The notes below the pieces were generated by a model. The model saw only the letters and a list, made by a program, of their open reading frames with translations. It did not search any database and was not told the DNA's origin. This document shows, piece after piece, positions 1-40,961 of a DNA stretch of 40,961 nt (positions are counted from its first letter, which is position 1; the number at the start of each line of letters is the position of its first letter). The position numbers were made by a program, and so were the translations under genes. The stretch comes from an uncultured Thermoplasmata archaeon (GTDB taxonomy: Archaea > Thermoplasmatota > Thermoplasmata > CAZPOY01): assembly GCA_964588345.1 (NCBI GenBank), contig CAZPOY010000002.1, positions 1-40,961 on the forward strand, written 5' to 3'.

Positions 1-3000
1 AACCGGCCACCATCGTAGTCAATGCTTTGTTGTACTGGTCAAGGTTGTCTTCCTCCTCATAAGGATAGGGCTGCCAGTCCATGGTGCTGATGATGTCAAC
101 GGGCGTGCTTCCTGCCAACTCGTTGGTGTGTATGCTTATCGGATTGGGGTTCAGCGACATGTAACCAACCTTGCCCGATATGTTCTCGGTGACGAAGGTC
201 CCATTCATGATCTCGCCGGTTACCATTATGGCATTCAATCCGGGTGCCACGGTCAATCCCTTGAACCCACCGGTCGTTCCCGTCTTTGCGAAGTAACCAG
301 GAGCATCAACGTCGGATTGTTCAAGAACGAAGGTTCCGTATCTTTCAATGTCACCTTTGTCCTCGACCGGGTCGCCGAATTCGTCCACGTTGTTTACCCA
401 ACCGCCTTCATCTCCCACCGAATATTGTTGCAGGTGCAAGACGTCGGCATAACTGGGCATGTTCTCATATGTTACATCAACGAGCAATTTCATGGTGTCC
501 TTTGGCATGTTCGAAAAGTCATCCGGGGTGTCGAAGTAATAGTACCTCATGTCCGGATTGGCTCCTCCCAAACCTGAGTACATCCTGTTGTTGTCGTATA
601 GGAGTACGGGTGCATCATCGGAACCACCAAAGTTGAATACGGGCCTGTCGGAAGCCACATTTATGACTATCGGAACGATGGCCGTATTGGTTCCTCCGGC
701 AAAGTGTAGCCCTCCTTCGTAAAGACCAGGCGTAGCGTCAGCAGGTACGTTCACTGTGACGTCGAATTCTCCCGGTGAAACGGAAGCAGGAGCGTTTATC
801 CAGTCCCATTCCGTCTTCTCGAAGAACTCAATGGAAACGGTCCATTTGGTATTGGGTGCTTCAGCGTAGATGTCGCGTATCCAGATTAGCATGCCGTCCT
901 GCAGTTGTGCAGAGGGTTCGCTGACCCGGATTTCGTACATGTTCTCGTTGGGAAAACAGTAGCCAAGTCTGTTCCTTTCGGACCAGCTTCCCAATGCATT
1001 AAACGAGCCTTCCTCGGCGAGGGTGGTCATGTTGTATTCTGTGACCGTTCCGTCGTCAAGGCCGATTGTAAGCCGATTGGTCTCCTTTGCTATGTCCACC
1101 GAATTAATCACGGCGGATTGTTCGGGATATATCGCGGTAATGCTTCCATCAGTGTAGTTCAAGTAGGTGGCGTTCTTGCCAGCCGAGGCGATAATGTGGT
1201 CGCCCCATACTTCAGTGTCCGAAACGGCTTCTCCGAATACGGAATAATCAGCAAAAGCATAGTGGTTGTAAGTTGCTGTTACAACGTCGCCGGGTGAAAG
1301 CGGTTCGTCGAAGTAAATGCCACCGGTGGTATAATCAACCGTGTACGTTGGCGTCGCTCCCATTACGTTTTCGGATTCGATGTACATGTCAGGAAGCGCT
1401 GTGCTATCCACATATGGATAATGCGTGTAATTGGCCGTTATGTTCTCTCCGCCGGCAAAGGCATCGGTGAAGTAAATGTCCCCTGTCATCTCATCGACGA
1501 ACACATAGGTGTAGTTGTAGTCTGCCCATATGACCGAATTGTTGTAAAGGGGTGCATCGAAAGTGACGAGGCCCGTGGCGAAGTTTACGGAGTAGGGTGC
1601 GTAGTCGTAGCTAACGTTTACCGTGTCGTTTGCATGAACGGTTGCCAAGAAGACGACCTGTCCTGATACATAGTCAATAGTGTAATCGGTGTCCTTTGTC
1701 AAAGTGGTACCGTTGACGGTTATCGTTTCGCTTCCGGGGAAGACGAAATCGTTGCTGAGATTGAAGCCGAACGAAGCGTTCGTTGCGTTCACCTCAAGGG
1801 CACTCATCATGAACTCGTCTCTGTTCGTCTGTTCGTAGGTGTAATTGTATGTCACGGTAAGGGTAGCGTTGAGTTCCGGTGCCGTCGTTAGATTGAGTTC
1901 TCCCGTTGCTTCGTCCAGCGTGTATCCAGCCCGCATTGTTCCGTTCTCGAACAGCATGAATGTACCGTTGTTTACCGGGTCCGGCAGCATTATGACCGTT
2001 TCGTTGCCCGTGGCATTTGTCAGTATCGTGTGATTTACGTATTCGTTGGTCACCCATTCGAAAGTCACGTTGTAGACATGGAAATTCGCATCCCATTGAC
2101 TGTTCAAGTGGTCCAGGTTGAGTTCCGTCTGGTTCTCCGTCGTCTTGTTCTCAGCGGTAAGATTCTCGTCAACGATGTGCACATATCGGGGTGCAAGCGT
2201 TCCGTTAACGTATATCTCCCAGTCATCCGTAATCGGGGCGTTGTCCAAAGCAGTCGTGTGATTGCCCGTTCCCGCCGGGTCCAGCAGCACTTCCTGTTCC
2301 ACAAGAGTCGTGTTGGCGTCGGTAAGATATACGGGTCCCTCCGCCGTGGTGAACAAGTCGAACACAAAGATGCTTCCGGTACTGTTTCCTACGATTGCCT
2401 GGCTTCCGTCTGGCGAAAATTCCACCGTAGTGGGTGAAGATACATCCGAAAGGTCGAAGTAATGCGTCGGGGTCGCCGGGTTGGTGGAAATGTCAAAGAC
2501 TGAAAGTCCGATGTCCCAACCGGTTACGACAGGTGCTTGAATCGTTGCCATCCTCATGTTATTCGAGTCTAGTGCAACGTCGGTGGGCGTATCACCATAG
2601 GTGAAAGCGCTCACGTTGCTCAAGAATTCACCTGAATCGAGGTCTATGACATACGATTCATTGAAGGTCACGTCGTAATCCATGCTATAGAACTGATTTA
2701 CGTACCAATTGTATTTCGGCAGTACTGAAAGTAGACTACCATCATCGGAGAATTGGATGTCGTTCAAAAAATAACTGCCCCAGAATGTGTAGGCGGGATT
2801 GTAGAACCGGAACACTTCCTGTCGCATCTCCGTGTCGTAAACGGCCACGAATCCCTGGTAATCTGCCGCGGCGAGATATTTCCCGTCCTCGGAGAATTCC
2901 ATTTCGACAATGCCGGTATCTCCACCTATGGACCAAATGGAATAGACGTCCGAAGTCTCTGCATCCCAAAGAAGTACCTCGGTCAGACCGGGTCCCGTGA

Positions 3001-6000
3001 GAGACATGCCTGCAGATGCTATGAGGTTCGATGCATTGGATACGGCGAACTTGGAAACGTCAGAGCTGTGGCCGACTAGCTTCTCGTCGGCATTGACGTC
3101 AGACCAGCCGTGCACTTCCAAGAATGCTGCGGAGTACATGCCGATGTGTCCTTCGGGATAACCTGCCGTGACCTTAACCATGTCCGCATCGTTGTAAAGC
3201 GTCGGGTCAAGGCTCTGAACGAGGTTTCCGTTCCAGTCGTATATGCCGTCTTCCTTCAAAATCATCCAGTTGTCGTAATAATTGCTCGCAGGTGGTTCGA
3301 AGTTGTAATCGACTATTCCCGTCCTCTCCATCCTGTAAGCATCCGCCGTTGCAGTGGCGGAACCATCGCTCCAATCTGTCATTTCGAAGGTGTCCGTTTC
3401 GGATTCACCGGGGAACATGAGATGGGCCGTAAGCGGTGCATCGCTTCCCCTGTATTCGCCTGGATACCAGATTTCAGGGCTGACCGACACGCCACTTGTT
3501 CCGGATGCCATGTCTGTCATGGCGTCGGCGTTGGCATATCCTGCCCCCTGAACGAATGGGTCGTAGTTGATGTCGTCGGCCCCGGCCATGGCTATCTCTT
3601 TTGCCGTGTAAAGGTCGGGGTACATCGCATTGGTCTCGTAATATGCATCATAAGCAAGCGCTATGAGGCCTGCAGACAATGGCGATGAAAGACTCGTGCC
3701 GGACCATAGTTCGACGTGATAAAATCCGTCATTGGCAGGTTGTCCAAGGTCCACGTTGTGTCCCAGTGAGTTTTCATAATTCAGAAGGTCGGCTCCGAAG
3801 GCGAAAGCGCCTACGGCCAACAGGTCAACGCCCGGGTATCCTACGGTGGTAGGCCCTCTCGAAGAGAAGGAAACCACGTCGCCACCCAGCGCATTGGGTC
3901 CTCCGTCATACATTAGTTCGGGGAGCAACCTGTAGTACATGTGGCTGGCAGCGCCAATGGAAAGTACGCCTGGTGCACACGGTCCCGAAACGGAACCGTA
4001 TCCGTGTCCCTCATTGCCCGCCGAAGCGGTGAAGAGCGTGTTGCCATCTGCGTACTGGGTGCTCAGCCAATCGACGAACCGGGAGTAGTAGTCCCATCCA
4101 TCGTTGACGTATCCGTATCCAAAGGAGTTGGATGCTATGTGCGCACCGTCTCCCGTTGCGACGTCTCCGTCATAACCTTCCACGGCGAAGTACCATGCGT
4201 CGATGGTTGAACCGCCGTAAATGTCACCGATTGCCAGTATTTTCGCATCGGGGGCCATTCCCTGGACGTAAGAACGGTACGTATTGCCCTGACCCACTAC
4301 CGAAGAAGCGCAAAGAGTTCCGTGATTGGTTGCACTGCTAAGGCCAAAGTCTCCAAATAGGCAGACCAGGTCGCCGTTGCCGTAATAGTAATTGTCGAGT
4401 CCGTATCTTTCGGCATAAATGTCCGTGTATGGAATCGGTATTTCTCCGCCGTATTCGTAATTTGCGGTAACCGTTCCGCCTGGGTTGGAGAAGAACTCAA
4501 TAGTTCCATCAACGTGGTCAATGACGAACTGCTTGTAAGTATAAGTCGCTTCGATGACCTTTCCGTTGGTGATGTTCAGGTCTTCGCTCAATGATATTTC
4601 GCCTGATTCCAAATCGATGGAATAATCATCTTCAGAAATGAGGTTGCCCGAAAGGTAAAGTTCCAAGGAACCCTCCACGATGTTTTCATAATCGAGTGAA
4701 ATCTCGGTCTCGCCGCCTGAAGCAACGAGCACTTCCTCTAGAACGACATCGACAAACTCGTCATATTCTGCTGAATCGACAAAAATGGTGTATTCGTTCG
4801 GAAGAGAGATGTTTCCATTTTCGAACGCTCCAGTGTAATTCTCATCCAGCGAAATCTCTTCGCCGGTCACAAGAGTTGCAGAGGATATGTGATACAACAT
4901 TCCTCCAGAGATGTCTGAAATGCCGTCACCGTTGAGGTCGTGGCTAAGAACCTCGTCTCCGAGTATCGCCGGGTCTTCATCCGTGAAGTCCTGGTTGAAG
5001 TTCAGGTCCGAATAAACGGCATCGTAAAGCGATGCATTGGTGGAATCGACGACCATGACCGTCGGCGGAACGAAGTACTTGTTCATGAGATAGGTGTCAG
5101 GGTGGTAACCAACGTGTACCGTTCCGGATTGGCTCGTGATGCCCGTAACGATGTGGTCAACGGGGATTACGTCCAATGAAACGAATGTGATGGTGATGTC
5201 CACATAACCCGGGTCCGTGACTTCGTATCCCAAGACCTTGAGAATGTATTGGTTCTCCGTCTCGGGGTTCTTGACGGGCTCTACTATCTCGGGATTTGCC
5301 CCCGTAGAACTCTGTTCATAAGAGACGAGTTCGTCCATGGTGGCCACGCCATCTCCGTTGGCGTCATAGAATAACGCTGCATCGATGTCTGCGGCTCCGC
5401 CATGCATGTAAACCGCCATGTTCAACAAGACGGTGCCTTCGGGAACCGAGAAGTTCAAGGCGTAAGATGCGTCCTCAAAAACCGTAGGGAAGGGCTTGGC
5501 CAGCGAATCCTGATACACCTGTTGGTCGAGATACGTTTCGACGTCGGATACGGGACTTGACCGCGTGTAATTCACGATGTCCTTGTAATAATCGTAATCT
5601 GCCGTGACCACATCCAACGTGGCAAGGGGCGTGAGATACGTTATGGCCCCGGTAATGGGGTTAAGGGTATAATCGGTTCCCTCGGTCATCTCAACACCAT
5701 TCTTGTAAAGCGTCACGCTTGCCGGGTCAACGTCGAATTGGGGTTGTGGCCCCCAGTCGAGTTCTCCTGCTCCTGGTGCTTCGAACTGGTCGGCAAACCA
5801 ATCCATGAAGTTGCCCATGAGCATGGTGGCGTTGGCAGGGTCCAGATATTCAAAAGGCCACGCCGTATAAATGACCGGGCCATTGGTCGAGTTCTGGTGC
5901 AATCCGATGGAGTTTCCCAATTCATCCTCAAAACACACCGTGGAATTTGCAGCGGGCGGTATGACATCAACGAAATCCTCATTAAGGGGATACGGGCCAA

Positions 6001-7375
6001 AACCGTCGCTCAGGGGATTGCCTGCCACACCTTCTACGGAAGCGGCACCGGCATCGCTTGAGATGGCACCGATGTCAAATCCAAGATAATCGGTGTCAAA
6101 GACGTCAGGTCCGCCCTGATTTGCGTATTTGTCATAGATGTAATCCATCGAAGAAAGATAGAGCATGCCTCCGTTGTCTATGTAAGACATGAGTGCTGAC
6201 TGCGAGTCGGGCGATACCGTATTTGACCATTCAAAGAGCGTGGACCAAATGACGGCAGAGTAAGAACTTATGACTCCATATCCGGGTTCCGCCCCTTCGG
6301 CCGATACGTCCCATACGTCGTAATTGGTATAGCCAGTAGCGTCAAGCGCATCGGTAAAAACGACTTGACCGCCGTAACCTGCGTCGTCTGCAACGACTAG
6401 AATGGAGAATGAAACGTTGGTGACTTCTTCTCCTACGACGGATTCTGTGACCCTCTCAACGGGAACTTCCGTGCTCGTATCCACGTATCCACCTGAAAGT
6501 GCGCCTTCTCCTCCGACGTAATTGGGGAGTGCTATGGCATCAAACGCCATGGGCCATCCGTCATATTCGGATAGATAGGGCTTTTGAGCGATTGTTTCGT
6601 TGGAAATCGTGGATATGTCGAATCGGGCCTGGGTTCCTTCAAGGTCCGGATGTGCGAAATCGACGCCGCTGTCAACTATTGCAACGCGGACGCCTTCTCC
6701 GGTATGTCCCTTTGCCCATGCTTCTTCTGCCTTATGAGTGCTGATGGCATCGATGAGCTGGGGTTCCGGTTGGTCTCCAATTCCCGAAGAGTCATCTGAT
6801 ACTTCTCCGCGAGCGGAAAGCCGGGGTGAATCCACTTTGTAAAAGGGTTCTTCAACTTGAGATTGAGACATCTGCTCGGCAACGTCCCCTGTTGATTGAT
6901 AATGGGGGGTCGGCTGTTCGTATTGATAAACGCCATAGACCGTTTCAAGGTCAATTATGCTTGAAATGGACTTTGCCGGCAGTTCAAGAAGAGGCATTAC
7001 CAGATTATCGGTCTTCTCCGCTTTGGTGCCTATTCCGCCCTTGTAATTCACTCCTTCAAGGGTCCTTGCTAACTGGCCCACATCACTTGTCATGACGTAT
7101 ACCTTGACGGTCTCTTTTTGACCGTTCATGACCAAAGCCCGAAGATTGGGGTCGAGCTTCATGATGGGGTCCGTCTGTTCTGCTTGACTAATTATCTGTT
7201 CCTGCTCAAACGTGCTAATGGGAACACTCTCAGCGTCAAGGACGCTGGTCCCTTCCACATTGGCTTGTTCCGTGGCAGCCGATGAAAGACCGCCAGAAAG
7301 AACAACACCAAAAGTGGAAAAGACGAATGCTCCAACTATCAGCAAGCATATTTGTTTTTCAAATGCTTTATGCAT
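1..7375 (-). CDS. Giant secreted subtilisin-family (S8) serine peptidase; the C-terminus lies beyond the window start (at least 2458 codons present)
   Basis: It is missing from the supplied track because it runs off the edge. I translated the minus strand from ATG 7375-7373 (GGAGG about 8 nt upstream) down to position 2 and met no stop. The N-terminus is a signal/anchor, MHKAFEKQICLLIVGAFVFSTFGVVLSGG. Subtilase motifs: VAIVDSGVD (Asp codon 6671-6673), NHGTLCASS (His codon 4322-4324), ASAGNEGH, and WSGTSLSSP (Ser codon 3692-3694). None of the listed short ORFs in this span share its frame. Confidence 0.85.
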   Translation of the reverse strand, partial: MHKAFEKQICLLIVGAFVFSTFGVVLSGGLSSAATEQANVEGTSVLDAESVPISTFEQEQIISQAEQTDPIMKLDPNLRALVMNGQKETVKVYVMTSDVGQLARTLEGVNYKGGIGTKAEKTDNLVMPLLELPAKSISSIIDLETVYGVYQYEQPTPHYQSTGDVAEQMSQSQVEEPFYKVDSPRLSARGEVSDDSSGIGDQPEPQLIDAISTHKAEEAWAKGHTGEGVRVAIVDSGVDFAHPDLEGTQARFDISTISNETIAQKPYLSEYDGWPMAFDAIALPNYVGGEGALSGGYVDTSTEVPVERVTESVVGEEVTNVSFSILVVADDAGYGGQVVFTDALDATGYTNYDVWDVSAEGAEPGYGVISSYSAVIWSTLFEWSNTVSPDSQSALMSYIDNGGMLYLSSMDYIYDKYANQGGPDVFDTDYLGFDIGAISSDAGAASVEGVAGNPLSDGFGPYPLNEDFVDVIPPAANSTVCFEDELGNSIGLHQNSTNGPVIYTAWPFEYLDPANATMLMGNFMDWFADQFEAPGAGELDWGPQPQFDVDPASVTLYKNGVEMTEGTDYTLNPITGAITYLTPLATLDVVTADYDYYKDIVNYTRSSPVSDVETYLDQQVYQDSLAKPFPTVFEDASYALNFSVPEGTVLLNMAVYMHGGAADIDAALFYDANGDGVATMDELVSYEQSSTGANPEIVEPVKNPETENQYILKVLGYEVTDPGYVDITITFVSLDVIPVDHIVTGITSQSGTVHVGYHPDTYLMNKYFVPPTVMVVDSTNASLYDAVYSDLNFNQDFTDEDPAILGDEVLSHDLNGDGISDISGGMLYHISSATLVTGEEISLDENYTGAFENGNISLPNEYTIFVDSAEYDEFVDVVLEEVLVASGGETEISLDYENIVEGSLELYLSGNLISEDDYSIDLESGEISLSEDLNITNGKVIEATYTYKQFVIDHVDGTIEFFSNPGGTVTANYEYGGEIPIPYTDIYAERYGLDNYYYGNGDLVCLFGDFGLSSATNHGTLCASSVVGQGNTYRSYVQGMAPDAKILAIGDIYGGSTIDAWYFAVEGYDGDVATGDGAHIASNSFGYGYVNDGWDYYSRFVDWLSTQYADGNTLFTASAGNEGHGYGSVSGPCAPGVLSIGAASHMYYRLLPELMYDGGPNALGGDVVSFSSRGPTTVGYPGVDLLAVGAFAFGADLLNYENSLGHNVDLGQPANDGFYHVELWSGTSLSSPLSAGLIALAYDAYYETNAMYPDLYTAKEIAMAGADDINYDPFVQGAGYANADAMTDMASGTSGVSVSPEIWYPGEYRGSDAPLTAHLMFPGESETDTFEMTDWSDGSATATADAYRMERTGIVDYNFEPPASNYYDNWMILKEDGIYDWNGNLVQSLDPTLYNDADMVKVTAGYPEGHIGMYSAAFLEVHGWSDVNADEKLVGHSSDVSKFAVSNASNLIASAGMSLTGPGLTEVLLWDAETSDVYSIWSIGGDTGIVEMEFSEDGKYLAAADYQGFVAVYDTEMRQEVFRFYNPAYTFWGSYFLNDIQFSDDGSLLSVLPKYNWYVNQFYSMDYDVTFNESYVIDLDSGEFLSNVSAFTYGDTPTDVALDSNNMRMATIQAPVVTGWDIGLSVFDISTNPATPTHYFDLSDVSSPTTVEFSPDGSQAIVGNSTGSIFVFDLFTTAEGPVYLTDANTTLVEQEVLLDPAGTGNHTTALDNAPITDDWEIYVNGTLAPRYVHIVDENLTAENKTTENQTELNLDHLNSQWDANFHVYNVTFEWVTNEYVNHTILTNATGNETVIMLPDPVNNGTFMLFENGTMRAGYTLDEATGELNLTTAPELNATLTVTYNYTYEQTNRDEFMMSALEVNATNASFGFNLSNDFVFPGSETITVNGTTLTKDTDYTIDYVSGQVVFLATVHANDTVNVSYDYAPYSVNFATGLVTFDAPLYNNSVIWADYNYTYVFVDEMTGDIYFTDAFAGGENITANYTHYPYVDSTALPDMYIESENVMGATPTYTVDYTTGGIYFDEPLSPGDVVTATYNHYAFADYSVFGEAVSDTEVWGDHIIASAGKNATYLNYTDGSITAIYPEQSAVINSVDIAKETNRLTIGLDDGTVTEYNMTTLAEEGSFNALGSWSERNRLGYCFPNENMYEIRVSEPSAQLQDGMLIWIRDIYAEAPNTKWTVSIEFFEKTEWDWINAPASVSPGEFDVTVNVPADATPGLYEGGLHFAGGTNTAIVPIVINVASDRPVFNFGGSDDAPVLLYDNNRMYSGLGGANPDMRYYYFDTPDDFSNMPKDTMKLLVDVTYENMPSYADVLHLQQYSVGDEGGWVNNVDEFGDPVEDKGDIERYGTFVLEQSDVDAPGYFAKTGTTGGFKGLTVAPGLNAIMVTGEIMNGTFVTENISGKVGYMSLNPNPISIHTNELAGSTPVDIISTMDWQPYPYEEEDNLDQYNKALTTMVAG

Positions 7376-7463
7376 GCATCTCTCCTCCTGATTATATTCC
7401 ACTTTGGAATAGAGTCTTTTAAGACTATAATGTGAAAAAGAGAACATCCTATATATAATTTGT

Positions 7464-8258
7464 TTATTTCAACGTGCTTGCAGCAACGGAAATTTGACTG
7501 AAAAAACGGGACCTGACCTTCTCGGAAAATATTCGGTGGGATAACTTCTTGGACCGGTGAAGATGGTATGTTATTCGATCATCATTGACCTTGGTCAGCC
7601 AAAGATGTCTCCCGGGCAAAGCGCCCGTCTGAACCGACCCGTCCATCACCAGACCGAAATCGTCCACGGTCAAACGGCCCATCATCGCTTCCCTAACGGT
7701 CCATGCCATCCGCCTCACCTGCTGCCATAGAAAACTTTTCCCTTCAACTTCCAACATCAGCAACGGGCCATCCCTTTTCAATGAAATGTCCAAGACCTCC
7801 TTTTCCGTCGTCCTGACATCTTCTTTGGACCGCTTGGAAAGGTTTTCGAAATCGTGCTTTCCCAAAAAGAGAGACGCGTATTTTTTCCCCCATTCTACGT
7901 TGAAGCGTGGTTCCATCGGCATGAAATACACATATCTTCTCGACTGGGCTTTCCTGGGGTCGAATCCGTCAGGAACGTCGGCAACGGCCATTACGTAAAC
8001 TTTGTCCATGTTCGCCTCCAGAGCGCTGGCCAACTCACCGGTTCTAAAATCGCTATCAAACGCGATGGTGTTCTCCAAGGCACTGACGCATTTGTCCGTT
8101 CTTGATGCCGACATGAAAAAAGCGTCCTTGTTCCAGGCCTCTATCGCCAATAGCCCCCTGCACATCTCGCCTTCCACGGTCCTCAATCCTGGCTGTCGTG
8201 CAAAACCCTGGAAATCCGGGCCGAAATACGTTATCCTGACCGCTTTCCTACGGGCCAT
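7464..8258 (-). CDS. truA: tRNA pseudouridine synthase A (TruA)
   Basis: Within track ORF 7464..8579, the conserved part begins at the internal Met of MARRKAVRITYFGPDFQGFARQPG (ATG at 8258). The loop ASRTDKCVSA resembles the TruA catalytic motif GRTDKGVHA. The 107 upstream codons of the track ORF overlap the divergent neighbouring gene and were dropped. Confidence 0.75.
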   Translation of the reverse strand: MARRKAVRITYFGPDFQGFARQPGLRTVEGEMCRGLLAIEAWNKDAFFMSASRTDKCVSALENTIAFDSDFRTGELASALEANMDKVYVMAVADVPDGFDPRKAQSRRYVYFMPMEPRFNVEWGKKYASLFLGKHDFENLSKRSKEDVRTTEKEVLDISLKRDGPLLMLEVEGKSFLWQQVRRMAWTVREAMMGRLTVDDFGLVMDGSVQTGALPGRHLWLTKVNDDRITYHLHRSKKLSHRIFSEKVRSRFFSQISVAASTLK

Positions 8259-8303
8259 GGGTGGCCATGTTTCGCCAGATATAAATAGGAATCCCGTTTC
8301 CTT

Positions 8304-9017
8304 TTGCATGTGGAAGAAAAACAATTTTCCGTCGTCCTTGTGGAACCAAAGACCCCGGGCAACGTCGGGGCCGTGGCCAGGGTCATGGCCAATTTCGGCC
8401 TTTCCCATCTCGTTCTCATAAATCCCTGCGAGATAAACGACGAAGCAAGAATCCGGGCTACTCACGGCATTGGGGTTCTTGAAAACGCCACCGTCTCCGA
8501 TTCCTTGGAAAAAGTGGTTAAGGGGCGATTCGTCGTGGGAACTACGGGACACCCTGCAAGAAAACAGAAGGTCTATCACAGGATGAACTGGTCTTCAAAG
8601 GACATAAAGGAAAAACTTGCAAGGACGGACATGCCCGTTGCTTTGCTTTTTGGAAGGGAGGACGATGGGCTCTTCAACGAAGAACTCGCACTTTGCGATG
8701 CAGGAGTCACCATACCCGCCAACCCCGACTATCCCATACTCAACCTTTCCCACGCCGTGGCGGTGGTCCTTTATGAACTTTTTTCCCGGAAGCTGGACCT
8801 CAAGGATTTTCAAAAAGCGACCGAGGATGACAAGGAAAGGATGGTCGCTCATTTCTCCGAGCTTCTGGACGCCATCAATTATGAAGAACACCGGAAAGAA
8901 AGGACCCGCGTCATGTTCAAGAGGATGATCGGACGGTCGGCGCCTACCAACTGGGAATACCACACCCTCCTTGGCATCATCAAGAAAGCCGCTCAGATGG
9001 CAAGGGAAAAGGAATGA
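8304..9017 (+). CDS. SpoU/TrmH-class RNA 2'-O-methyltransferase, TrmJ-like
   Basis: The motifs VVLVEPKTPGNVGAVARVMANFG ... LLFGREDDGL ... IPANPDYPILNLSHAVAVVLYEL fit the SPOUT methyltransferase pattern of the TrmJ/LasT group. The track start is TTG at 8304; GVG at 8310 is an alternative. Confidence 0.7.
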   Translation: MHVEEKQFSVVLVEPKTPGNVGAVARVMANFGLSHLVLINPCEINDEARIRATHGIGVLENATVSDSLEKVVKGRFVVGTTGHPARKQKVYHRMNWSSKDIKEKLARTDMPVALLFGREDDGLFNEELALCDAGVTIPANPDYPILNLSHAVAVVLYELFSRKLDLKDFQKATEDDKERMVAHFSELLDAINYEEHRKERTRVMFKRMIGRSAPTNWEYHTLLGIIKKAAQMAREKE

Positions 9018-9049
9018 CCTCTCATTCGGTTTCCATCTTCAACCGCTCC

Positions 9050-10546
9050 TTAATTTTCATCTACTATGAACAGCAATAGAACCGTCGATATCGTCATGAC
9101 CATCAGAATGACCCACATGGTCCATCGGCTAACCTCATTGCCCGCCATTTCCACCTCAATGAATCCCATTTCAGGATATCTTTCTGTTTGAACGCCGTCG
9201 GATACCTTTATTAGGTAGTTGAAGTCGGAGTTGTGGAACTCCTTGGGTATCTGGGCTTCGTACCAGCCGTCACCGGTGCTCTTGGCCGTGATGGTCAACT
9301 GTGAATCATCTTCCGTCTTGTTCACTTGAACGATTATTGTGGTTATGCGCCGGTCGTCTTTGGCCTTGATGCGGATTGCCCCGGTCCTTGCGATGTCATC
9401 CGAATCGCCTTCGATTTCGATGATTTCGGGAGGGTTCGTGTCCTGTATCGGTAACTGGAAATAAGACATGTTGTAGTATCGCGAATTTCCGTTCTCATCG
9501 TGGATGTCAATTGCGTAGTGTAACTGGGTCAATTCGAATATCGGGGGAATGTGAGCGCTGAAAAGTTGGGCCCATATCGTCTGGGGGACATTGTTGGACG
9601 TGATGTTGAAAAAATAATCCCTGTCCTTTTCCAAGGACATGTTCTCAGGGGGGCCTCTCCTTTCGCCTAGCCAGTAATGAAAATAAACGTCGGCGATGTT
9701 GTCATTGTCGTAGAGCCAGAACTGCATGTTCAGTTGATAACCGTATGAAGCAACGTTGTACTGCTTGTCATTCCCTTTAGTGGAGTTGAGCGTGATGATG
9801 TAATTCTCCGGACTGTCGGGCCACAATATCAGGGGCTTCATGTCATCGATTATGTGCACCTCTTCATAGCCCTCCGCAGGATATCTGGCATCGTTGGTAC
9901 CATCCGTGAAATTGACGTAATATTCCATTATGCCAACGTCGGGCCATCCGTAGAAACTCAAACCCCAATGCGTTGATTCATTGTGTTTTATCATGTTCCG
10001 ACTGGTAAAATTATCCCTTCCAGGCATCCGATATACGAAAACGACCTCCTCAACGCCCACGTTGTCCGTAATGTTGAATACGAATGTCATGGGAGAATTT
10101 ACCGAGTAGCCCGACTGTTCGAATGGCTGCATCTTTGGGGGATATACGTCAAGCATGGTCACGTTGTAAAAGCCGGTCTCTGGAAAGAAATACGCTGAAA
10201 AATCATCCGTTTCAAGCACAACCCGGTATTCAAAATACGCCGCGTCGGGGGATATGCCTATGAACGTACTATATTCATCGGTGCCATTTTCATCATGCAT
10301 GGAGGCGACGCTGATGTTTCCCCCTGATTGCCGGTATTCCACCGTGAGGTAATTAACGTCGGTTCCGTCATATGTCGCATTTATTTGCAAGACTAGGGTC
10401 TCGGTCACGTCCTGGGGGATGATGACGTCTTCCAAAGGTTCATGTGTGAATGTTCCTTCATAATCACCTATGGCATTTCCTGCCAGCATGCCCGTTCCCA
10501 TCATCAGGACCACCAGGAAAAAGGCCAGAAGCATTCCGTTCTTCAT
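9050..10546 (-). CDS. Secreted, C-terminally membrane-anchored surface protein of unknown function
   Basis: It has an N-terminal signal-like segment (MKNGMLLAFFLVVLMMGTGMLAGNA) and a C-terminal hydrophobic helix (WTMWVILMVMTISTVLLLFIV). There are many N-x-S/T sequons. Its ATG overlaps the stop of the upstream gene (ATGA at 10543-10546). Confidence 0.6.
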   Translation of the reverse strand: MKNGMLLAFFLVVLMMGTGMLAGNAIGDYEGTFTHEPLEDVIIPQDVTETLVLQINATYDGTDVNYLTVEYRQSGGNISVASMHDENGTDEYSTFIGISPDAAYFEYRVVLETDDFSAYFFPETGFYNVTMLDVYPPKMQPFEQSGYSVNSPMTFVFNITDNVGVEEVVFVYRMPGRDNFTSRNMIKHNESTHWGLSFYGWPDVGIMEYYVNFTDGTNDARYPAEGYEEVHIIDDMKPLILWPDSPENYIITLNSTKGNDKQYNVASYGYQLNMQFWLYDNDNIADVYFHYWLGERRGPPENMSLEKDRDYFFNITSNNVPQTIWAQLFSAHIPPIFELTQLHYAIDIHDENGNSRYYNMSYFQLPIQDTNPPEIIEIEGDSDDIARTGAIRIKAKDDRRITTIIVQVNKTEDDSQLTITAKSTGDGWYEAQIPKEFHNSDFNYLIKVSDGVQTERYPEMGFIEVEMAGNEVSRWTMWVILMVMTISTVLLLFIVDEN

Positions 10547-11646
10547 TTTTTCCTACCCCGTATGAAAAGAACGACGCCTGCGACTATCATCAGGACTCCC
10601 ATCAAGATGGCTACGATGCCGAAAGTCATTGTCGAACTCGATGCCAACATCAGGAATATCATGGGGATTATTGCCAGAATTCCGACGATTATAAGGGCGG
10701 TCCCCAATCCCTTCTGCATCTTCCCTGCTTTCTTCTCTGATTTCCCAAAATCCGTTTCATCGCTTTTTTGAAAATCTGGTTCGCCGTCGGTTTCTTCTCC
10801 CTCGTCCTGTTCTGGATGCGTTTCATTATCATGTTCTTCCTGGGCATTCGGAACATCGTGAATCTCTTCCTCTTGAACGTCTGAAACGGCATCCGCCTCA
10901 TCATCTTCGGGTCGGTTTTCATCCCCTTGGGAAGCTTCTTCGGGAAAAGCATCGGTGATTACGCTTAGGTCCCCTTCGTCCACCGCCTCATCCCATTCAT
11001 CATCCTCCGATTCGCCGGGGTCGATTTCTGAATTGTCTGTTTCTTCAACGCCAACGGTTTCCTCTTCTGCGTGGGACGGTTGCTCATCTGAGGGGCCCTC
11101 TTCCTTTTCCTCGGCGTAGGTGGAAGTACCCATGTGTGGGTTGGATTCCTCCGTTTCTTCTTCTGGAACGCTTTCCGTTTCGAGTATTTCAACAACTTCC
11201 GCCTGTTCTTCCACCGTCGTGTCCTCTTCCTGTCCGGTCATTCCCTTTTCTTCATGAACGTCCGCTCCGGCGATGTCCACCGTTTCGACCTCTTCATCTT
11301 CCTGCCCCTCTTCTTCCTGACCAAGTTCTATGACTTGTTCTTCCTCTTCAGGTTCATCTTCAGTGGTCATGAGCGATTCTTTGAAAATGTCGTTTACTGA
11401 GGTATCGTCTCCAAGGTCGAGTTCGTCTTCGTCAAACAGGTCTTCGTCATCGAAATCGATGCCCTCTTCGGTGAATGCGGACATTATGTCGTCCAGTTCA
11501 TTGGTCACCTCGGATATGGTGTCGTCCAATTCCGCTTCAAGGTCAAGCTCGTTCTGCATAGAAAGACCTTCGTCCTTGGAGCAGTTGAGGCATACGCCTT
11601 CTTCGTTGAGTTCCGCCCCGCATTCAGGGCACGTTCCTTCTCCCAT
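10543..11646 (-). CDS. Zinc-ribbon protein with a long poly-acidic linker and C-terminal transmembrane helices
   Basis: The N-terminus carries CPECGAELNEEGVCLNC (CxxC...CxxC). About 290 residues dominated by D/E follow. The C-terminus is two hydrophobic helices (GLGTALIIVGILAIIPMIFLML and FGIVAILMGVLMIVAGVVLFI). Confidence 0.6.
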   Translation of the reverse strand: MGEGTCPECGAELNEEGVCLNCSKDEGLSMQNELDLEAELDDTISEVTNELDDIMSAFTEEGIDFDDEDLFDEDELDLGDDTSVNDIFKESLMTTEDEPEEEEQVIELGQEEEGQEDEEVETVDIAGADVHEEKGMTGQEEDTTVEEQAEVVEILETESVPEEETEESNPHMGTSTYAEEKEEGPSDEQPSHAEEETVGVEETDNSEIDPGESEDDEWDEAVDEGDLSVITDAFPEEASQGDENRPEDDEADAVSDVQEEEIHDVPNAQEEHDNETHPEQDEGEETDGEPDFQKSDETDFGKSEKKAGKMQKGLGTALIIVGILAIIPMIFLMLASSSTMTFGIVAILMGVLMIVAGVVLFIRGRKK

Positions 11647-11743
11647 CGTCTAACCAGTCAGCCATTTTCCTTTAGCAATTTAACCTTTCCGAAAGACAGA
11701 TGAATGGCAAGGCAACGGAAAATAAGAAAAAGAGTGAGGTTGT

Positions 11744-12556
11744 TTGCGTGCCGTGGAAAAATTCACAATCTTCCGCCCGGGAAGGTCATTCCCCAGCGTC
11801 TCCATAACGGGAAGCCGCTGCATGCTTGATTGCAAACACTGCAATGGGAAGTATCTTCAATCCATGGTGGATGCCCATGCGCCGGAAAAACTCCTGGATT
11901 TTGCTTCCCGCTTGCATGAACGAGGCGGAGAGGGGATGCTGATTTCAGGCGGCTTCGACCGGACGGGGAAACTACCGCTGGACGATTTCATCAACGCCAT
12001 TGCAGACATCAAGGAAAAGACGGATTTTTTCATCAACATCCATCCTGGGATGGCATCCCCCCAGGTTCTGGACGGATTGAAAGAAGCGGGAATAGATTCT
12101 CTGAGCATCGACATTTTTACGGAAGAAACGGCTCGAGAGATATACGGACTGGATTATTCGCTGAACGACTACATAAAAAATTATGCCCGGGGCGTCGAAG
12201 CGGGGTTGAGGGTCGTGCCTCATTTTACCCTGGGACTTCCCGGCGACCATGAAAAGGCGTTCGCATCGCTTCCGGACAAACCCGCAAGAACGATAATCAA
12301 TGGATTGGTGGGAACAAGGGGCCCGAAAACGGATAACGTCAAGAAAAGCATGGTTGAATTCTCAAGGTTTATTTCTGAGAATGGAAAAGGAACGGAGATT
12401 GTCGCCGGTTGCATGAGACCACGATTGGACCCGGAATACGAAATTGCAATGGTAAAAAACGGGACGTTGGGCATGGTCAATCCCGCGTCCGTAACAAGAA
12501 AATGGGTGGAAGAGAATTACGACGTCCGGGTTCTGGAAAGATGCTGCTCATTGTGA
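11744..12556 (+). CDS. Radical SAM domain protein
   Basis: A CMLDCKHC (Cx3Cx2C) cluster motif sits near the N-terminus, followed by GGEGMLISGG and TIM-barrel-like periodicity. The track start is TTG at 11744. Confidence 0.7.
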   Translation: MRAVEKFTIFRPGRSFPSVSITGSRCMLDCKHCNGKYLQSMVDAHAPEKLLDFASRLHERGGEGMLISGGFDRTGKLPLDDFINAIADIKEKTDFFINIHPGMASPQVLDGLKEAGIDSLSIDIFTEETAREIYGLDYSLNDYIKNYARGVEAGLRVVPHFTLGLPGDHEKAFASLPDKPARTIINGLVGTRGPKTDNVKKSMVEFSRFISENGKGTEIVAGCMRPRLDPEYEIAMVKNGTLGMVNPASVTRKWVEENYDVRVLERCCSL

Positions 12557-12609
12557 AAACATCTCCCTTTCGCAAAGGAAAAATGACCGGTGGTGTCTGA
12601 TGCCAATCA

Positions 12610-13428
12610 TCAGGCGTAAATCGATAGCGACCGGAACTTCTTTTTCAGGGGTATGAGGAAAATGTACCAGGCCAGATTTGCCACAGCTATTACAAGACTC
12701 AATATCGGCAGGGTGAACCTGAACGTCTGGGACATTGTGTACGAAATTTCATAATCTACCGGCGCGCTTGAGGAGTATATGACGATGACGTATTCTTCCT
12801 GTGTATGAGAATCCATCGTCGCCTCCACGGGGTTTCCCGGTGTTAGTTCGTGCCCGTCCGCGACGTTCTTAAGCATCAGCCGGTCGTAATTGAAGCCTAT
12901 GTCATCAAAGATCTCCTTTTCCACGACGAATACCTCTGCTTCGTTCTGGCTGATGGTCAATTTCACATTTTGAGCATAACTTGTTCCAATGAAATTCAGG
13001 GTCGTAAAGGTGACGGTTTCCCCGTGCCTTGCCGTGCCGGATTCGTCGCTCAGTCCTTCCACGAAACCTACGACGGGGGGTGGCAGCAGTATCGCCATCA
13101 CGACAACGGCCAATATGATGTATGCAATGGCACGCTGGGAAGCGCTCTTCGCCATGAGGAATTTTGACGAATAAGACGGTTCAAGACGTATCTCAAGGTA
13201 AGTGAAGGCCACGGCCTCCATTATCATCACGATGAACATGATGAAGAGGAAGTAAAGGGCTCCGTCAAGGGGCAGGAAAAGCGGGTCGGGATTAATCCCC
13301 TCGGTGTAGATGATGAAAACGGCTAGAAATATGAATATCAACCACTGGGCCAGGAATGCGTAAAGCTTGATGTTCTTTATCCTTTCCAGTCTCAGGCTTC
13401 CTTCCAGGTTGGTCCTCGTTTCAGCCAT
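12610..13428 (-). CDS. Polytopic membrane protein with an extracytoplasmic domain, unknown function
   Basis: Derived from track ORF 12610..13488. I prefer ATG 13428 (MAETRTNLEG...) because an AATTATAAAT TATA-like box lies about 27 nt upstream, suggesting a leaderless transcript. Several hydrophobic helices flank a soluble segment of about 110 aa. Confidence 0.55.
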   Translation of the reverse strand: MAETRTNLEGSLRLERIKNIKLYAFLAQWLIFIFLAVFIIYTEGINPDPLFLPLDGALYFLFIMFIVMIMEAVAFTYLEIRLEPSYSSKFLMAKSASQRAIAYIILAVVVMAILLPPPVVGFVEGLSDESGTARHGETVTFTTLNFIGTSYAQNVKLTISQNEAEVFVVEKEIFDDIGFNYDRLMLKNVADGHELTPGNPVEATMDSHTQEEYVIVIYSSSAPVDYEISYTMSQTFRFTLPILSLVIAVANLAWYIFLIPLKKKFRSLSIYA

Positions 13429-13548
13429 CCGATTGTCAATGTTGATGTAAGCATTTATAATTATTCCTACGTTGGACCGTTTTTGCAATCCATGTGGATT
13501 TTATTCTGCTTCAAGATGGAAATGGCAAGGCGTCGGCCCATTGGATGT

Positions 13549-14766
13549 TCATTTTTCCTCGAGTTTGGCGAGATTCCTTGCTATGGCGAAAATGCCCACG
13601 GGCATGGATACCCTCTCCCGGCCTTTTATTTCGTATGTCTGCCCCATAAGTTCGATTACTGCAGGTTTTTCCGCAACCACGGTCATCTCTTCCTTTTTGA
13701 AAATGTCGGGAACAGCATGTACCAGGGGGTCAAAATTTGATAATTTCGACGGCTTGATTTCCGTGACCCTAAAGCCCGTTTTTCCGTGTAAAGACCCACC
13801 GAGCCTTATTATTCGTCGAATGTCCGTGGTGACGGGTTCGTCGGCTTCTCCCTGGACCTGTACCTTCACTCGGGATATCACGGCGTTGAGAAAAGCGTTC
13901 TTTATCTTGTCCGAAGGGAATATCTCAACGGTCTGGTTGTTGATTATCCTGTCCGCCCCCCTTTTCCCTTTTTCTCCCCTGAAGAGGGAGGCGTAAATCT
14001 TGGCGCCGGTATCCTTCCCTATCCCCTTTTCCGACGTGAACAGGTGCAGGGCTTCCTCCCTGTCCATCTCCTCCAGTTCCTTGACAAAGGCAACAAGGCC
14101 TCTAGCCAGCCGGCCGCTCCACCCCGGAGCATCAATGCTAGGCATGACGGTGCGTTCCTTGGTCCGCAGATAACTGCCCCTTCCCTTGGTGGCGAATACC
14201 TCCTTGGGAAAATGCATCTTTTCATCTACGCCGACACCAGTAATGTAATCGACTATCTCGCGTCTTTCATGGCTCCCAAGCCCCAGCACCCGCGGGTCCC
14301 TGATGTGGACGTGATATCCCCTTCCCCCGGAGAATAGGAGATGCATGTCTTCGTAGGCATAGCCAAAATCCATCACAAGGAAATCATCAATCAGGCGGAA
14401 AAGCTCCTCCTTGACCGCTTCCAGTTGTTCAGCATAGGTCATCTGGTCGGCCCCTTCAAGATGGTCTGCATCCAGGTCGAATATCAGGTCCGCTCCCATC
14501 CATCCCTTCTCATTCATCGTGGGAGCGTCGGGTTTTTTGTAATATGTCGTAGAATAGTAAACGTGGGCCGGCCCCTTCATCACAAGAAATTTCTTCAATT
14601 CCCCCTTTGTTGAAAAGCCTTGGTGACGGAGCATCCCCCTGCCACCGTAAAAAATGAAGCCAAACTCCCGGGTCCCGAATCTGGGCGGCAGCAATACTTC
14701 TTCTTTATTATAATAATGGGAAAACTGCTTTTGCAGGAAACGATTTTCATGATACCCCGGAGACAT
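13549..14766 (-). CDS. priS: DNA primase small (catalytic) subunit PriS
   Basis: It carries the DLIFDLDADH catalytic acidic motif and SGGRGYHVHI, both typical of the archaeo-eukaryotic primase catalytic subunit. Confidence 0.9.
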   Translation of the reverse strand: MSPGYHENRFLQKQFSHYYNKEEVLLPPRFGTREFGFIFYGGRGMLRHQGFSTKGELKKFLVMKGPAHVYYSTTYYKKPDAPTMNEKGWMGADLIFDLDADHLEGADQMTYAEQLEAVKEELFRLIDDFLVMDFGYAYEDMHLLFSGGRGYHVHIRDPRVLGLGSHERREIVDYITGVGVDEKMHFPKEVFATKGRGSYLRTKERTVMPSIDAPGWSGRLARGLVAFVKELEEMDREEALHLFTSEKGIGKDTGAKIYASLFRGEKGKRGADRIINNQTVEIFPSDKIKNAFLNAVISRVKVQVQGEADEPVTTDIRRIIRLGGSLHGKTGFRVTEIKPSKLSNFDPLVHAVPDIFKKEEMTVVAEKPAVIELMGQTYEIKGRERVSMPVGIFAIARNLAKLEEK

Positions 14767-14936
14767 CGGATGGAGAAACGGTTATCAATTAATTTAATTT
14801 GTCTTTTGCAATGTATTATTATATTCGACAATGATTAAATTTCTGCCGAAATGCAATGATATTGCGATTATTAGCGCATATTGACATTGTATCACAATTT
14901 TCATCTGACATTATGCTATTTCACACATTAACGGAA

Positions 14937-15491
14937 TCACACGGGAAGGGGGTGCTTGTGATAATCTTCTTTGACGTCGTCCGAGGTGAGGTCAAGATAT
15001 ACCTGGGTTGTTGTCAGCGATGAATGGCCTAGCATCTTTTGAACGGTCCTGAGGTTCATCCCGGCTTTCAAACAATGGACTGCGAATGAATGGCGTAGCA
15101 TGTGCGGATAAACCTTCTGTGAAATGCCGACCTGCCTTGCGTATTTGTCCACGATCCTTTCCACCTGCCTTGTCGATATCTGCTTTCCCGTGGTATTGGA
15201 GGTAATGAGTACGCCTTCCTTGGCATCCCCAATGTACATCTCGATGATGTCCAGAGTCATGTCATCAACGGGAACGACCCGGTCCTTGCCTCCCTTGCCC
15301 TGCCTTACCGTCAAGGTCCCTTCGGGAAAATCGATGTCTTCGATGTGGAGGTGGGTGAGTTCGGATACCCGGAGTCCGCATCTATACAAAATGCGGAGCA
15401 TCACTCGGTCCCTCAAATGCTCCCTATCGGGGGCTGCCAGCAATCGGCGAATGTCACGCTCTTTTAGATACTTGGGTAATTTCTTAGCCAA
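14937..15491 (-). CDS. Tyrosine recombinase/integrase, catalytic domain only (184 aa)
   Basis: RILYRCGLRVSEL (Arg I), HMLRHSFAVH (HxxR) and LGHSSLTTTQVYLD (His/Tyr) form a complete catalytic signature. The protein starts where the catalytic domain of XerA-like enzymes normally starts, so the N-terminal core-binding domain is absent. Confidence 0.8.
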   Translation of the reverse strand: MAKKLPKYLKERDIRRLLAAPDREHLRDRVMLRILYRCGLRVSELTHLHIEDIDFPEGTLTVRQGKGGKDRVVPVDDMTLDIIEMYIGDAKEGVLITSNTTGKQISTRQVERIVDKYARQVGISQKVYPHMLRHSFAVHCLKAGMNLRTVQKMLGHSSLTTTQVYLDLTSDDVKEDYHKHPLPV

Positions 15492-16341
15492 AAAAACACG
15501 TCCTGAGTAGCATTGTCATTACAGGTTTGCAGGATAATAAAGGTTGTCTTTTTTTCTATGGGTTTTCCGACATGGTCAGGGGGGCCTTCTAATCCATCTC
15601 ATTTTTATATATGCAGTTAAAAACAATATAGACCTTGTTAAACCAACCCTTGTTATTTTCCTAATAGGAAATCCGACATCTCTTGATATATTATATAAAC
15701 ATATCGTCGGATTTGTTACATTTTCCGACATCGGAGCCCGAAAGTGACAAAGATTAACATGGTTAGTTTTGATGAAAAACGACCCCGGAAAAAACGCAAA
15801 CTCAAATATTCCACGGATTGCCACTTTCGACACGTTACCCCCTCTACGCAACCCTGACAAATGCCATTTGGTGGAAACTTCGTGCTCGGTTTTGCGAATT
15901 TACGTATGTTTTTTGGATTTAATGCCCAATTTTCTTGGAATATCTAGTATTTTTAGAATAATCACGAGGAAAAGGTGGCATTTTCGCTGGGAAAAAAAAT
16001 GAAAGACCGTTTTTTGTTGCATTTATGCCCCAAAATTTTCATTGATACGATAAAACGAATATTATAGCAACAATAACGCAATTTTTGGTTTTGTTTGATA
16101 TACGCATTGACGTGAAATACCCAAAAGTGCGTAATAAGAAAAAAATACTGCAGTAAATAGAAAAAATGACGATAATTTGCAATATATTAGCAAATTGTAG
16201 GATTTCGTGTTATTGGACAACTGGTGCAAAACCAAAAATTGCGAGTTATAATCGAAAAGTACTGAAATATTACCTATGTAACGATTATTAGAGGATGATG
16301 AGCGATTAATAAAATGGTATGGATAATATAATTGTCCTGCC
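15492..16341. other. 850-bp AT-rich non-coding spacer containing structured repeats
   Basis: No credible ORF is present; the track ORFs here are low-complexity. It contains a TCCGACAT motif cluster at 15563-15731 and a perfect 16-bp inverted repeat at 16078-16093 / 16227-16242. Confidence 0.6.
16078..16242. repeat. Perfect 16-bp inverted repeat (GCAATTTTTGGTTTTG / CAAAACCAAAAATTGC) enclosing a 133-bp A/T-rich core
   Basis: Read directly from the sequence: 16078-16093 is the exact reverse complement of 16227-16242. Confidence 0.9.
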
Positions 16342-17046
16342 CTAATCCACGATGGTCCGGGTGGCGTAAAAATCGTCGTCCTTGAACAGAAGCGTAAAGT
16401 AACCGGCATTGTGTTTCGTGGACCGCATCTTCACCACGCGAATCCTTCGTTGCACGTCGATCTCACCGACCTGTGCCATCCCCATAAATATGATGCCGTC
16501 TGAAAGGAAGTCCTCATCGTAGGGAGCATACTTTTTGGAATCCATGTCCATCTCCGAAATGAGAAAAGACGTGAAATCCATGTCCCGAAGGTATTCGAAG
16601 AATTCGAATAGGTCTTCCCTGGGATTGTCGAATCGTGCCAATATCTCCAGCGCCTGTAGGGAGTCGATGGCTAGGAGGTCGAACTTGAGTTCCCGGTTGA
16701 GCGTCTTGCACTGCATCTTGAAAACCTCCATCCAACTGCTTCCTTCGAGATTTCCAAGGTTCTTGCGTATCATGGCAAGGTCCACCATCCTCACCTTGTT
16801 GCCCAAGGACGAAAAATCCATCCCAAGGCGGGAGGCATGATGAAGTAGCGACTTGCCCGATTGTTCAAGCGAAAAATACACGCCGTTTTTGCCCTCCAGG
16901 GCGTTATTGTAAAGCATGTTCAGGACGATGGAGGATTTCATGGTCCCTGCCGTTCCCGAAACCAAAACGACATGACCCTGAGGTATGCCTCCTTCCATCG
17001 ATTCGTCAAAGTTTTTTATGTACGTCTTGAAACGGGGGTCGTCCAT
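16342..17046 (-). CDS. KaiC/RadA-like RecA-superfamily ATPase (single domain, 234 aa)
   Basis: FDESMEGGIPQGHVVLVSGTAGTMKSS is the GGIPxG plus P-loop region, followed by a LAIDSL Walker B-like strand. The pattern matches the archaeal single-domain KaiC/Rad55 group. Confidence 0.7.
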   Translation of the reverse strand: MDDPRFKTYIKNFDESMEGGIPQGHVVLVSGTAGTMKSSIVLNMLYNNALEGKNGVYFSLEQSGKSLLHHASRLGMDFSSLGNKVRMVDLAMIRKNLGNLEGSSWMEVFKMQCKTLNRELKFDLLAIDSLQALEILARFDNPREDLFEFFEYLRDMDFTSFLISEMDMDSKKYAPYDEDFLSDGIIFMGMAQVGEIDVQRRIRVVKMRSTKHNAGYFTLLFKDDDFYATRTIVD

Positions 17047-17156
17047 TCTTATGTCACCGGTGAACGAACATTACCCTATGGATATTAAAAGATGGCGATT
17101 GCGTGGAACCGTTGTCATCTTTTTCAGCGCCCCTGTCCATTGGTCTATGAATATAT

Positions 17157-18296
17157 ATGCGCAAATGGAGACAAGGTCATGGCAAAATCCTTATTTCAAA
17201 TACGTCCCTTTTACTCTCCGTGCCTTTGAAAAAATACGCCAGATATCCCTTCTCCGACGAAGCAAGAGATTACATCGCCAAGCATGGTCCGGACATTCAG
17301 GAACTTCTCGAAGACATCGCCTATCAAAGCGCACGCTATCGGGGCAAGGAAAGGGTCCTCCAGGCCATTGAGAAAGGGGTGGTCGAACCGTTCCAGGGAA
17401 CCTCGAAGATGGATTGCCTTGTGGAAATGCTCTCTTACGCTGTTGCCAGAATGTTGGTATCGGTTCTGAAAGAAAATTTTCTTCTAAAGCGATATGCTCT
17501 AGCCGAAGGCGTCAAACTGAAGAACGAACTTGGTTCTCATGAAGACGAATCACCATTCGTTTACCGGACCCTGGGAATGGACCCTCTCGTCGAGGATGGA
17601 GTGTATTACCTTCATTTCACAACATACATGAAACTAGAGATACCCATGAGGGCCAAAGAATGGAAGCTTTCCAACGCCCCACTTGCCAACGGAACGGTGT
17701 CTCTGACGAAGGTAAAGATGGACCGGCTGGCCCAGTCCGCCCTTCAGAAGAAAATCGAGATGGAACTGCCGCTGCCCATTGCCGACAACGTAACCGAAAG
17801 ACTGGAGAACGACCTCGCCCAAGTGAAGGAGCAATTCGCTGTCTTAAAAAAACAGCTTCCCGACACCGATTTGGGCCGCATCAACCTTGCACATTTTCCT
17901 CCCTGCATGAAACGACTCGTCGGCATGGCCCAGCGCGGGGAGAACATCTCCCATTCAGGCAGGTTCGCCCTCACCACTTTTCTCCATGCCATTGGCGCCA
18001 GCAACGAAGAAATCCTAAAGGTATTTGCCGGCAGTCCCGATTTTGACGAATCCATCGCGATGTACCAGATAGAACACATAACGGGCGTAACATCCGGTAC
18101 GGAATATTCACCCCCCGAATGTGCCACGATGAAGAGCCAGGGAATATGTGAGGACCCGGACAAACTCTGTTCCTACGATTGGATGACACACCCCATGAAA
18201 TACTACCGGGCCAAAGACCGGGGCAGGAAGAAGAAAGACGGCAAGAAAGAAAAGAAAAATAAGGGTGGATCCATAAAAGAAACAAAAATGGAGTAG
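17157..18296 (+). CDS. priL: DNA primase large subunit PriL
   Basis: It has the YPFSDEA N-terminal motif, HFPPCMKRL, and C-terminal cysteines (CATMKSQGIC ... C) consistent with the PriL Fe-S domain. The true start may be GTG 17220 or TTG 17226 rather than ATG 17157. Confidence 0.85.
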   Translation: MRKWRQGHGKILISNTSLLLSVPLKKYARYPFSDEARDYIAKHGPDIQELLEDIAYQSARYRGKERVLQAIEKGVVEPFQGTSKMDCLVEMLSYAVARMLVSVLKENFLLKRYALAEGVKLKNELGSHEDESPFVYRTLGMDPLVEDGVYYLHFTTYMKLEIPMRAKEWKLSNAPLANGTVSLTKVKMDRLAQSALQKKIEMELPLPIADNVTERLENDLAQVKEQFAVLKKQLPDTDLGRINLAHFPPCMKRLVGMAQRGENISHSGRFALTTFLHAIGASNEEILKVFAGSPDFDESIAMYQIEHITGVTSGTEYSPPECATMKSQGICEDPDKLCSYDWMTHPMKYYRAKDRGRKKKDGKKEKKNKGGSIKETKME

Positions 18297-18300
18297 ATGT

Positions 18301-19074
18301 TTAAATATTTTCAAGCCTTCCTGAAACCGCTCTGGTCTTTCGGCCAAACTCGTCCATCCCCTTAAGCTGCCTTCCCCTGAAGACCGGGCCATCCCTGCAC
18401 ACGAGCCGCCCGTTGACGGAACACGCATCACAAACGCCTGCTCCACACTTCATGTGCCTTTCAAGGGACGCTTGAACGTGAATGTTTTTCTTCAGGCATG
18501 CATCAACCACCTTCTTCATCATGACCTCGGGTCCGCAGGTTATGACGCGGGTGCATTGCCCGACCCTTTCTTCAAATATTTCCGTGCTAAAGCACTTTCT
18601 TCCGCAGGTCCCGTCATCGGTGGCTATCAAAACTTCAACTCCTGCTTTCTCGAACCGGTTGATAAAGAAGAGGAAACCCTCAGTCCGGGCTCCCAGAATT
18701 ACCGTGGCGCTTCCTTTCCCTACGGCTTCTTCCACGGCAGGTGCAATGGAAGCGATGCCCGTTCCTCCTGCAACGAAGGTTTCGCCCCCTTTTATCTCAT
18801 AGGTGTTCCCCAGTGGTCCCTTGACGCCGAGTTTGTCTCCGGGCGTTTTTCGGCTGAGAAGTTTCGTCCCTTCTCCCACGACCTTGAACGACACACCTTT
18901 CTTCTCCTCAACGTAGGAATACGACATGGGGACCTCTTCGCCCGTAGGGTCTATAATCATGGCAAATTGGCCGGGCCTTGCGGTATCTTCTTGAATGAAC
19001 CTAATGGTGAATACGTCGTCGCACTCCTTTTTCACCGATTCGACGGCGACGACCTTTACTTCAGCAATGGGCAA
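18301..19074 (-). CDS. pyrK: Dihydroorotate dehydrogenase 1B electron-transfer subunit PyrK
   Basis: It shows the FAD/NAD-binding reductase pattern (GQFAMI, GPLGN, GGTGIA) and the C-terminal CGAGVCDACSV 2Fe-2S motif. I prefer TTG 19074 as the start because GGAGGTG lies 7 nt upstream. The track start 19116 and ATG 19101 would overlap pyrD more deeply. Confidence 0.8.
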   Translation of the reverse strand: MPIAEVKVVAVESVKKECDDVFTIRFIQEDTARPGQFAMIIDPTGEEVPMSYSYVEEKKGVSFKVVGEGTKLLSRKTPGDKLGVKGPLGNTYEIKGGETFVAGGTGIASIAPAVEEAVGKGSATVILGARTEGFLFFINRFEKAGVEVLIATDDGTCGRKCFSTEIFEERVGQCTRVITCGPEVMMKKVVDACLKKNIHVQASLERHMKCGAGVCDACSVNGRLVCRDGPVFRGRQLKGMDEFGRKTRAVSGRLENI

Positions 19075-19969
19075 TGCCCACCACCTCCTCCGGGGAAGCA
19101 TGACCTTCCCTTTCAAGGAAACTCTTTAATTCCTCCGCGATGCGCAAGAAAGCCCCGGGCCTGTCTTCCTCGATTACCGAACCGATTTCCACGGCGGACG
19201 CTCCGGCCATCATGTATTCGGCAACGTCATTGCCCGCAGCAATGCCACCCACCCCGATAATGGGCATCTCCGTCTCTTCATAGACCTTCCAGACGGAATA
19301 AAGGGAAACGGGTTTTAGGGCAGGGCCCGCAACGCCTCCGAATTTCCTCGACAGAACGGCCTTTCCCAGCCCCACGTCTATGTGGACTCCGCGCATGGTG
19401 TTGCAGCAAACGAATCCAGATGCCCCGGACGATGCAAGTACGGAGGCGTAAGTTCCCGGGTCAGCAAGGTTGGGCGGAAGCTTGGGAAGCACCGGAATGT
19501 CAACGGCCCCGCTCGATTCAACCACTATCTTCCTGGTGAGGTCTTGGTCCTGGCTTATGACGTCGCCCACCCCCTCCTTGTTTGGACAGGAGATGTTCAA
19601 CTCGATAAAACGCGCACCATATTCCTCCATCTTCCCGCACAAATGGGCAAAATCCCGGGGGTTGTCAGCGAAAACTGACCCTCCAAACGGGACATTGTTC
19701 TCCCTGAGAAAACTTAGTTCATTGACATATTCGTCGATGCCGGGATTGGGTAGCCCCATGCAGTTTAGCGTGTAATGAGACGTTGAAAGGTAAACGGGGT
19801 TGGGATTCCCCTTCTGTTCCTCCTTGCCTACCGATTTTGTGACGACGCAACCGGCTCCGGCTTTGTGACATCGAACCAGGGTAGGACCCGTCTCTCCGAG
19901 TATTCCCGATGCCAGAAAAACGGGGTTCGCGTATTTTTTTCCCAAAAACAGGATGCCAATGTCAGCCAT
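19061..19969 (-). CDS. pyrD: Dihydroorotate dehydrogenase 1B catalytic subunit PyrD
   Basis: It has a GILGETG-type N-terminus and ELNISCPN (active-site Cys), with the GVGGI FMN-binding end of the TIM barrel. It lies immediately upstream of pyrK and overlaps it. Confidence 0.9.
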   Translation of the reverse strand: MADIGILFLGKKYANPVFLASGILGETGPTLVRCHKAGAGCVVTKSVGKEEQKGNPNPVYLSTSHYTLNCMGLPNPGIDEYVNELSFLRENNVPFGGSVFADNPRDFAHLCGKMEEYGARFIELNISCPNKEGVGDVISQDQDLTRKIVVESSGAVDIPVLPKLPPNLADPGTYASVLASSGASGFVCCNTMRGVHIDVGLGKAVLSRKFGGVAGPALKPVSLYSVWKVYEETEMPIIGVGGIAAGNDVAEYMMAGASAVEIGSVIEEDRPGAFLRIAEELKSFLEREGHASPEEVVGIAHC

Positions 19970-20051
19970 TGGTGCTTCAAGGAAAAGGGTGCAATTATAG
20001 TTTTTGCTTTGCTGGCCCCGGCTTGTAAAACAAACTTCAACTAGGCTCGTT

Positions 20052-20681
20052 TCAATCGCTGACTATCACGATGGAATTTATGACCACGTCATTGACAGGC
20101 CAATCCGCCATGCCCGTATCGGGGTTGGTCTGGGTCTGCACCGCTGAGATGTCCCTCACAACGTCCATTCCATCGACGACGTATCCGAATACGGCATAAT
20201 TGCCGTCAAGGGAATTCTGGGCGCCGTCGCAGATGAAGAACTGGCAAGTGCCCCCTTCCTGGGCTGCCGTGCTTGCCATGGATATGGCTCCATCTTCATG
20301 GGTGAGGTCCGGGTGGCTTTCAAAGGGGACCTGTTCCGACGTTACCTGCTCTCCGTTAGGGGTAAAACCGCCCCCCTGAATCATGAATCCGTCGATTACC
20401 CGATGGAACACAAGCCCATCATAAAAACCGTCATTGGCAAGTTCCTTGAAGTTGGCCACCGTTTCAGGGGCCTTGTCCTCGGCCAGTTCTACCTTCATGT
20501 TGCCGTAGTTGGTTCTGATGAGTGCATAGGAGCCGGTTCCCGTCCCGGCATTTTCTCCGCCGTTGGCATCATCATCGTCGTCCATCACGCGGTAAATGCC
20601 GTAACCGATGGCCAATACGCATGCTGCCACTACGAATATCACTATGAATTTGCTGAGGTTTTCGCTTTCCATGTCTTTCAT
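20052..20681 (-). CDS. Membrane-anchored cyclophilin-type peptidyl-prolyl isomerase
   Basis: FHRVIDGFMIQGGGF and the SMA...QFFI pattern match cyclophilins. There is an N-terminal helix, FIVIFVVAACVLAIGYGIY. The start ATG 20681 overlaps the cupin stop (ATGA). The track extension to 20780 was dropped. Confidence 0.85.
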   Translation of the reverse strand: MKDMESENLSKFIVIFVVAACVLAIGYGIYRVMDDDDDANGGENAGTGTGSYALIRTNYGNMKVELAEDKAPETVANFKELANDGFYDGLVFHRVIDGFMIQGGGFTPNGEQVTSEQVPFESHPDLTHEDGAISMASTAAQEGGTCQFFICDGAQNSLDGNYAVFGYVVDGMDVVRDISAVQTQTNPDTGMADWPVNDVVINSIVIVSD

Positions 20682-21022
20682 TTCTCCTTGTTGGGTATCA
20701 GGCAGATGAATCGAAACGTCACATCGCCGTGATTGATGAACTGGTGCTTCTCGTTGGCCGGGATGAATGCGAAATCCCACGGCTTCAAGGGAGTCTTCTT
20801 CCCTTCTTCAACAAGAAATCCTTTGCCCTCCAGTACGTATATCTCGTGTTCCCAATCGTGGGCGTGGAAGGGCGTGTTGCCTCCAGGAGCGATGTCGAAC
20901 AAGCGCATGAAGAAATTCTCAGCCCCCAACTTTTCGTCGATGAGCCATCTTATTTTCACATTCTCCGCAGGAGAATCCACCGTTTCGGCTTTGACCGAGT
21001 CGTAATGCTTTACCGTGGCCAT
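20678..21022 (-). CDS. Cupin domain protein
   Basis: GGNTPFHAHDWEHEIYVLEGKG resembles cupin motif 1. The size (114 aa) and beta-rich pattern are typical of the family. Confidence 0.7.
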   Translation of the reverse strand: MATVKHYDSVKAETVDSPAENVKIRWLIDEKLGAENFFMRLFDIAPGGNTPFHAHDWEHEIYVLEGKGFLVEEGKKTPLKPWDFAFIPANEKHQFINHGDVTFRFICLIPNKEK

Positions 21023-21051
21023 GCGAGTAATAAATGGACAAGATATAAAAA

Positions 21052-21100
21052 AATGAAGGAAAAAAATAAGGAAAAAAAAAAAGAAAAAGAGAGGAAAGGA
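21052..21100 (-). terminator. Long oligo-T/pyrimidine tract downstream of the thermosome gene
   Basis: The minus strand reads TCCTTTCCTCTCTTTTTCTTTTTTTTTTTTCCTTATTTTTTTCCTTCATTTTTTT directly after the TAA at 21103-21105. A TTTTTATATC TATA-like box follows, about 20-27 nt upstream of the cupin ATG. Confidence 0.45.
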
Positions 21101-21102
21101 CT

Positions 21103-22767
21103 TTAGTAGTCCATTCCGCCCATGCCCGGTGGCATTCCACCAGGTCCGCCTGGCATTCCACCGGCTCCGCCCGGTGCTCCGCCTCCGCCCTGTTTCGAGG
21201 CGATGACGTCGTCGATTCTTAGAATCATCGATGCCACTTCCGTAGCGGAATTGACCGCCTGCTTCTTGACCCTAAAAGGCTCGATTATCTTGGAGACGGA
21301 CATGTCCGTTGACTTACCCGAAGTGATGTCGATGCCGATGTTCCTATTGGGTGTGGCTCCTTCGTGCTTCGACTTCAGCTCAATCAGCGTGTCGATGGCG
21401 TCGAAACCGGCGTTTTCAGCGATGGTCCACGGAACGACTTCCATGGCGTGGGCAAAGGCCTCAATGGCCAACTGCTCCCTTCCACCAACGCTTGCAGCAT
21501 AATCTCCGAGTCTCAGAGCGACTTCGATTTCAGGTGCTCCTCCGCCGGGCAGGGCCGCGGCGTCCTCGATGGCTACTGCAGTGACCTTCAGGGCGTCGTG
21601 AAGTGCTCTGTCCAGTTCCTCGATGACGTGTTCGGTTCCGCCCCTTATGAGTACGGAAACGGCCTTGGCGTCCTTGCATTCGGTAACAAAGGTCATGTCG
21701 TCGTCGCCGACCTTCTTGGAGAATACTTTACCTGCAAAGCCCAGGTCAGCCGGGTCTATCTCCTTGATGTTGGTGATGACCTTGCCGCCGGTGGCCTTGG
21801 CGAGTTTCTTCATGTCCGATTTTGAAACCCTGCGTATGGCGAATATGTTCTCCTTTGAGAAGAAGTGCTGAACCAGGTCGTCAATGCCTTTCTGGCAGAA
21901 TACGACGTTGGCTCCCGACTTCTTTACTTCTTCGACCATGCCCTTGAGGGATTCTTCTTCCTGGTCAAGGAACTTCTGCATCTGGGTCGGGTCGGTAATC
22001 TCGATCTTTGCATCGACTTCCGTCTTTTTTATCTCAAGAGCGGAATCTATCAATGCGATCTTGGCATCCTTTATGGTATCGGGCATCCTGGGATGGACCT
22101 TTTCCTTGTCGAGGATTATTCCTTCAATCATTGTCGTGTCTTCGGCAGACCCGCCGTGCTTCTTCTCGACCTTGATGTTGTTGATGTCCACGACATATCC
22201 GTCTTCTTCTTCATTGGCGACGGCTTTTACGGCTTTTACGGCGATGTCAGCGAGTAGGTTCATGCTTGAACCAACGCTCTTGCCCGTCATGGCGGTCTTG
22301 GCGATGTCCTTGAGAGTGTCTTCGTCGTTGATGTCAACCTTGGTGGACATATCCATCATTATCTCCACGGCTCTCTTGGCCGCCATGGAGAATCCGTTGG
22401 TGATGACCGTCGGGTGGACGTTCTGGTCCACAAGGTCTTCGGCTCTCTTGAGAAGTTCTCCGGCGATGACTACTGCCGTAGTCGTTCCGTCGCCGCATTC
22501 GTCGTCCTGGGTCTTGGCTACTTCAACAACCATCTTGGCTGCGGGATGTTCGATGTCGATTTCCTTGAGTATCGTAACACCGTCGTTCGTGATGACGACG
22601 TCCCCCATGGAATCTACTAGCATCTTGTCCATTCCCTTTGGTCCCAGAGTGGACCTCACCGCGTCGGCTATGGCCTTGGCGGCGGCGATGTTGTTGGATT
22701 GGGCGGATTTGCCCCTGCTTCTTTCTGTTCCTTCTTTTAATATCAGTATCGGTTGTCCAGACATCAT
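21103..22767 (-). CDS. ths: Thermosome subunit (group II chaperonin)
   Basis: [27 protein letters not shown] and a GGM-rich C-terminal tail are all present. The start is ATG 22767 ([13 protein letters not shown]) with GGAGG 7 nt upstream. The track extension to 22896 was dropped. Confidence 0.95.
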
Positions 22768-22881
22768 ATCAATGCCTCCTTTGTTAAGTTCGGGTAAATT
22801 AGAGGTTCTATATAATACCTTCGGTTTAGTCCGCCCCAAAATAGTATTATATCCCCAATCATTATCTTTATTCGTGGTGAA
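22768..22881. promoter_or_regulatory. Divergent promoter region between the thermosome and proteasome-like genes
   Basis: TATA-like boxes occur on both strands: GTATTATATAGA on the minus strand at about 22808-22819, and ATAGTATTATATCC on the plus strand at about 22841-22854. Confidence 0.4.
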
Positions 22882-23691
22882 ATGACACTCGTTCAAGCTT
22901 CCATTGCAGATGGTGGAAATAGCGTAATACTGCTAGCAGACAGGTTGTGGACAAGGCACATGGGCTCTGATTTTGCCGAATACGGTTTCGAGGCGCGCAT
23001 GCCCAAAGTAAGGCGGTTTGGCAAGGTTGGAGTGGGTTTTGCCGGCAACGCCAACTATGCAGACTCGGCCTTCTCGATGATATCCAAAGAAATGGACCTT
23101 GACGACGTGGTCCCTCTGATCTCGCAATACATCCGAGAAGAGTGGGAGAAGATTGTTGACCGGTTCATTCACGAGCATACGGGGATGGAAGCAAATGAGT
23201 TTTTCAAACTGAAGAATGATACCATCATTCCCGAGGACATCATAACCCTCATATACGGATACCTGGCTGACCTGGAGATAAGTTTCAATAGCATAGTGAC
23301 GGGGTTCGACAAAAACGATAAAGCCCGAATCGTGGTCATTTCAGGCAACGGCGAGGTGATGGATGCGACCTTTGCAGGTTCCTATTCGATAGGCGAGGGA
23401 GGCGATTTCTCGATAATTTATTTCGACCAGAAAGGGTACAACGTCGTTGAATATTCAGAAGCCGAAGCCGTTTATTTCGCCTTCGAAGCCAAGAAATGGG
23501 CTGAAGCACCCACCAGCGTTGGAAGGAAGACGGATGTCATAATCCTGAGGAAAGACGGGACGCACCGCGTCATTGAAGAAGAGTCGGACATCATGAAGTT
23601 CCTCTGCAACACGTACAATCAGGAAAGGGACATGATTAAAAAACATCGCAAGGAGACCTGCAAGGAATTCGAAAAAATGTGCGTGGGATGA
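22882..23691 (+). CDS. Orphan proteasome-beta-like (T1 family / Ntn hydrolase) protein with no propeptide
   Basis: [21 protein letters not shown] aligns by eye to the proteasome beta N-terminus (TTxxxxxxDGxVxLAADxR). Later matches are PKV...[12 protein letters not shown] (cf. K33 and GxAGxxAD), SIGEGGDF (cf. AIGSG) and [14 protein letters not shown] (cf. SGGxxxVxxIxKDG). Thr immediately follows the initiator Met. Confidence 0.6.
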
Positions 23692-23773
23692 AATTCTCAC
23701 CTTTATCAAAGGAAATAATCAAGTCCAATATCCAGATTAAAAGGTACATAAGCGGCACCGTTGATTATGTAAC

Positions 23774-24256
23774 ATGAACCCCGAAGAAAAAGACATATTG
23801 CAATACTTGGACAAAAGCTCATGGACCTTTCTTGACCAAATCGTTTACAAATTCTCGCATCTTGGCATGGACGGAATAAAGAAAACCTTGGATAAGCTCG
23901 AGAAGAAATCGTTGGTGAAATTTTCCGAAAGGACGTCAACCATCGACATCACGGCCAAAGGGGCATCCGTCATCCGAAAGAACGAGAAGGTGCGGGAACG
24001 AATCGTAGAATTGCTCTCGAACAGATGGCCCCCCGCAATGACCGTGGAGGACTTGACCCAAGAGCTTGACCTGGACGCAAACAACGTTCATCGGGAAGCA
24101 CAGATTCTGGACATGGAAAGAAGGGTCATCTACCAGCAATCAACGACAAAGAGGGAAAATAATCTCCTTCATTTGGGCCCCGTTTCTGAAAAACCTCAAA
24201 AGGTGAAAACGTCCGTAAAAGACCTCTTTCACCTAACTTCGCACATCCGCGTATGA
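23774..24256 (+). CDS. Winged-helix DNA-binding protein, apparently two wHTH-like modules
   Basis: ILQYLDKSSWTFLDQIVYKF...GIKKTLDKLEKKSLVKF and IVELLSNRWPPAMTVEDLTQELDLDANNVHREAQILDMERRVIY both fit a helix-turn-helix-wing pattern. The assignment is tentative. Confidence 0.45.
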   Translation: MNPEEKDILQYLDKSSWTFLDQIVYKFSHLGMDGIKKTLDKLEKKSLVKFSERTSTIDITAKGASVIRKNEKVRERIVELLSNRWPPAMTVEDLTQELDLDANNVHREAQILDMERRVIYQQSTTKRENNLLHLGPVSEKPQKVKTSVKDLFHLTSHIRV

Positions 24257-24426
24257 CGGGGTTCCTGGCAAACCGGAGAAGTTGAAGGACGTTTGACGCA
24301 CTGCCAGACCTTGAGGACCACATTTAGCATTGGTTGGAGAGAGAACCTTTGCTTCCATATCAGGCGGGCAGGGCCTTCATCGGGCAAAGAAAAACCTTTT
24401 AACCATCATCCCGAGTTCTCATCCCG

Positions 24427-27420
24427 ATGCCTCACGAAGAGGAAGAGATCTGCCGCATCGACCATGATTCGGAACTCATTACGAGATTTCACGACTATCA
24501 AGACCTGATGCGTTTCCGAGTCAGCGACGTTCTCCTCGTTTCGAGTCTCTACGATGCCTTCATCCTTGAGGAGGACGGCGGTCTTTCCGAACAGATATAC
24601 GGGAAATACAAAGACCTGGACCTCTCTTCTCCTCCACGCATAAACCGCGTTTCAACGAGCAAAGAGGCATTCGAAGAAATAAGCAAACGTCATTACGACC
24701 TTGTCATCACAATGTCCCGGATTAGCGATTCGGACCCCTTTGAATTCGGCAAAAAGGTCAAGGAGATGGCCCCGGGAACGCCGGTTGTACTTCTTGCCAC
24801 GGATGCGTCTGACCTGCGACACGTATATGAACCGGGCAGCAAGAACGGCATCGACAAGACATTCTTCTGGACCGGTGATTCGACCCTCTTTCTGGCCATC
24901 ATCAAATACATCGAGGACAAGCAGAACATCCAACTGGACACGCGCAAAGCCATGGTGAGGGTCATACTCGTCATCGAGGACTCGCCCCGCTATTATTCGA
25001 TGTTCCTTCCCATCATCTATACAGAAATAATGAACCAGACCCAGCAATTGATATCCGAAGGATTGAACGAGCATGAAAAATTGTTGCGCAGACGGGCCAG
25101 GCCCAAGATTGTCCTTGCTGAGACGTTGGCAGAAGCAAGGAGCAAGTTCGAAAAGTACAGGGAATACGTCATGGGCGTCATCACCGACATCCATTATCCC
25201 AAGGGCAAAGGCGGAGACAAGTTGGACGAGGCAGGTTTCGACTTCATCGAATCCATCGACAAGGAAATTCCCGTTTTGTTGCAATCCTCCATGAACGAAT
25301 ATAGAGAGAAGGCGGAGGAACTGGGGATACCCTTCATCAACAAGAACTCGGAAAGAATCGGACATCATCTCAAAACCTTCTTCAACGAGAATCTTGGCTT
25401 CGGCGATTTCATCTTCAGGATGGAGGACGGGCGCGGAGTGGGAAGGGCCAGAGACATGAAGGATTTCGAGGATGTGATATTCAACATCCCCCTGGAATCA
25501 CTCCGCTTCCACGGTGAAAAAAATCACTTCAGCAACTGGCTCAACGCCCGGGGCGAGTTTAAACTGGCCAACCGCCTCCGGTCGAAAAAGGTGAGCGATT
25601 TCACGGACGAAGCCGAGATGCGGGATTTCCTAGCCGACATCCTCAGGCAGACCCGACGGGAAAAGCACGTAGGCATCATCACGGATTTCGGCCAGCAGAT
25701 GTTCGAATTTGAAGAGACTTTTACCAAATTCAGTTCCGGGTCCCTTGGAGGCAAAGGTCGGGGCATCGCATTTCTTTCCGACATCATGCACAAGTCCAAT
25801 GTCAAGGAGAGATTTCCCAATTGCCACATCAAGGTCCCTGAAACCCTCGTGCTGGCGACGGACGAGTTCGACCGCTTCATCAATGAGAACGAACTGAGCA
25901 ACCTTCTGGAGGAAACGATTGAGGACGGAAAGCTCCGTGAGAAATTCATACGGTGCACCCTCTCGGAAGAACTCCAAGAATCCCTTCGACGTTATCTTCA
26001 GCACGTCAATGAGCCCCTCGCCGTCCGGTCCTCAAGTCTGCTGGAAGATTCCCAGAACCAGCCCTTTGCAGGCATCTATTCCACCTACATACTGCCCAAC
26101 AACCACCCGGACCCCAAGGTCAGGCATAAGCAATTGTCCGACGCCGTCAAACTCGTTTATTCCTCAGTATATCAGAAGGACGCCAAGTCGTACATACAAA
26201 CGACGCTCCACAAAAGCGAAGAGGAGAAGATGGCCGTGGTCATACAGAAGCTTGTGGGCAACCGATGGGGGAGGTATTTTTACCCCGTCTTCTCCGGCGT
26301 GGGGCAGTCATTCAATTTCTATCCGGTCAAACCTCTAAAACGCGAAGAAGGCATCGTGAGCGTCGCCCTGGGCATGGGAAAGATAGTCGTTGAAGGCGGC
26401 AAGGTCCTCAGCTTCAGCCCCAGGCACCCAAAGGTCATTCCAGGTTTTTCCAGCACGAAAGACATTCTCGAAAACTCCCAGAAACATTTCTTCGCCCTGG
26501 ACATGGAGAAGAAGGATTTTGACCTTACCGAAGGCGAGGACGTAACACTTGCCCAACTCAACATAGACATGGCTGACAAAGACGGAAACCTGGACCTTCT
26601 GGCAAGCACCTACGACCCACAGGACGACAAGATAAGAGATACCTCCCAGGGCAAGGGAGCCAAGATAATCACCTTTGCCGGCATACTCAAGCACGAACAG
26701 TTCCCCCTTCCCAAATTGATAGAGAACGTGCTCATCATCGGAGAAGAAGGCATGGGTTCCCCCGTGGAAATCGAATTCGCCGCAAGAATGGTCGAAACGG
26801 GCCACCCCGAACTCTACATCGTGCAGATACGGCCTTTGGTAACCATGAAGGAGCACAACAATGTTTCCGTGAGGGACGAGGACCGGAACTTGGCTTTCGT
26901 ATACACTAACAAAGCCCTGGGGAACGGCATCAACGATTCCATCCGAGACATCATCTACGTACCTCCGGAAAAATTCGACAGGACCGATACGCTGACCATC
27001 GCTGAAGAGATAGGTGAGTTGAACCAGGCATTGGGCGCTGAACCGTTCCTTCTCATAGGGCCGGGAAGATGGGGGACCAACGACAGGCATCTGGGAATTC
27101 CGGTCCGGTGGAATCAGATATCTGGCGCTTCGATGATCGTCGAGGTTTCGCTGAAAGACTTCCGCATCGACCCGTCACATGGGAGCCACTTCTTCCACAA
27201 CATGACCTCACTTGGAATACCATATTTCACCGTTCCCTATGGCGAAGACAAATCATTCGTGGATTGGGAATGGCTCAATTCCATGAAACCGGCCCATTCA
27301 ACAAGATACTGCCACCACCTGAGGTTGAAAATGCCCGTGGTTGGCAAGGTTAACGGCAAGGAGGGGGTGGGAGTCATCTTGAGAAGTGACGTGAATGACG
27401 ACACCGCCGATGATGAGTAA
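24427..27420 (+). CDS. PEP/pyruvate-binding (PPDK N-terminal ATP-grasp-like) protein with two N-terminal receiver-like modules
   Basis: GSLGGKGRGIAFL and LAVRSSSLLEDSQNQPFAGIYSTY are typical of the PEP synthase/PPDK nucleotide-binding domain. The N-terminus has VLLVSS...DLVITMS and ILVIEDS...GVITDIHYP...VLLQSS, which look like CheY-fold strands. Confidence 0.7.
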   Translation: MPHEEEEICRIDHDSELITRFHDYQDLMRFRVSDVLLVSSLYDAFILEEDGGLSEQIYGKYKDLDLSSPPRINRVSTSKEAFEEISKRHYDLVITMSRISDSDPFEFGKKVKEMAPGTPVVLLATDASDLRHVYEPGSKNGIDKTFFWTGDSTLFLAIIKYIEDKQNIQLDTRKAMVRVILVIEDSPRYYSMFLPIIYTEIMNQTQQLISEGLNEHEKLLRRRARPKIVLAETLAEARSKFEKYREYVMGVITDIHYPKGKGGDKLDEAGFDFIESIDKEIPVLLQSSMNEYREKAEELGIPFINKNSERIGHHLKTFFNENLGFGDFIFRMEDGRGVGRARDMKDFEDVIFNIPLESLRFHGEKNHFSNWLNARGEFKLANRLRSKKVSDFTDEAEMRDFLADILRQTRREKHVGIITDFGQQMFEFEETFTKFSSGSLGGKGRGIAFLSDIMHKSNVKERFPNCHIKVPETLVLATDEFDRFINENELSNLLEETIEDGKLREKFIRCTLSEELQESLRRYLQHVNEPLAVRSSSLLEDSQNQPFAGIYSTYILPNNHPDPKVRHKQLSDAVKLVYSSVYQKDAKSYIQTTLHKSEEEKMAVVIQKLVGNRWGRYFYPVFSGVGQSFNFYPVKPLKREEGIVSVALGMGKIVVEGGKVLSFSPRHPKVIPGFSSTKDILENSQKHFFALDMEKKDFDLTEGEDVTLAQLNIDMADKDGNLDLLASTYDPQDDKIRDTSQGKGAKIITFAGILKHEQFPLPKLIENVLIIGEEGMGSPVEIEFAARMVETGHPELYIVQIRPLVTMKEHNNVSVRDEDRNLAFVYTNKALGNGINDSIRDIIYVPPEKFDRTDTLTIAEEIGELNQALGAEPFLLIGPGRWGTNDRHLGIPVRWNQISGASMIVEVSLKDFRIDPSHGSHFFHNMTSLGIPYFTVPYGEDKSFVDWEWLNSMKPAHSTRYCHHLRLKMPVVGKVNGKEGVGVILRSDVNDDTADDE

Positions 27421-27446
27421 GTTAAATAACGGTTGATTCTTATCCA

Positions 27447-27653
27447 ATGGTTGATATCATGAAGGACAAGGATGTTTATCATTGCAAGGAATGTGACAAG
27501 ATAATCGACACATCGGAAACCGAGGTCCCACCCCAGTGCTGCGGACACGAAATGGAGAAGGTCCCCTTGAGTGTATGCCGGAAGGATCAGGCATGGGCCG
27601 AACACTCCCGACCCATGGAAGAAGAAAAACCCTGCGACGATTCAAGGGCCTGA
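27447..27653 (+). CDS. Small desulforedoxin-like metal-binding protein
   Basis: VYHCKECDKI...PPQCCGHEM has CxxC plus adjacent CC, as in desulforedoxin and the desulfoferrodoxin N-terminal domain. Two further Cys residues sit in the C-terminal tail. Confidence 0.5.
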   Translation: MVDIMKDKDVYHCKECDKIIDTSETEVPPQCCGHEMEKVPLSVCRKDQAWAEHSRPMEEEKPCDDSRA

Positions 27654-27668
27654 AGGAAAGGGCGTTTC

Positions 27669-28670
27669 ATGACGGGGCGTATTCCGGACCATCCCATCAT
27701 CAAACAAGACGACGGGCACAAGGTCGCTTTTTTCTGGAACGGAGAGAAGATGAAAGGGGTCCAGGGAGAGATGCTTTCTTCGGCCCTAATTGCAAACGGC
27801 GTTCTTACGTTCAACGAACATCCCAAGGACGGTGCGCCCCAAGGCATTTTCTGCGCCAATGGCCAGTGCTCGCAATGCATGGTCCTTTTGAACGGGAAGC
27901 CGGTCAAATCGTGCATGGTCCCATTGGAAGAGGGCGCCAGGGTTAAACCCGTCAAAGGGCTCCCCAAGTTGCCCACCGACGATGGCGATGTTAATACGAC
28001 TTATCTGGATACGGACGAAAGGACCGTGCTGGTCATAGGCGGAGGGCCCGCGGGGCTTTCTGCATGCATTGAACTGGGGAAACTGGGCATCGACGTCCTT
28101 CTTGTTGATGACAAAGACCGGCTTGGTGGAAAACTCGTTCTCCAGACCCACAAGTTCTTCGGTTCCGTTGAGGACTCATACGCGGGAACCCGGGGTTTTG
28201 AAATCGGCCACATTCTTGAAAGAAAGGTCAAAGAACTTGACTCGGTGAACGTTTGGCTCAACAGCACCGTGGTTGCCGTTTTTGCCGATGGAAAGGTGGG
28301 CATCGTCAAGGATGATGAATACCGATTGGTGCGTCCAAAGAAGCTTCTGGTGGCCACCGGAGCCCGGGAGAAGATGCTATCATTTCCTGGAAACACCCTT
28401 CCGGGCGTATATGGAGCAGGCGCATTCCAGACCCTCGTCAATCGTGACCTAGTAAAATGCTCCGAAAGGATATTTATCGTAGGTGGGGGAAACGTCGGGC
28501 TCATCGCCGGTTATCATGCCATCCAGGCCGGCATAGAGGTCGTTGGACTGGTTGAAGCGCTGCCCATGGTGGGTGGATACCGCGTTCACGCAGACAAACT
28601 CATGAGGTTGGGCGTTCCAATATACACCCGGCACACCGTTTCCTCGGTTACCGGGAACGGCAAAACCTAA
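27669..28670 (+). CDS. [2Fe-2S] domain fused to the N-terminal two-thirds of an FAD/NAD(P) pyridine-nucleotide-disulfide-type oxidoreductase; ends at an in-frame TAA
   Basis: CANGQCSQCMVLLNGKPVKSC is a SoxA/HcnA-like 2Fe-2S motif. VLVIGGGPAGLSA is the FAD fold and IFIVGGGNVGLIAG is the NAD fold. The ORF stops inside the NAD-domain beta-meander (VTGNGKT*). Confidence 0.75.
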   Translation: MTGRIPDHPIIKQDDGHKVAFFWNGEKMKGVQGEMLSSALIANGVLTFNEHPKDGAPQGIFCANGQCSQCMVLLNGKPVKSCMVPLEEGARVKPVKGLPKLPTDDGDVNTTYLDTDERTVLVIGGGPAGLSACIELGKLGIDVLLVDDKDRLGGKLVLQTHKFFGSVEDSYAGTRGFEIGHILERKVKELDSVNVWLNSTVVAVFADGKVGIVKDDEYRLVRPKKLLVATGAREKMLSFPGNTLPGVYGAGAFQTLVNRDLVKCSERIFIVGGGNVGLIAGYHAIQAGIEVVGLVEALPMVGGYRVHADKLMRLGVPIYTRHTVSSVTGNGKT

Positions 28671-28673
28671 AAG

Positions 28674-29738
28674 GTGACGATAGCCCAACTAGACGACGAC
28701 TGGAAGAAGGTCCCTGGGACCGAAAAAACATTCGATGTCGATACCGTTCTCATTGCCGTGGGGCTTGCCGAAGTGGATGAGTTTTACAACAAAGCAAAGT
28801 CGTTTAATTATGACGTTTATAAAGCCGGAGATGCCCAAGAGATTGCCGAGGCGTCGGCTGCGATGTTCTCAGGAAAGATAGAAGGGACCAAAATTGCCCG
28901 GTCTTTGGGTTTTTCCGACCTGGAGATACCCCAAGAATGGGACGACAAGTTGAGAATCCTGAAAGCCAAGCCGGGCCCAGTAACAGAAGCAAAGAACGTC
29001 GATTTAGAAAAAGGCGTTTTTCCGATATTCCACTGCAAGCAGGAAGTTCCTTGCAATCCATGCACGTCGGTCTGCCCGGTAGATGCCATTAAAACGGTGG
29101 ACGACAAAATAACGGGGCTGCCTTACATAGTTGATGAAGAGAAGTGCATCGGCTGCATGAGTTGCGTGGCCGTTTGCCCGGGACTGGCGGTGACGCTTGT
29201 CGATTACAGAAAAGACCCGGAAAACCCCACGGTGACCTTTGCATACGAAGTTTGGCGCGACCAAGTGACGGAAGGAAAGGAAGTCCCCGTTCTTGGAGAA
29301 AACGGTGAGAACCTCGGTCGATTCAAGGTCAAAAAATCATTTCAGAATCCAAAATACCCCGGAACCTATCTCGTGAGCATCGAGATGCCGAAGAAATTCG
29401 CCAAGGACGCCGCCGGCATATGGTTACAGGAGGCCGACGTGGAACCTTCGGAGATATACGAAAAAGAACCTTTGCCCGACTCAGCGATAATCTGCCGGTG
29501 CGAGAGGATAACCGCAGGCGAGATACGTCAGGCCATAAGGGACGGCGTCAGGGACATGAACCAATTGAAGGCGAAAACCAGGGCCATGATGGGTGCATGC
29601 GGAGGCAAGACCTGCCGGCTGATGATATGGCGCATATTCATGGAAGAAGGCGTTGAGTTTGAAGAGGTAACCGAAAGGGTCGACAGACCGCTTTTCGTTG
29701 AAGTTCCCCTGGGCCATTTTGCGGGGGTGAAGAAATGA
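28674..29738 (+). CDS. Continuation of the oxidoreductase fold, then a 2x[4Fe-4S] ferredoxin domain and a BFD-like [2Fe-2S] domain
   Basis: It is in the same frame as 27669..28670 and two codons after the TAA. KVTIAQLDD...FDVDTVLIAVGL...YKAGDA completes the pyr_redox fold. The iron-sulfur motifs are CNPCTSVCPVDAI, CIGCMSCVAVCPGLA, and CRCERITAGEI...ACGGKTC. Confidence 0.75.
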   Translation: MTIAQLDDDWKKVPGTEKTFDVDTVLIAVGLAEVDEFYNKAKSFNYDVYKAGDAQEIAEASAAMFSGKIEGTKIARSLGFSDLEIPQEWDDKLRILKAKPGPVTEAKNVDLEKGVFPIFHCKQEVPCNPCTSVCPVDAIKTVDDKITGLPYIVDEEKCIGCMSCVAVCPGLAVTLVDYRKDPENPTVTFAYEVWRDQVTEGKEVPVLGENGENLGRFKVKKSFQNPKYPGTYLVSIEMPKKFAKDAAGIWLQEADVEPSEIYEKEPLPDSAIICRCERITAGEIRQAIRDGVRDMNQLKAKTRAMMGACGGKTCRLMIWRIFMEEGVEFEEVTERVDRPLFVEVPLGHFAGVKK

Positions 29739-30886
29739 GCCGATACGACGTCATAATCGTAGGTGCGGGTTCTGTGGGGGTGCCTACGGCACTTTCTCTT
29801 TCAGAATTGGGCATCAAAACACTCGTCATAGATGAACGGGCTTCTCCAGGCCAGGGTGAGAACAAGCACGCCATCGGAGGCATCAGGGCCACGCATTCAG
29901 ACCCGCCCAAAATCATCACTTGCAAGCGTTCCATCGAAGTATTTTCCTCTTGGGAAGAGAAGTATGGCGACGACATCGAATGGCTCACGGGAGGATACTG
30001 TTTCCCCGTGTATCGTGAGGCCGAAGAAAAGGCGCTAAAAGGAATTCTCCCCATGCAGAAAGAATTTGGCCTTAACATCGACTATTACAATGCGGATTAC
30101 ATTGCAGGGAAGGTCCCTGGCATCAATCAGCAAGACCTCAGGGGCGGCACGTTCTCTCCAGAAGACGGTAGCGCTTCTCCCCTTCTTGCAATTAACGCCT
30201 TCGCCCGGCGAGCAGAAGAACTGGGATGCGACTTCCGTTACAAGGAGAAGGTCACAAAGATTCACGTCCAAAACGGACACGTGGAAGGCGTTTCCACCGA
30301 TGCAGGAAAATACGAAGCGGACGTTGTCATTGATGCTGCCGGAGCGTATTCCAAGGAACTGTGCCAAACGGCAGGGGTTGACGTTGACGTTCAGCCCGAT
30401 TCGCATGAAGCAGGGATTACCGAACCCGTTGAGATGTTCTCTCCGGCCATGGTCGTTGACATAAGACCGGGCCCCGGTTCAAAAAATTACTATTTCTACC
30501 AGAACAAGCACGGTCAAGTCGTTTTCTGCATAACACCGGACCCGCCGATTGTTGGAACGGATAAGAACGAAACCTCCGTATTTCTTCCACAGGTGAGCCA
30601 GAGAATGCTCGACATCATGCCCCGATTGAAGAACATCCGTGTTCGAAGGGTGTGGCGTGGTCTTTACCCCATGTCACCTGACGGGTCACCCATAGTCGGC
30701 TGGAACAAGGACGTTCAGGGCCTTCTGCATAATACGGGCATGTGCGGACAAGGGTTCATGCTGGGCCCAGGCGTCGGCGAAGTCGTTGCTCGGCTTGTAG
30801 CGGACGAATCGACCAGGGAAGACAAGATAATCCTGGAAGGATGGTCACCCGATAGGGATTTTGTTGGGGAAGAGGTGTTGAAGTGA
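29735..30886 (+). CDS. FAD-dependent amino-acid/amine oxidoreductase (DAO family; SoxB/HcnC/proline dehydrogenase beta-like)
   Basis: YDVIIVGAGSVGVPTALSLSELGIKTLVIDE is a dinucleotide-binding fold, and the size and C-terminal GMCGQGFMLGPGVG fit the family. Its ATG overlaps the upstream stop (ATGA at 29735-29738). Confidence 0.8.
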   Translation: MSRYDVIIVGAGSVGVPTALSLSELGIKTLVIDERASPGQGENKHAIGGIRATHSDPPKIITCKRSIEVFSSWEEKYGDDIEWLTGGYCFPVYREAEEKALKGILPMQKEFGLNIDYYNADYIAGKVPGINQQDLRGGTFSPEDGSASPLLAINAFARRAEELGCDFRYKEKVTKIHVQNGHVEGVSTDAGKYEADVVIDAAGAYSKELCQTAGVDVDVQPDSHEAGITEPVEMFSPAMVVDIRPGPGSKNYYFYQNKHGQVVFCITPDPPIVGTDKNETSVFLPQVSQRMLDIMPRLKNIRVRRVWRGLYPMSPDGSPIVGWNKDVQGLLHNTGMCGQGFMLGPGVGEVVARLVADESTREDKIILEGWSPDRDFVGEEVLK

Positions 30887-30962
30887 TTGACAGAGCTCTG
30901 CCAATATACAACGAATTTTCAACAACCCTTTTAAACGCCATCTCTCTTTTCTTTCCGATACC

Positions 30963-31793
30963 ATGATTGAAATCGGTGGTTACTCAATGAATGACCCGCT
31001 CCCTTACATCGGAATATCGATTTTGCGGATTGGGGTTGGTCTTCTCGCCTTGCTCATCGGCATCATCATAGTCCAGATACTCGGGATGCTGATTCAAAAT
31101 TCCTTGACAAGAACGAAGATGTCAAAACTTCAAGCGAAGTTCTTCGCTCGCATTATCAAGATTTTCCTGTATGTGTTTGCCGTTGGACTTGCCCTTGGGC
31201 TCGTGGGGCTTAACGTCGGGGCTGCTTTGGTGAGTCTCTCCGTGGTCATGGGCTTTGTCCTCGGATTCGCCCTGAGCGATACCCTTTCCAACGTGGCATC
31301 GGGATTCATGATTGCCATAACCAAGCCCTTCTCAGACGGCGATTGGGTGGAAATAGCCGGCAATGAAGGCACCGTCAAAACCGTGCGCATCAGCAATACC
31401 GAGATTGATACTGGGGACAACAAGCGCATAATCTTTCCCAACAAGGAAGTCTGGGGGAACCCGATAACCAATTACAACGCCAATGATACGCGCCGGGTGG
31501 ACCTGGAGATGGGCGTGGGCTACGCTGACAAATTGGACGACGTCATCAAAGTTACCATGGACATTGTAAAATCCCACGAAAAGGTCCTTGACAAGCCGGA
31601 CCCGCTTGTGGCTGTTCATACTCTTGGAGACAATGCCGTGATCCTTCGGGTTCGCCCCTGGGTGAAAACATCGGATTACTGGGCCGTTTATTACGACCTG
31701 ACCAAGAAACTCAAGCAAGAATACGATGCAAAGGGATTCGACATACCTTATCCTCACATGGATGTCACACTGCTGAATCAGCCGCAGGATTGA
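30963..31793 (+). CDS. Small-conductance mechanosensitive channel (MscS family)
   Basis: Three N-terminal helices are followed by SNVASGFMIAITKPFSDGDWVEIAGNEGTVKTVRISNTEI...NKEVWGNPITNY, the MscS TM3/beta-domain signature. ATG 30987 is an alternative start. Confidence 0.85.
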   Translation: MIEIGGYSMNDPLPYIGISILRIGVGLLALLIGIIIVQILGMLIQNSLTRTKMSKLQAKFFARIIKIFLYVFAVGLALGLVGLNVGAALVSLSVVMGFVLGFALSDTLSNVASGFMIAITKPFSDGDWVEIAGNEGTVKTVRISNTEIDTGDNKRIIFPNKEVWGNPITNYNANDTRRVDLEMGVGYADKLDDVIKVTMDIVKSHEKVLDKPDPLVAVHTLGDNAVILRVRPWVKTSDYWAVYYDLTKKLKQEYDAKGFDIPYPHMDVTLLNQPQD

Positions 31794-31848
31794 ACGTTGA
31801 GGCATTCGACACCGACACAGACATTAACCAGAATGTAGATTATGCGTT

Positions 31849-32286
31849 GTGGCCGATGAAGAAGACCTCAAAAAGGAAATCCGGGAGCTCAACGATAGGA
31901 TAGGTCAGCTTGAGAACATGATTGGGACCATGATGAAGCCCATGAAGAGCATGCAGTCCAGCACGGCGAAATACGTTCGCCTTGTGAATCTTGCCATGGA
32001 ACACGGAGGGCTTACGCCGGACATGGTCTATCCCGAAATCAAGGATTCCATTTCCAAGGAGATAGTCAACGTCTTGATGAAGGACAACGGCCAGAACATT
32101 TCTCAAATTGCAGACAATCTGAGGGAGGAGAGGGGGTCGGCATCCAGGAGAACCGTGCGCAACAAACTGAAGGAACTCGAAGACAAGGGCATTGTTGAAA
32201 AGAGGGGCGACGGAAAAGTTAAGAAATACTACTTGACCCAGAAAGTGCTCGAAAAGTGGTCACGATTGCTCGGCATCAATATATGA
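31849..32286 (+). CDS. Winged-helix transcriptional regulator with an N-terminal coiled-coil-like segment
   Basis: GQNISQIADNLREERGSASRRTVRNKLKELEDKGIVEKRGDGKVKKYYLT fits the wHTH pattern. The start is GTG. Confidence 0.55.
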   Translation: MADEEDLKKEIRELNDRIGQLENMIGTMMKPMKSMQSSTAKYVRLVNLAMEHGGLTPDMVYPEIKDSISKEIVNVLMKDNGQNISQIADNLREERGSASRRTVRNKLKELEDKGIVEKRGDGKVKKYYLTQKVLEKWSRLLGINI

Positions 32287-32319
32287 TTTGCTCGACCATA
32301 TAGATATTAGGTGAAAAAA

Positions 32320-32508
32320 ATGGAACACCCGATGCCTGAAAAGCCAGGAAAAAACGACCTGCCCGACCCACAGCAGATAGGAGAGTTGCTGGACGTGGTG
32401 ACCGAAAAGTTGCCTCGCCTCCTCGAAGTGATATCCGAATGCTCGGAAAGTGGGCAGAAGTGCTCGATATCGATAAATGAATTGCACACCCATATAGATA
32501 ATAGGTGA
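32320..32508 (+). CDS. Small protein, a truncated paralogue of the next gene
   Basis: An AGGTGA SD precedes ATG 32320. The N-terminal segment KNDLPDPQQIGELLDVVTEKLPRLLEVIS parallels GNDDLPDPEQIGEILDVVSQKVPHLLREIS of the downstream gene, then the two diverge. The stop lies inside the next gene's SD. Confidence 0.4.
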   Translation: MEHPMPEKPGKNDLPDPQQIGELLDVVTEKLPRLLEVISECSESGQKCSISINELHTHIDNR

Positions 32509-32513
32509 TGAAA

Positions 32514-32834
32514 ATGAACCACCACGAAAAAAAGAAACATGGAAATGACGACCTGCCAGACCCCGAACAGATAGGCGAAATTCTGGACGTAGTGTCCCAG
32601 AAAGTCCCGCATCTACTGAGGGAGATATCCGACATCCTCTATGGAGAAGGGAGCGCAAAGAAGTACGCCGGGTCCGTGGCCACCTTTTACAAGGAACTCA
32701 AGGCCTCGGGAATGACGGATGCGGAAGCGTTTGCCCTTACCCAGCAATACATGTCGGCCCTCAATGTCGGAAAGACCATGGGAGATTTCGGAGGAAGCTT
32801 CGGTAGCGTCAATGTAAACCAGGATGACGAATAG
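32514..32834 (+). CDS. Small conserved-looking protein of unknown function
   Basis: An AGGTGA SD lies 6-7 nt before ATG 32514; the track start is GTG 32505. The protein contains FYKELKASGMTDAEAFALTQQYM. Confidence 0.5.
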   Translation: MNHHEKKKHGNDDLPDPEQIGEILDVVSQKVPHLLREISDILYGEGSAKKYAGSVATFYKELKASGMTDAEAFALTQQYMSALNVGKTMGDFGGSFGSVNVNQDDE

Positions 32835-32845
32835 GGAGGTTTACT

Positions 32846-33073
32846 ATGGGCAACGGAGGCCTGCTGAGAGGGCTCAAGTTCATGGGAATCGTCCCGAAAT
32901 CCCTTCCCCTTGCAGTCAAGATGGGAGGAAGCATCGTCAAGCTCAAGCTCGCATCAAGGAAAGCTTCCAAAACCTTCAAAAAGGAGCTGGAAAAGCAAGG
33001 GCTTGACTACGAAACGGCTGAAGCCCTGGCCGACATCTACAAGAAGGGTGCGGACCTGGATTTCGGGGACTGA
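32846..33073 (+). CDS. Small protein sharing a C-terminal motif with 32514..32834
   Basis: A GGGAGG sequence lies upstream. FKKELEKQGLDYETAEALADIYK parallels FYKELKASGMTDAEAFALTQQYM in the preceding gene. Confidence 0.45.
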   Translation: MGNGGLLRGLKFMGIVPKSLPLAVKMGGSIVKLKLASRKASKTFKKELEKQGLDYETAEALADIYKKGADLDFGD

Positions 33074-33345
33074 ATTTTTTCTTTTGATTTTCTTCATTTT
33101 ATATTTTTTCCGATTCGAATTTTTCCATTTTTCATTGTTATTGGGTGGGTATAAGCACATCGAAGAATGGTGGACGGTAGGTTGGCGGGAAATATATCAC
33201 TAATTTTTTTATTTCCATTAAGCACCCATGTGAAAGCGCATCAATCATGCAATTAGTGGGGGAGGAAACCAACGATCCCTAGTTGGCCTTTAGTCGATTC
33301 AAATGAATGAAAGAATAAATAGCGTACAATCGAATTACTCTTTGA

Positions 33346-33663
33346 ATGCCCTACTATGTTTATGTGATAGAACTGGACCTTTCTGTAACGGAATCAAAGA
33401 AATTCATGCGCAGGAACAAAAAAATGAAGAAAGGGAAAAAGTGCTTTTATGTGGGGCAAAGCGCCAAGAAGCCAAAAGAGAGATTTAATCAACATTTGAC
33501 TGGTTACAAGTCTAATTATTTCGCAAGAGAATACGGAATGAAATTAAGGAAATGGTGGGTATGGCGGATTAACCCATTAAAAACACGTAAAGAAGCAGAA
33601 AAGGAAGAGAAAAAGCTTGCTAAGAAATTGAAGAACAAGGGTTATGGTGTTTGGTGGGGATGA
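33346..33663 (+). CDS. GIY-YIG nuclease-domain protein (stand-alone, 105 aa)
   Basis: YYVYVIEL (GIY-like) ... CFYVGQS (YIG-like) ... RFNQH ... a conserved Glu within KEAEKEEKKL. It sits in AT-rich surroundings. Confidence 0.6.
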   Translation: MPYYVYVIELDLSVTESKKFMRRNKKMKKGKKCFYVGQSAKKPKERFNQHLTGYKSNYFAREYGMKLRKWWVWRINPLKTRKEAEKEEKKLAKKLKNKGYGVWWG

Positions 33664-33736
33664 GAAAATCCGTTCACTCAGTTTTTCCAATCATAAATAT
33701 TATATCTCCCTCCAACTTCTCAACCCTTGCACAATC

Positions 33737-33931
33737 GGAGAGGTAACAGAGCCCGGTCATGTGGGGGACTTCAACCCAAAAAAATTGGGTCTCACTCAAC
33801 CTTCCCCTGCGGAGAAGGATTCGTTGCAGACGGAAGTTTCCGGCTGATATCCTCATACAGGAGTTCAAACCACGCCCAATCCTACGGATTTGGCTTGCTC
33901 GCGAATAAATACGCTCGTCTCCTCCTCTCCA
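33737..33931 (+). tRNA. tRNA-like gene, interrupted copy: three blocks identical to the downstream copy, separated by 55-nt and 48-nt inserts
   Basis: Blocks 33737-33770, 33826-33869 and 33918-33931 are 34/34, 44/44 and 14/14 identical to 33976-34067. The inserts are 33771-33825 (right after U33 of the anticodon loop) and 33870-33917 (inside the T-loop, TTCAAA|T). An ATAAATATTATAT TATA-like box lies upstream. Confidence 0.5.
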
Positions 33932-33975
33932 ACAACAAAAAGATTAAGATTAACCTTCCAATTCACAAGCAAAAA

Positions 33976-34067
33976 GGAGAGGTAACAGAGCCCGGTCATG
34001 TGGGGGACTGCAGACGGAAGTTTCCGGCTGATATCCTCATACAGGAGTTCAAATCTCCTCCTCTCCA
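33976..34067 (+). tRNA. tRNA-like gene with 26 nt in place of the 7-nt anticodon loop; anticodon GCA (Cys) if a 19-nt intron is removed at position 37/38
   Basis: Manual fold: acceptor GGAGAGG/CCTCTCC; U8; D-arm ACA-G-AGCCCGGTC-A-TGT; anticodon stem GGGGA/TCCTC; variable loop ATAC; T-arm AGGAG-TTCAAAT-CTCCT; discriminator A. An oligo-T tract follows at 34068-34073. The A73 and the absence of a clean bulge-helix-bulge keep the identity uncertain. Confidence 0.6.
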
Positions 34068-34080
34068 TTTTTTCATATTT

Positions 34081-34290
34081 TTAGAGAAAAAATGACAGAG
34101 GATTAGACGGGAAAACGACGTTTTCCCTTACTCCTCCTCTCCAGAATAATGTAGTTATTTTATTAGAAAAAATGACAGAGGCATCAACGGGAAAACGGGG
34201 TTTTCCCTTACTCCTCCTCTCCAAGAATGACACATTGGAATTGTTTTTAGAAAAAATGAATGAGGATTCGTTGAGGATTTCGCAGAAATC
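34081..34290 (+). repeat. Three tandem units of about 83 bp (starts 34081, 34163, 34247). The first two end in the tRNA 3' 13-mer CTCCTCCTCTCCA preceded by a conserved 8-bp hairpin
   Basis: Each unit begins TTAGA(G)AAAAAATGA. The hairpins are GGGAAAAC-GAC-GTTTTCCC (34109-34127) and GGGAAAAC-GGG-GTTTTCCC (34189-34207). The 13-mer occurs at 34131-34143 and 34211-34223 and is identical to 33919-33931 and 34055-34067. The third unit has diverged but carries AGGATTCGTTG, which is also found at 33816-33826. Confidence 0.8.
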
Positions 34291-34327
34291 ATCGACGAAA
34301 CTAATCTTTGATTGGTTCCAACCCAAT

Positions 34328-34479
34328 CTTGACATGTCAAGCTTAGGTTTCACCCCAAATTTGACAAGCAAATCTGGTTTTTACTCAACTTTGCCATGCT
34401 TCTTTTTTATGATATGTCAAAGTTGCGTTTCACTCGACTTTGACAGAAATACCCTAATAAATGTCAAAGTCGCGTTCCA
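34328..34479. promoter_or_regulatory. Cluster of TGTCAA/TTGACA-based sites (palindrome, inverted repeat, direct repeat)
   Basis: There is a perfect 14-nt palindrome CTTGACATGTCAAG at 34328-34341 and a TTGACA at 34361-34366. ATGTCAAAGTTGCGTTTCA (34414-34432) and ATGTCAAAGTCGCGTTCCA (34461-34479) match 17/19. TGTCAAAGT and ACTTTGACA form a 9-bp inverted repeat within 34415-34445. Confidence 0.6.
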
Positions 34480-34534
34480 AACTGAAAATTTCGTTCTTAC
34501 ACAACCTATGATGTCCCTGAACATCACGATTTTT

Positions 34535-34666
34535 TTACTTTGTATCTTTTTTATCATTACCCTCTTTCAGCCACTTTGCATACATCTCAATGAATTTTAG
34601 ACGCTCTTGGAAATTCTTTTTCTTTTGAGCGTCAAGTTCCTCAAGGTCCACTTTTGGAAATGTCAT
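34535..34666 (-). CDS. Mini-ORF (43 aa), hypothetical
   Basis: My own translation gives MTFPKVDLEELDAQKKKNFQERLKFIEMYAKWLKEGNDKKDTK. It is translationally coupled (TAAATG) to the preceding mini-ORF. Confidence 0.3.
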   Translation of the reverse strand: MTFPKVDLEELDAQKKKNFQERLKFIEMYAKWLKEGNDKKDTK

Positions 34667-34771
34667 TTAAGATGCCTCCAATACTTCAATGAAGTCAAGC
34701 ACGAATTTGTCTAAAGATTCCAGGTTTCTTTTTATTTGATAACCCGAATCCTTTTTTTCAATCTTCATCAT
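34667..34771 (-). CDS. Mini-ORF (34 aa), hypothetical
   Basis: My own translation gives MMKIEKKDSGYQIKRNLESLDKFVLDFIEVLEAS. Its stop TAA is directly followed by the ATG of the next mini-ORF. It is below the track's length cutoff. Confidence 0.25.
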   Translation of the reverse strand: MMKIEKKDSGYQIKRNLESLDKFVLDFIEVLEAS

Positions 34772-34878
34772 CCTATAGAAAGAATGGAATTCATGATATT
34801 TCAAATTGACTATTAAGCTTCATATTTTTCCCACCTATTGCACATGAAGGTTTTCCAATATCACCTCCACCTGACCAA

Positions 34879-35058
34879 TCAATGCCTTCCAATCCGGTCG
34901 GTTTTTTCTTGGAATGTAATGATTTGTGGATTTTGCTACAATTCCCGGGTCCATCCATTCATTGCTTCTATTACGTCGGTTGAAAATATGACCCCCTTTT
35001 CCGGGACTATGTCCAGTATGTTTCGTTCAACGGGGGAAAGGTAGTAATTTTTCTGCAT
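34879..35058 (-). pseudogene. Possible decayed small HTH-like gene with an in-frame TAG
   Basis: MQKNYYLSPVERNILDIVPEKGVIFSTDVIEAMNGWTREL, then TAG (34936-34938), then QNPQIITFQEKTDRIGRH and TGA. Further 8-10 codon ORF fragments follow downstream, which suggests decay. Confidence 0.25.
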
Positions 35059-35264
35059 TAAATAATTGATATGGTTATTAACTAAATAAATTCAACTACT
35101 TTGAGAATATTGTATTATTCGTAAATCATACATTTCATCAATTTTTCATGGTTATGTCTGTCTGATAGATTGTATGTTGAGTACAGATATATCCCTTCTT
35201 CTCATGACTAATTAATCTAACGGATAACTGTACACTGACAGGGAGTTTAATCACTCCTCCCAGG

Positions 35265-35771
35265 ATGGAGAAGGTTTTGCCTGAACTTGAACGGTGGTTG
35301 AAAGAATATCGGAAAAGAGACATCGAAGGAGAGGAGGTTTTCAGATTGGGGGCTTGGATGCATTACGAATTTGAAAGGATTCACACCTTTGCAGACGGAA
35401 ACGGCAGAATAGGACGGCTTTTATTGAATCTCCATCTTATTAAAAGAAACTGGCCTCCGGTTCACGTTCTTCCCATGCATCGAAACGATTATCTTCACGG
35501 GCTGAACGAGGCTTCAAACGGTGATTTCAATGAACTTGAGAACCTGTTGAAGGTCTTGATGGCTTCCAGTCTCCTGGACCTCCTTGACCAGATTGGGACA
35601 TCCAAGGATGAACTCTTGCCCTTGAAGGCATTTACGGAATCAACTTCATACAGTTCCCAATATCTCGCTCTCAGATGCAAGCAGGGAAAATTCCCGGCTC
35701 TCAAGGAAAGAGGCGAATGGCGGACTACGAAAAGGGCCTTGGAATTATATACAAAGCATATTGCAAGGTAG
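35265..35771 (+). CDS. Fic-domain protein (AMPylase family), N-terminally short, with a C-terminal HTH-like tail
   Basis: HTFADGNGRIGR matches the Fic motif HxFx(D/E)GNGRxxR. Only 41 residues precede the motif, and the frame is closed by TGA at 35205-35207. Confidence 0.8.
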   Translation: MEKVLPELERWLKEYRKRDIEGEEVFRLGAWMHYEFERIHTFADGNGRIGRLLLNLHLIKRNWPPVHVLPMHRNDYLHGLNEASNGDFNELENLLKVLMASSLLDLLDQIGTSKDELLPLKAFTESTSYSSQYLALRCKQGKFPALKERGEWRTTKRALELYTKHIAR

Positions 35772-35855
35772 AGATATATCACTTTGAAATTCAAAATTAT
35801 CCCATAAATATCCCACCAAAAACTAATAATCCATCCCGCTTTTGACCTTCTGGAG

Positions 35856-37259
35856 ATGAAGATGTCACTCAAGGTCTACAATACAGCGACCCGTGAAAAA
35901 GAAGAGTTCGTGCCTGTAAACGACAAGAAAGTGGGCATGTACGTTTGTGGCGTCACGGTTTACGACCACTCTCACATCGGGCACGCCCGTTCATATGTTG
36001 CCTTCGACGTCATCAGAAGATATCTCGAATACAAGGGATACGACGTCACATACATTCAGAATTTCACCGATGTCGACGACAAGATTATCAAAAAAGCCAA
36101 AGAATCTGAAAGGAATGCCCTTGAAATCAGTTCCGAATACATCGATTCCTACATGGAGGACATGCACCGGCTGAATGTAATGGACGCAAACCATTATCCC
36201 AAGGCCAGCGAGTTCATCCCGGAGATGATAAGTGTCGTCGAAGACCTCATCGAGAAGGGTCACGCATACGAATCCGACGGCGACGTTTATTTCTCGCTCA
36301 CATCGGCCCTGGACCGTTTCGGAACCCTTACCCATCAATCACCCGAAGACATGATGGCTGGTGCAAGAGTTTGCGTGACCGATGCGAAAAAAGACCCCCG
36401 GGATTTCGCCCTTTGGAAGAAAGCCAAACCCGGTGAAATAAAGTGGGACAGCCCCTGGGGAGAAGGACGGCCTGGCTGGCACATCGAATGTTCCACCATG
36501 TCCACCCATTACCTCGGACCCACCCTCGACATCCACGGGGGAGGGCAGGACCTGATGTTCCCACATCACGAATCCGAAATTCTGCAAAGCGAATGCCACA
36601 CGGGAGAAAATTACTGCAAGTACTGGTTACACAACGGCTTTGTCCAGATTAACCAGGAGAAGATGAGCAAGTCCCTGGGCAATTTCTTCACCATCAAGGA
36701 AATTCTGAAAAAGTATCACCCCATGGCCCTGAGGTTTTTCCTGGTTTATACGCATTACCGGTCCCCCATCGATTTTTCCGACGAGCACATGGACGAAGCG
36801 GGCAAGAGTTACCAGCGACTTAAGAGAACCTATCTCGACCTAAAGGAATTTGAAGCGTGCGGTGAGAGCGTGGACCTCATAGACGAAAGCAAGAATGCTC
36901 TTGAGGATTTCGAAGGGGGGATGAACGACGACTTCAACACAAGGGACGCCCTTGCCGCCACTTTCGATCTTGTGAGGAAGGTCAATCAGTCTTTGAATCA
37001 GAATCGCATTTCTCAAGATGAAAAAGAGCACCTCTTGAGCGTTTTCGACAAGATGTGGTCGGTCTATGGTTTCACATTCGAAGAAGAGAAGGCCGAGGGG
37101 CTTGAAGAAGACCTCATCAAGTTGATGCTTGAGATACGTGAAAAAGCAAGAGAGAACAAGCAGTGGGATACCGCCGATGCGATCCGTGATGGACTTTTAG
37201 ACCTGGGAATCCTCATCGAGGATTCGGACCAAGGCCCCAAGTGGCGCATGGAGGAGTAA
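35856..37259 (+). CDS. cysS: Cysteine--tRNA ligase
   Basis: It has an LKVYNT N-terminus, HIGHARSY (the HIGH motif), KMSKS and the WHIECS zinc-site region. Confidence 0.95.
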
Positions 37260-37260
37260 G

Positions 37261-37836
37261 TTGCCCGAATACTACCCGTGGGGAGGCGAATTCCATACGG
37301 GCAATCCTGATTCCAGCATCGCTGTGGCAACCCTGGCAAAGAAAATGAAATTGCCTGAAGACAAAGTAGCCATCCACGGCCCAGTGAAAACGGAAAACCT
37401 TGGTGTGGAAAAGGTCGTGGCCAACATCATCTCCAATCCCCATATCCGCCATCTCATCGTTTTTGGTGAAGAGGTCAAGGGGCATCGGTCCGGTCATTCT
37501 CTTGTCTCGCTTTGGAAAAACGGTTTTGACGATAACGGCAGGATAATCGGGGCCAAGGGCGCCGTCCCTTACGTCGAGAATTTGGACCTTGAAGCGGTAA
37601 GAAGGTTTCAGGAACAGGTGACGGTCCACGACATGATAGGAAAGACGGACGAAGAAGAGTTGATGGCGGCGGTCACCGAACTTTACGAAAGAAATGACCC
37701 ATCCTTTGGTGACCCCTACATCGCCATCAAGGCCGAGCGCGTCAGCACGGTAAGTCTTTCGGACAAGGCGGCCCTTCACGAAACCATCCTCATCGACCCG
37801 TATCTTGAAGTGAAAAAAATGGACAGGAGTGAATGA
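37261..37836 (+). CDS. MtrA-like corrinoid-binding protein, soluble (no C-terminal membrane helix)
   Basis: YPWGGEFHTGNPDSSIAVATL and IVFGEEVKGHRSGHSLVSLWKNG, which contains the cobalt-ligand His region, resemble tetrahydromethanopterin S-methyltransferase subunit A. The TTG start lies 1 nt after the cysS stop. Confidence 0.7.
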   Translation: MPEYYPWGGEFHTGNPDSSIAVATLAKKMKLPEDKVAIHGPVKTENLGVEKVVANIISNPHIRHLIVFGEEVKGHRSGHSLVSLWKNGFDDNGRIIGAKGAVPYVENLDLEAVRRFQEQVTVHDMIGKTDEEELMAAVTELYERNDPSFGDPYIAIKAERVSTVSLSDKAALHETILIDPYLEVKKMDRSE

Positions 37837-38764
37837 TTTGCTGGGATTTTCAAGTGAACAGAGAGAGGTGAAGTTAGGCAACATCACCATAGGCGGGCAA
37901 CCGGGAAAAAACCCCACATTGCTCTTGGGGACGGTGCTCTACGGAAAGAAATACCGCACCCTGAACGACGACAATCGGAATGAAGCGAAAAAATTCATCG
38001 AGGTCCAGCGCGAGGTTTCGGAAAAGACGGGCGTTTGGTCCATGGTGGACGTTTATCTGCCCAGTTCGGAAACGGCGAGGCAGCGCCTGGAATTTGTAAT
38101 CGACCATCTCGAAGAAGGCGAATTCATCTCCATTGACGTTCCCGAATCGGAAGTGCGGACCAAAGCGTTGAAAATCCTTTCTGAAATGGGTTTTCTTCAA
38201 CGAACCCTCCTGAATTCCATCAATCTGGGGATAACGGAAGAAGAGAGAAAAGCTTTGGAAGACAATACACCCGCTTCAGCTATCCTCCTTGCATACGACC
38301 CGAGGGACATGTCCACCCACGGTCGCTTGAACATGATAAAGAACGGGACTAGAGAGATGGAAGAAGGATTCCTGGACCTTTCTGAAAGACTGGGCATGCT
38401 TCCGATAATTGATACGGCTGCCACGCCTTTTGAACACAGCGCCGCTGAAACGTTGCGGGCCATCCCCGTTTTCAAGGAGGACCTGGGCATTCCCGTGGGC
38501 TGTTCCATTCACAACATCGTAGAGTCGTGGCGATGGATGAAGAAATACAAGAAGGAGAACAAGGGCATCTATCTCTATTCAGACGTCGGTTCAGCCGGAC
38601 TTCCTTTGACACTGGGAGCAGATTTTCTGGTTTACGGACCCATCCGGAACGCCGGACCCGTATTCCCTTACGTCGCTTTCGTCGACAAGATAATTGGAGA
38701 AGGAGGCAGGGACTATTTCGGCGTCGAAGCGCATGAAAGGCATCCCGTTCGGAGACTACCATGA
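37829..38764 (+). CDS. MtrH-like methyl-pterin:corrinoid methyltransferase
   Basis: FSSEQREVKLGNITIGGQPGKNPTLLLGTVLYGKKY matches the MtrH N-terminal signature. The GTG start overlaps the mtrA-like stop by 8 nt. Confidence 0.75.
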   Translation: MNDLLGFSSEQREVKLGNITIGGQPGKNPTLLLGTVLYGKKYRTLNDDNRNEAKKFIEVQREVSEKTGVWSMVDVYLPSSETARQRLEFVIDHLEEGEFISIDVPESEVRTKALKILSEMGFLQRTLLNSINLGITEEERKALEDNTPASAILLAYDPRDMSTHGRLNMIKNGTREMEEGFLDLSERLGMLPIIDTAATPFEHSAAETLRAIPVFKEDLGIPVGCSIHNIVESWRWMKKYKKENKGIYLYSDVGSAGLPLTLGADFLVYGPIRNAGPVFPYVAFVDKIIGEGGRDYFGVEAHERHPVRRLP

Positions 38765-39702
38765 ATGACGGGGCAATACCAGGAAAATTCAAATTAAATG
38801 AAAATGAATTGACCACAACGGTAGTCGGAAGTTTCCCGGAATATCCAAGGCCTTTTGAAATAGATGAATCAAGAAAGCATTTTCAAAACGACCCTTTCGA
38901 AGGTCCTTTTAGAAGGAGCATCGAAGCCCAGATAAGTGCTGGAGTGGACATCATTTCCGACGGACAGACCCGGGCGGACATGGTTTCCCTTTTCACCAGA
39001 AATCTCGGGGGTTTCCGGATGAAGGACAAATGGGAGGTAATAGGAGACGTCTCTTACCGGAGGTCCATCACAGTTGACGACCAGGTCCGTGCAAAAGGTC
39101 TCATCGGTGGCAGAACGTTTCTCAAGGGCATAATCACCGGTCCTTTTACCATTTTCAAATCCGTGAGAAATCTTCATTACGAGGATGCAGACGAACTCAT
39201 CTTTGACCTTGCGGGAGCGTTGAATGAGGAAGCGAGAAAATTATCAAAAACCGTTGACGTACTGCAGTTCGACGAACCGTTTCTCTCGGTTGATTATTAT
39301 GAGAAAAGTGATGAAATGATGGAGAAACTTGTCGACGGCGTTGATGTCCCGATTTCGTTACATGTATGCGGTGATGTTTCTGATGTTATTTCATCGTTGA
39401 ACGAACTTCCGGTGGACATATTGGACCACGAATTCGCCAAGAACCCTCATCTCATCGAAGCGTTTGGACAGGCAAGCTGGGAAAAAAGCATTGGATACGG
39501 ATGCGTAAGGTCGGATGATACCAGGGTGGAAACCGTTTCTGAAATCGAAGAGAACATCCGGCGCATCCTGAAACATTTTCCTGCCGAAAGGATTCTCCCC
39601 GACCCGGACTGCGGTCTGGGGAACCTTGACATTACTTCAGCAATGGGAAAGCTGGAGAACATGACCCAGGCCGTTTCGAATGTTCGGGAGGAACTTCCTT
39701 GA
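38761..39702 (+). CDS. Core (single-domain) MetE-type methionine synthase
   Basis: TTVVGSFPEYPRP is at the N-terminus. The zinc-ligand pattern is LHVCGD (HxC), DHEF (Glu) and DPDCGL (Cys), as in the MetE catalytic domain. At 313 aa there is no folate-binding N-terminal half. The start overlaps the upstream stop (ATGA). Confidence 0.75.
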   Translation: MNDGAIPGKFKLNENELTTTVVGSFPEYPRPFEIDESRKHFQNDPFEGPFRRSIEAQISAGVDIISDGQTRADMVSLFTRNLGGFRMKDKWEVIGDVSYRRSITVDDQVRAKGLIGGRTFLKGIITGPFTIFKSVRNLHYEDADELIFDLAGALNEEARKLSKTVDVLQFDEPFLSVDYYEKSDEMMEKLVDGVDVPISLHVCGDVSDVISSLNELPVDILDHEFAKNPHLIEAFGQASWEKSIGYGCVRSDDTRVETVSEIEENIRRILKHFPAERILPDPDCGLGNLDITSAMGKLENMTQAVSNVREELP

Positions 39703-39989
39703 ACTCTTTTACGGAAAAATTCGTCAGGGACCCAAAGGGCTTCTTTCTCATCTACCTGGACGAAAAACGGGAGAAAATCGTCGTCGAGCACTATCACAAT
39801 TCGAAGCTCCACAAGGCAGGGGCCGGCAAGCTGAACGTGGTCATCGAGGGGACCGATGGAAAAAAAATTCTGCGGGAAATCGAAAGACGAGGACTCATCG
39901 GGAGAGAAGACCACAGGCAATATATGGAACGGGAACTGATAAGGGCGCAAGAAGCCCTGGAGAGAGGGACGGAGTTCGTGCAGGCGTGA
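39699..39989 (+). CDS. Small protein resembling DUF4346 (a domain often found with pterin-binding proteins)
   Basis: DPKGFFLIYLDEKREKIVVEHY ... HRQYMERELIRAQEAL recalls the DUF4346 pattern as I remember it; this needs an HMM check. The TTG start overlaps the metE-like stop (TTGA). Confidence 0.45.
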   Translation: MNSFTEKFVRDPKGFFLIYLDEKREKIVVEHYHNSKLHKAGAGKLNVVIEGTDGKKILREIERRGLIGREDHRQYMERELIRAQEALERGTEFVQA

Positions 39990-40201
39990 AAGTGCATTTA
40001 AAAAAAATAAGCATGAATTACGTTCTTCTCGAAGTATCTTTCCACCGTGTAGGCCATATTAGGCCTTAGATGGCCCATGAATATGTGTCAATTACGGATT
40101 GGGGGGGTGGGTTAAAGTGACTACGTAAAAAATGAATTGAAAAAATCATTTAAAAAATATTATATATGAAAAACCCATTTCGGTGCATAGGTGAGGTTGG
40201 T

Positions 40202-40333
40202 ATGACAAAAAACCACATTTTCCCAATAGTCGCAGTGTTTTTAATGGTAAGTTCCGCGTTCTTTGTAACTGGAATGGCATCAGAAAAAGAAAGTACAAAA
40301 ACGGATAATCCAACCAGAGAGATTTTCTTATGA
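40202..40333 (+). CDS. Mini-ORF (43 aa) with a signal-peptide-like N-terminus
   Basis: An AGGTGAGG SD lies 5 nt upstream. The product is MTKNHIFPIVAVFLMVSSAFFVTGMASEKESTKTDNPTREIFL. The stop overlaps the next ATG (ATGA at 40330-40333). Confidence 0.3.
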   Translation: MTKNHIFPIVAVFLMVSSAFFVTGMASEKESTKTDNPTREIFL

Positions 40334-40941
40334 GAAAAACCTCTGAAAATGAATCAGTTAGAAAAATAGGATTAATATTATTAATGTGGTCAATAATATG
40401 TATAATGCTAAACCCCAGTTTCATTTCGAAGGCGGGTTATGACTCAACCAATTGTGAGATTAATGATATTCCGTGGGCTGGTCTTAGAGGAAATGAACAA
40501 AATACAGGTTGTAGTCAAATCAACACGAGTAAAAATAACGGTCAATTGATTTGGTCTGCGAAAACAGGGGAAATATTGAGTTCAGGTATTGTAATCAGCA
40601 AAAACAACACATTATTTTTCTGCTCTAAGGAAAGCACGCTTATCTCATTATTGAATGGAACGATTATGTGGAGATTTAACACAACCCACGATACTCCCTC
40701 AACTCCTGCTATTGGAAATAATGAAATGATTTATTTTGGTTCTAGGGATAGTTATTTGTATTCTGTAACTTCTGAAGGAGTTCTTGAATGGAAATACAAA
40801 ACTGGTGGTGCAATAAATCATAGTCCTTTAGTTGGAAACAACGGTACAATTTATTTCGGTTCGGATGACCATCTTTTCTATGCTCTGAACCCAGATGGAA
40901 CCTTAAAATGGACATTTAGAACAAATGGAGAGATGAAATGA
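40330..40941 (+). CDS. Secreted PQQ/BamB-like beta-propeller repeat protein, ending at an in-frame TGA with the repeat continuing beyond it
   Basis: It has an N-terminal hydrophobic helix. The repeats read W..KTG..I.SSP.IG.NGTIYFGS.D..LYA. The gene is AT-rich compared with its neighbours. After the TGA at 40939-40941 the same frame reads VLIGNG, which continues the repeat pattern. Confidence 0.65.
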   Translation: MRKTSENESVRKIGLILLMWSIICIMLNPSFISKAGYDSTNCEINDIPWAGLRGNEQNTGCSQINTSKNNGQLIWSAKTGEILSSGIVISKNNTLFFCSKESTLISLLNGTIMWRFNTTHDTPSTPAIGNNEMIYFGSRDSYLYSVTSEGVLEWKYKTGGAINHSPLVGNNGTIYFGSDDHLFYALNPDGTLKWTFRTNGEMK

Positions 40942-40961
40942 GTTTTAATTGGAAATGGGAG

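What the first reader, a model, noticed from the sequence alone, without database searches (positions are those of the whole stretch)
33737..34067. Tandem tRNA-like genes with 92/92 identical blocks, one copy interrupted by 55-nt and 48-nt inserts
The downstream copy (33976-34067) folds into a cloverleaf-compatible structure. The upstream copy (33737-33931) contains the same 92 nt in three blocks with no mismatch. It is broken right after U33 by 55 nt that form two internal hairpins (CCCAA-AAAAA-TTGGG and CCTTCCCC-TGC-GGAGAAGG), and inside the T-loop (TTCAAA|T, about position 59/60) by 48 nt with the hairpin CCAATCC-TAC-GGATT(T)GG. Perfect identity across the blocks argues against a decaying pseudogene. 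It is compatible with a multi-intron tRNA gene of the kind known mainly from Thermoproteales-type archaea, or with a very recent disruption by small mobile inserts. I could not draw canonical bulge-helix-bulge motifs at the junctions, so any splicing would need a relaxed-specificity endonuclease.
Basis: partly seen in the sequence, partly recalled or inferred. Interest (0 to 1): 0.7.

Follow-up and report, generated by a model that had tools for sequence, protein, structure and literature searches.

The report
Tandem tRNA-Cys genes, one doubly interrupted
Two neighbouring copies of an archaeal cysteine-tRNA gene share identical coding blocks and one ordinary intron, but the first copy carries two extra inserts with no known splice signal, so it is either an unusual three-intron gene or a freshly broken duplicate.

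Summary
Blocks 33737-33770, 33826-33869 and 33918-33931 join to give exactly the 92 nt at 33976-34067.

The contig is archaeal. Its best named relatives are Thermoplasmatota, and nothing close is in the databases.

It is a 73-nt tRNA-Cys(GCA) with discriminator A73, plus a 19-nt intron at the canonical 37/38 site (34014-34032). That intron has the best bulge-helix-bulge (BHB) motif in the region.

The upstream copy has the same exons and the same intron. It also has a 55-nt insert between U33 and G34, inside the central helix of that BHB, and a 48-nt insert at T-loop position 59/60. Neither insert has a BHB or a relaxed half-motif above chance. Neither has another copy in the window or any relative found elsewhere.

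The case for a maintained three-intron gene:
- the exons are identical while the flanks have diverged;
- both insertions are clean, lie in loops and fold better than shuffles;
- the two genes look co-transcribed.

The case for a disrupted duplicate:
- no splice motif at either insert;
- euryarchaeal affinity;
- an intact copy 44 nt away, in an AT-rich, repeat-scarred locus.

I favour the three-intron gene only slightly (0.42 against 0.35). RNA data would decide.

The parts
33976..34067 (+). Downstream tRNA-Cys(GCA) gene: 73-nt tRNA plus one canonical intron. Discriminator is A73. A T6 run follows directly (34068-34073).
   Evidence: Rfam RF00005 scores 46 bits, E = 1.6e-8. ARAGORN calls tRNA-Cys(gca) once the intron is removed. 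The only intact T-arm/acceptor combination in the window is at this locus.
34014..34032 (+). 19-nt canonical intron (37/38) of the downstream gene, with an hBHBh' motif. Central helix is CUGC/GCUG (3 of 4 pairs, one U.U). Bulges are AG|A and AU|A. Inner hairpin is CGGAA/UUCCG. Outer helix is the anticodon stem.
   Evidence: Top-scoring BHB of all cut-site pairs in the gene. Reciprocal half-motifs score 8/9.
33737..33931 (+). Upstream tRNA-Cys copy, 195 nt. Same exons and same canonical intron, plus two extra inserts. No T-run before the next gene.
   Evidence: Not detected by ARAGORN or Rfam.
33737..33770 (+). Exon block 1 (tRNA positions 1-33): acceptor 5' strand, D-arm, anticodon-stem 5' strand, C32 and U33.
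   Evidence: 34/34 identical to 33976-34009.
33771..33825 (+). Insert 1, 55 nt, between U33 and G34 (or 32/33). Two hairpins. Unique in the window.
   Evidence: Fold z = -2.1. No BHB or half-motif above null.
33826..33869 (+). Exon block 2 (G34-A59), including the 19-nt canonical intron at 33830-33848.
   Evidence: 44/44 identical to 34010-34053.
33870..33917 (+). Insert 2, 48 nt, in the T-loop between A59 and U60. This is the loop position that corresponds to 37/38. One strong hairpin. Unique in the window.
   Evidence: Fold z = -2.1. The outer helix (T-stem) has the right geometry, but the central helix pairs at only 1 of 4 positions.
33918..33931 (+). Exon block 3 (U60-A73): T-stem 3' strand, acceptor 3' strand and discriminator.
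   Evidence: 14/14 identical to 34054-34067.
33687..33736 (+). Upstream flank of copy 1, with an A/T-rich TATA-like stretch (ATAAATATTATAT, 33693-33705). Weakly similar to the 44-nt spacer.
   Evidence: Read. Flank-to-flank local alignment gives p about 0.007 by shuffling. Promoter function is inferred, not shown.
33932..33975 (+). 44-nt spacer between the two genes. It is the upstream flank of copy 2. It has no oligo-T terminator, so co-transcription is likely.
   Evidence: Similar to 34339-34372 (p < 0.001).
34076..34223 (+). Two tandem 80-nt repeats (87% identical). Each ends in the tRNA's 3'-terminal 13-mer and folds into a hairpin that leaves a CCA overhang. A third partial unit lies at 34244-34268.
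   Evidence: Apart from the 13-mer there is no similarity to the tRNA.

Best explanation
This is a two-gene tRNA-Cys(GCA) locus in an uncultured archaeon whose best named relatives are Thermoplasmatota.

The downstream gene is ordinary. It encodes a 73-nt tRNA interrupted at 37/38 by a 19-nt intron. The archaeal splicing endonuclease can recognise that intron through a standard bulge-helix-bulge (BHB) motif.

The upstream gene is a maintained paralogue with the same exons and the same intron. It also carries two intervening sequences, 55 nt at 33/34 and 48 nt at 59/60. These would have to be removed from the RNA to give the same tRNA.

Both genes are probably transcribed as one precursor. The inferred path runs from the A/T-rich element near 33693-33705, through the terminator-less 44-nt spacer, to the T6 run at 34068.

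Insert 1 splits the central helix of the canonical BHB. It would therefore have to be removed before the 37/38 intron can be cut.

Shown: exon and intron identity, the canonical BHB, clean loop insertions, archaeal context.

Inferred: transcription, selection on both copies, and excision of the two extra inserts. The recognition mechanism is unknown, because neither insert has a BHB.
For: 1. 92/92 identity across three blocks, with identity starting exactly at tRNA position 1 and ending at 73. The flanks are at best about 70% alike with indels (p about 0.007). This is the usual pattern for paralogous tRNA genes that are kept, not for a drifting pseudogene. At the 13% divergence seen between the neighbouring 80-nt repeats, 92 unchanged sites would have probability about 3e-6.
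2. Both interruptions are exact. No target base is lost or duplicated. Two independent DNA accidents of that kind, with no point change, are unlikely. An RNA-level process acting at these junctions, whether gain or loss, explains them more simply.
3. Both lie in 7-nt loops. 59/60 is the structural equivalent of 37/38: five-base-pair stem, then a cut after loop nucleotide 6.
4. Each insert folds better than its shuffles (z = -2.1; 4/200 and 6/200 shuffles fold as well).
5. There is no oligo-T between the copies, and T6 follows the second.
6. Multi-intron tRNA genes are documented in some Euryarchaeota (M. kandleri, M. thermautotrophicus; PMC4033280). In the intron-rich Asgard genomes, structure-template drawing (R2DT) showed additional introns that tRNAscan-SE had not detected (PMC11291895).
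Against: 1. No hBHBh', hBH or HBh' motif at either insert. Full-motif scores are 6-8, against 14 for the canonical intron and 12-14 for the best off-target pairs. Half-motif scores of 7/9 equal the mode of random positions. No motif appears after removing the other interruptions in silico.
2. Insert 1 interrupts the canonical BHB.
3. The best named relatives are Thermoplasmata. Euryarchaeal alpha4/alpha'2 endonucleases are reported to cut only canonical BHB introns (PMC4090602, PMC4033280, PMC5829648).
4. The cloverleaf-constrained fold of the precursor is 8.8 kcal/mol worse than its free fold.
5. A complete gene lies 44 nt away, so the upstream copy is dispensable.
6. No relative could be found to test conservation.
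Confidence: 0.42

Rival explanations
1. The upstream copy is a non-functional, recently disrupted or mosaic duplicate. It would have arisen by recombination at a tRNA locus that serves as a hotspot for mobile DNA, for example by exchange with an insert-bearing tRNA-like attachment site. It is carried along in the leader of the working gene's transcript and is never matured.
For: No splice motif at either insert, and insert 1 destroys the canonical BHB. Euryarchaeal affinity (PMC4090602). An intact gene with its own terminator lies 44 nt downstream. The locus lies in an AT-rich island, 37-42% GC against about 50% elsewhere. That island holds two further copies of the tRNA's 3' 13-mer, tandem 80-nt repeats, repeated promoter-like flanks, fragmentary small ORFs and a Fic-domain ORF that matches only the C-terminal part of the Pfam domain model. 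Anticodon loop and T-loop are the classic crossover sites of tRNA-targeting integrases (my own knowledge, not checked here). A published model derives tRNA introns and fragments from integration of mobile elements (PMC3293823).
Against: Zero substitutions in 92 nt, with identity bounded exactly by the mature tRNA ends. There are no direct repeats or target duplications at the insert borders. No integrase is nearby; the only tyrosine-recombinase ORF is 18 kb away. Only 44 nt lie between the copies, so no element body is present. The inserts have no other copy in the window and no real match in viral contigs.
Confidence: 0.35
2. Assembly artefact: two alleles of one tRNA-Cys locus in the sampled population, one with inserts and one without, were threaded in series by the metagenome assembler.
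For: The window is a whole metagenome contig of 40,961 nt with no second copy in the databases. Population heterogeneity in tRNA intron content is documented (PMC3293823).
Against: The longest shared block is 45 nt, which I expect to be shorter than the final k-mers of common assemblers (my assumption; the assembly method is unknown). The 44-nt spacer and both outer flanks are unique sequence, so a chimeric path has no long repeat to jump across. Reads were not available.
Confidence: 0.07
3. The upstream gene makes a different product, for example a Cys-bodied tRNA with the anticodon UCA that insert 1 creates (CU|UCA A), a selenocysteine tRNA, or a half of a split or permuted tRNA.
For: Insert 1 begins with TCA directly after U33. 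ARAGORN at very low stringency labels 33736-33844 as 'SeC(tca)'. A CysRS gene lies 1.8 kb downstream.
Against: Joining CUUCAA to the canonical 3' site gives a central helix with only 2 of 4 pairs. The alternative stems in insert 1 give no BHB (my reading of the sequence; no such cut-site pair appears among the top BHB candidates). There is no 9/4 or 8/5 acceptor/T geometry, no 6-bp D-stem, no long variable arm and no G73. There is no leader/trailer complementarity with the 13-mer repeats. The low-stringency ARAGORN run returned 104 calls across the 41-kb window.
Confidence: 0.03

Closest known systems
Multiple-intron tRNA genes of Crenarchaeota/Thermoproteales, e.g. Pyrobaculum islandicum tRNA-Pro(UGG) with introns at 25/26, 37/38 and 56/57 (PMC4090602)
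   Same: One canonical and two non-canonical interruptions in one tRNA gene. Exact removal restores a cloverleaf. One interruption is in the T-arm region.
   Different: Those introns carry BHB, hBH or HBh' motifs and occur in lineages with (alpha-beta)2 endonucleases. Here neither extra insert has any such motif, and the best named relatives are Thermoplasmatota.
Multiple-intron tRNA genes in Euryarchaeota: Methanopyrus kandleri and Methanothermobacter thermautotrophicus (listed in PMC4033280). From memory, the M. thermautotrophicus case is a tRNA-Pro with introns at 32/33 and 37/38.
   Same: A euryarchaeal tRNA gene with more than one intron. If my recollection is right, it also has a second intron in the anticodon loop next to the canonical one, implying ordered splicing.
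   Different: Those introns are reported as BHB-type, whereas no BHB can be formed here. The sequence comparison was not made; the positions are recalled, not checked.
tRNA-Thr(GGU) locus heterogeneity in Caldiarchaeum subterraneum (PMC3293823)
   Same: Copies or fragments of one tRNA gene, differing in intron number, lie in direct repeat at one locus. They are interpreted as intron gain through recombination with a mobile element.
   Different: There a 1.8-kb recombinase-bearing insertion separates the copies, and the variants sit on different clones. Here two full copies are 44 nt apart on one contig with no recombinase.
Intron-rich tRNA genes of Atabeyarchaeia and Freyarchaeia (PMC11291895)
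   Same: Many tRNA genes have 2-4 introns at non-canonical sites, some seen only by structure-template drawing and not by tRNAscan-SE. The Atabeyarchaeia-1 tRNA-Cys(GCA) is also 92 nt with one intron and a low Infernal score (41.6).
   Different: That is a different phylum. This window's CysRS is only 54-56% identical to the Freyarchaeia and Lokiarchaeia proteins among the hits, and its thermosome points to Thermoplasmatota. No sequence comparison of the tRNAs was possible.

Membership tests
tRNA (Rfam RF00005), isoacceptor Cys | Cloverleaf with 7-bp acceptor stem, 5-bp T-stem, UUCRANY T-loop, G53-C61, U8, A14, G18G19 | tested here: met
   Downstream gene scores 46 bits against a gathering score of 29. 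ARAGORN draws the cloverleaf after intron removal. The upstream copy has the same 73 nt once its three interruptions are removed.
tRNA (Rfam RF00005), isoacceptor Cys | Anticodon GCA with G37 | tested here: met
   The loop is CUGCAGA after removal of 34014-34032.
tRNA (Rfam RF00005), isoacceptor Cys | U73 discriminator, an identity element for CysRS and SepRS (PMC8762117) | tested here: not met
   Both copies have A73. A73 tRNA-Cys is reported in Methanolobus and Methanocella (PMC8762117), so this is unusual but has precedent.
Archaeal BHB-type tRNA intron | Archaeal host | tested here: met
   Thermosome, archaeal/eukaryotic primase small and large subunits, MtrA/MtrH. Best named homologues are archaeal.
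Archaeal BHB-type tRNA intron | hBHBh' motif: 4-bp helix between two 3-nt bulges, cut after the second bulge base. Tested on the 19-nt intron at 37/38. | tested here: met
   Best-scoring pair of cut sites in the gene (score 14; central helix 3/4, outer helix 5, inner helix 4). Reciprocal 8/9 half-motifs.
Archaeal BHB-type tRNA intron | hBHBh' motif at insert 1 (33771-33825) | tested here: not met
   At 33/34 the central helix pairs 3/4, the outer helix has 1 pair and the inner helix none. At 32/33 the values are 3/4, 0 and 2. Both are below many off-target pairs. Nothing improves after removing the other interruptions.
Archaeal BHB-type tRNA intron | hBHBh' motif at insert 2 (33870-33917) | tested here: not met
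   The outer helix (T-stem) is present with correct spacing, but the central helix UUCA/CGCU pairs at 1 of 4 positions and there is no inner helix.
Archaeal BHB-type tRNA intron | Relaxed half-motif (hBH or HBh') at each splice site | tested here: inconclusive
   The best contiguous partners score 7/9 at three of the four insert junctions, in either register of insert 1; the 3' junction of insert 2 reaches 8/9, but only with a partner inside the downstream gene copy (7/9 within the upstream copy). 7/9 is the mode for random positions, and 138 of 400 random positions reach 8/9 or more. The partners are not reciprocal. The test has little power against weak true motifs.
Archaeal BHB-type tRNA intron | A splicing endonuclease able to cut non-canonical sites ((alpha-beta)2 or epsilon2) encoded by the genome | not testable with these tools
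   No tRNA-intron endonuclease domain was found among the window ORFs scanned. The rest of the genome is not available.
Archaeal BHB-type tRNA intron | Spliced RNA with exon-exon junctions | not testable with these tools
   No transcript data.
Integrated element at a tRNA gene (att-site remnants) | Direct repeat of part of the tRNA flanking foreign DNA, with an integrase gene next to it | tested here: inconclusive
   There are two extra direct copies of tRNA positions 61-73 and an AT-rich island. No integrase lies within 18 kb, and no repeats border either insert.
Split or permuted tRNA genes | Leader/trailer complementarity forming an intermolecular BHB; 3' half preceding 5' half | tested here: not met
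   The 13-mer repeat units share nothing else with the tRNA or the inserts. The exon order is colinear.
tRNA-Sec / UGA-decoding tRNA | 9/4 or 8/5 acceptor/T geometry, long variable arm, extended D-stem, UCA anticodon in a 7-nt loop | tested here: not met
   The acceptor/T body is 7/5 with a 4-nt variable loop. UCA could enter the loop only through a cut-site pair without a BHB (2 of 4 central pairs, my reading of the sequence; absent from the top candidates).

The most novel reading that the evidence does not exclude
An archaeon whose best named relatives are Thermoplasmatota maintains a tRNA gene whose two non-canonical intervening sequences have no bulge-helix-bulge signal yet are removed precisely from the RNA. 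One lies inside the central helix of the canonical intron's BHB and the other in the T-loop. That would imply a way of recognising tRNA introns that is not covered by the known endonuclease rules, or an obligatory multi-step pathway. The intron-poor sister gene alongside would be a snapshot of intron gain or loss.
Probability: 0.3. Interest if true: 0.7.

Novelty: new variant of a known kind. Interest (0 to 1): 0.45.

Why it matters
Disrupted tRNA genes are the main evidence in the debate on how tRNA introns arise and spread.

This locus holds both states of the same gene side by side, with and without two extra interruptions, and not a single exon difference. That is rare material for asking whether such interruptions are gained from mobile DNA or lost through RNA intermediates.

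If the upstream copy is spliced, it shows non-canonical, motif-less introns outside the lineages where they are expected. It also shows that standard tRNA finders miss them. ARAGORN and Rfam with default filters missed even the ordinary copy here.

If it is not spliced, it is a rare example of a very young tRNA pseudogene, and the finding is ordinary.

Tried and rejected
1. ARAGORN, default and with introns, finds no tRNA in the window. Rfam at gathering thresholds finds nothing. Only the permissive local run found the downstream gene.
2. Relatives:
   - The CysRS-based genome scan gave only distant bacteria.
   - Exact-protein look-ups failed.
   - The nearest CysRS homologues (59%) and GIY-YIG homologues (55-62%) show no tRNA-Cys synteny.
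   - A 20-nt D-arm pattern hit 7 metagenome stretches. The one I could read was a chance match inside GC-rich sequence; the other six could not be read in that run.
   - Five viral-contig scans gave nothing or two isolated chance matches.
3. The inserts as repeats or mobile elements: no other copy in the window, no similarity to each other, and no terminal inverted repeats or target duplications (read from the sequence).
4. The GIY-YIG ORF 73 nt upstream as a homing endonuclease: rejected. It belongs to a conserved 105-aa archaeal family that normally sits next to an IF-2B-family gene with no tRNA nearby.
5. UCA-anticodon, tRNA-Sec, split-tRNA and permuted-tRNA readings: no supporting structure.
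6. Self-cleaving ribozymes or box C/D RNAs in the inserts: no Rfam hit, even at E up to 10.
7. A 7+12-nt similarity between the insert 1/exon junction and the Fic active-site coding sequence is locally notable (score 28 against a null maximum of 24). By my extrapolation it is not significant window-wide.
8. Stop-codon reassignment as the reason for the ORF-poor first 7.4 kb: no coherent signal.

Full report
**Observation.** The three blocks 33737-33770, 33826-33869 and 33918-33931 join to give exactly the 92 nt at 33976-34067 (repeat families D2, D3 and D5). They are separated by 55 nt (33771-33825) and 48 nt (33870-33917). Each insert folds better than its dinucleotide shuffles (z = -2.1 for both; 4/200 and 6/200 shuffles fold as well). 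The boundary of the first insert can slide by one base.

**What the downstream copy is.** ARAGORN finds no tRNA anywhere in the window, with or without its intron option. Rfam with default filters finds nothing either. Reading the sequence shows why. Between the anticodon-stem strands GGGGA and UCCUC lie 26 nt, not 7.

Removing ACGGAAGTTTCCGGCTGAT (34014-34032) leaves a 73-nt molecule that ARAGORN draws as tRNA-Cys(GCA). It has a 7-bp acceptor stem, a 5-bp T-stem, a UUCAAAU T-loop and a 4-nt variable loop.

A scan of all cut-site pairs for the archaeal bulge-helix-bulge (BHB) geometry ranks exactly this pair first. The central helix is C32-U33-G34-C35 against GCUG, with 3 of 4 pairs and one U.U. 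The bulges are AG|A and AU|A. The inner hairpin is CGGAA/UUCCG, and the outer helix is the anticodon stem. This matches the textbook layout, in which the first two anticodon bases lie in the central helix (PMC4090602).

A permissive local Rfam run then scores the gene at 46 bits against the tRNA model (gathering score 29, E = 1.6e-8). So the '92-nt tRNA' is a 73-nt tRNA with a canonical 19-nt intron.

The discriminator is A73. U73 is the usual identity element for tRNA-Cys, but A73 variants exist in Methanolobus and Methanocella (PMC8762117). A CysRS gene lies 1.8 kb downstream (35856-37259).

**Host.** The window is a whole 40,961-nt contig of 49% GC. It encodes a thermosome, both archaeal primase subunits, CysRS, MtrA, MtrH and other housekeeping proteins.

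The best named thermosome homologues are all Thermoplasmata, Thermoplasmatota or Methanomassiliicoccales MAGs at 66-71% identity. Two unnamed hits on short contigs reach 80%. The nearest CysRS is 59% identical.

The organism is therefore an uncultured archaeon that looks most like Thermoplasmatota and has no close relative in the databases. This assignment rests on best hits only.

**The upstream copy.** It carries the same exons and the same 19-nt intron (33830-33848), plus two inserts.

Insert 1 lies between U33 and G34, in the middle of the 4-bp central helix of the canonical BHB. As transcribed, the outer helix of that motif is lost. Insert 2 lies between A59 and U60. That is the T-loop position structurally equivalent to 37/38: a five-pair stem, with the cut after the sixth loop base.

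I tested for splice motifs in four ways:
1. **Full BHB scan of the 195-nt precursor**. The observed junctions do not appear among the top candidates. Scoring them by hand from the layouts gives about 7-8 for insert 1 and 6 for insert 2, against 14 for the canonical intron.
2. **Explicit layout of each junction**. Insert 1 has a central helix of 3/4 but essentially no outer or inner helix. Insert 2 has the T-stem as a correct outer helix, but its central helix UUCA/CGCU pairs at 1 of 4 positions.
3. **Relaxed half-motifs (hBH, HBh') anywhere in the putative dicistronic transcript**. The best partners score 7/9 at three of the four insert junctions; the 3' junction of insert 2 reaches 8/9 only with a partner in the downstream gene copy. 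7/9 is the mode for random positions, and about a third of random positions do better. The partners are not reciprocal. The canonical intron scores a reciprocal 8/9.
4. **Refolding after removing the other interruptions in silico**. No BHB appears.

The cloverleaf-constrained fold is 8.8 kcal/mol worse than the free fold. By every rule known for archaeal splicing endonucleases, the two extra inserts have no signal.

**Origin of the inserts.** They have no other copy in the window and are not similar to each other. They show no terminal inverted repeats or target duplications. They match no Rfam family, even at E up to 10. Their only hits in viral contigs are two isolated chance matches.

**Relatives.** All routes failed:
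- A CysRS-based scan of species-representative genomes found only distant bacteria.
- A 20-nt D-arm pattern hit seven metagenome stretches. The one I could read was a chance match in GC-rich sequence; the others could not be read in that run.
- Contigs carrying the nearest CysRS homologues have no adjacent tRNA-Cys.
- The 105-aa GIY-YIG protein encoded 73 nt upstream (Pfam 25 bits) belongs to a small conserved archaeal family. Elsewhere it sits next to an IF-2B-family gene with no tRNA nearby. I do not regard it as a homing endonuclease tied to the inserts.

No comparative test of conservation was possible.

**Locus context.** The tRNA pair lies in an AT-rich island. Windows 33-36 kb have 37-42% GC, against about 50% elsewhere.

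The 13-mer CTCCTCCTCTCCA (positions 61-73) occurs twice more downstream, at 34131 and 34211. Each copy forms the end of a tandem 80-nt repeat (87% identical). Each repeat folds into a hairpin with a CCA overhang. By my comparison of the two units, the differences fall in unpaired segments. A third partial unit follows. Apart from the 13-mer, the repeats share nothing with the tRNA.

The upstream flank of copy 2 resembles the upstream flank of copy 1 weakly (p about 0.007). It resembles a third sequence at 34339-34372 more clearly (p < 0.001). Further downstream lie TTGACA/TGTCAA palindromes, fragmentary small ORFs without family hits and a Fic-domain ORF that matches only the C-terminal part of the Pfam domain model. 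No integrase is near; the only tyrosine-recombinase ORF is at 14937-15491.

There is no oligo-T between the two tRNA copies, and a T6 run follows the second. This suggests one transcript.

**Weighing the explanations: for a maintained, spliced three-intron gene.**
- Identity is perfect over 92 nt and stops exactly at the mature ends, while the flanks have diverged. This is how functional tRNA paralogues normally look.
- Two clean insertions with no point change are hard to obtain by neutral DNA accidents.
- If the interrupted copy was imported by one recombination event, the donor must itself have kept perfect exons around the inserts.
- Both inserts lie in loops and are moderately structured.

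**For a dead duplicate.**
- There is no splice motif at all.
- The canonical BHB is disrupted.
- Euryarchaeal endonucleases are described as strict (PMC4090602, PMC4033280, PMC5829648).
- An intact gene lies 44 nt away.
- The neighbourhood is scarred.

Precedents cut both ways. Multiple-intron tRNAs exist in M. kandleri and M. thermautotrophicus (PMC4033280). In Atabeyarchaeia and Freyarchaeia, R2DT revealed additional introns that tRNAscan-SE had not detected (PMC11291895). In Caldiarchaeum, intron gain at a tRNA locus has been tied to a mobile element (PMC3293823).

My estimates are 0.42 for the three-intron gene, 0.35 for the disrupted duplicate, 0.07 for an assembly chimera and 0.03 for a different RNA product. 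The remainder is unassigned. Excision of the two inserts is inferred, not shown.

**Novelty and interest.** Multi-intron and disrupted tRNA genes are a known kind. This would be a new variant because of three features: the lack of any BHB, the apparent euryarchaeal host, and the side-by-side intron-rich and intron-poor copies with identical exons. If the dead-duplicate reading is right, it is of minor interest. If the upstream copy is spliced, it is of real interest to tRNA-processing specialists. It can be tested directly with reads and RNA from the source sample.

Noticed in passing
window 34076-34268: Two tandem 80-nt units (87% identical) plus a third partial unit, in an A-B-A-B-A arrangement. 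Each full unit ends in the tRNA's 3'-terminal 13-mer. Each folds into a GGGAAAAC/GUUUUCCC hairpin inside an AGAGG(A)/(U)CCUCU stem, leaving a 3' CCA overhang (rep1 z = -3.95). By my comparison of the two units, the differences fall in unpaired segments. This could be a small structured RNA, an att-site remnant or a minihelix-like element.
   Followed up: partly
window 33000-36000: AT-rich island (37-42% GC against about 50% elsewhere). It covers the GIY-YIG gene, the tRNA pair, the repeats, fragmentary small ORFs and the Fic-domain ORF. It may be a remnant of foreign or decaying DNA at the tRNA locus.
   Followed up: partly
window 34320-34480: Cluster of TTGACA/TGTCAA palindromes and three copies of a 19-mer similar to ATGTCAAAGTYGCGTTYCA. 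It looks like an operator or protein-binding array. No gene assignment.
   Followed up: no
window 33976-34067 and 35856-37259: The tRNA-Cys has discriminator A73 instead of the near-universal U73, and a CysRS gene lies 1.8 kb downstream. A73 variants elsewhere are reported to go with changes in the acceptor-binding region of CysRS (PMC8762117). That was not examined here.
   Followed up: partly
window 35374-35400 vs 33814-33835: The Fic active-site coding sequence (AAGGATTCACACCTTTGCAGACGGAA, encoding ...HTFADG...) shares AAGGATT and TTGCAGACGGAA with the insert 1/exon 2 junction of the upstream copy. The local score is 28 against a null maximum of 24. By my extrapolation it is not significant across the whole window. 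Probably chance, though microhomology-mediated copying is conceivable.
   Followed up: partly
window 33346-33663: A 105-aa GIY-YIG domain protein from a small conserved family (about 80 database members, all near 105 aa). In related archaeal contigs it sits convergent with an IF-2B-family gene. Here that neighbour is replaced by the tRNA locus.
   Followed up: yes
window 1-7400: Only short ORFs (none over about 200 aa), and no Pfam hit for the seven ORFs tested, in a region of normal GC. Treating TGA, TAG or TAA as sense does not give one coherent reading frame. Content unexplained.
   Followed up: partly
window 14937-15491 (-): A 184-aa ORF that is only the catalytic domain of a tyrosine recombinase (Phage_integrase, E = 5e-45). 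It lies between the primase small-subunit gene and a KaiC-like ATPase. It may be a truncated or mis-started Xer/integrase gene.
   Followed up: no
window 24427-27420 (+): A 997-aa protein combining a PPDK_N (ATP-grasp, PEP-utilising) domain with a weak response-regulator receiver match. An unusual architecture.
   Followed up: no
whole window: Method caveat. ARAGORN (with or without introns) and Rfam with default filters both miss the bona fide intron-containing tRNA-Cys. Only a permissive local cmscan or manual intron removal finds it. tRNA counts for such lineages may be underestimated.
   Followed up: yes

What the first reader, a model, noticed from the sequence alone, without database searches (positions are those of the whole stretch)
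35856..39989. A cysS - mtrA-like - mtrH-like - core metE - DUF4346-like operon: a predicted self-contained corrinoid route to methionine
Five genes are packed with gaps or overlaps of 1 to 8 nt (TAAgTTG, GTG...TGA, ATGA, TTGA), which implies co-translation. MtrH-type proteins transfer methyl groups from methyl-pterins to a corrinoid. MtrA is the corrinoid carrier, and here it is a soluble form with the GEEVKGH His region but no membrane helix. Single-domain core MetE enzymes lack the folate-binding half and are thought to take methyl groups from corrinoid proteins. Together these genes would encode methyl-H4MPT or methyl-H4F -> Co-MtrA -> homocysteine, which uses methanogen-type Mtr parts for biosynthesis rather than energy conservation. 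The DUF4346-like partner and the linkage to cysteinyl-tRNA synthetase are unexplained additions.
Basis: partly seen in the sequence, partly recalled or inferred. Interest (0 to 1): 0.6.

Follow-up and report, generated by a model that had tools for sequence, protein, structure and literature searches.

The report
Soluble B12-relay methionine synthase operon
A non-methane-making Thermoplasmata archaeon carries, directly behind its cysteinyl-tRNA synthetase gene, a widely conserved four-gene cassette that most likely makes methionine by passing a methyl group from methyl-folate through a soluble vitamin-B12 carrier protein to homocysteine, which would give a job to "methanogenesis" genes (mtrA/mtrH) found outside methanogens.

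Summary
Five co-oriented genes, cysS, a 191-aa anchor-less MtrA homologue, an MtrH homologue, a MesA-type core MetE and a DUF4346 protein, sit 1 nt apart or overlap by 4-8 nt.

The genome is a 92%-complete Thermoplasmata MAG. It has one MtrA, one MtrH and one MetE-family gene. McrA, MtrE, MCH, CdhD and a MetH-type domain were not found. FolD, MTHFR and AhcY are present.

The order MtrA-MtrH-MesA-DUF4346 recurs in 63 of 80 related loci (Thermoplasmata, Altiarchaeota, Undinarchaeota, other DPANN). MTHFR lies directly upstream in 28 of them. cysS is never linked elsewhere.

Cobalt-ligand, zinc and homocysteine-binding residues are at least 97% conserved. Module-linked MesA forms its own clade beside the stand-alone methanogen MesA.

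Best reading (0.78): CH3-folate -> MtrH -> Co-MtrA -> MesA -> methionine.

DUF4346 proved to be a recurrent fusion partner of soluble MtrA domains, so it is probably an accessory of the corrinoid protein. The activase and the cobamide source remain open.

The papers searched call non-methanogen MtrAH "unclear" or propose a CoM methyltransferase. Price 2021 only predicted an MtrA-to-MesA transfer.

This scan noted the same cassette before in at least five other genomes. This window adds a new member with an incidental cysS fusion. No biochemistry exists.

The parts
35856..37259 (+). cysS, cysteine--tRNA ligase (467 aa). It is the first gene of the tight cluster here but is not part of the conserved module.
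   Evidence: TIGR00435 559 bits (cut-off 340) and PF01406 448 bits. A 1-nt gap separates it from mtrA-like. There is no CysS hit in any of 80 related loci or 7 class relatives.
37261..37836 (+). Soluble MtrA-type corrinoid protein (191 aa). The corrinoid-binding Rossmann core is residues 1-158. Residues 159-191 form a tail that is conserved but predicted disordered, and it replaces the membrane anchor.
   Evidence: PF04208 169 bits. 5LAA at E 2.7e-40, with His75/Glu45 aligned to the Co-ligand network His84/Glu54. AF2 core pLDDT is above 90 and tail pLDDT below 50. Foldseek matches 5L8X/5LAA/9QTR at rmsd 1.4-1.7 A. No TM helix. H75, E45 and tail H173 are at least 97% conserved in 59 rows.
37829..38764 (+). 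MtrH-type methyl-pterin:corrinoid methyltransferase (311 aa; probably starts at TTG 37838, giving 308 aa).
   Evidence: PF02007 218 bits. TIGR01114 229 bits, below the equivalog cut-off of 271. MtgA model 133 bits. Best solved relative is MtrH of the Mtr complex, 9QTP, 172 bits; MtgA 6SJ8 scores 115 bits.
38761..39702 (+). MesA-type core methionine synthase (313 aa): a single Meth_synt_2 domain with no folate-binding half.
   Evidence: NF002119 272 bits (cut-off 258) and PF01717 153 bits. Zn ligands H201, C203, E224, C284 and homocysteine-binding S24, Q69, D171 are at least 97% conserved in 64 rows. It is the only PF01717 match in the genome. It lies in the module-linked clade of the tree.
39699..39989 (+). 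Stand-alone DUF4346 protein (96 aa), a three-strand plus two-helix domain. It is probably an accessory or docking partner of the MtrA-type corrinoid protein.
   Evidence: PF14251 67 bits. AF2 pLDDT 89.5. No informative structural match. It is present after MesA in 57 of 80 loci. It is fused directly behind the MtrA domain in 9 of 10 long MtrA-superfamily proteins scanned and in L108.

Best explanation
The four genes after cysS encode a split, soluble, cobamide-dependent methionine synthase.

Inferred mechanism:
1. MTHFR, encoded elsewhere in this genome and directly upstream in many relatives, makes 5-methyl-tetrahydrofolate or a close folate analogue.
2. The MtrH-like TIM-barrel enzyme transfers the methyl group to cob(I)amide bound His-on to the soluble MtrA-like protein.
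3. The zinc enzyme MesA transfers the methyl group from methyl-Co(III)-MtrA to homocysteine, giving methionine and regenerating Co(I).

This is the chemistry of MetH spread over three polypeptides, built from the two catalytic 'methanogenesis' subunits and a core MetE.

DUF4346 is proposed to be an accessory of the corrinoid protein: a cap, tether or docking element. This is the weaker part of the reading, about 0.35 on its own. cysS is a lineage-specific passenger of the transcription unit.

Shown: gene content, conserved order, conserved catalytic residues, the MtrA fold, and the failure to find alternatives in the genome. Inferred: every transfer step, the direction, the identity of the pterin, and the DUF4346 role.
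For: Domains and junctions.

Own genome (92% complete):
- It has a single MtrA, a single MtrH and a single Meth_synt_2.
- Not found: McrA, MtrE, MCH, CdhD/CoFeSP and a MetH/BHMT Hcy-methyltransferase domain.
- The only other B12-binding domain is a 223-aa protein that has no methyltransferase neighbour.
- Present: FolD, MTHFR on C22, cut by the contig end, and AhcY, which supplies homocysteine.

Synteny in 80 loci from other species: 26 are MTHFR-MtrA-MtrH-MesA-DUF4346, 23 are MtrA-MtrH-MesA-DUF4346, 7 are MtrA-MtrH-MesA, 2 are MTHFR-MtrA-MtrH-MesA, and 5 are cut by contig ends. Median HSP gaps are 6-50 bp. The module is also found in 7 class relatives from 4 families at 40-55% identity.

Class sample of 401 genomes: 58 carry a full-length orthologue. 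Counts by family are f9 11/13, f15 37/44, f17 4/5, f21 2/2 and f23 2/2.

The 8 module-bearing genomes of the 41-genome sample:
- The module MesA is the only PF01717 hit in each.
- McrA 0/8, ComA 0/8 and CdhD 0/8.
- CdhD-bearing families lack the module.

Residues: the Co ligand His75 and Glu45, the Zn ligands and the Hcy-binding residues are at least 97% conserved.

Tree: module-linked MesA forms one clade (SH-aLRT 91-92). It is apart from the stand-alone methanogen MesA and 22-28% identical to other Thermoplasmata MetE-family proteins.

Literature: MesA uses methylcobalamin but not methyl-pterins in vitro. Its physiological donor has been sought since 1999, and MtrA was predicted as that donor (PMC7857596, PMC7005905).
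Against: - There is no experiment and no RNA data.
- No RACo-type reductive activase was found in the genome or near the module. A second Thermoplasmata MtrA-MtrH type does sit beside RACo. How Co(II) would be repaired is therefore unexplained.
- CobS was not found in this genome or in any of the 8 module-bearing genomes sampled, so the cofactor would have to be scavenged.
- The MtrH-like protein scores below the MtrH equivalog cut-off, and its pterin is untested.
- HcyBio was not found, so de novo homocysteine synthesis is not established; only recycling through AhcY is.
- Gene order cannot give the direction of methyl flow.
- Absences rest on a 92%-complete MAG in 183 contigs.
- Some lineages lack DUF4346, and a few keep MesA-DUF4346 apart from MtrAH.
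Confidence: 0.78

Rival explanations
1. The cassette is catabolic and runs in reverse. A methyl-thioether (methionine, methylthiols or a related compound) is demethylated by the MesA-like enzyme onto Co(I)-MtrA. MtrH then passes the methyl group to folate, and MTHFR and FolD oxidise it, as in corrinoid-dependent methylotrophy.
For: MtrH-family enzymes such as MtgA work in the methyl-corrinoid-to-folate direction (NF047990 match; 6SJ8 match). MTHFR adjacency and FolD fit either direction. Gene order does not give direction.
Against: MesA is the only methionine-synthase candidate in this genome and in all 8 module-bearing genomes sampled, so the biosynthetic direction is needed. [quoted passage not shown] From established knowledge, methyl transfer from methyl-Co(III) to a thiolate is strongly favoured, and no methionine:corrinoid demethylase is known. 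No substrate-specific transporter or further catabolic gene recurs nearby.
Confidence: 0.08
2. The genes are neighbours, but MesA takes its methyl group from another donor, for example the 223-aa B12-binding protein on contig C20 or free methyl-cobamide. MtrA/MtrH would serve another acceptor.
For: A second corrinoid protein exists in the genome. Three loci keep MesA-DUF4346 together without MtrAH within 6 kb, and methanogen MesA genes stand alone.
Against: MtrH lies within 150 bp of MesA in 55 of 63 loci across several phyla. The C20 protein has no methyltransferase neighbour. No alternative acceptor gene recurs with MtrAH. The Km of MesA for free methylcobalamin is above 20 mM (PMC7857596).
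Confidence: 0.07
3. MtrAH with the MetE-like protein is a methyl-tetrahydrofolate:coenzyme M (or other small thiol) methyltransferase, as proposed for Methanomassiliicoccales MtrAH.
For: This was proposed for the 'Lake Pavin' Methanomassiliicoccales MAG (PMC6147122). MetE-family enzymes are zinc thiol methyltransferases in general.
Against: McrA was found in 0 of 8 and ComA in 0 of 8 module-bearing genomes, including this one. The MetE-like protein passes the MesA methionine-synthase model and scores 18 bits against the methylcobalamin:CoM model. The MtrAH type found in this class beside RACo, with a C-terminally extended MtrA as described for that MAG, is a different and more distant type without MesA.
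Confidence: 0.04

Closest known systems
MesA, the methylcobalamin:homocysteine methyltransferase (core MetE) of methanogens (METE_METTM; Schroeder and Thauer 1999; Price et al. 2021, PMC7857596)
   Same: It has a single Meth_synt_2 domain of about 310 aa without the folate-binding half. It has the same His/Cys/Glu/Cys zinc site and the same Ser/Gln/Asp homocysteine site, with Gln in place of MetE Glu484. It passes NCBIfam NF002119. It is 35-41% identical to Methanococcales MesA.
   Different: It is found in a non-methanogen, whereas the family was reported 'solely in methanogens'. It forms a separate clade. It is hard-wired in an operon to a soluble MtrA and an MtrH, whereas methanogen mesA genes stand alone.
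MtrA and MtrH of the membrane-bound N5-methyl-H4MPT:CoM methyltransferase MtrA-H
   Same: It has the same MtrA fold and His-on cobamide ligation (44-49% identity, rmsd 1.4-1.7 A). The MtrH family match is 172 bits to MtrH of 9QTP. The first half-reaction, methyl-pterin to Co(I), is presumably the same.
   Different: There is no transmembrane helix and no MtrB-G, so no Na+ pumping. The acceptor is homocysteine through MesA, not CoM through MtrE. The pterin is probably folate. A conserved 35-residue soluble tail replaces the anchor.
Cytoplasmic MtrA homologues of methanogens (5LAA; Wagner, Ermler and Shima 2016, PMC4915002)
   Same: It is anchor-less, shorter than 215 aa, and has the same cobalamin site. 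The function of those homologues is also unknown.
   Different: Those are 60-97% identical to the resident membrane MtrA and are not reported beside mtrH or mesA. This one is about 48% identical, carries a distinct conserved tail, and lies in a conserved operon.
MetH (cobalamin-dependent methionine synthase)
   Same: The overall chemistry is the same: methyl-folate to cob(I)alamin to homocysteine, with a pterin-binding TIM barrel, a His-on corrinoid and a zinc thiolate site.
   Different: It is three separate polypeptides from unrelated families: an MtrA Rossmann domain instead of the B12-binding domain with its cap, and a MetE-type instead of a BHMT-type Hcy domain. It has no SAM-dependent reactivation domain. 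No PF02574 match was found in the class sample.
MesB/MesC core methionine synthases with the CoFeSP of the Wood-Ljungdahl pathway; three-component corrinoid methyltransferase systems (MtaABC, MtgA-type)
   Same: The logic is the same: a core MetE or MT2 enzyme takes the methyl group from a separate corrinoid protein that an MT1 enzyme has loaded.
   Different: The donor here is an MtrA-type protein, not CoFeSP or an MtaC-type protein. Module-bearing genomes lack CdhD. No RACo/RamA activase was found.

Membership tests
MesA core methionine synthase (Price et al. 2021) | Single catalytic Meth_synt_2 domain with no N-terminal folate-binding domain | tested here: met
   313 aa. PF01717 covers residues 18-305. 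PF08267 scores only 20.7 bits, below its cut-off of 27.
MesA core methionine synthase (Price et al. 2021) | Zinc ligands His/Cys/Glu/Cys, and homocysteine-binding Ser/Gln/Asp with Gln in place of MetE Glu484 | tested here: met
   H201, C203, E224, C284 and S24, Q69, D171 are all at least 97% conserved in 64 aligned rows. Positions correspond to those listed in PMC7857596.
MesA core methionine synthase (Price et al. 2021) | Sequence threshold: at least 174 bits to METE_METTM (about 40% identity) | not tested
Two proxies: the NCBIfam equivalog NF002119 scores 272 bits against a cut-off of 258, and identity to Methanococcales MesA is 35-41%.
MesA core methionine synthase (Price et al. 2021) | Methyl transfer from methylcobalamin, not methyl-pterins, to homocysteine | not testable with these tools
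   This needs an enzyme assay.
MtrA (corrinoid subunit of MtrA-H) | MtrA fold with His-on cobamide ligation (His84/Glu54 network) | tested here: met
   PF04208 169 bits. His75/Glu45 align to His84/Glu54 of 5LAA. The model superposes on 5L8X/5LAA/9QTR at 1.4-1.7 A.
MtrA (corrinoid subunit of MtrA-H) | C-terminal transmembrane helix and membership of an mtrEDCBAFGH complex | tested here: not met
   No hydrophobic segment (maximum KD19 0.78). MtrE was not found in the genome. TIGR01111 scores 158 bits against a cut-off of 249. It therefore belongs to the MtrA superfamily but is not the Mtr-complex subunit.
MtrH (methyl-H4MPT:corrinoid methyltransferase subunit) | MtrH family domain; equivalog-level score | tested here: inconclusive
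   PF02007 scores 218 bits, so family membership is met. TIGR01114 scores 229 bits, below the equivalog cut-off of 271. Pterin specificity is untested.
Three-component corrinoid methyltransferase system (MT1 / corrinoid protein / MT2 / activase) | MT1, corrinoid protein and MT2 encoded together | tested here: met
   MtrH-like, MtrA-like and MesA are adjacent here and in 58 other loci.
Three-component corrinoid methyltransferase system (MT1 / corrinoid protein / MT2 / activase) | ATP-dependent reductive activase (RACo/RamA) | tested here: inconclusive
   PF14574 was not found in this 92%-complete genome or among recurrent neighbours. It is present beside the second MtrA-MtrH type in L104.
Methylcobamide:CoM methyltransferase (MtaA/MtbA type) | URO-D-family fold; match to the curated model | tested here: not met
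   NF004889 scores 18 bits against a cut-off of 244. PF01208 gives E 0.004, below its cut-off.

The most novel reading that the evidence does not exclude
The soluble MtrA-MtrH pair is, in its own right, an old and widespread biosynthetic methyl relay for methionine, and perhaps for other acceptors such as the ThyA-like enzymes fused to MtrA-DUF4346. It would not be a 'remnant' of methanogenesis. MtrA and MtrH in ancestral-genome reconstructions would then not be evidence for a methanogenic ancestor. DUF4346 would be a previously unrecognised accessory domain specific to MtrA-type corrinoid proteins, acting as a cap, dock or repair element.
Probability: 0.25. Interest if true: 0.8.

Novelty: new variant of a known kind. 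Interest (0 to 1): 0.6.

Why it matters
First, the physiological methyl donor of the core methionine synthase MesA has been an open question since 1999, and Price et al. (2021) could only predict MtrA from phyletic patterns. A conserved mtrA-mtrH-mesA operon, often preceded by MTHFR, makes that prediction directly testable with three or four soluble proteins.

Second, several papers call the function of MtrAH in non-methanogens 'unclear' or 'unknown', or propose a CoM methyltransferase. The cassette offers a concrete housekeeping role.

Third, MtrA and MtrH are used as methanogenesis markers in ancestral reconstructions (PMC13473441). If a large share of them are methionine-synthase parts, those inferences need care.

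Fourth, it predicts that these uncultured Thermoplasmata, Altiarchaeota and DPANN lineages depend on scavenged cobamides to make methionine, which is relevant for cultivation.

Tried and rejected
- Searching genome contigs with the single MesA protein found no confirmed relative. The alignment query worked.
- A search for longer, fused relatives of the DUF4346 protein found nothing. Fusions were instead found through MtrA homologues.
- Foldseek and VIA-align searches with the DUF4346 model gave only noise-level matches: E at or above 0.18, Z at or below 6.9, to ribosomal proteins and EVH1/PH-like domains. No function can be drawn from them.
- I considered that methanogens feed MesA through an MtrA-DUF4346 fusion. 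That is not supported for Methanococcales and Mnemosynella, where the only DUF4346 lies in a DUF6513 + Pterin_bind protein.
- No RNA holder is listed for the stretch, so co-transcription could not be tested and read laying was not used.
- No riboswitch or other Rfam family other than the known tRNA was found in 32000-40961.
- No recurrent neighbour besides MTHFR was found. Flanking genes (glycosyltransferases, DUF1616, DUF58, CDP-alcohol transferase, aldehyde dehydrogenase) follow lineage, not function.
- 16S rRNA was not found in the MAG. The class name comes from the record titles of related loci and from the kinship given by the genome search.
- The cysS linkage was rejected as part of the system (0 of 87 other loci).

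Full report
OBSERVATION. The plus strand of window 35856-39989 holds five ORFs:
- cysS, 35856-37259
- an MtrA homologue, 37261-37836
- an MtrH homologue, 37829-38764
- a single-domain MetE, 38761-39702
- a DUF4346 protein, 39699-39989

I read the junctions in the sequence. Pfam and NCBIfam confirm every assignment. The MetE-like protein passes the curated 'methionine synthase' equivalog NF002119 (272 bits, cut-off 258). The alignment of 56 orthologues has Met at the position of MtrH Leu4 in 54 of them. The true mtrH start is therefore probably TTG 37838, 1 nt after the mtrA stop. This is a minor correction that leaves the packing just as tight.

THE ORGANISM. The window is the whole of contig C2 of a 1.83-Mb, 183-contig assembly that is 92% complete. 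It is archaeal. The nearest genomes are only 'same class', and record titles of related loci name the class as Thermoplasmata.

In this genome MtrA, MtrH, Meth_synt_2 and DUF4346 each occur once, all in this cluster. The following were not found:
- McrA and MtrE
- MCH, the H4MPT-pathway marker (0 of 41 genomes of the class sample)
- CdhD/CoFeSP
- a MetH/BHMT-type homocysteine methyltransferase domain (0 of 41)
- a RACo activase
- CobS
- HcyBio

The following are present:
- FolD
- an MTHFR cut by the start of contig C22 (PF02219 122 bits)
- SAH hydrolase
- one further 223-aa B12-binding protein with no methyltransferase neighbour

The organism is thus a folate-type, non-methanogenic archaeon without the Wood-Ljungdahl pathway. 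Its only recognisable methionine synthase is the gene in this cluster. All absences are provisional for a MAG.

CONSERVATION. Seven class relatives from four other families carry MtrA-MtrH-MesA-DUF4346 in the same order at 40-55% identity. Four of them have an MTHFR gene abutting mtrA (L017 and L019 by similarity).

A search of one genome per species with a MesA alignment returned 80 loci. Their layouts are:

| Loci | Gene order |
|---|---|
| 26 | MTHFR-MtrA-MtrH-MesA-DUF4346 |
| 23 | MtrA-MtrH-MesA-DUF4346 |
| 7 | MtrA-MtrH-MesA |
| 2 | MTHFR-MtrA-MtrH-MesA |
| 5 | MtrH-MesA-DUF4346 (cut by contig ends) |
| 3 | MesA-DUF4346 |
| 14 | MesA alone |

The module-bearing records are labelled Thermoplasmata/Thermoplasmatota, Altiarchaeota, Undinarchaeota, Nanoarchaeota and Aenigmatarchaeota. 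MAG labels can be wrong. They include UBA147 and UBA280, 'Methanomassiliicoccales' MAGs. UBA147 is named beside the SG8-5 order in a figure legend of Zinke et al., who left the SG8-5 mtrAH function unknown. Ten of the 14 lone MesA genes are from methanogens or Mnemosynella.

In an even sample of 401 genomes of the class, 58 have a full-length orthologue of the MtrA-like protein, concentrated in a few families: f9 11/13, f15 37/44, f17 4/5, f21 2/2 and f23 2/2. cysS is never linked elsewhere. No neighbour other than MTHFR recurs beyond lineage-level synteny.

THE PROTEINS.

MtrA-like protein:
- It matches the cobalamin-bound cytoplasmic MtrA homologue 5LAA at E 2.7e-40. His75 and Glu45 align with the cobalt ligand His84 and its hydrogen-bond partner Glu54.
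- Both residues are at least 97% conserved among 59 rows.
- An AlphaFold model has a core with pLDDT above 90. The core superposes on 5L8X, 5LAA and 9QTR at 1.4-1.7 A.
- No hydrophobic helix is present.
- Residues 159-191 are predicted disordered, yet they carry a conserved motif around His173 (A-L-H-x-x-L-x-x-D-P-aromatic). This is the signature of a tail that folds on a partner.

MtrH-like protein: it is closest to MtrH of the Mtr complex (172 bits), ahead of the methyl-corrinoid:folate enzyme MtgA (115 bits). It is below the MtrH equivalog cut-off.

MesA: it keeps the zinc ligands H201, C203, E224 and C284, and the homocysteine-binding S24, Q69 and D171. This includes the Gln that Price et al. 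describe for MesA and MesC.

In a maximum-likelihood tree of 88 sequences, the module-linked proteins form one clade (SH-aLRT 91-92). That clade is apart from Methanococcales-type MesA and Mnemosynella. All of these are far from other Thermoplasmata MetE-family proteins, at 22-28% identity. The window's protein is a long branch inside the module clade, consistent with its being the only sampled member of its family. It deviates from the 90% consensus at only two conservative positions.

DUF4346. The 96-aa protein folds confidently (pLDDT 89.5) into three strands and two helices but has no informative structural neighbour. Context says more.
- The MtrA superfamily comprises about 670 clusters at 50% identity.
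- Of ten long members scanned, nine carry DUF4346 immediately after the MtrA domain, and two of those also carry a thymidylate-synthase domain.
- A Thermoplasmata example is the 381-aa protein in L108.
- In Methanococcales and Mnemosynella the only DUF4346 is the C-terminal domain of a DUF6513 + pterin-binding (DHPS-like) protein.

DUF4346 thus travels with soluble MtrA-type corrinoid domains whatever the acceptor enzyme, and also with pterin-binding barrels. I infer an accessory role at the corrinoid protein, as a cap, tether to the pterin barrel, or docking element. My confidence in that is about 0.35. It is dispensable in some lineages (Undinarchaeota and some Altiarchaeota loci).

MECHANISM AND RIVALS. 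The best-supported reading is a split MetH-like relay: methyl-folate, then MtrH, then Co-MtrA, then MesA, then methionine.

Distribution within the class fits this. All 8 module-bearing genomes of the 41-genome sample have the module MesA as their only PF01717 match. None has CdhD, McrA or ComA. The families with CODH/ACS lack the module. This is the pattern expected if core methionine synthases use whichever corrinoid protein the cell has (Price et al.).

The rivals are as follows:
- Reverse (catabolic) direction: not excluded by gene order, but disfavoured because this is the sole methionine synthase candidate.
- Methyl-folate:CoM methyltransferase (Speth and Orphan): implausible without Mcr or ComA. 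I also found in this class a different, more distant MtrA-MtrH type with a C-terminally extended MtrA, the feature that paper describes. It has no MesA and sits beside a RACo activase.
- Co-location without functional coupling: hard to reconcile with conservation across phyla.

Open problems:
- No reductive activase was found.
- CobS was not found in any module-bearing genome sampled, so the cobamide must be imported.
- The pterin is unproven.

LITERATURE AND NOVELTY.
- Schroeder and Thauer (1999, as cited in PMC7005905) suggested a corrinoid protein, with MtrH as a candidate, as the real partner of the methanogen enzyme.
- Price et al. (PMC7857596) predicted MtrA as MesA's donor from phyletic patterns and reported MesA only in methanogens.
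- Papers on non-methanogen MtrAH call its role unclear or unknown.
- A 2026 reconstruction counts MtrA and MtrH towards a methanogenic archaeal ancestor.
- Full-text searches for the gene combination, and for DUF4346, found no description of this operon. The library is limited to open-access papers and preprints.

I therefore rate it a new variant of a known kind: a MesA-type methionine synthase physically wired to soluble MtrA/MtrH, in non-methanogens.

This scan has already noted the same cassette in at least five other genomes, with the same reading. Those are AI notes and do not count as independent evidence. What this window adds is a new, deeply branching member with an incidental cysS fusion.

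Noticed in passing
P0050 and P0028: Long MtrA-superfamily proteins fuse MtrA, DUF4346 and a thymidylate-synthase domain in one chain. The MtrA-DUF4346 unit therefore seems to serve acceptors other than MesA. Earlier scan notes describe MtrA-ThyA pairs.
   Followed up: partly
L104:6543-10715 (G102, family f26); also L105-L107: This is a second Thermoplasmata MtrA-MtrH type. MtrA is 264 aa with a C-terminal extension that is not DUF4346, and MtrH is about 30% identical to the window's. There is no MesA, and a RACo corrinoid activase with a ferredoxin domain lies next door on the opposite strand. It is present in 8 of 8 genomes of f26.
   Followed up: partly
window 37735-37833 (MtrA-like residues 159-191): The tail that replaces the membrane anchor is predicted disordered (pLDDT below 50). 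It nevertheless carries a motif conserved across phyla around His173 (ALHxxLxxDP-aromatic), which suggests a docking peptide.
   Followed up: partly
window 37693-37720 (MtrA-like residues about 145-154): The stretch aligned with 'KDPGA' of methanogen MtrA reads NDPSFGDP here and mostly DPGSFGEP in orthologues. Another note on this window links it to the Connectase-like proteasome homologue at 22882-23691. I did not examine this.
   Followed up: no
P0002: A 4917-aa protein contains 26 repeats that each match residues about 90-159 of the MtrA-like protein (E 1.7e-46). This is an unexplained giant repeat protein built from half an MtrA domain.
   Followed up: no
L020:6186-7616 (G028) and L108:5958-7100 (G129): These are MtrA domains with N-terminal extensions of unknown family, about 270 aa and 115 aa. 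The second ends in DUF4346 (NF002128-type architecture). The first lies before a 919-aa Big_7 repeat protein.
   Followed up: no
G000:C20:18592-19260 (L102:1219-1887): The only other B12-binding-domain protein of the genome (223 aa) lies between an ABC-F ATPase gene and an FtsX/MacB-type permease gene, with no methyltransferase nearby.
   Followed up: partly
window 34001-36000: This is an AT-rich stretch (GC 0.40 against about 0.50 elsewhere). It holds a 168-aa ORF (35265-35771) that matches only the C-terminal part of the Fic domain. It lies between the tandem tRNA-Cys genes (33737-34067) and cysS, so the tRNA and its synthetase are 1.8 kb apart.
   Followed up: no
L054, L056, L061 (Halarchaeoplasmataceae-like loci): MesA and DUF4346 stay adjacent although no MtrA or MtrH lies within 6 kb upstream. 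In L038, L049, L052, L058 and L076, 1-5 kb of unrelated genes separate MtrH from MesA.
   Followed up: partly
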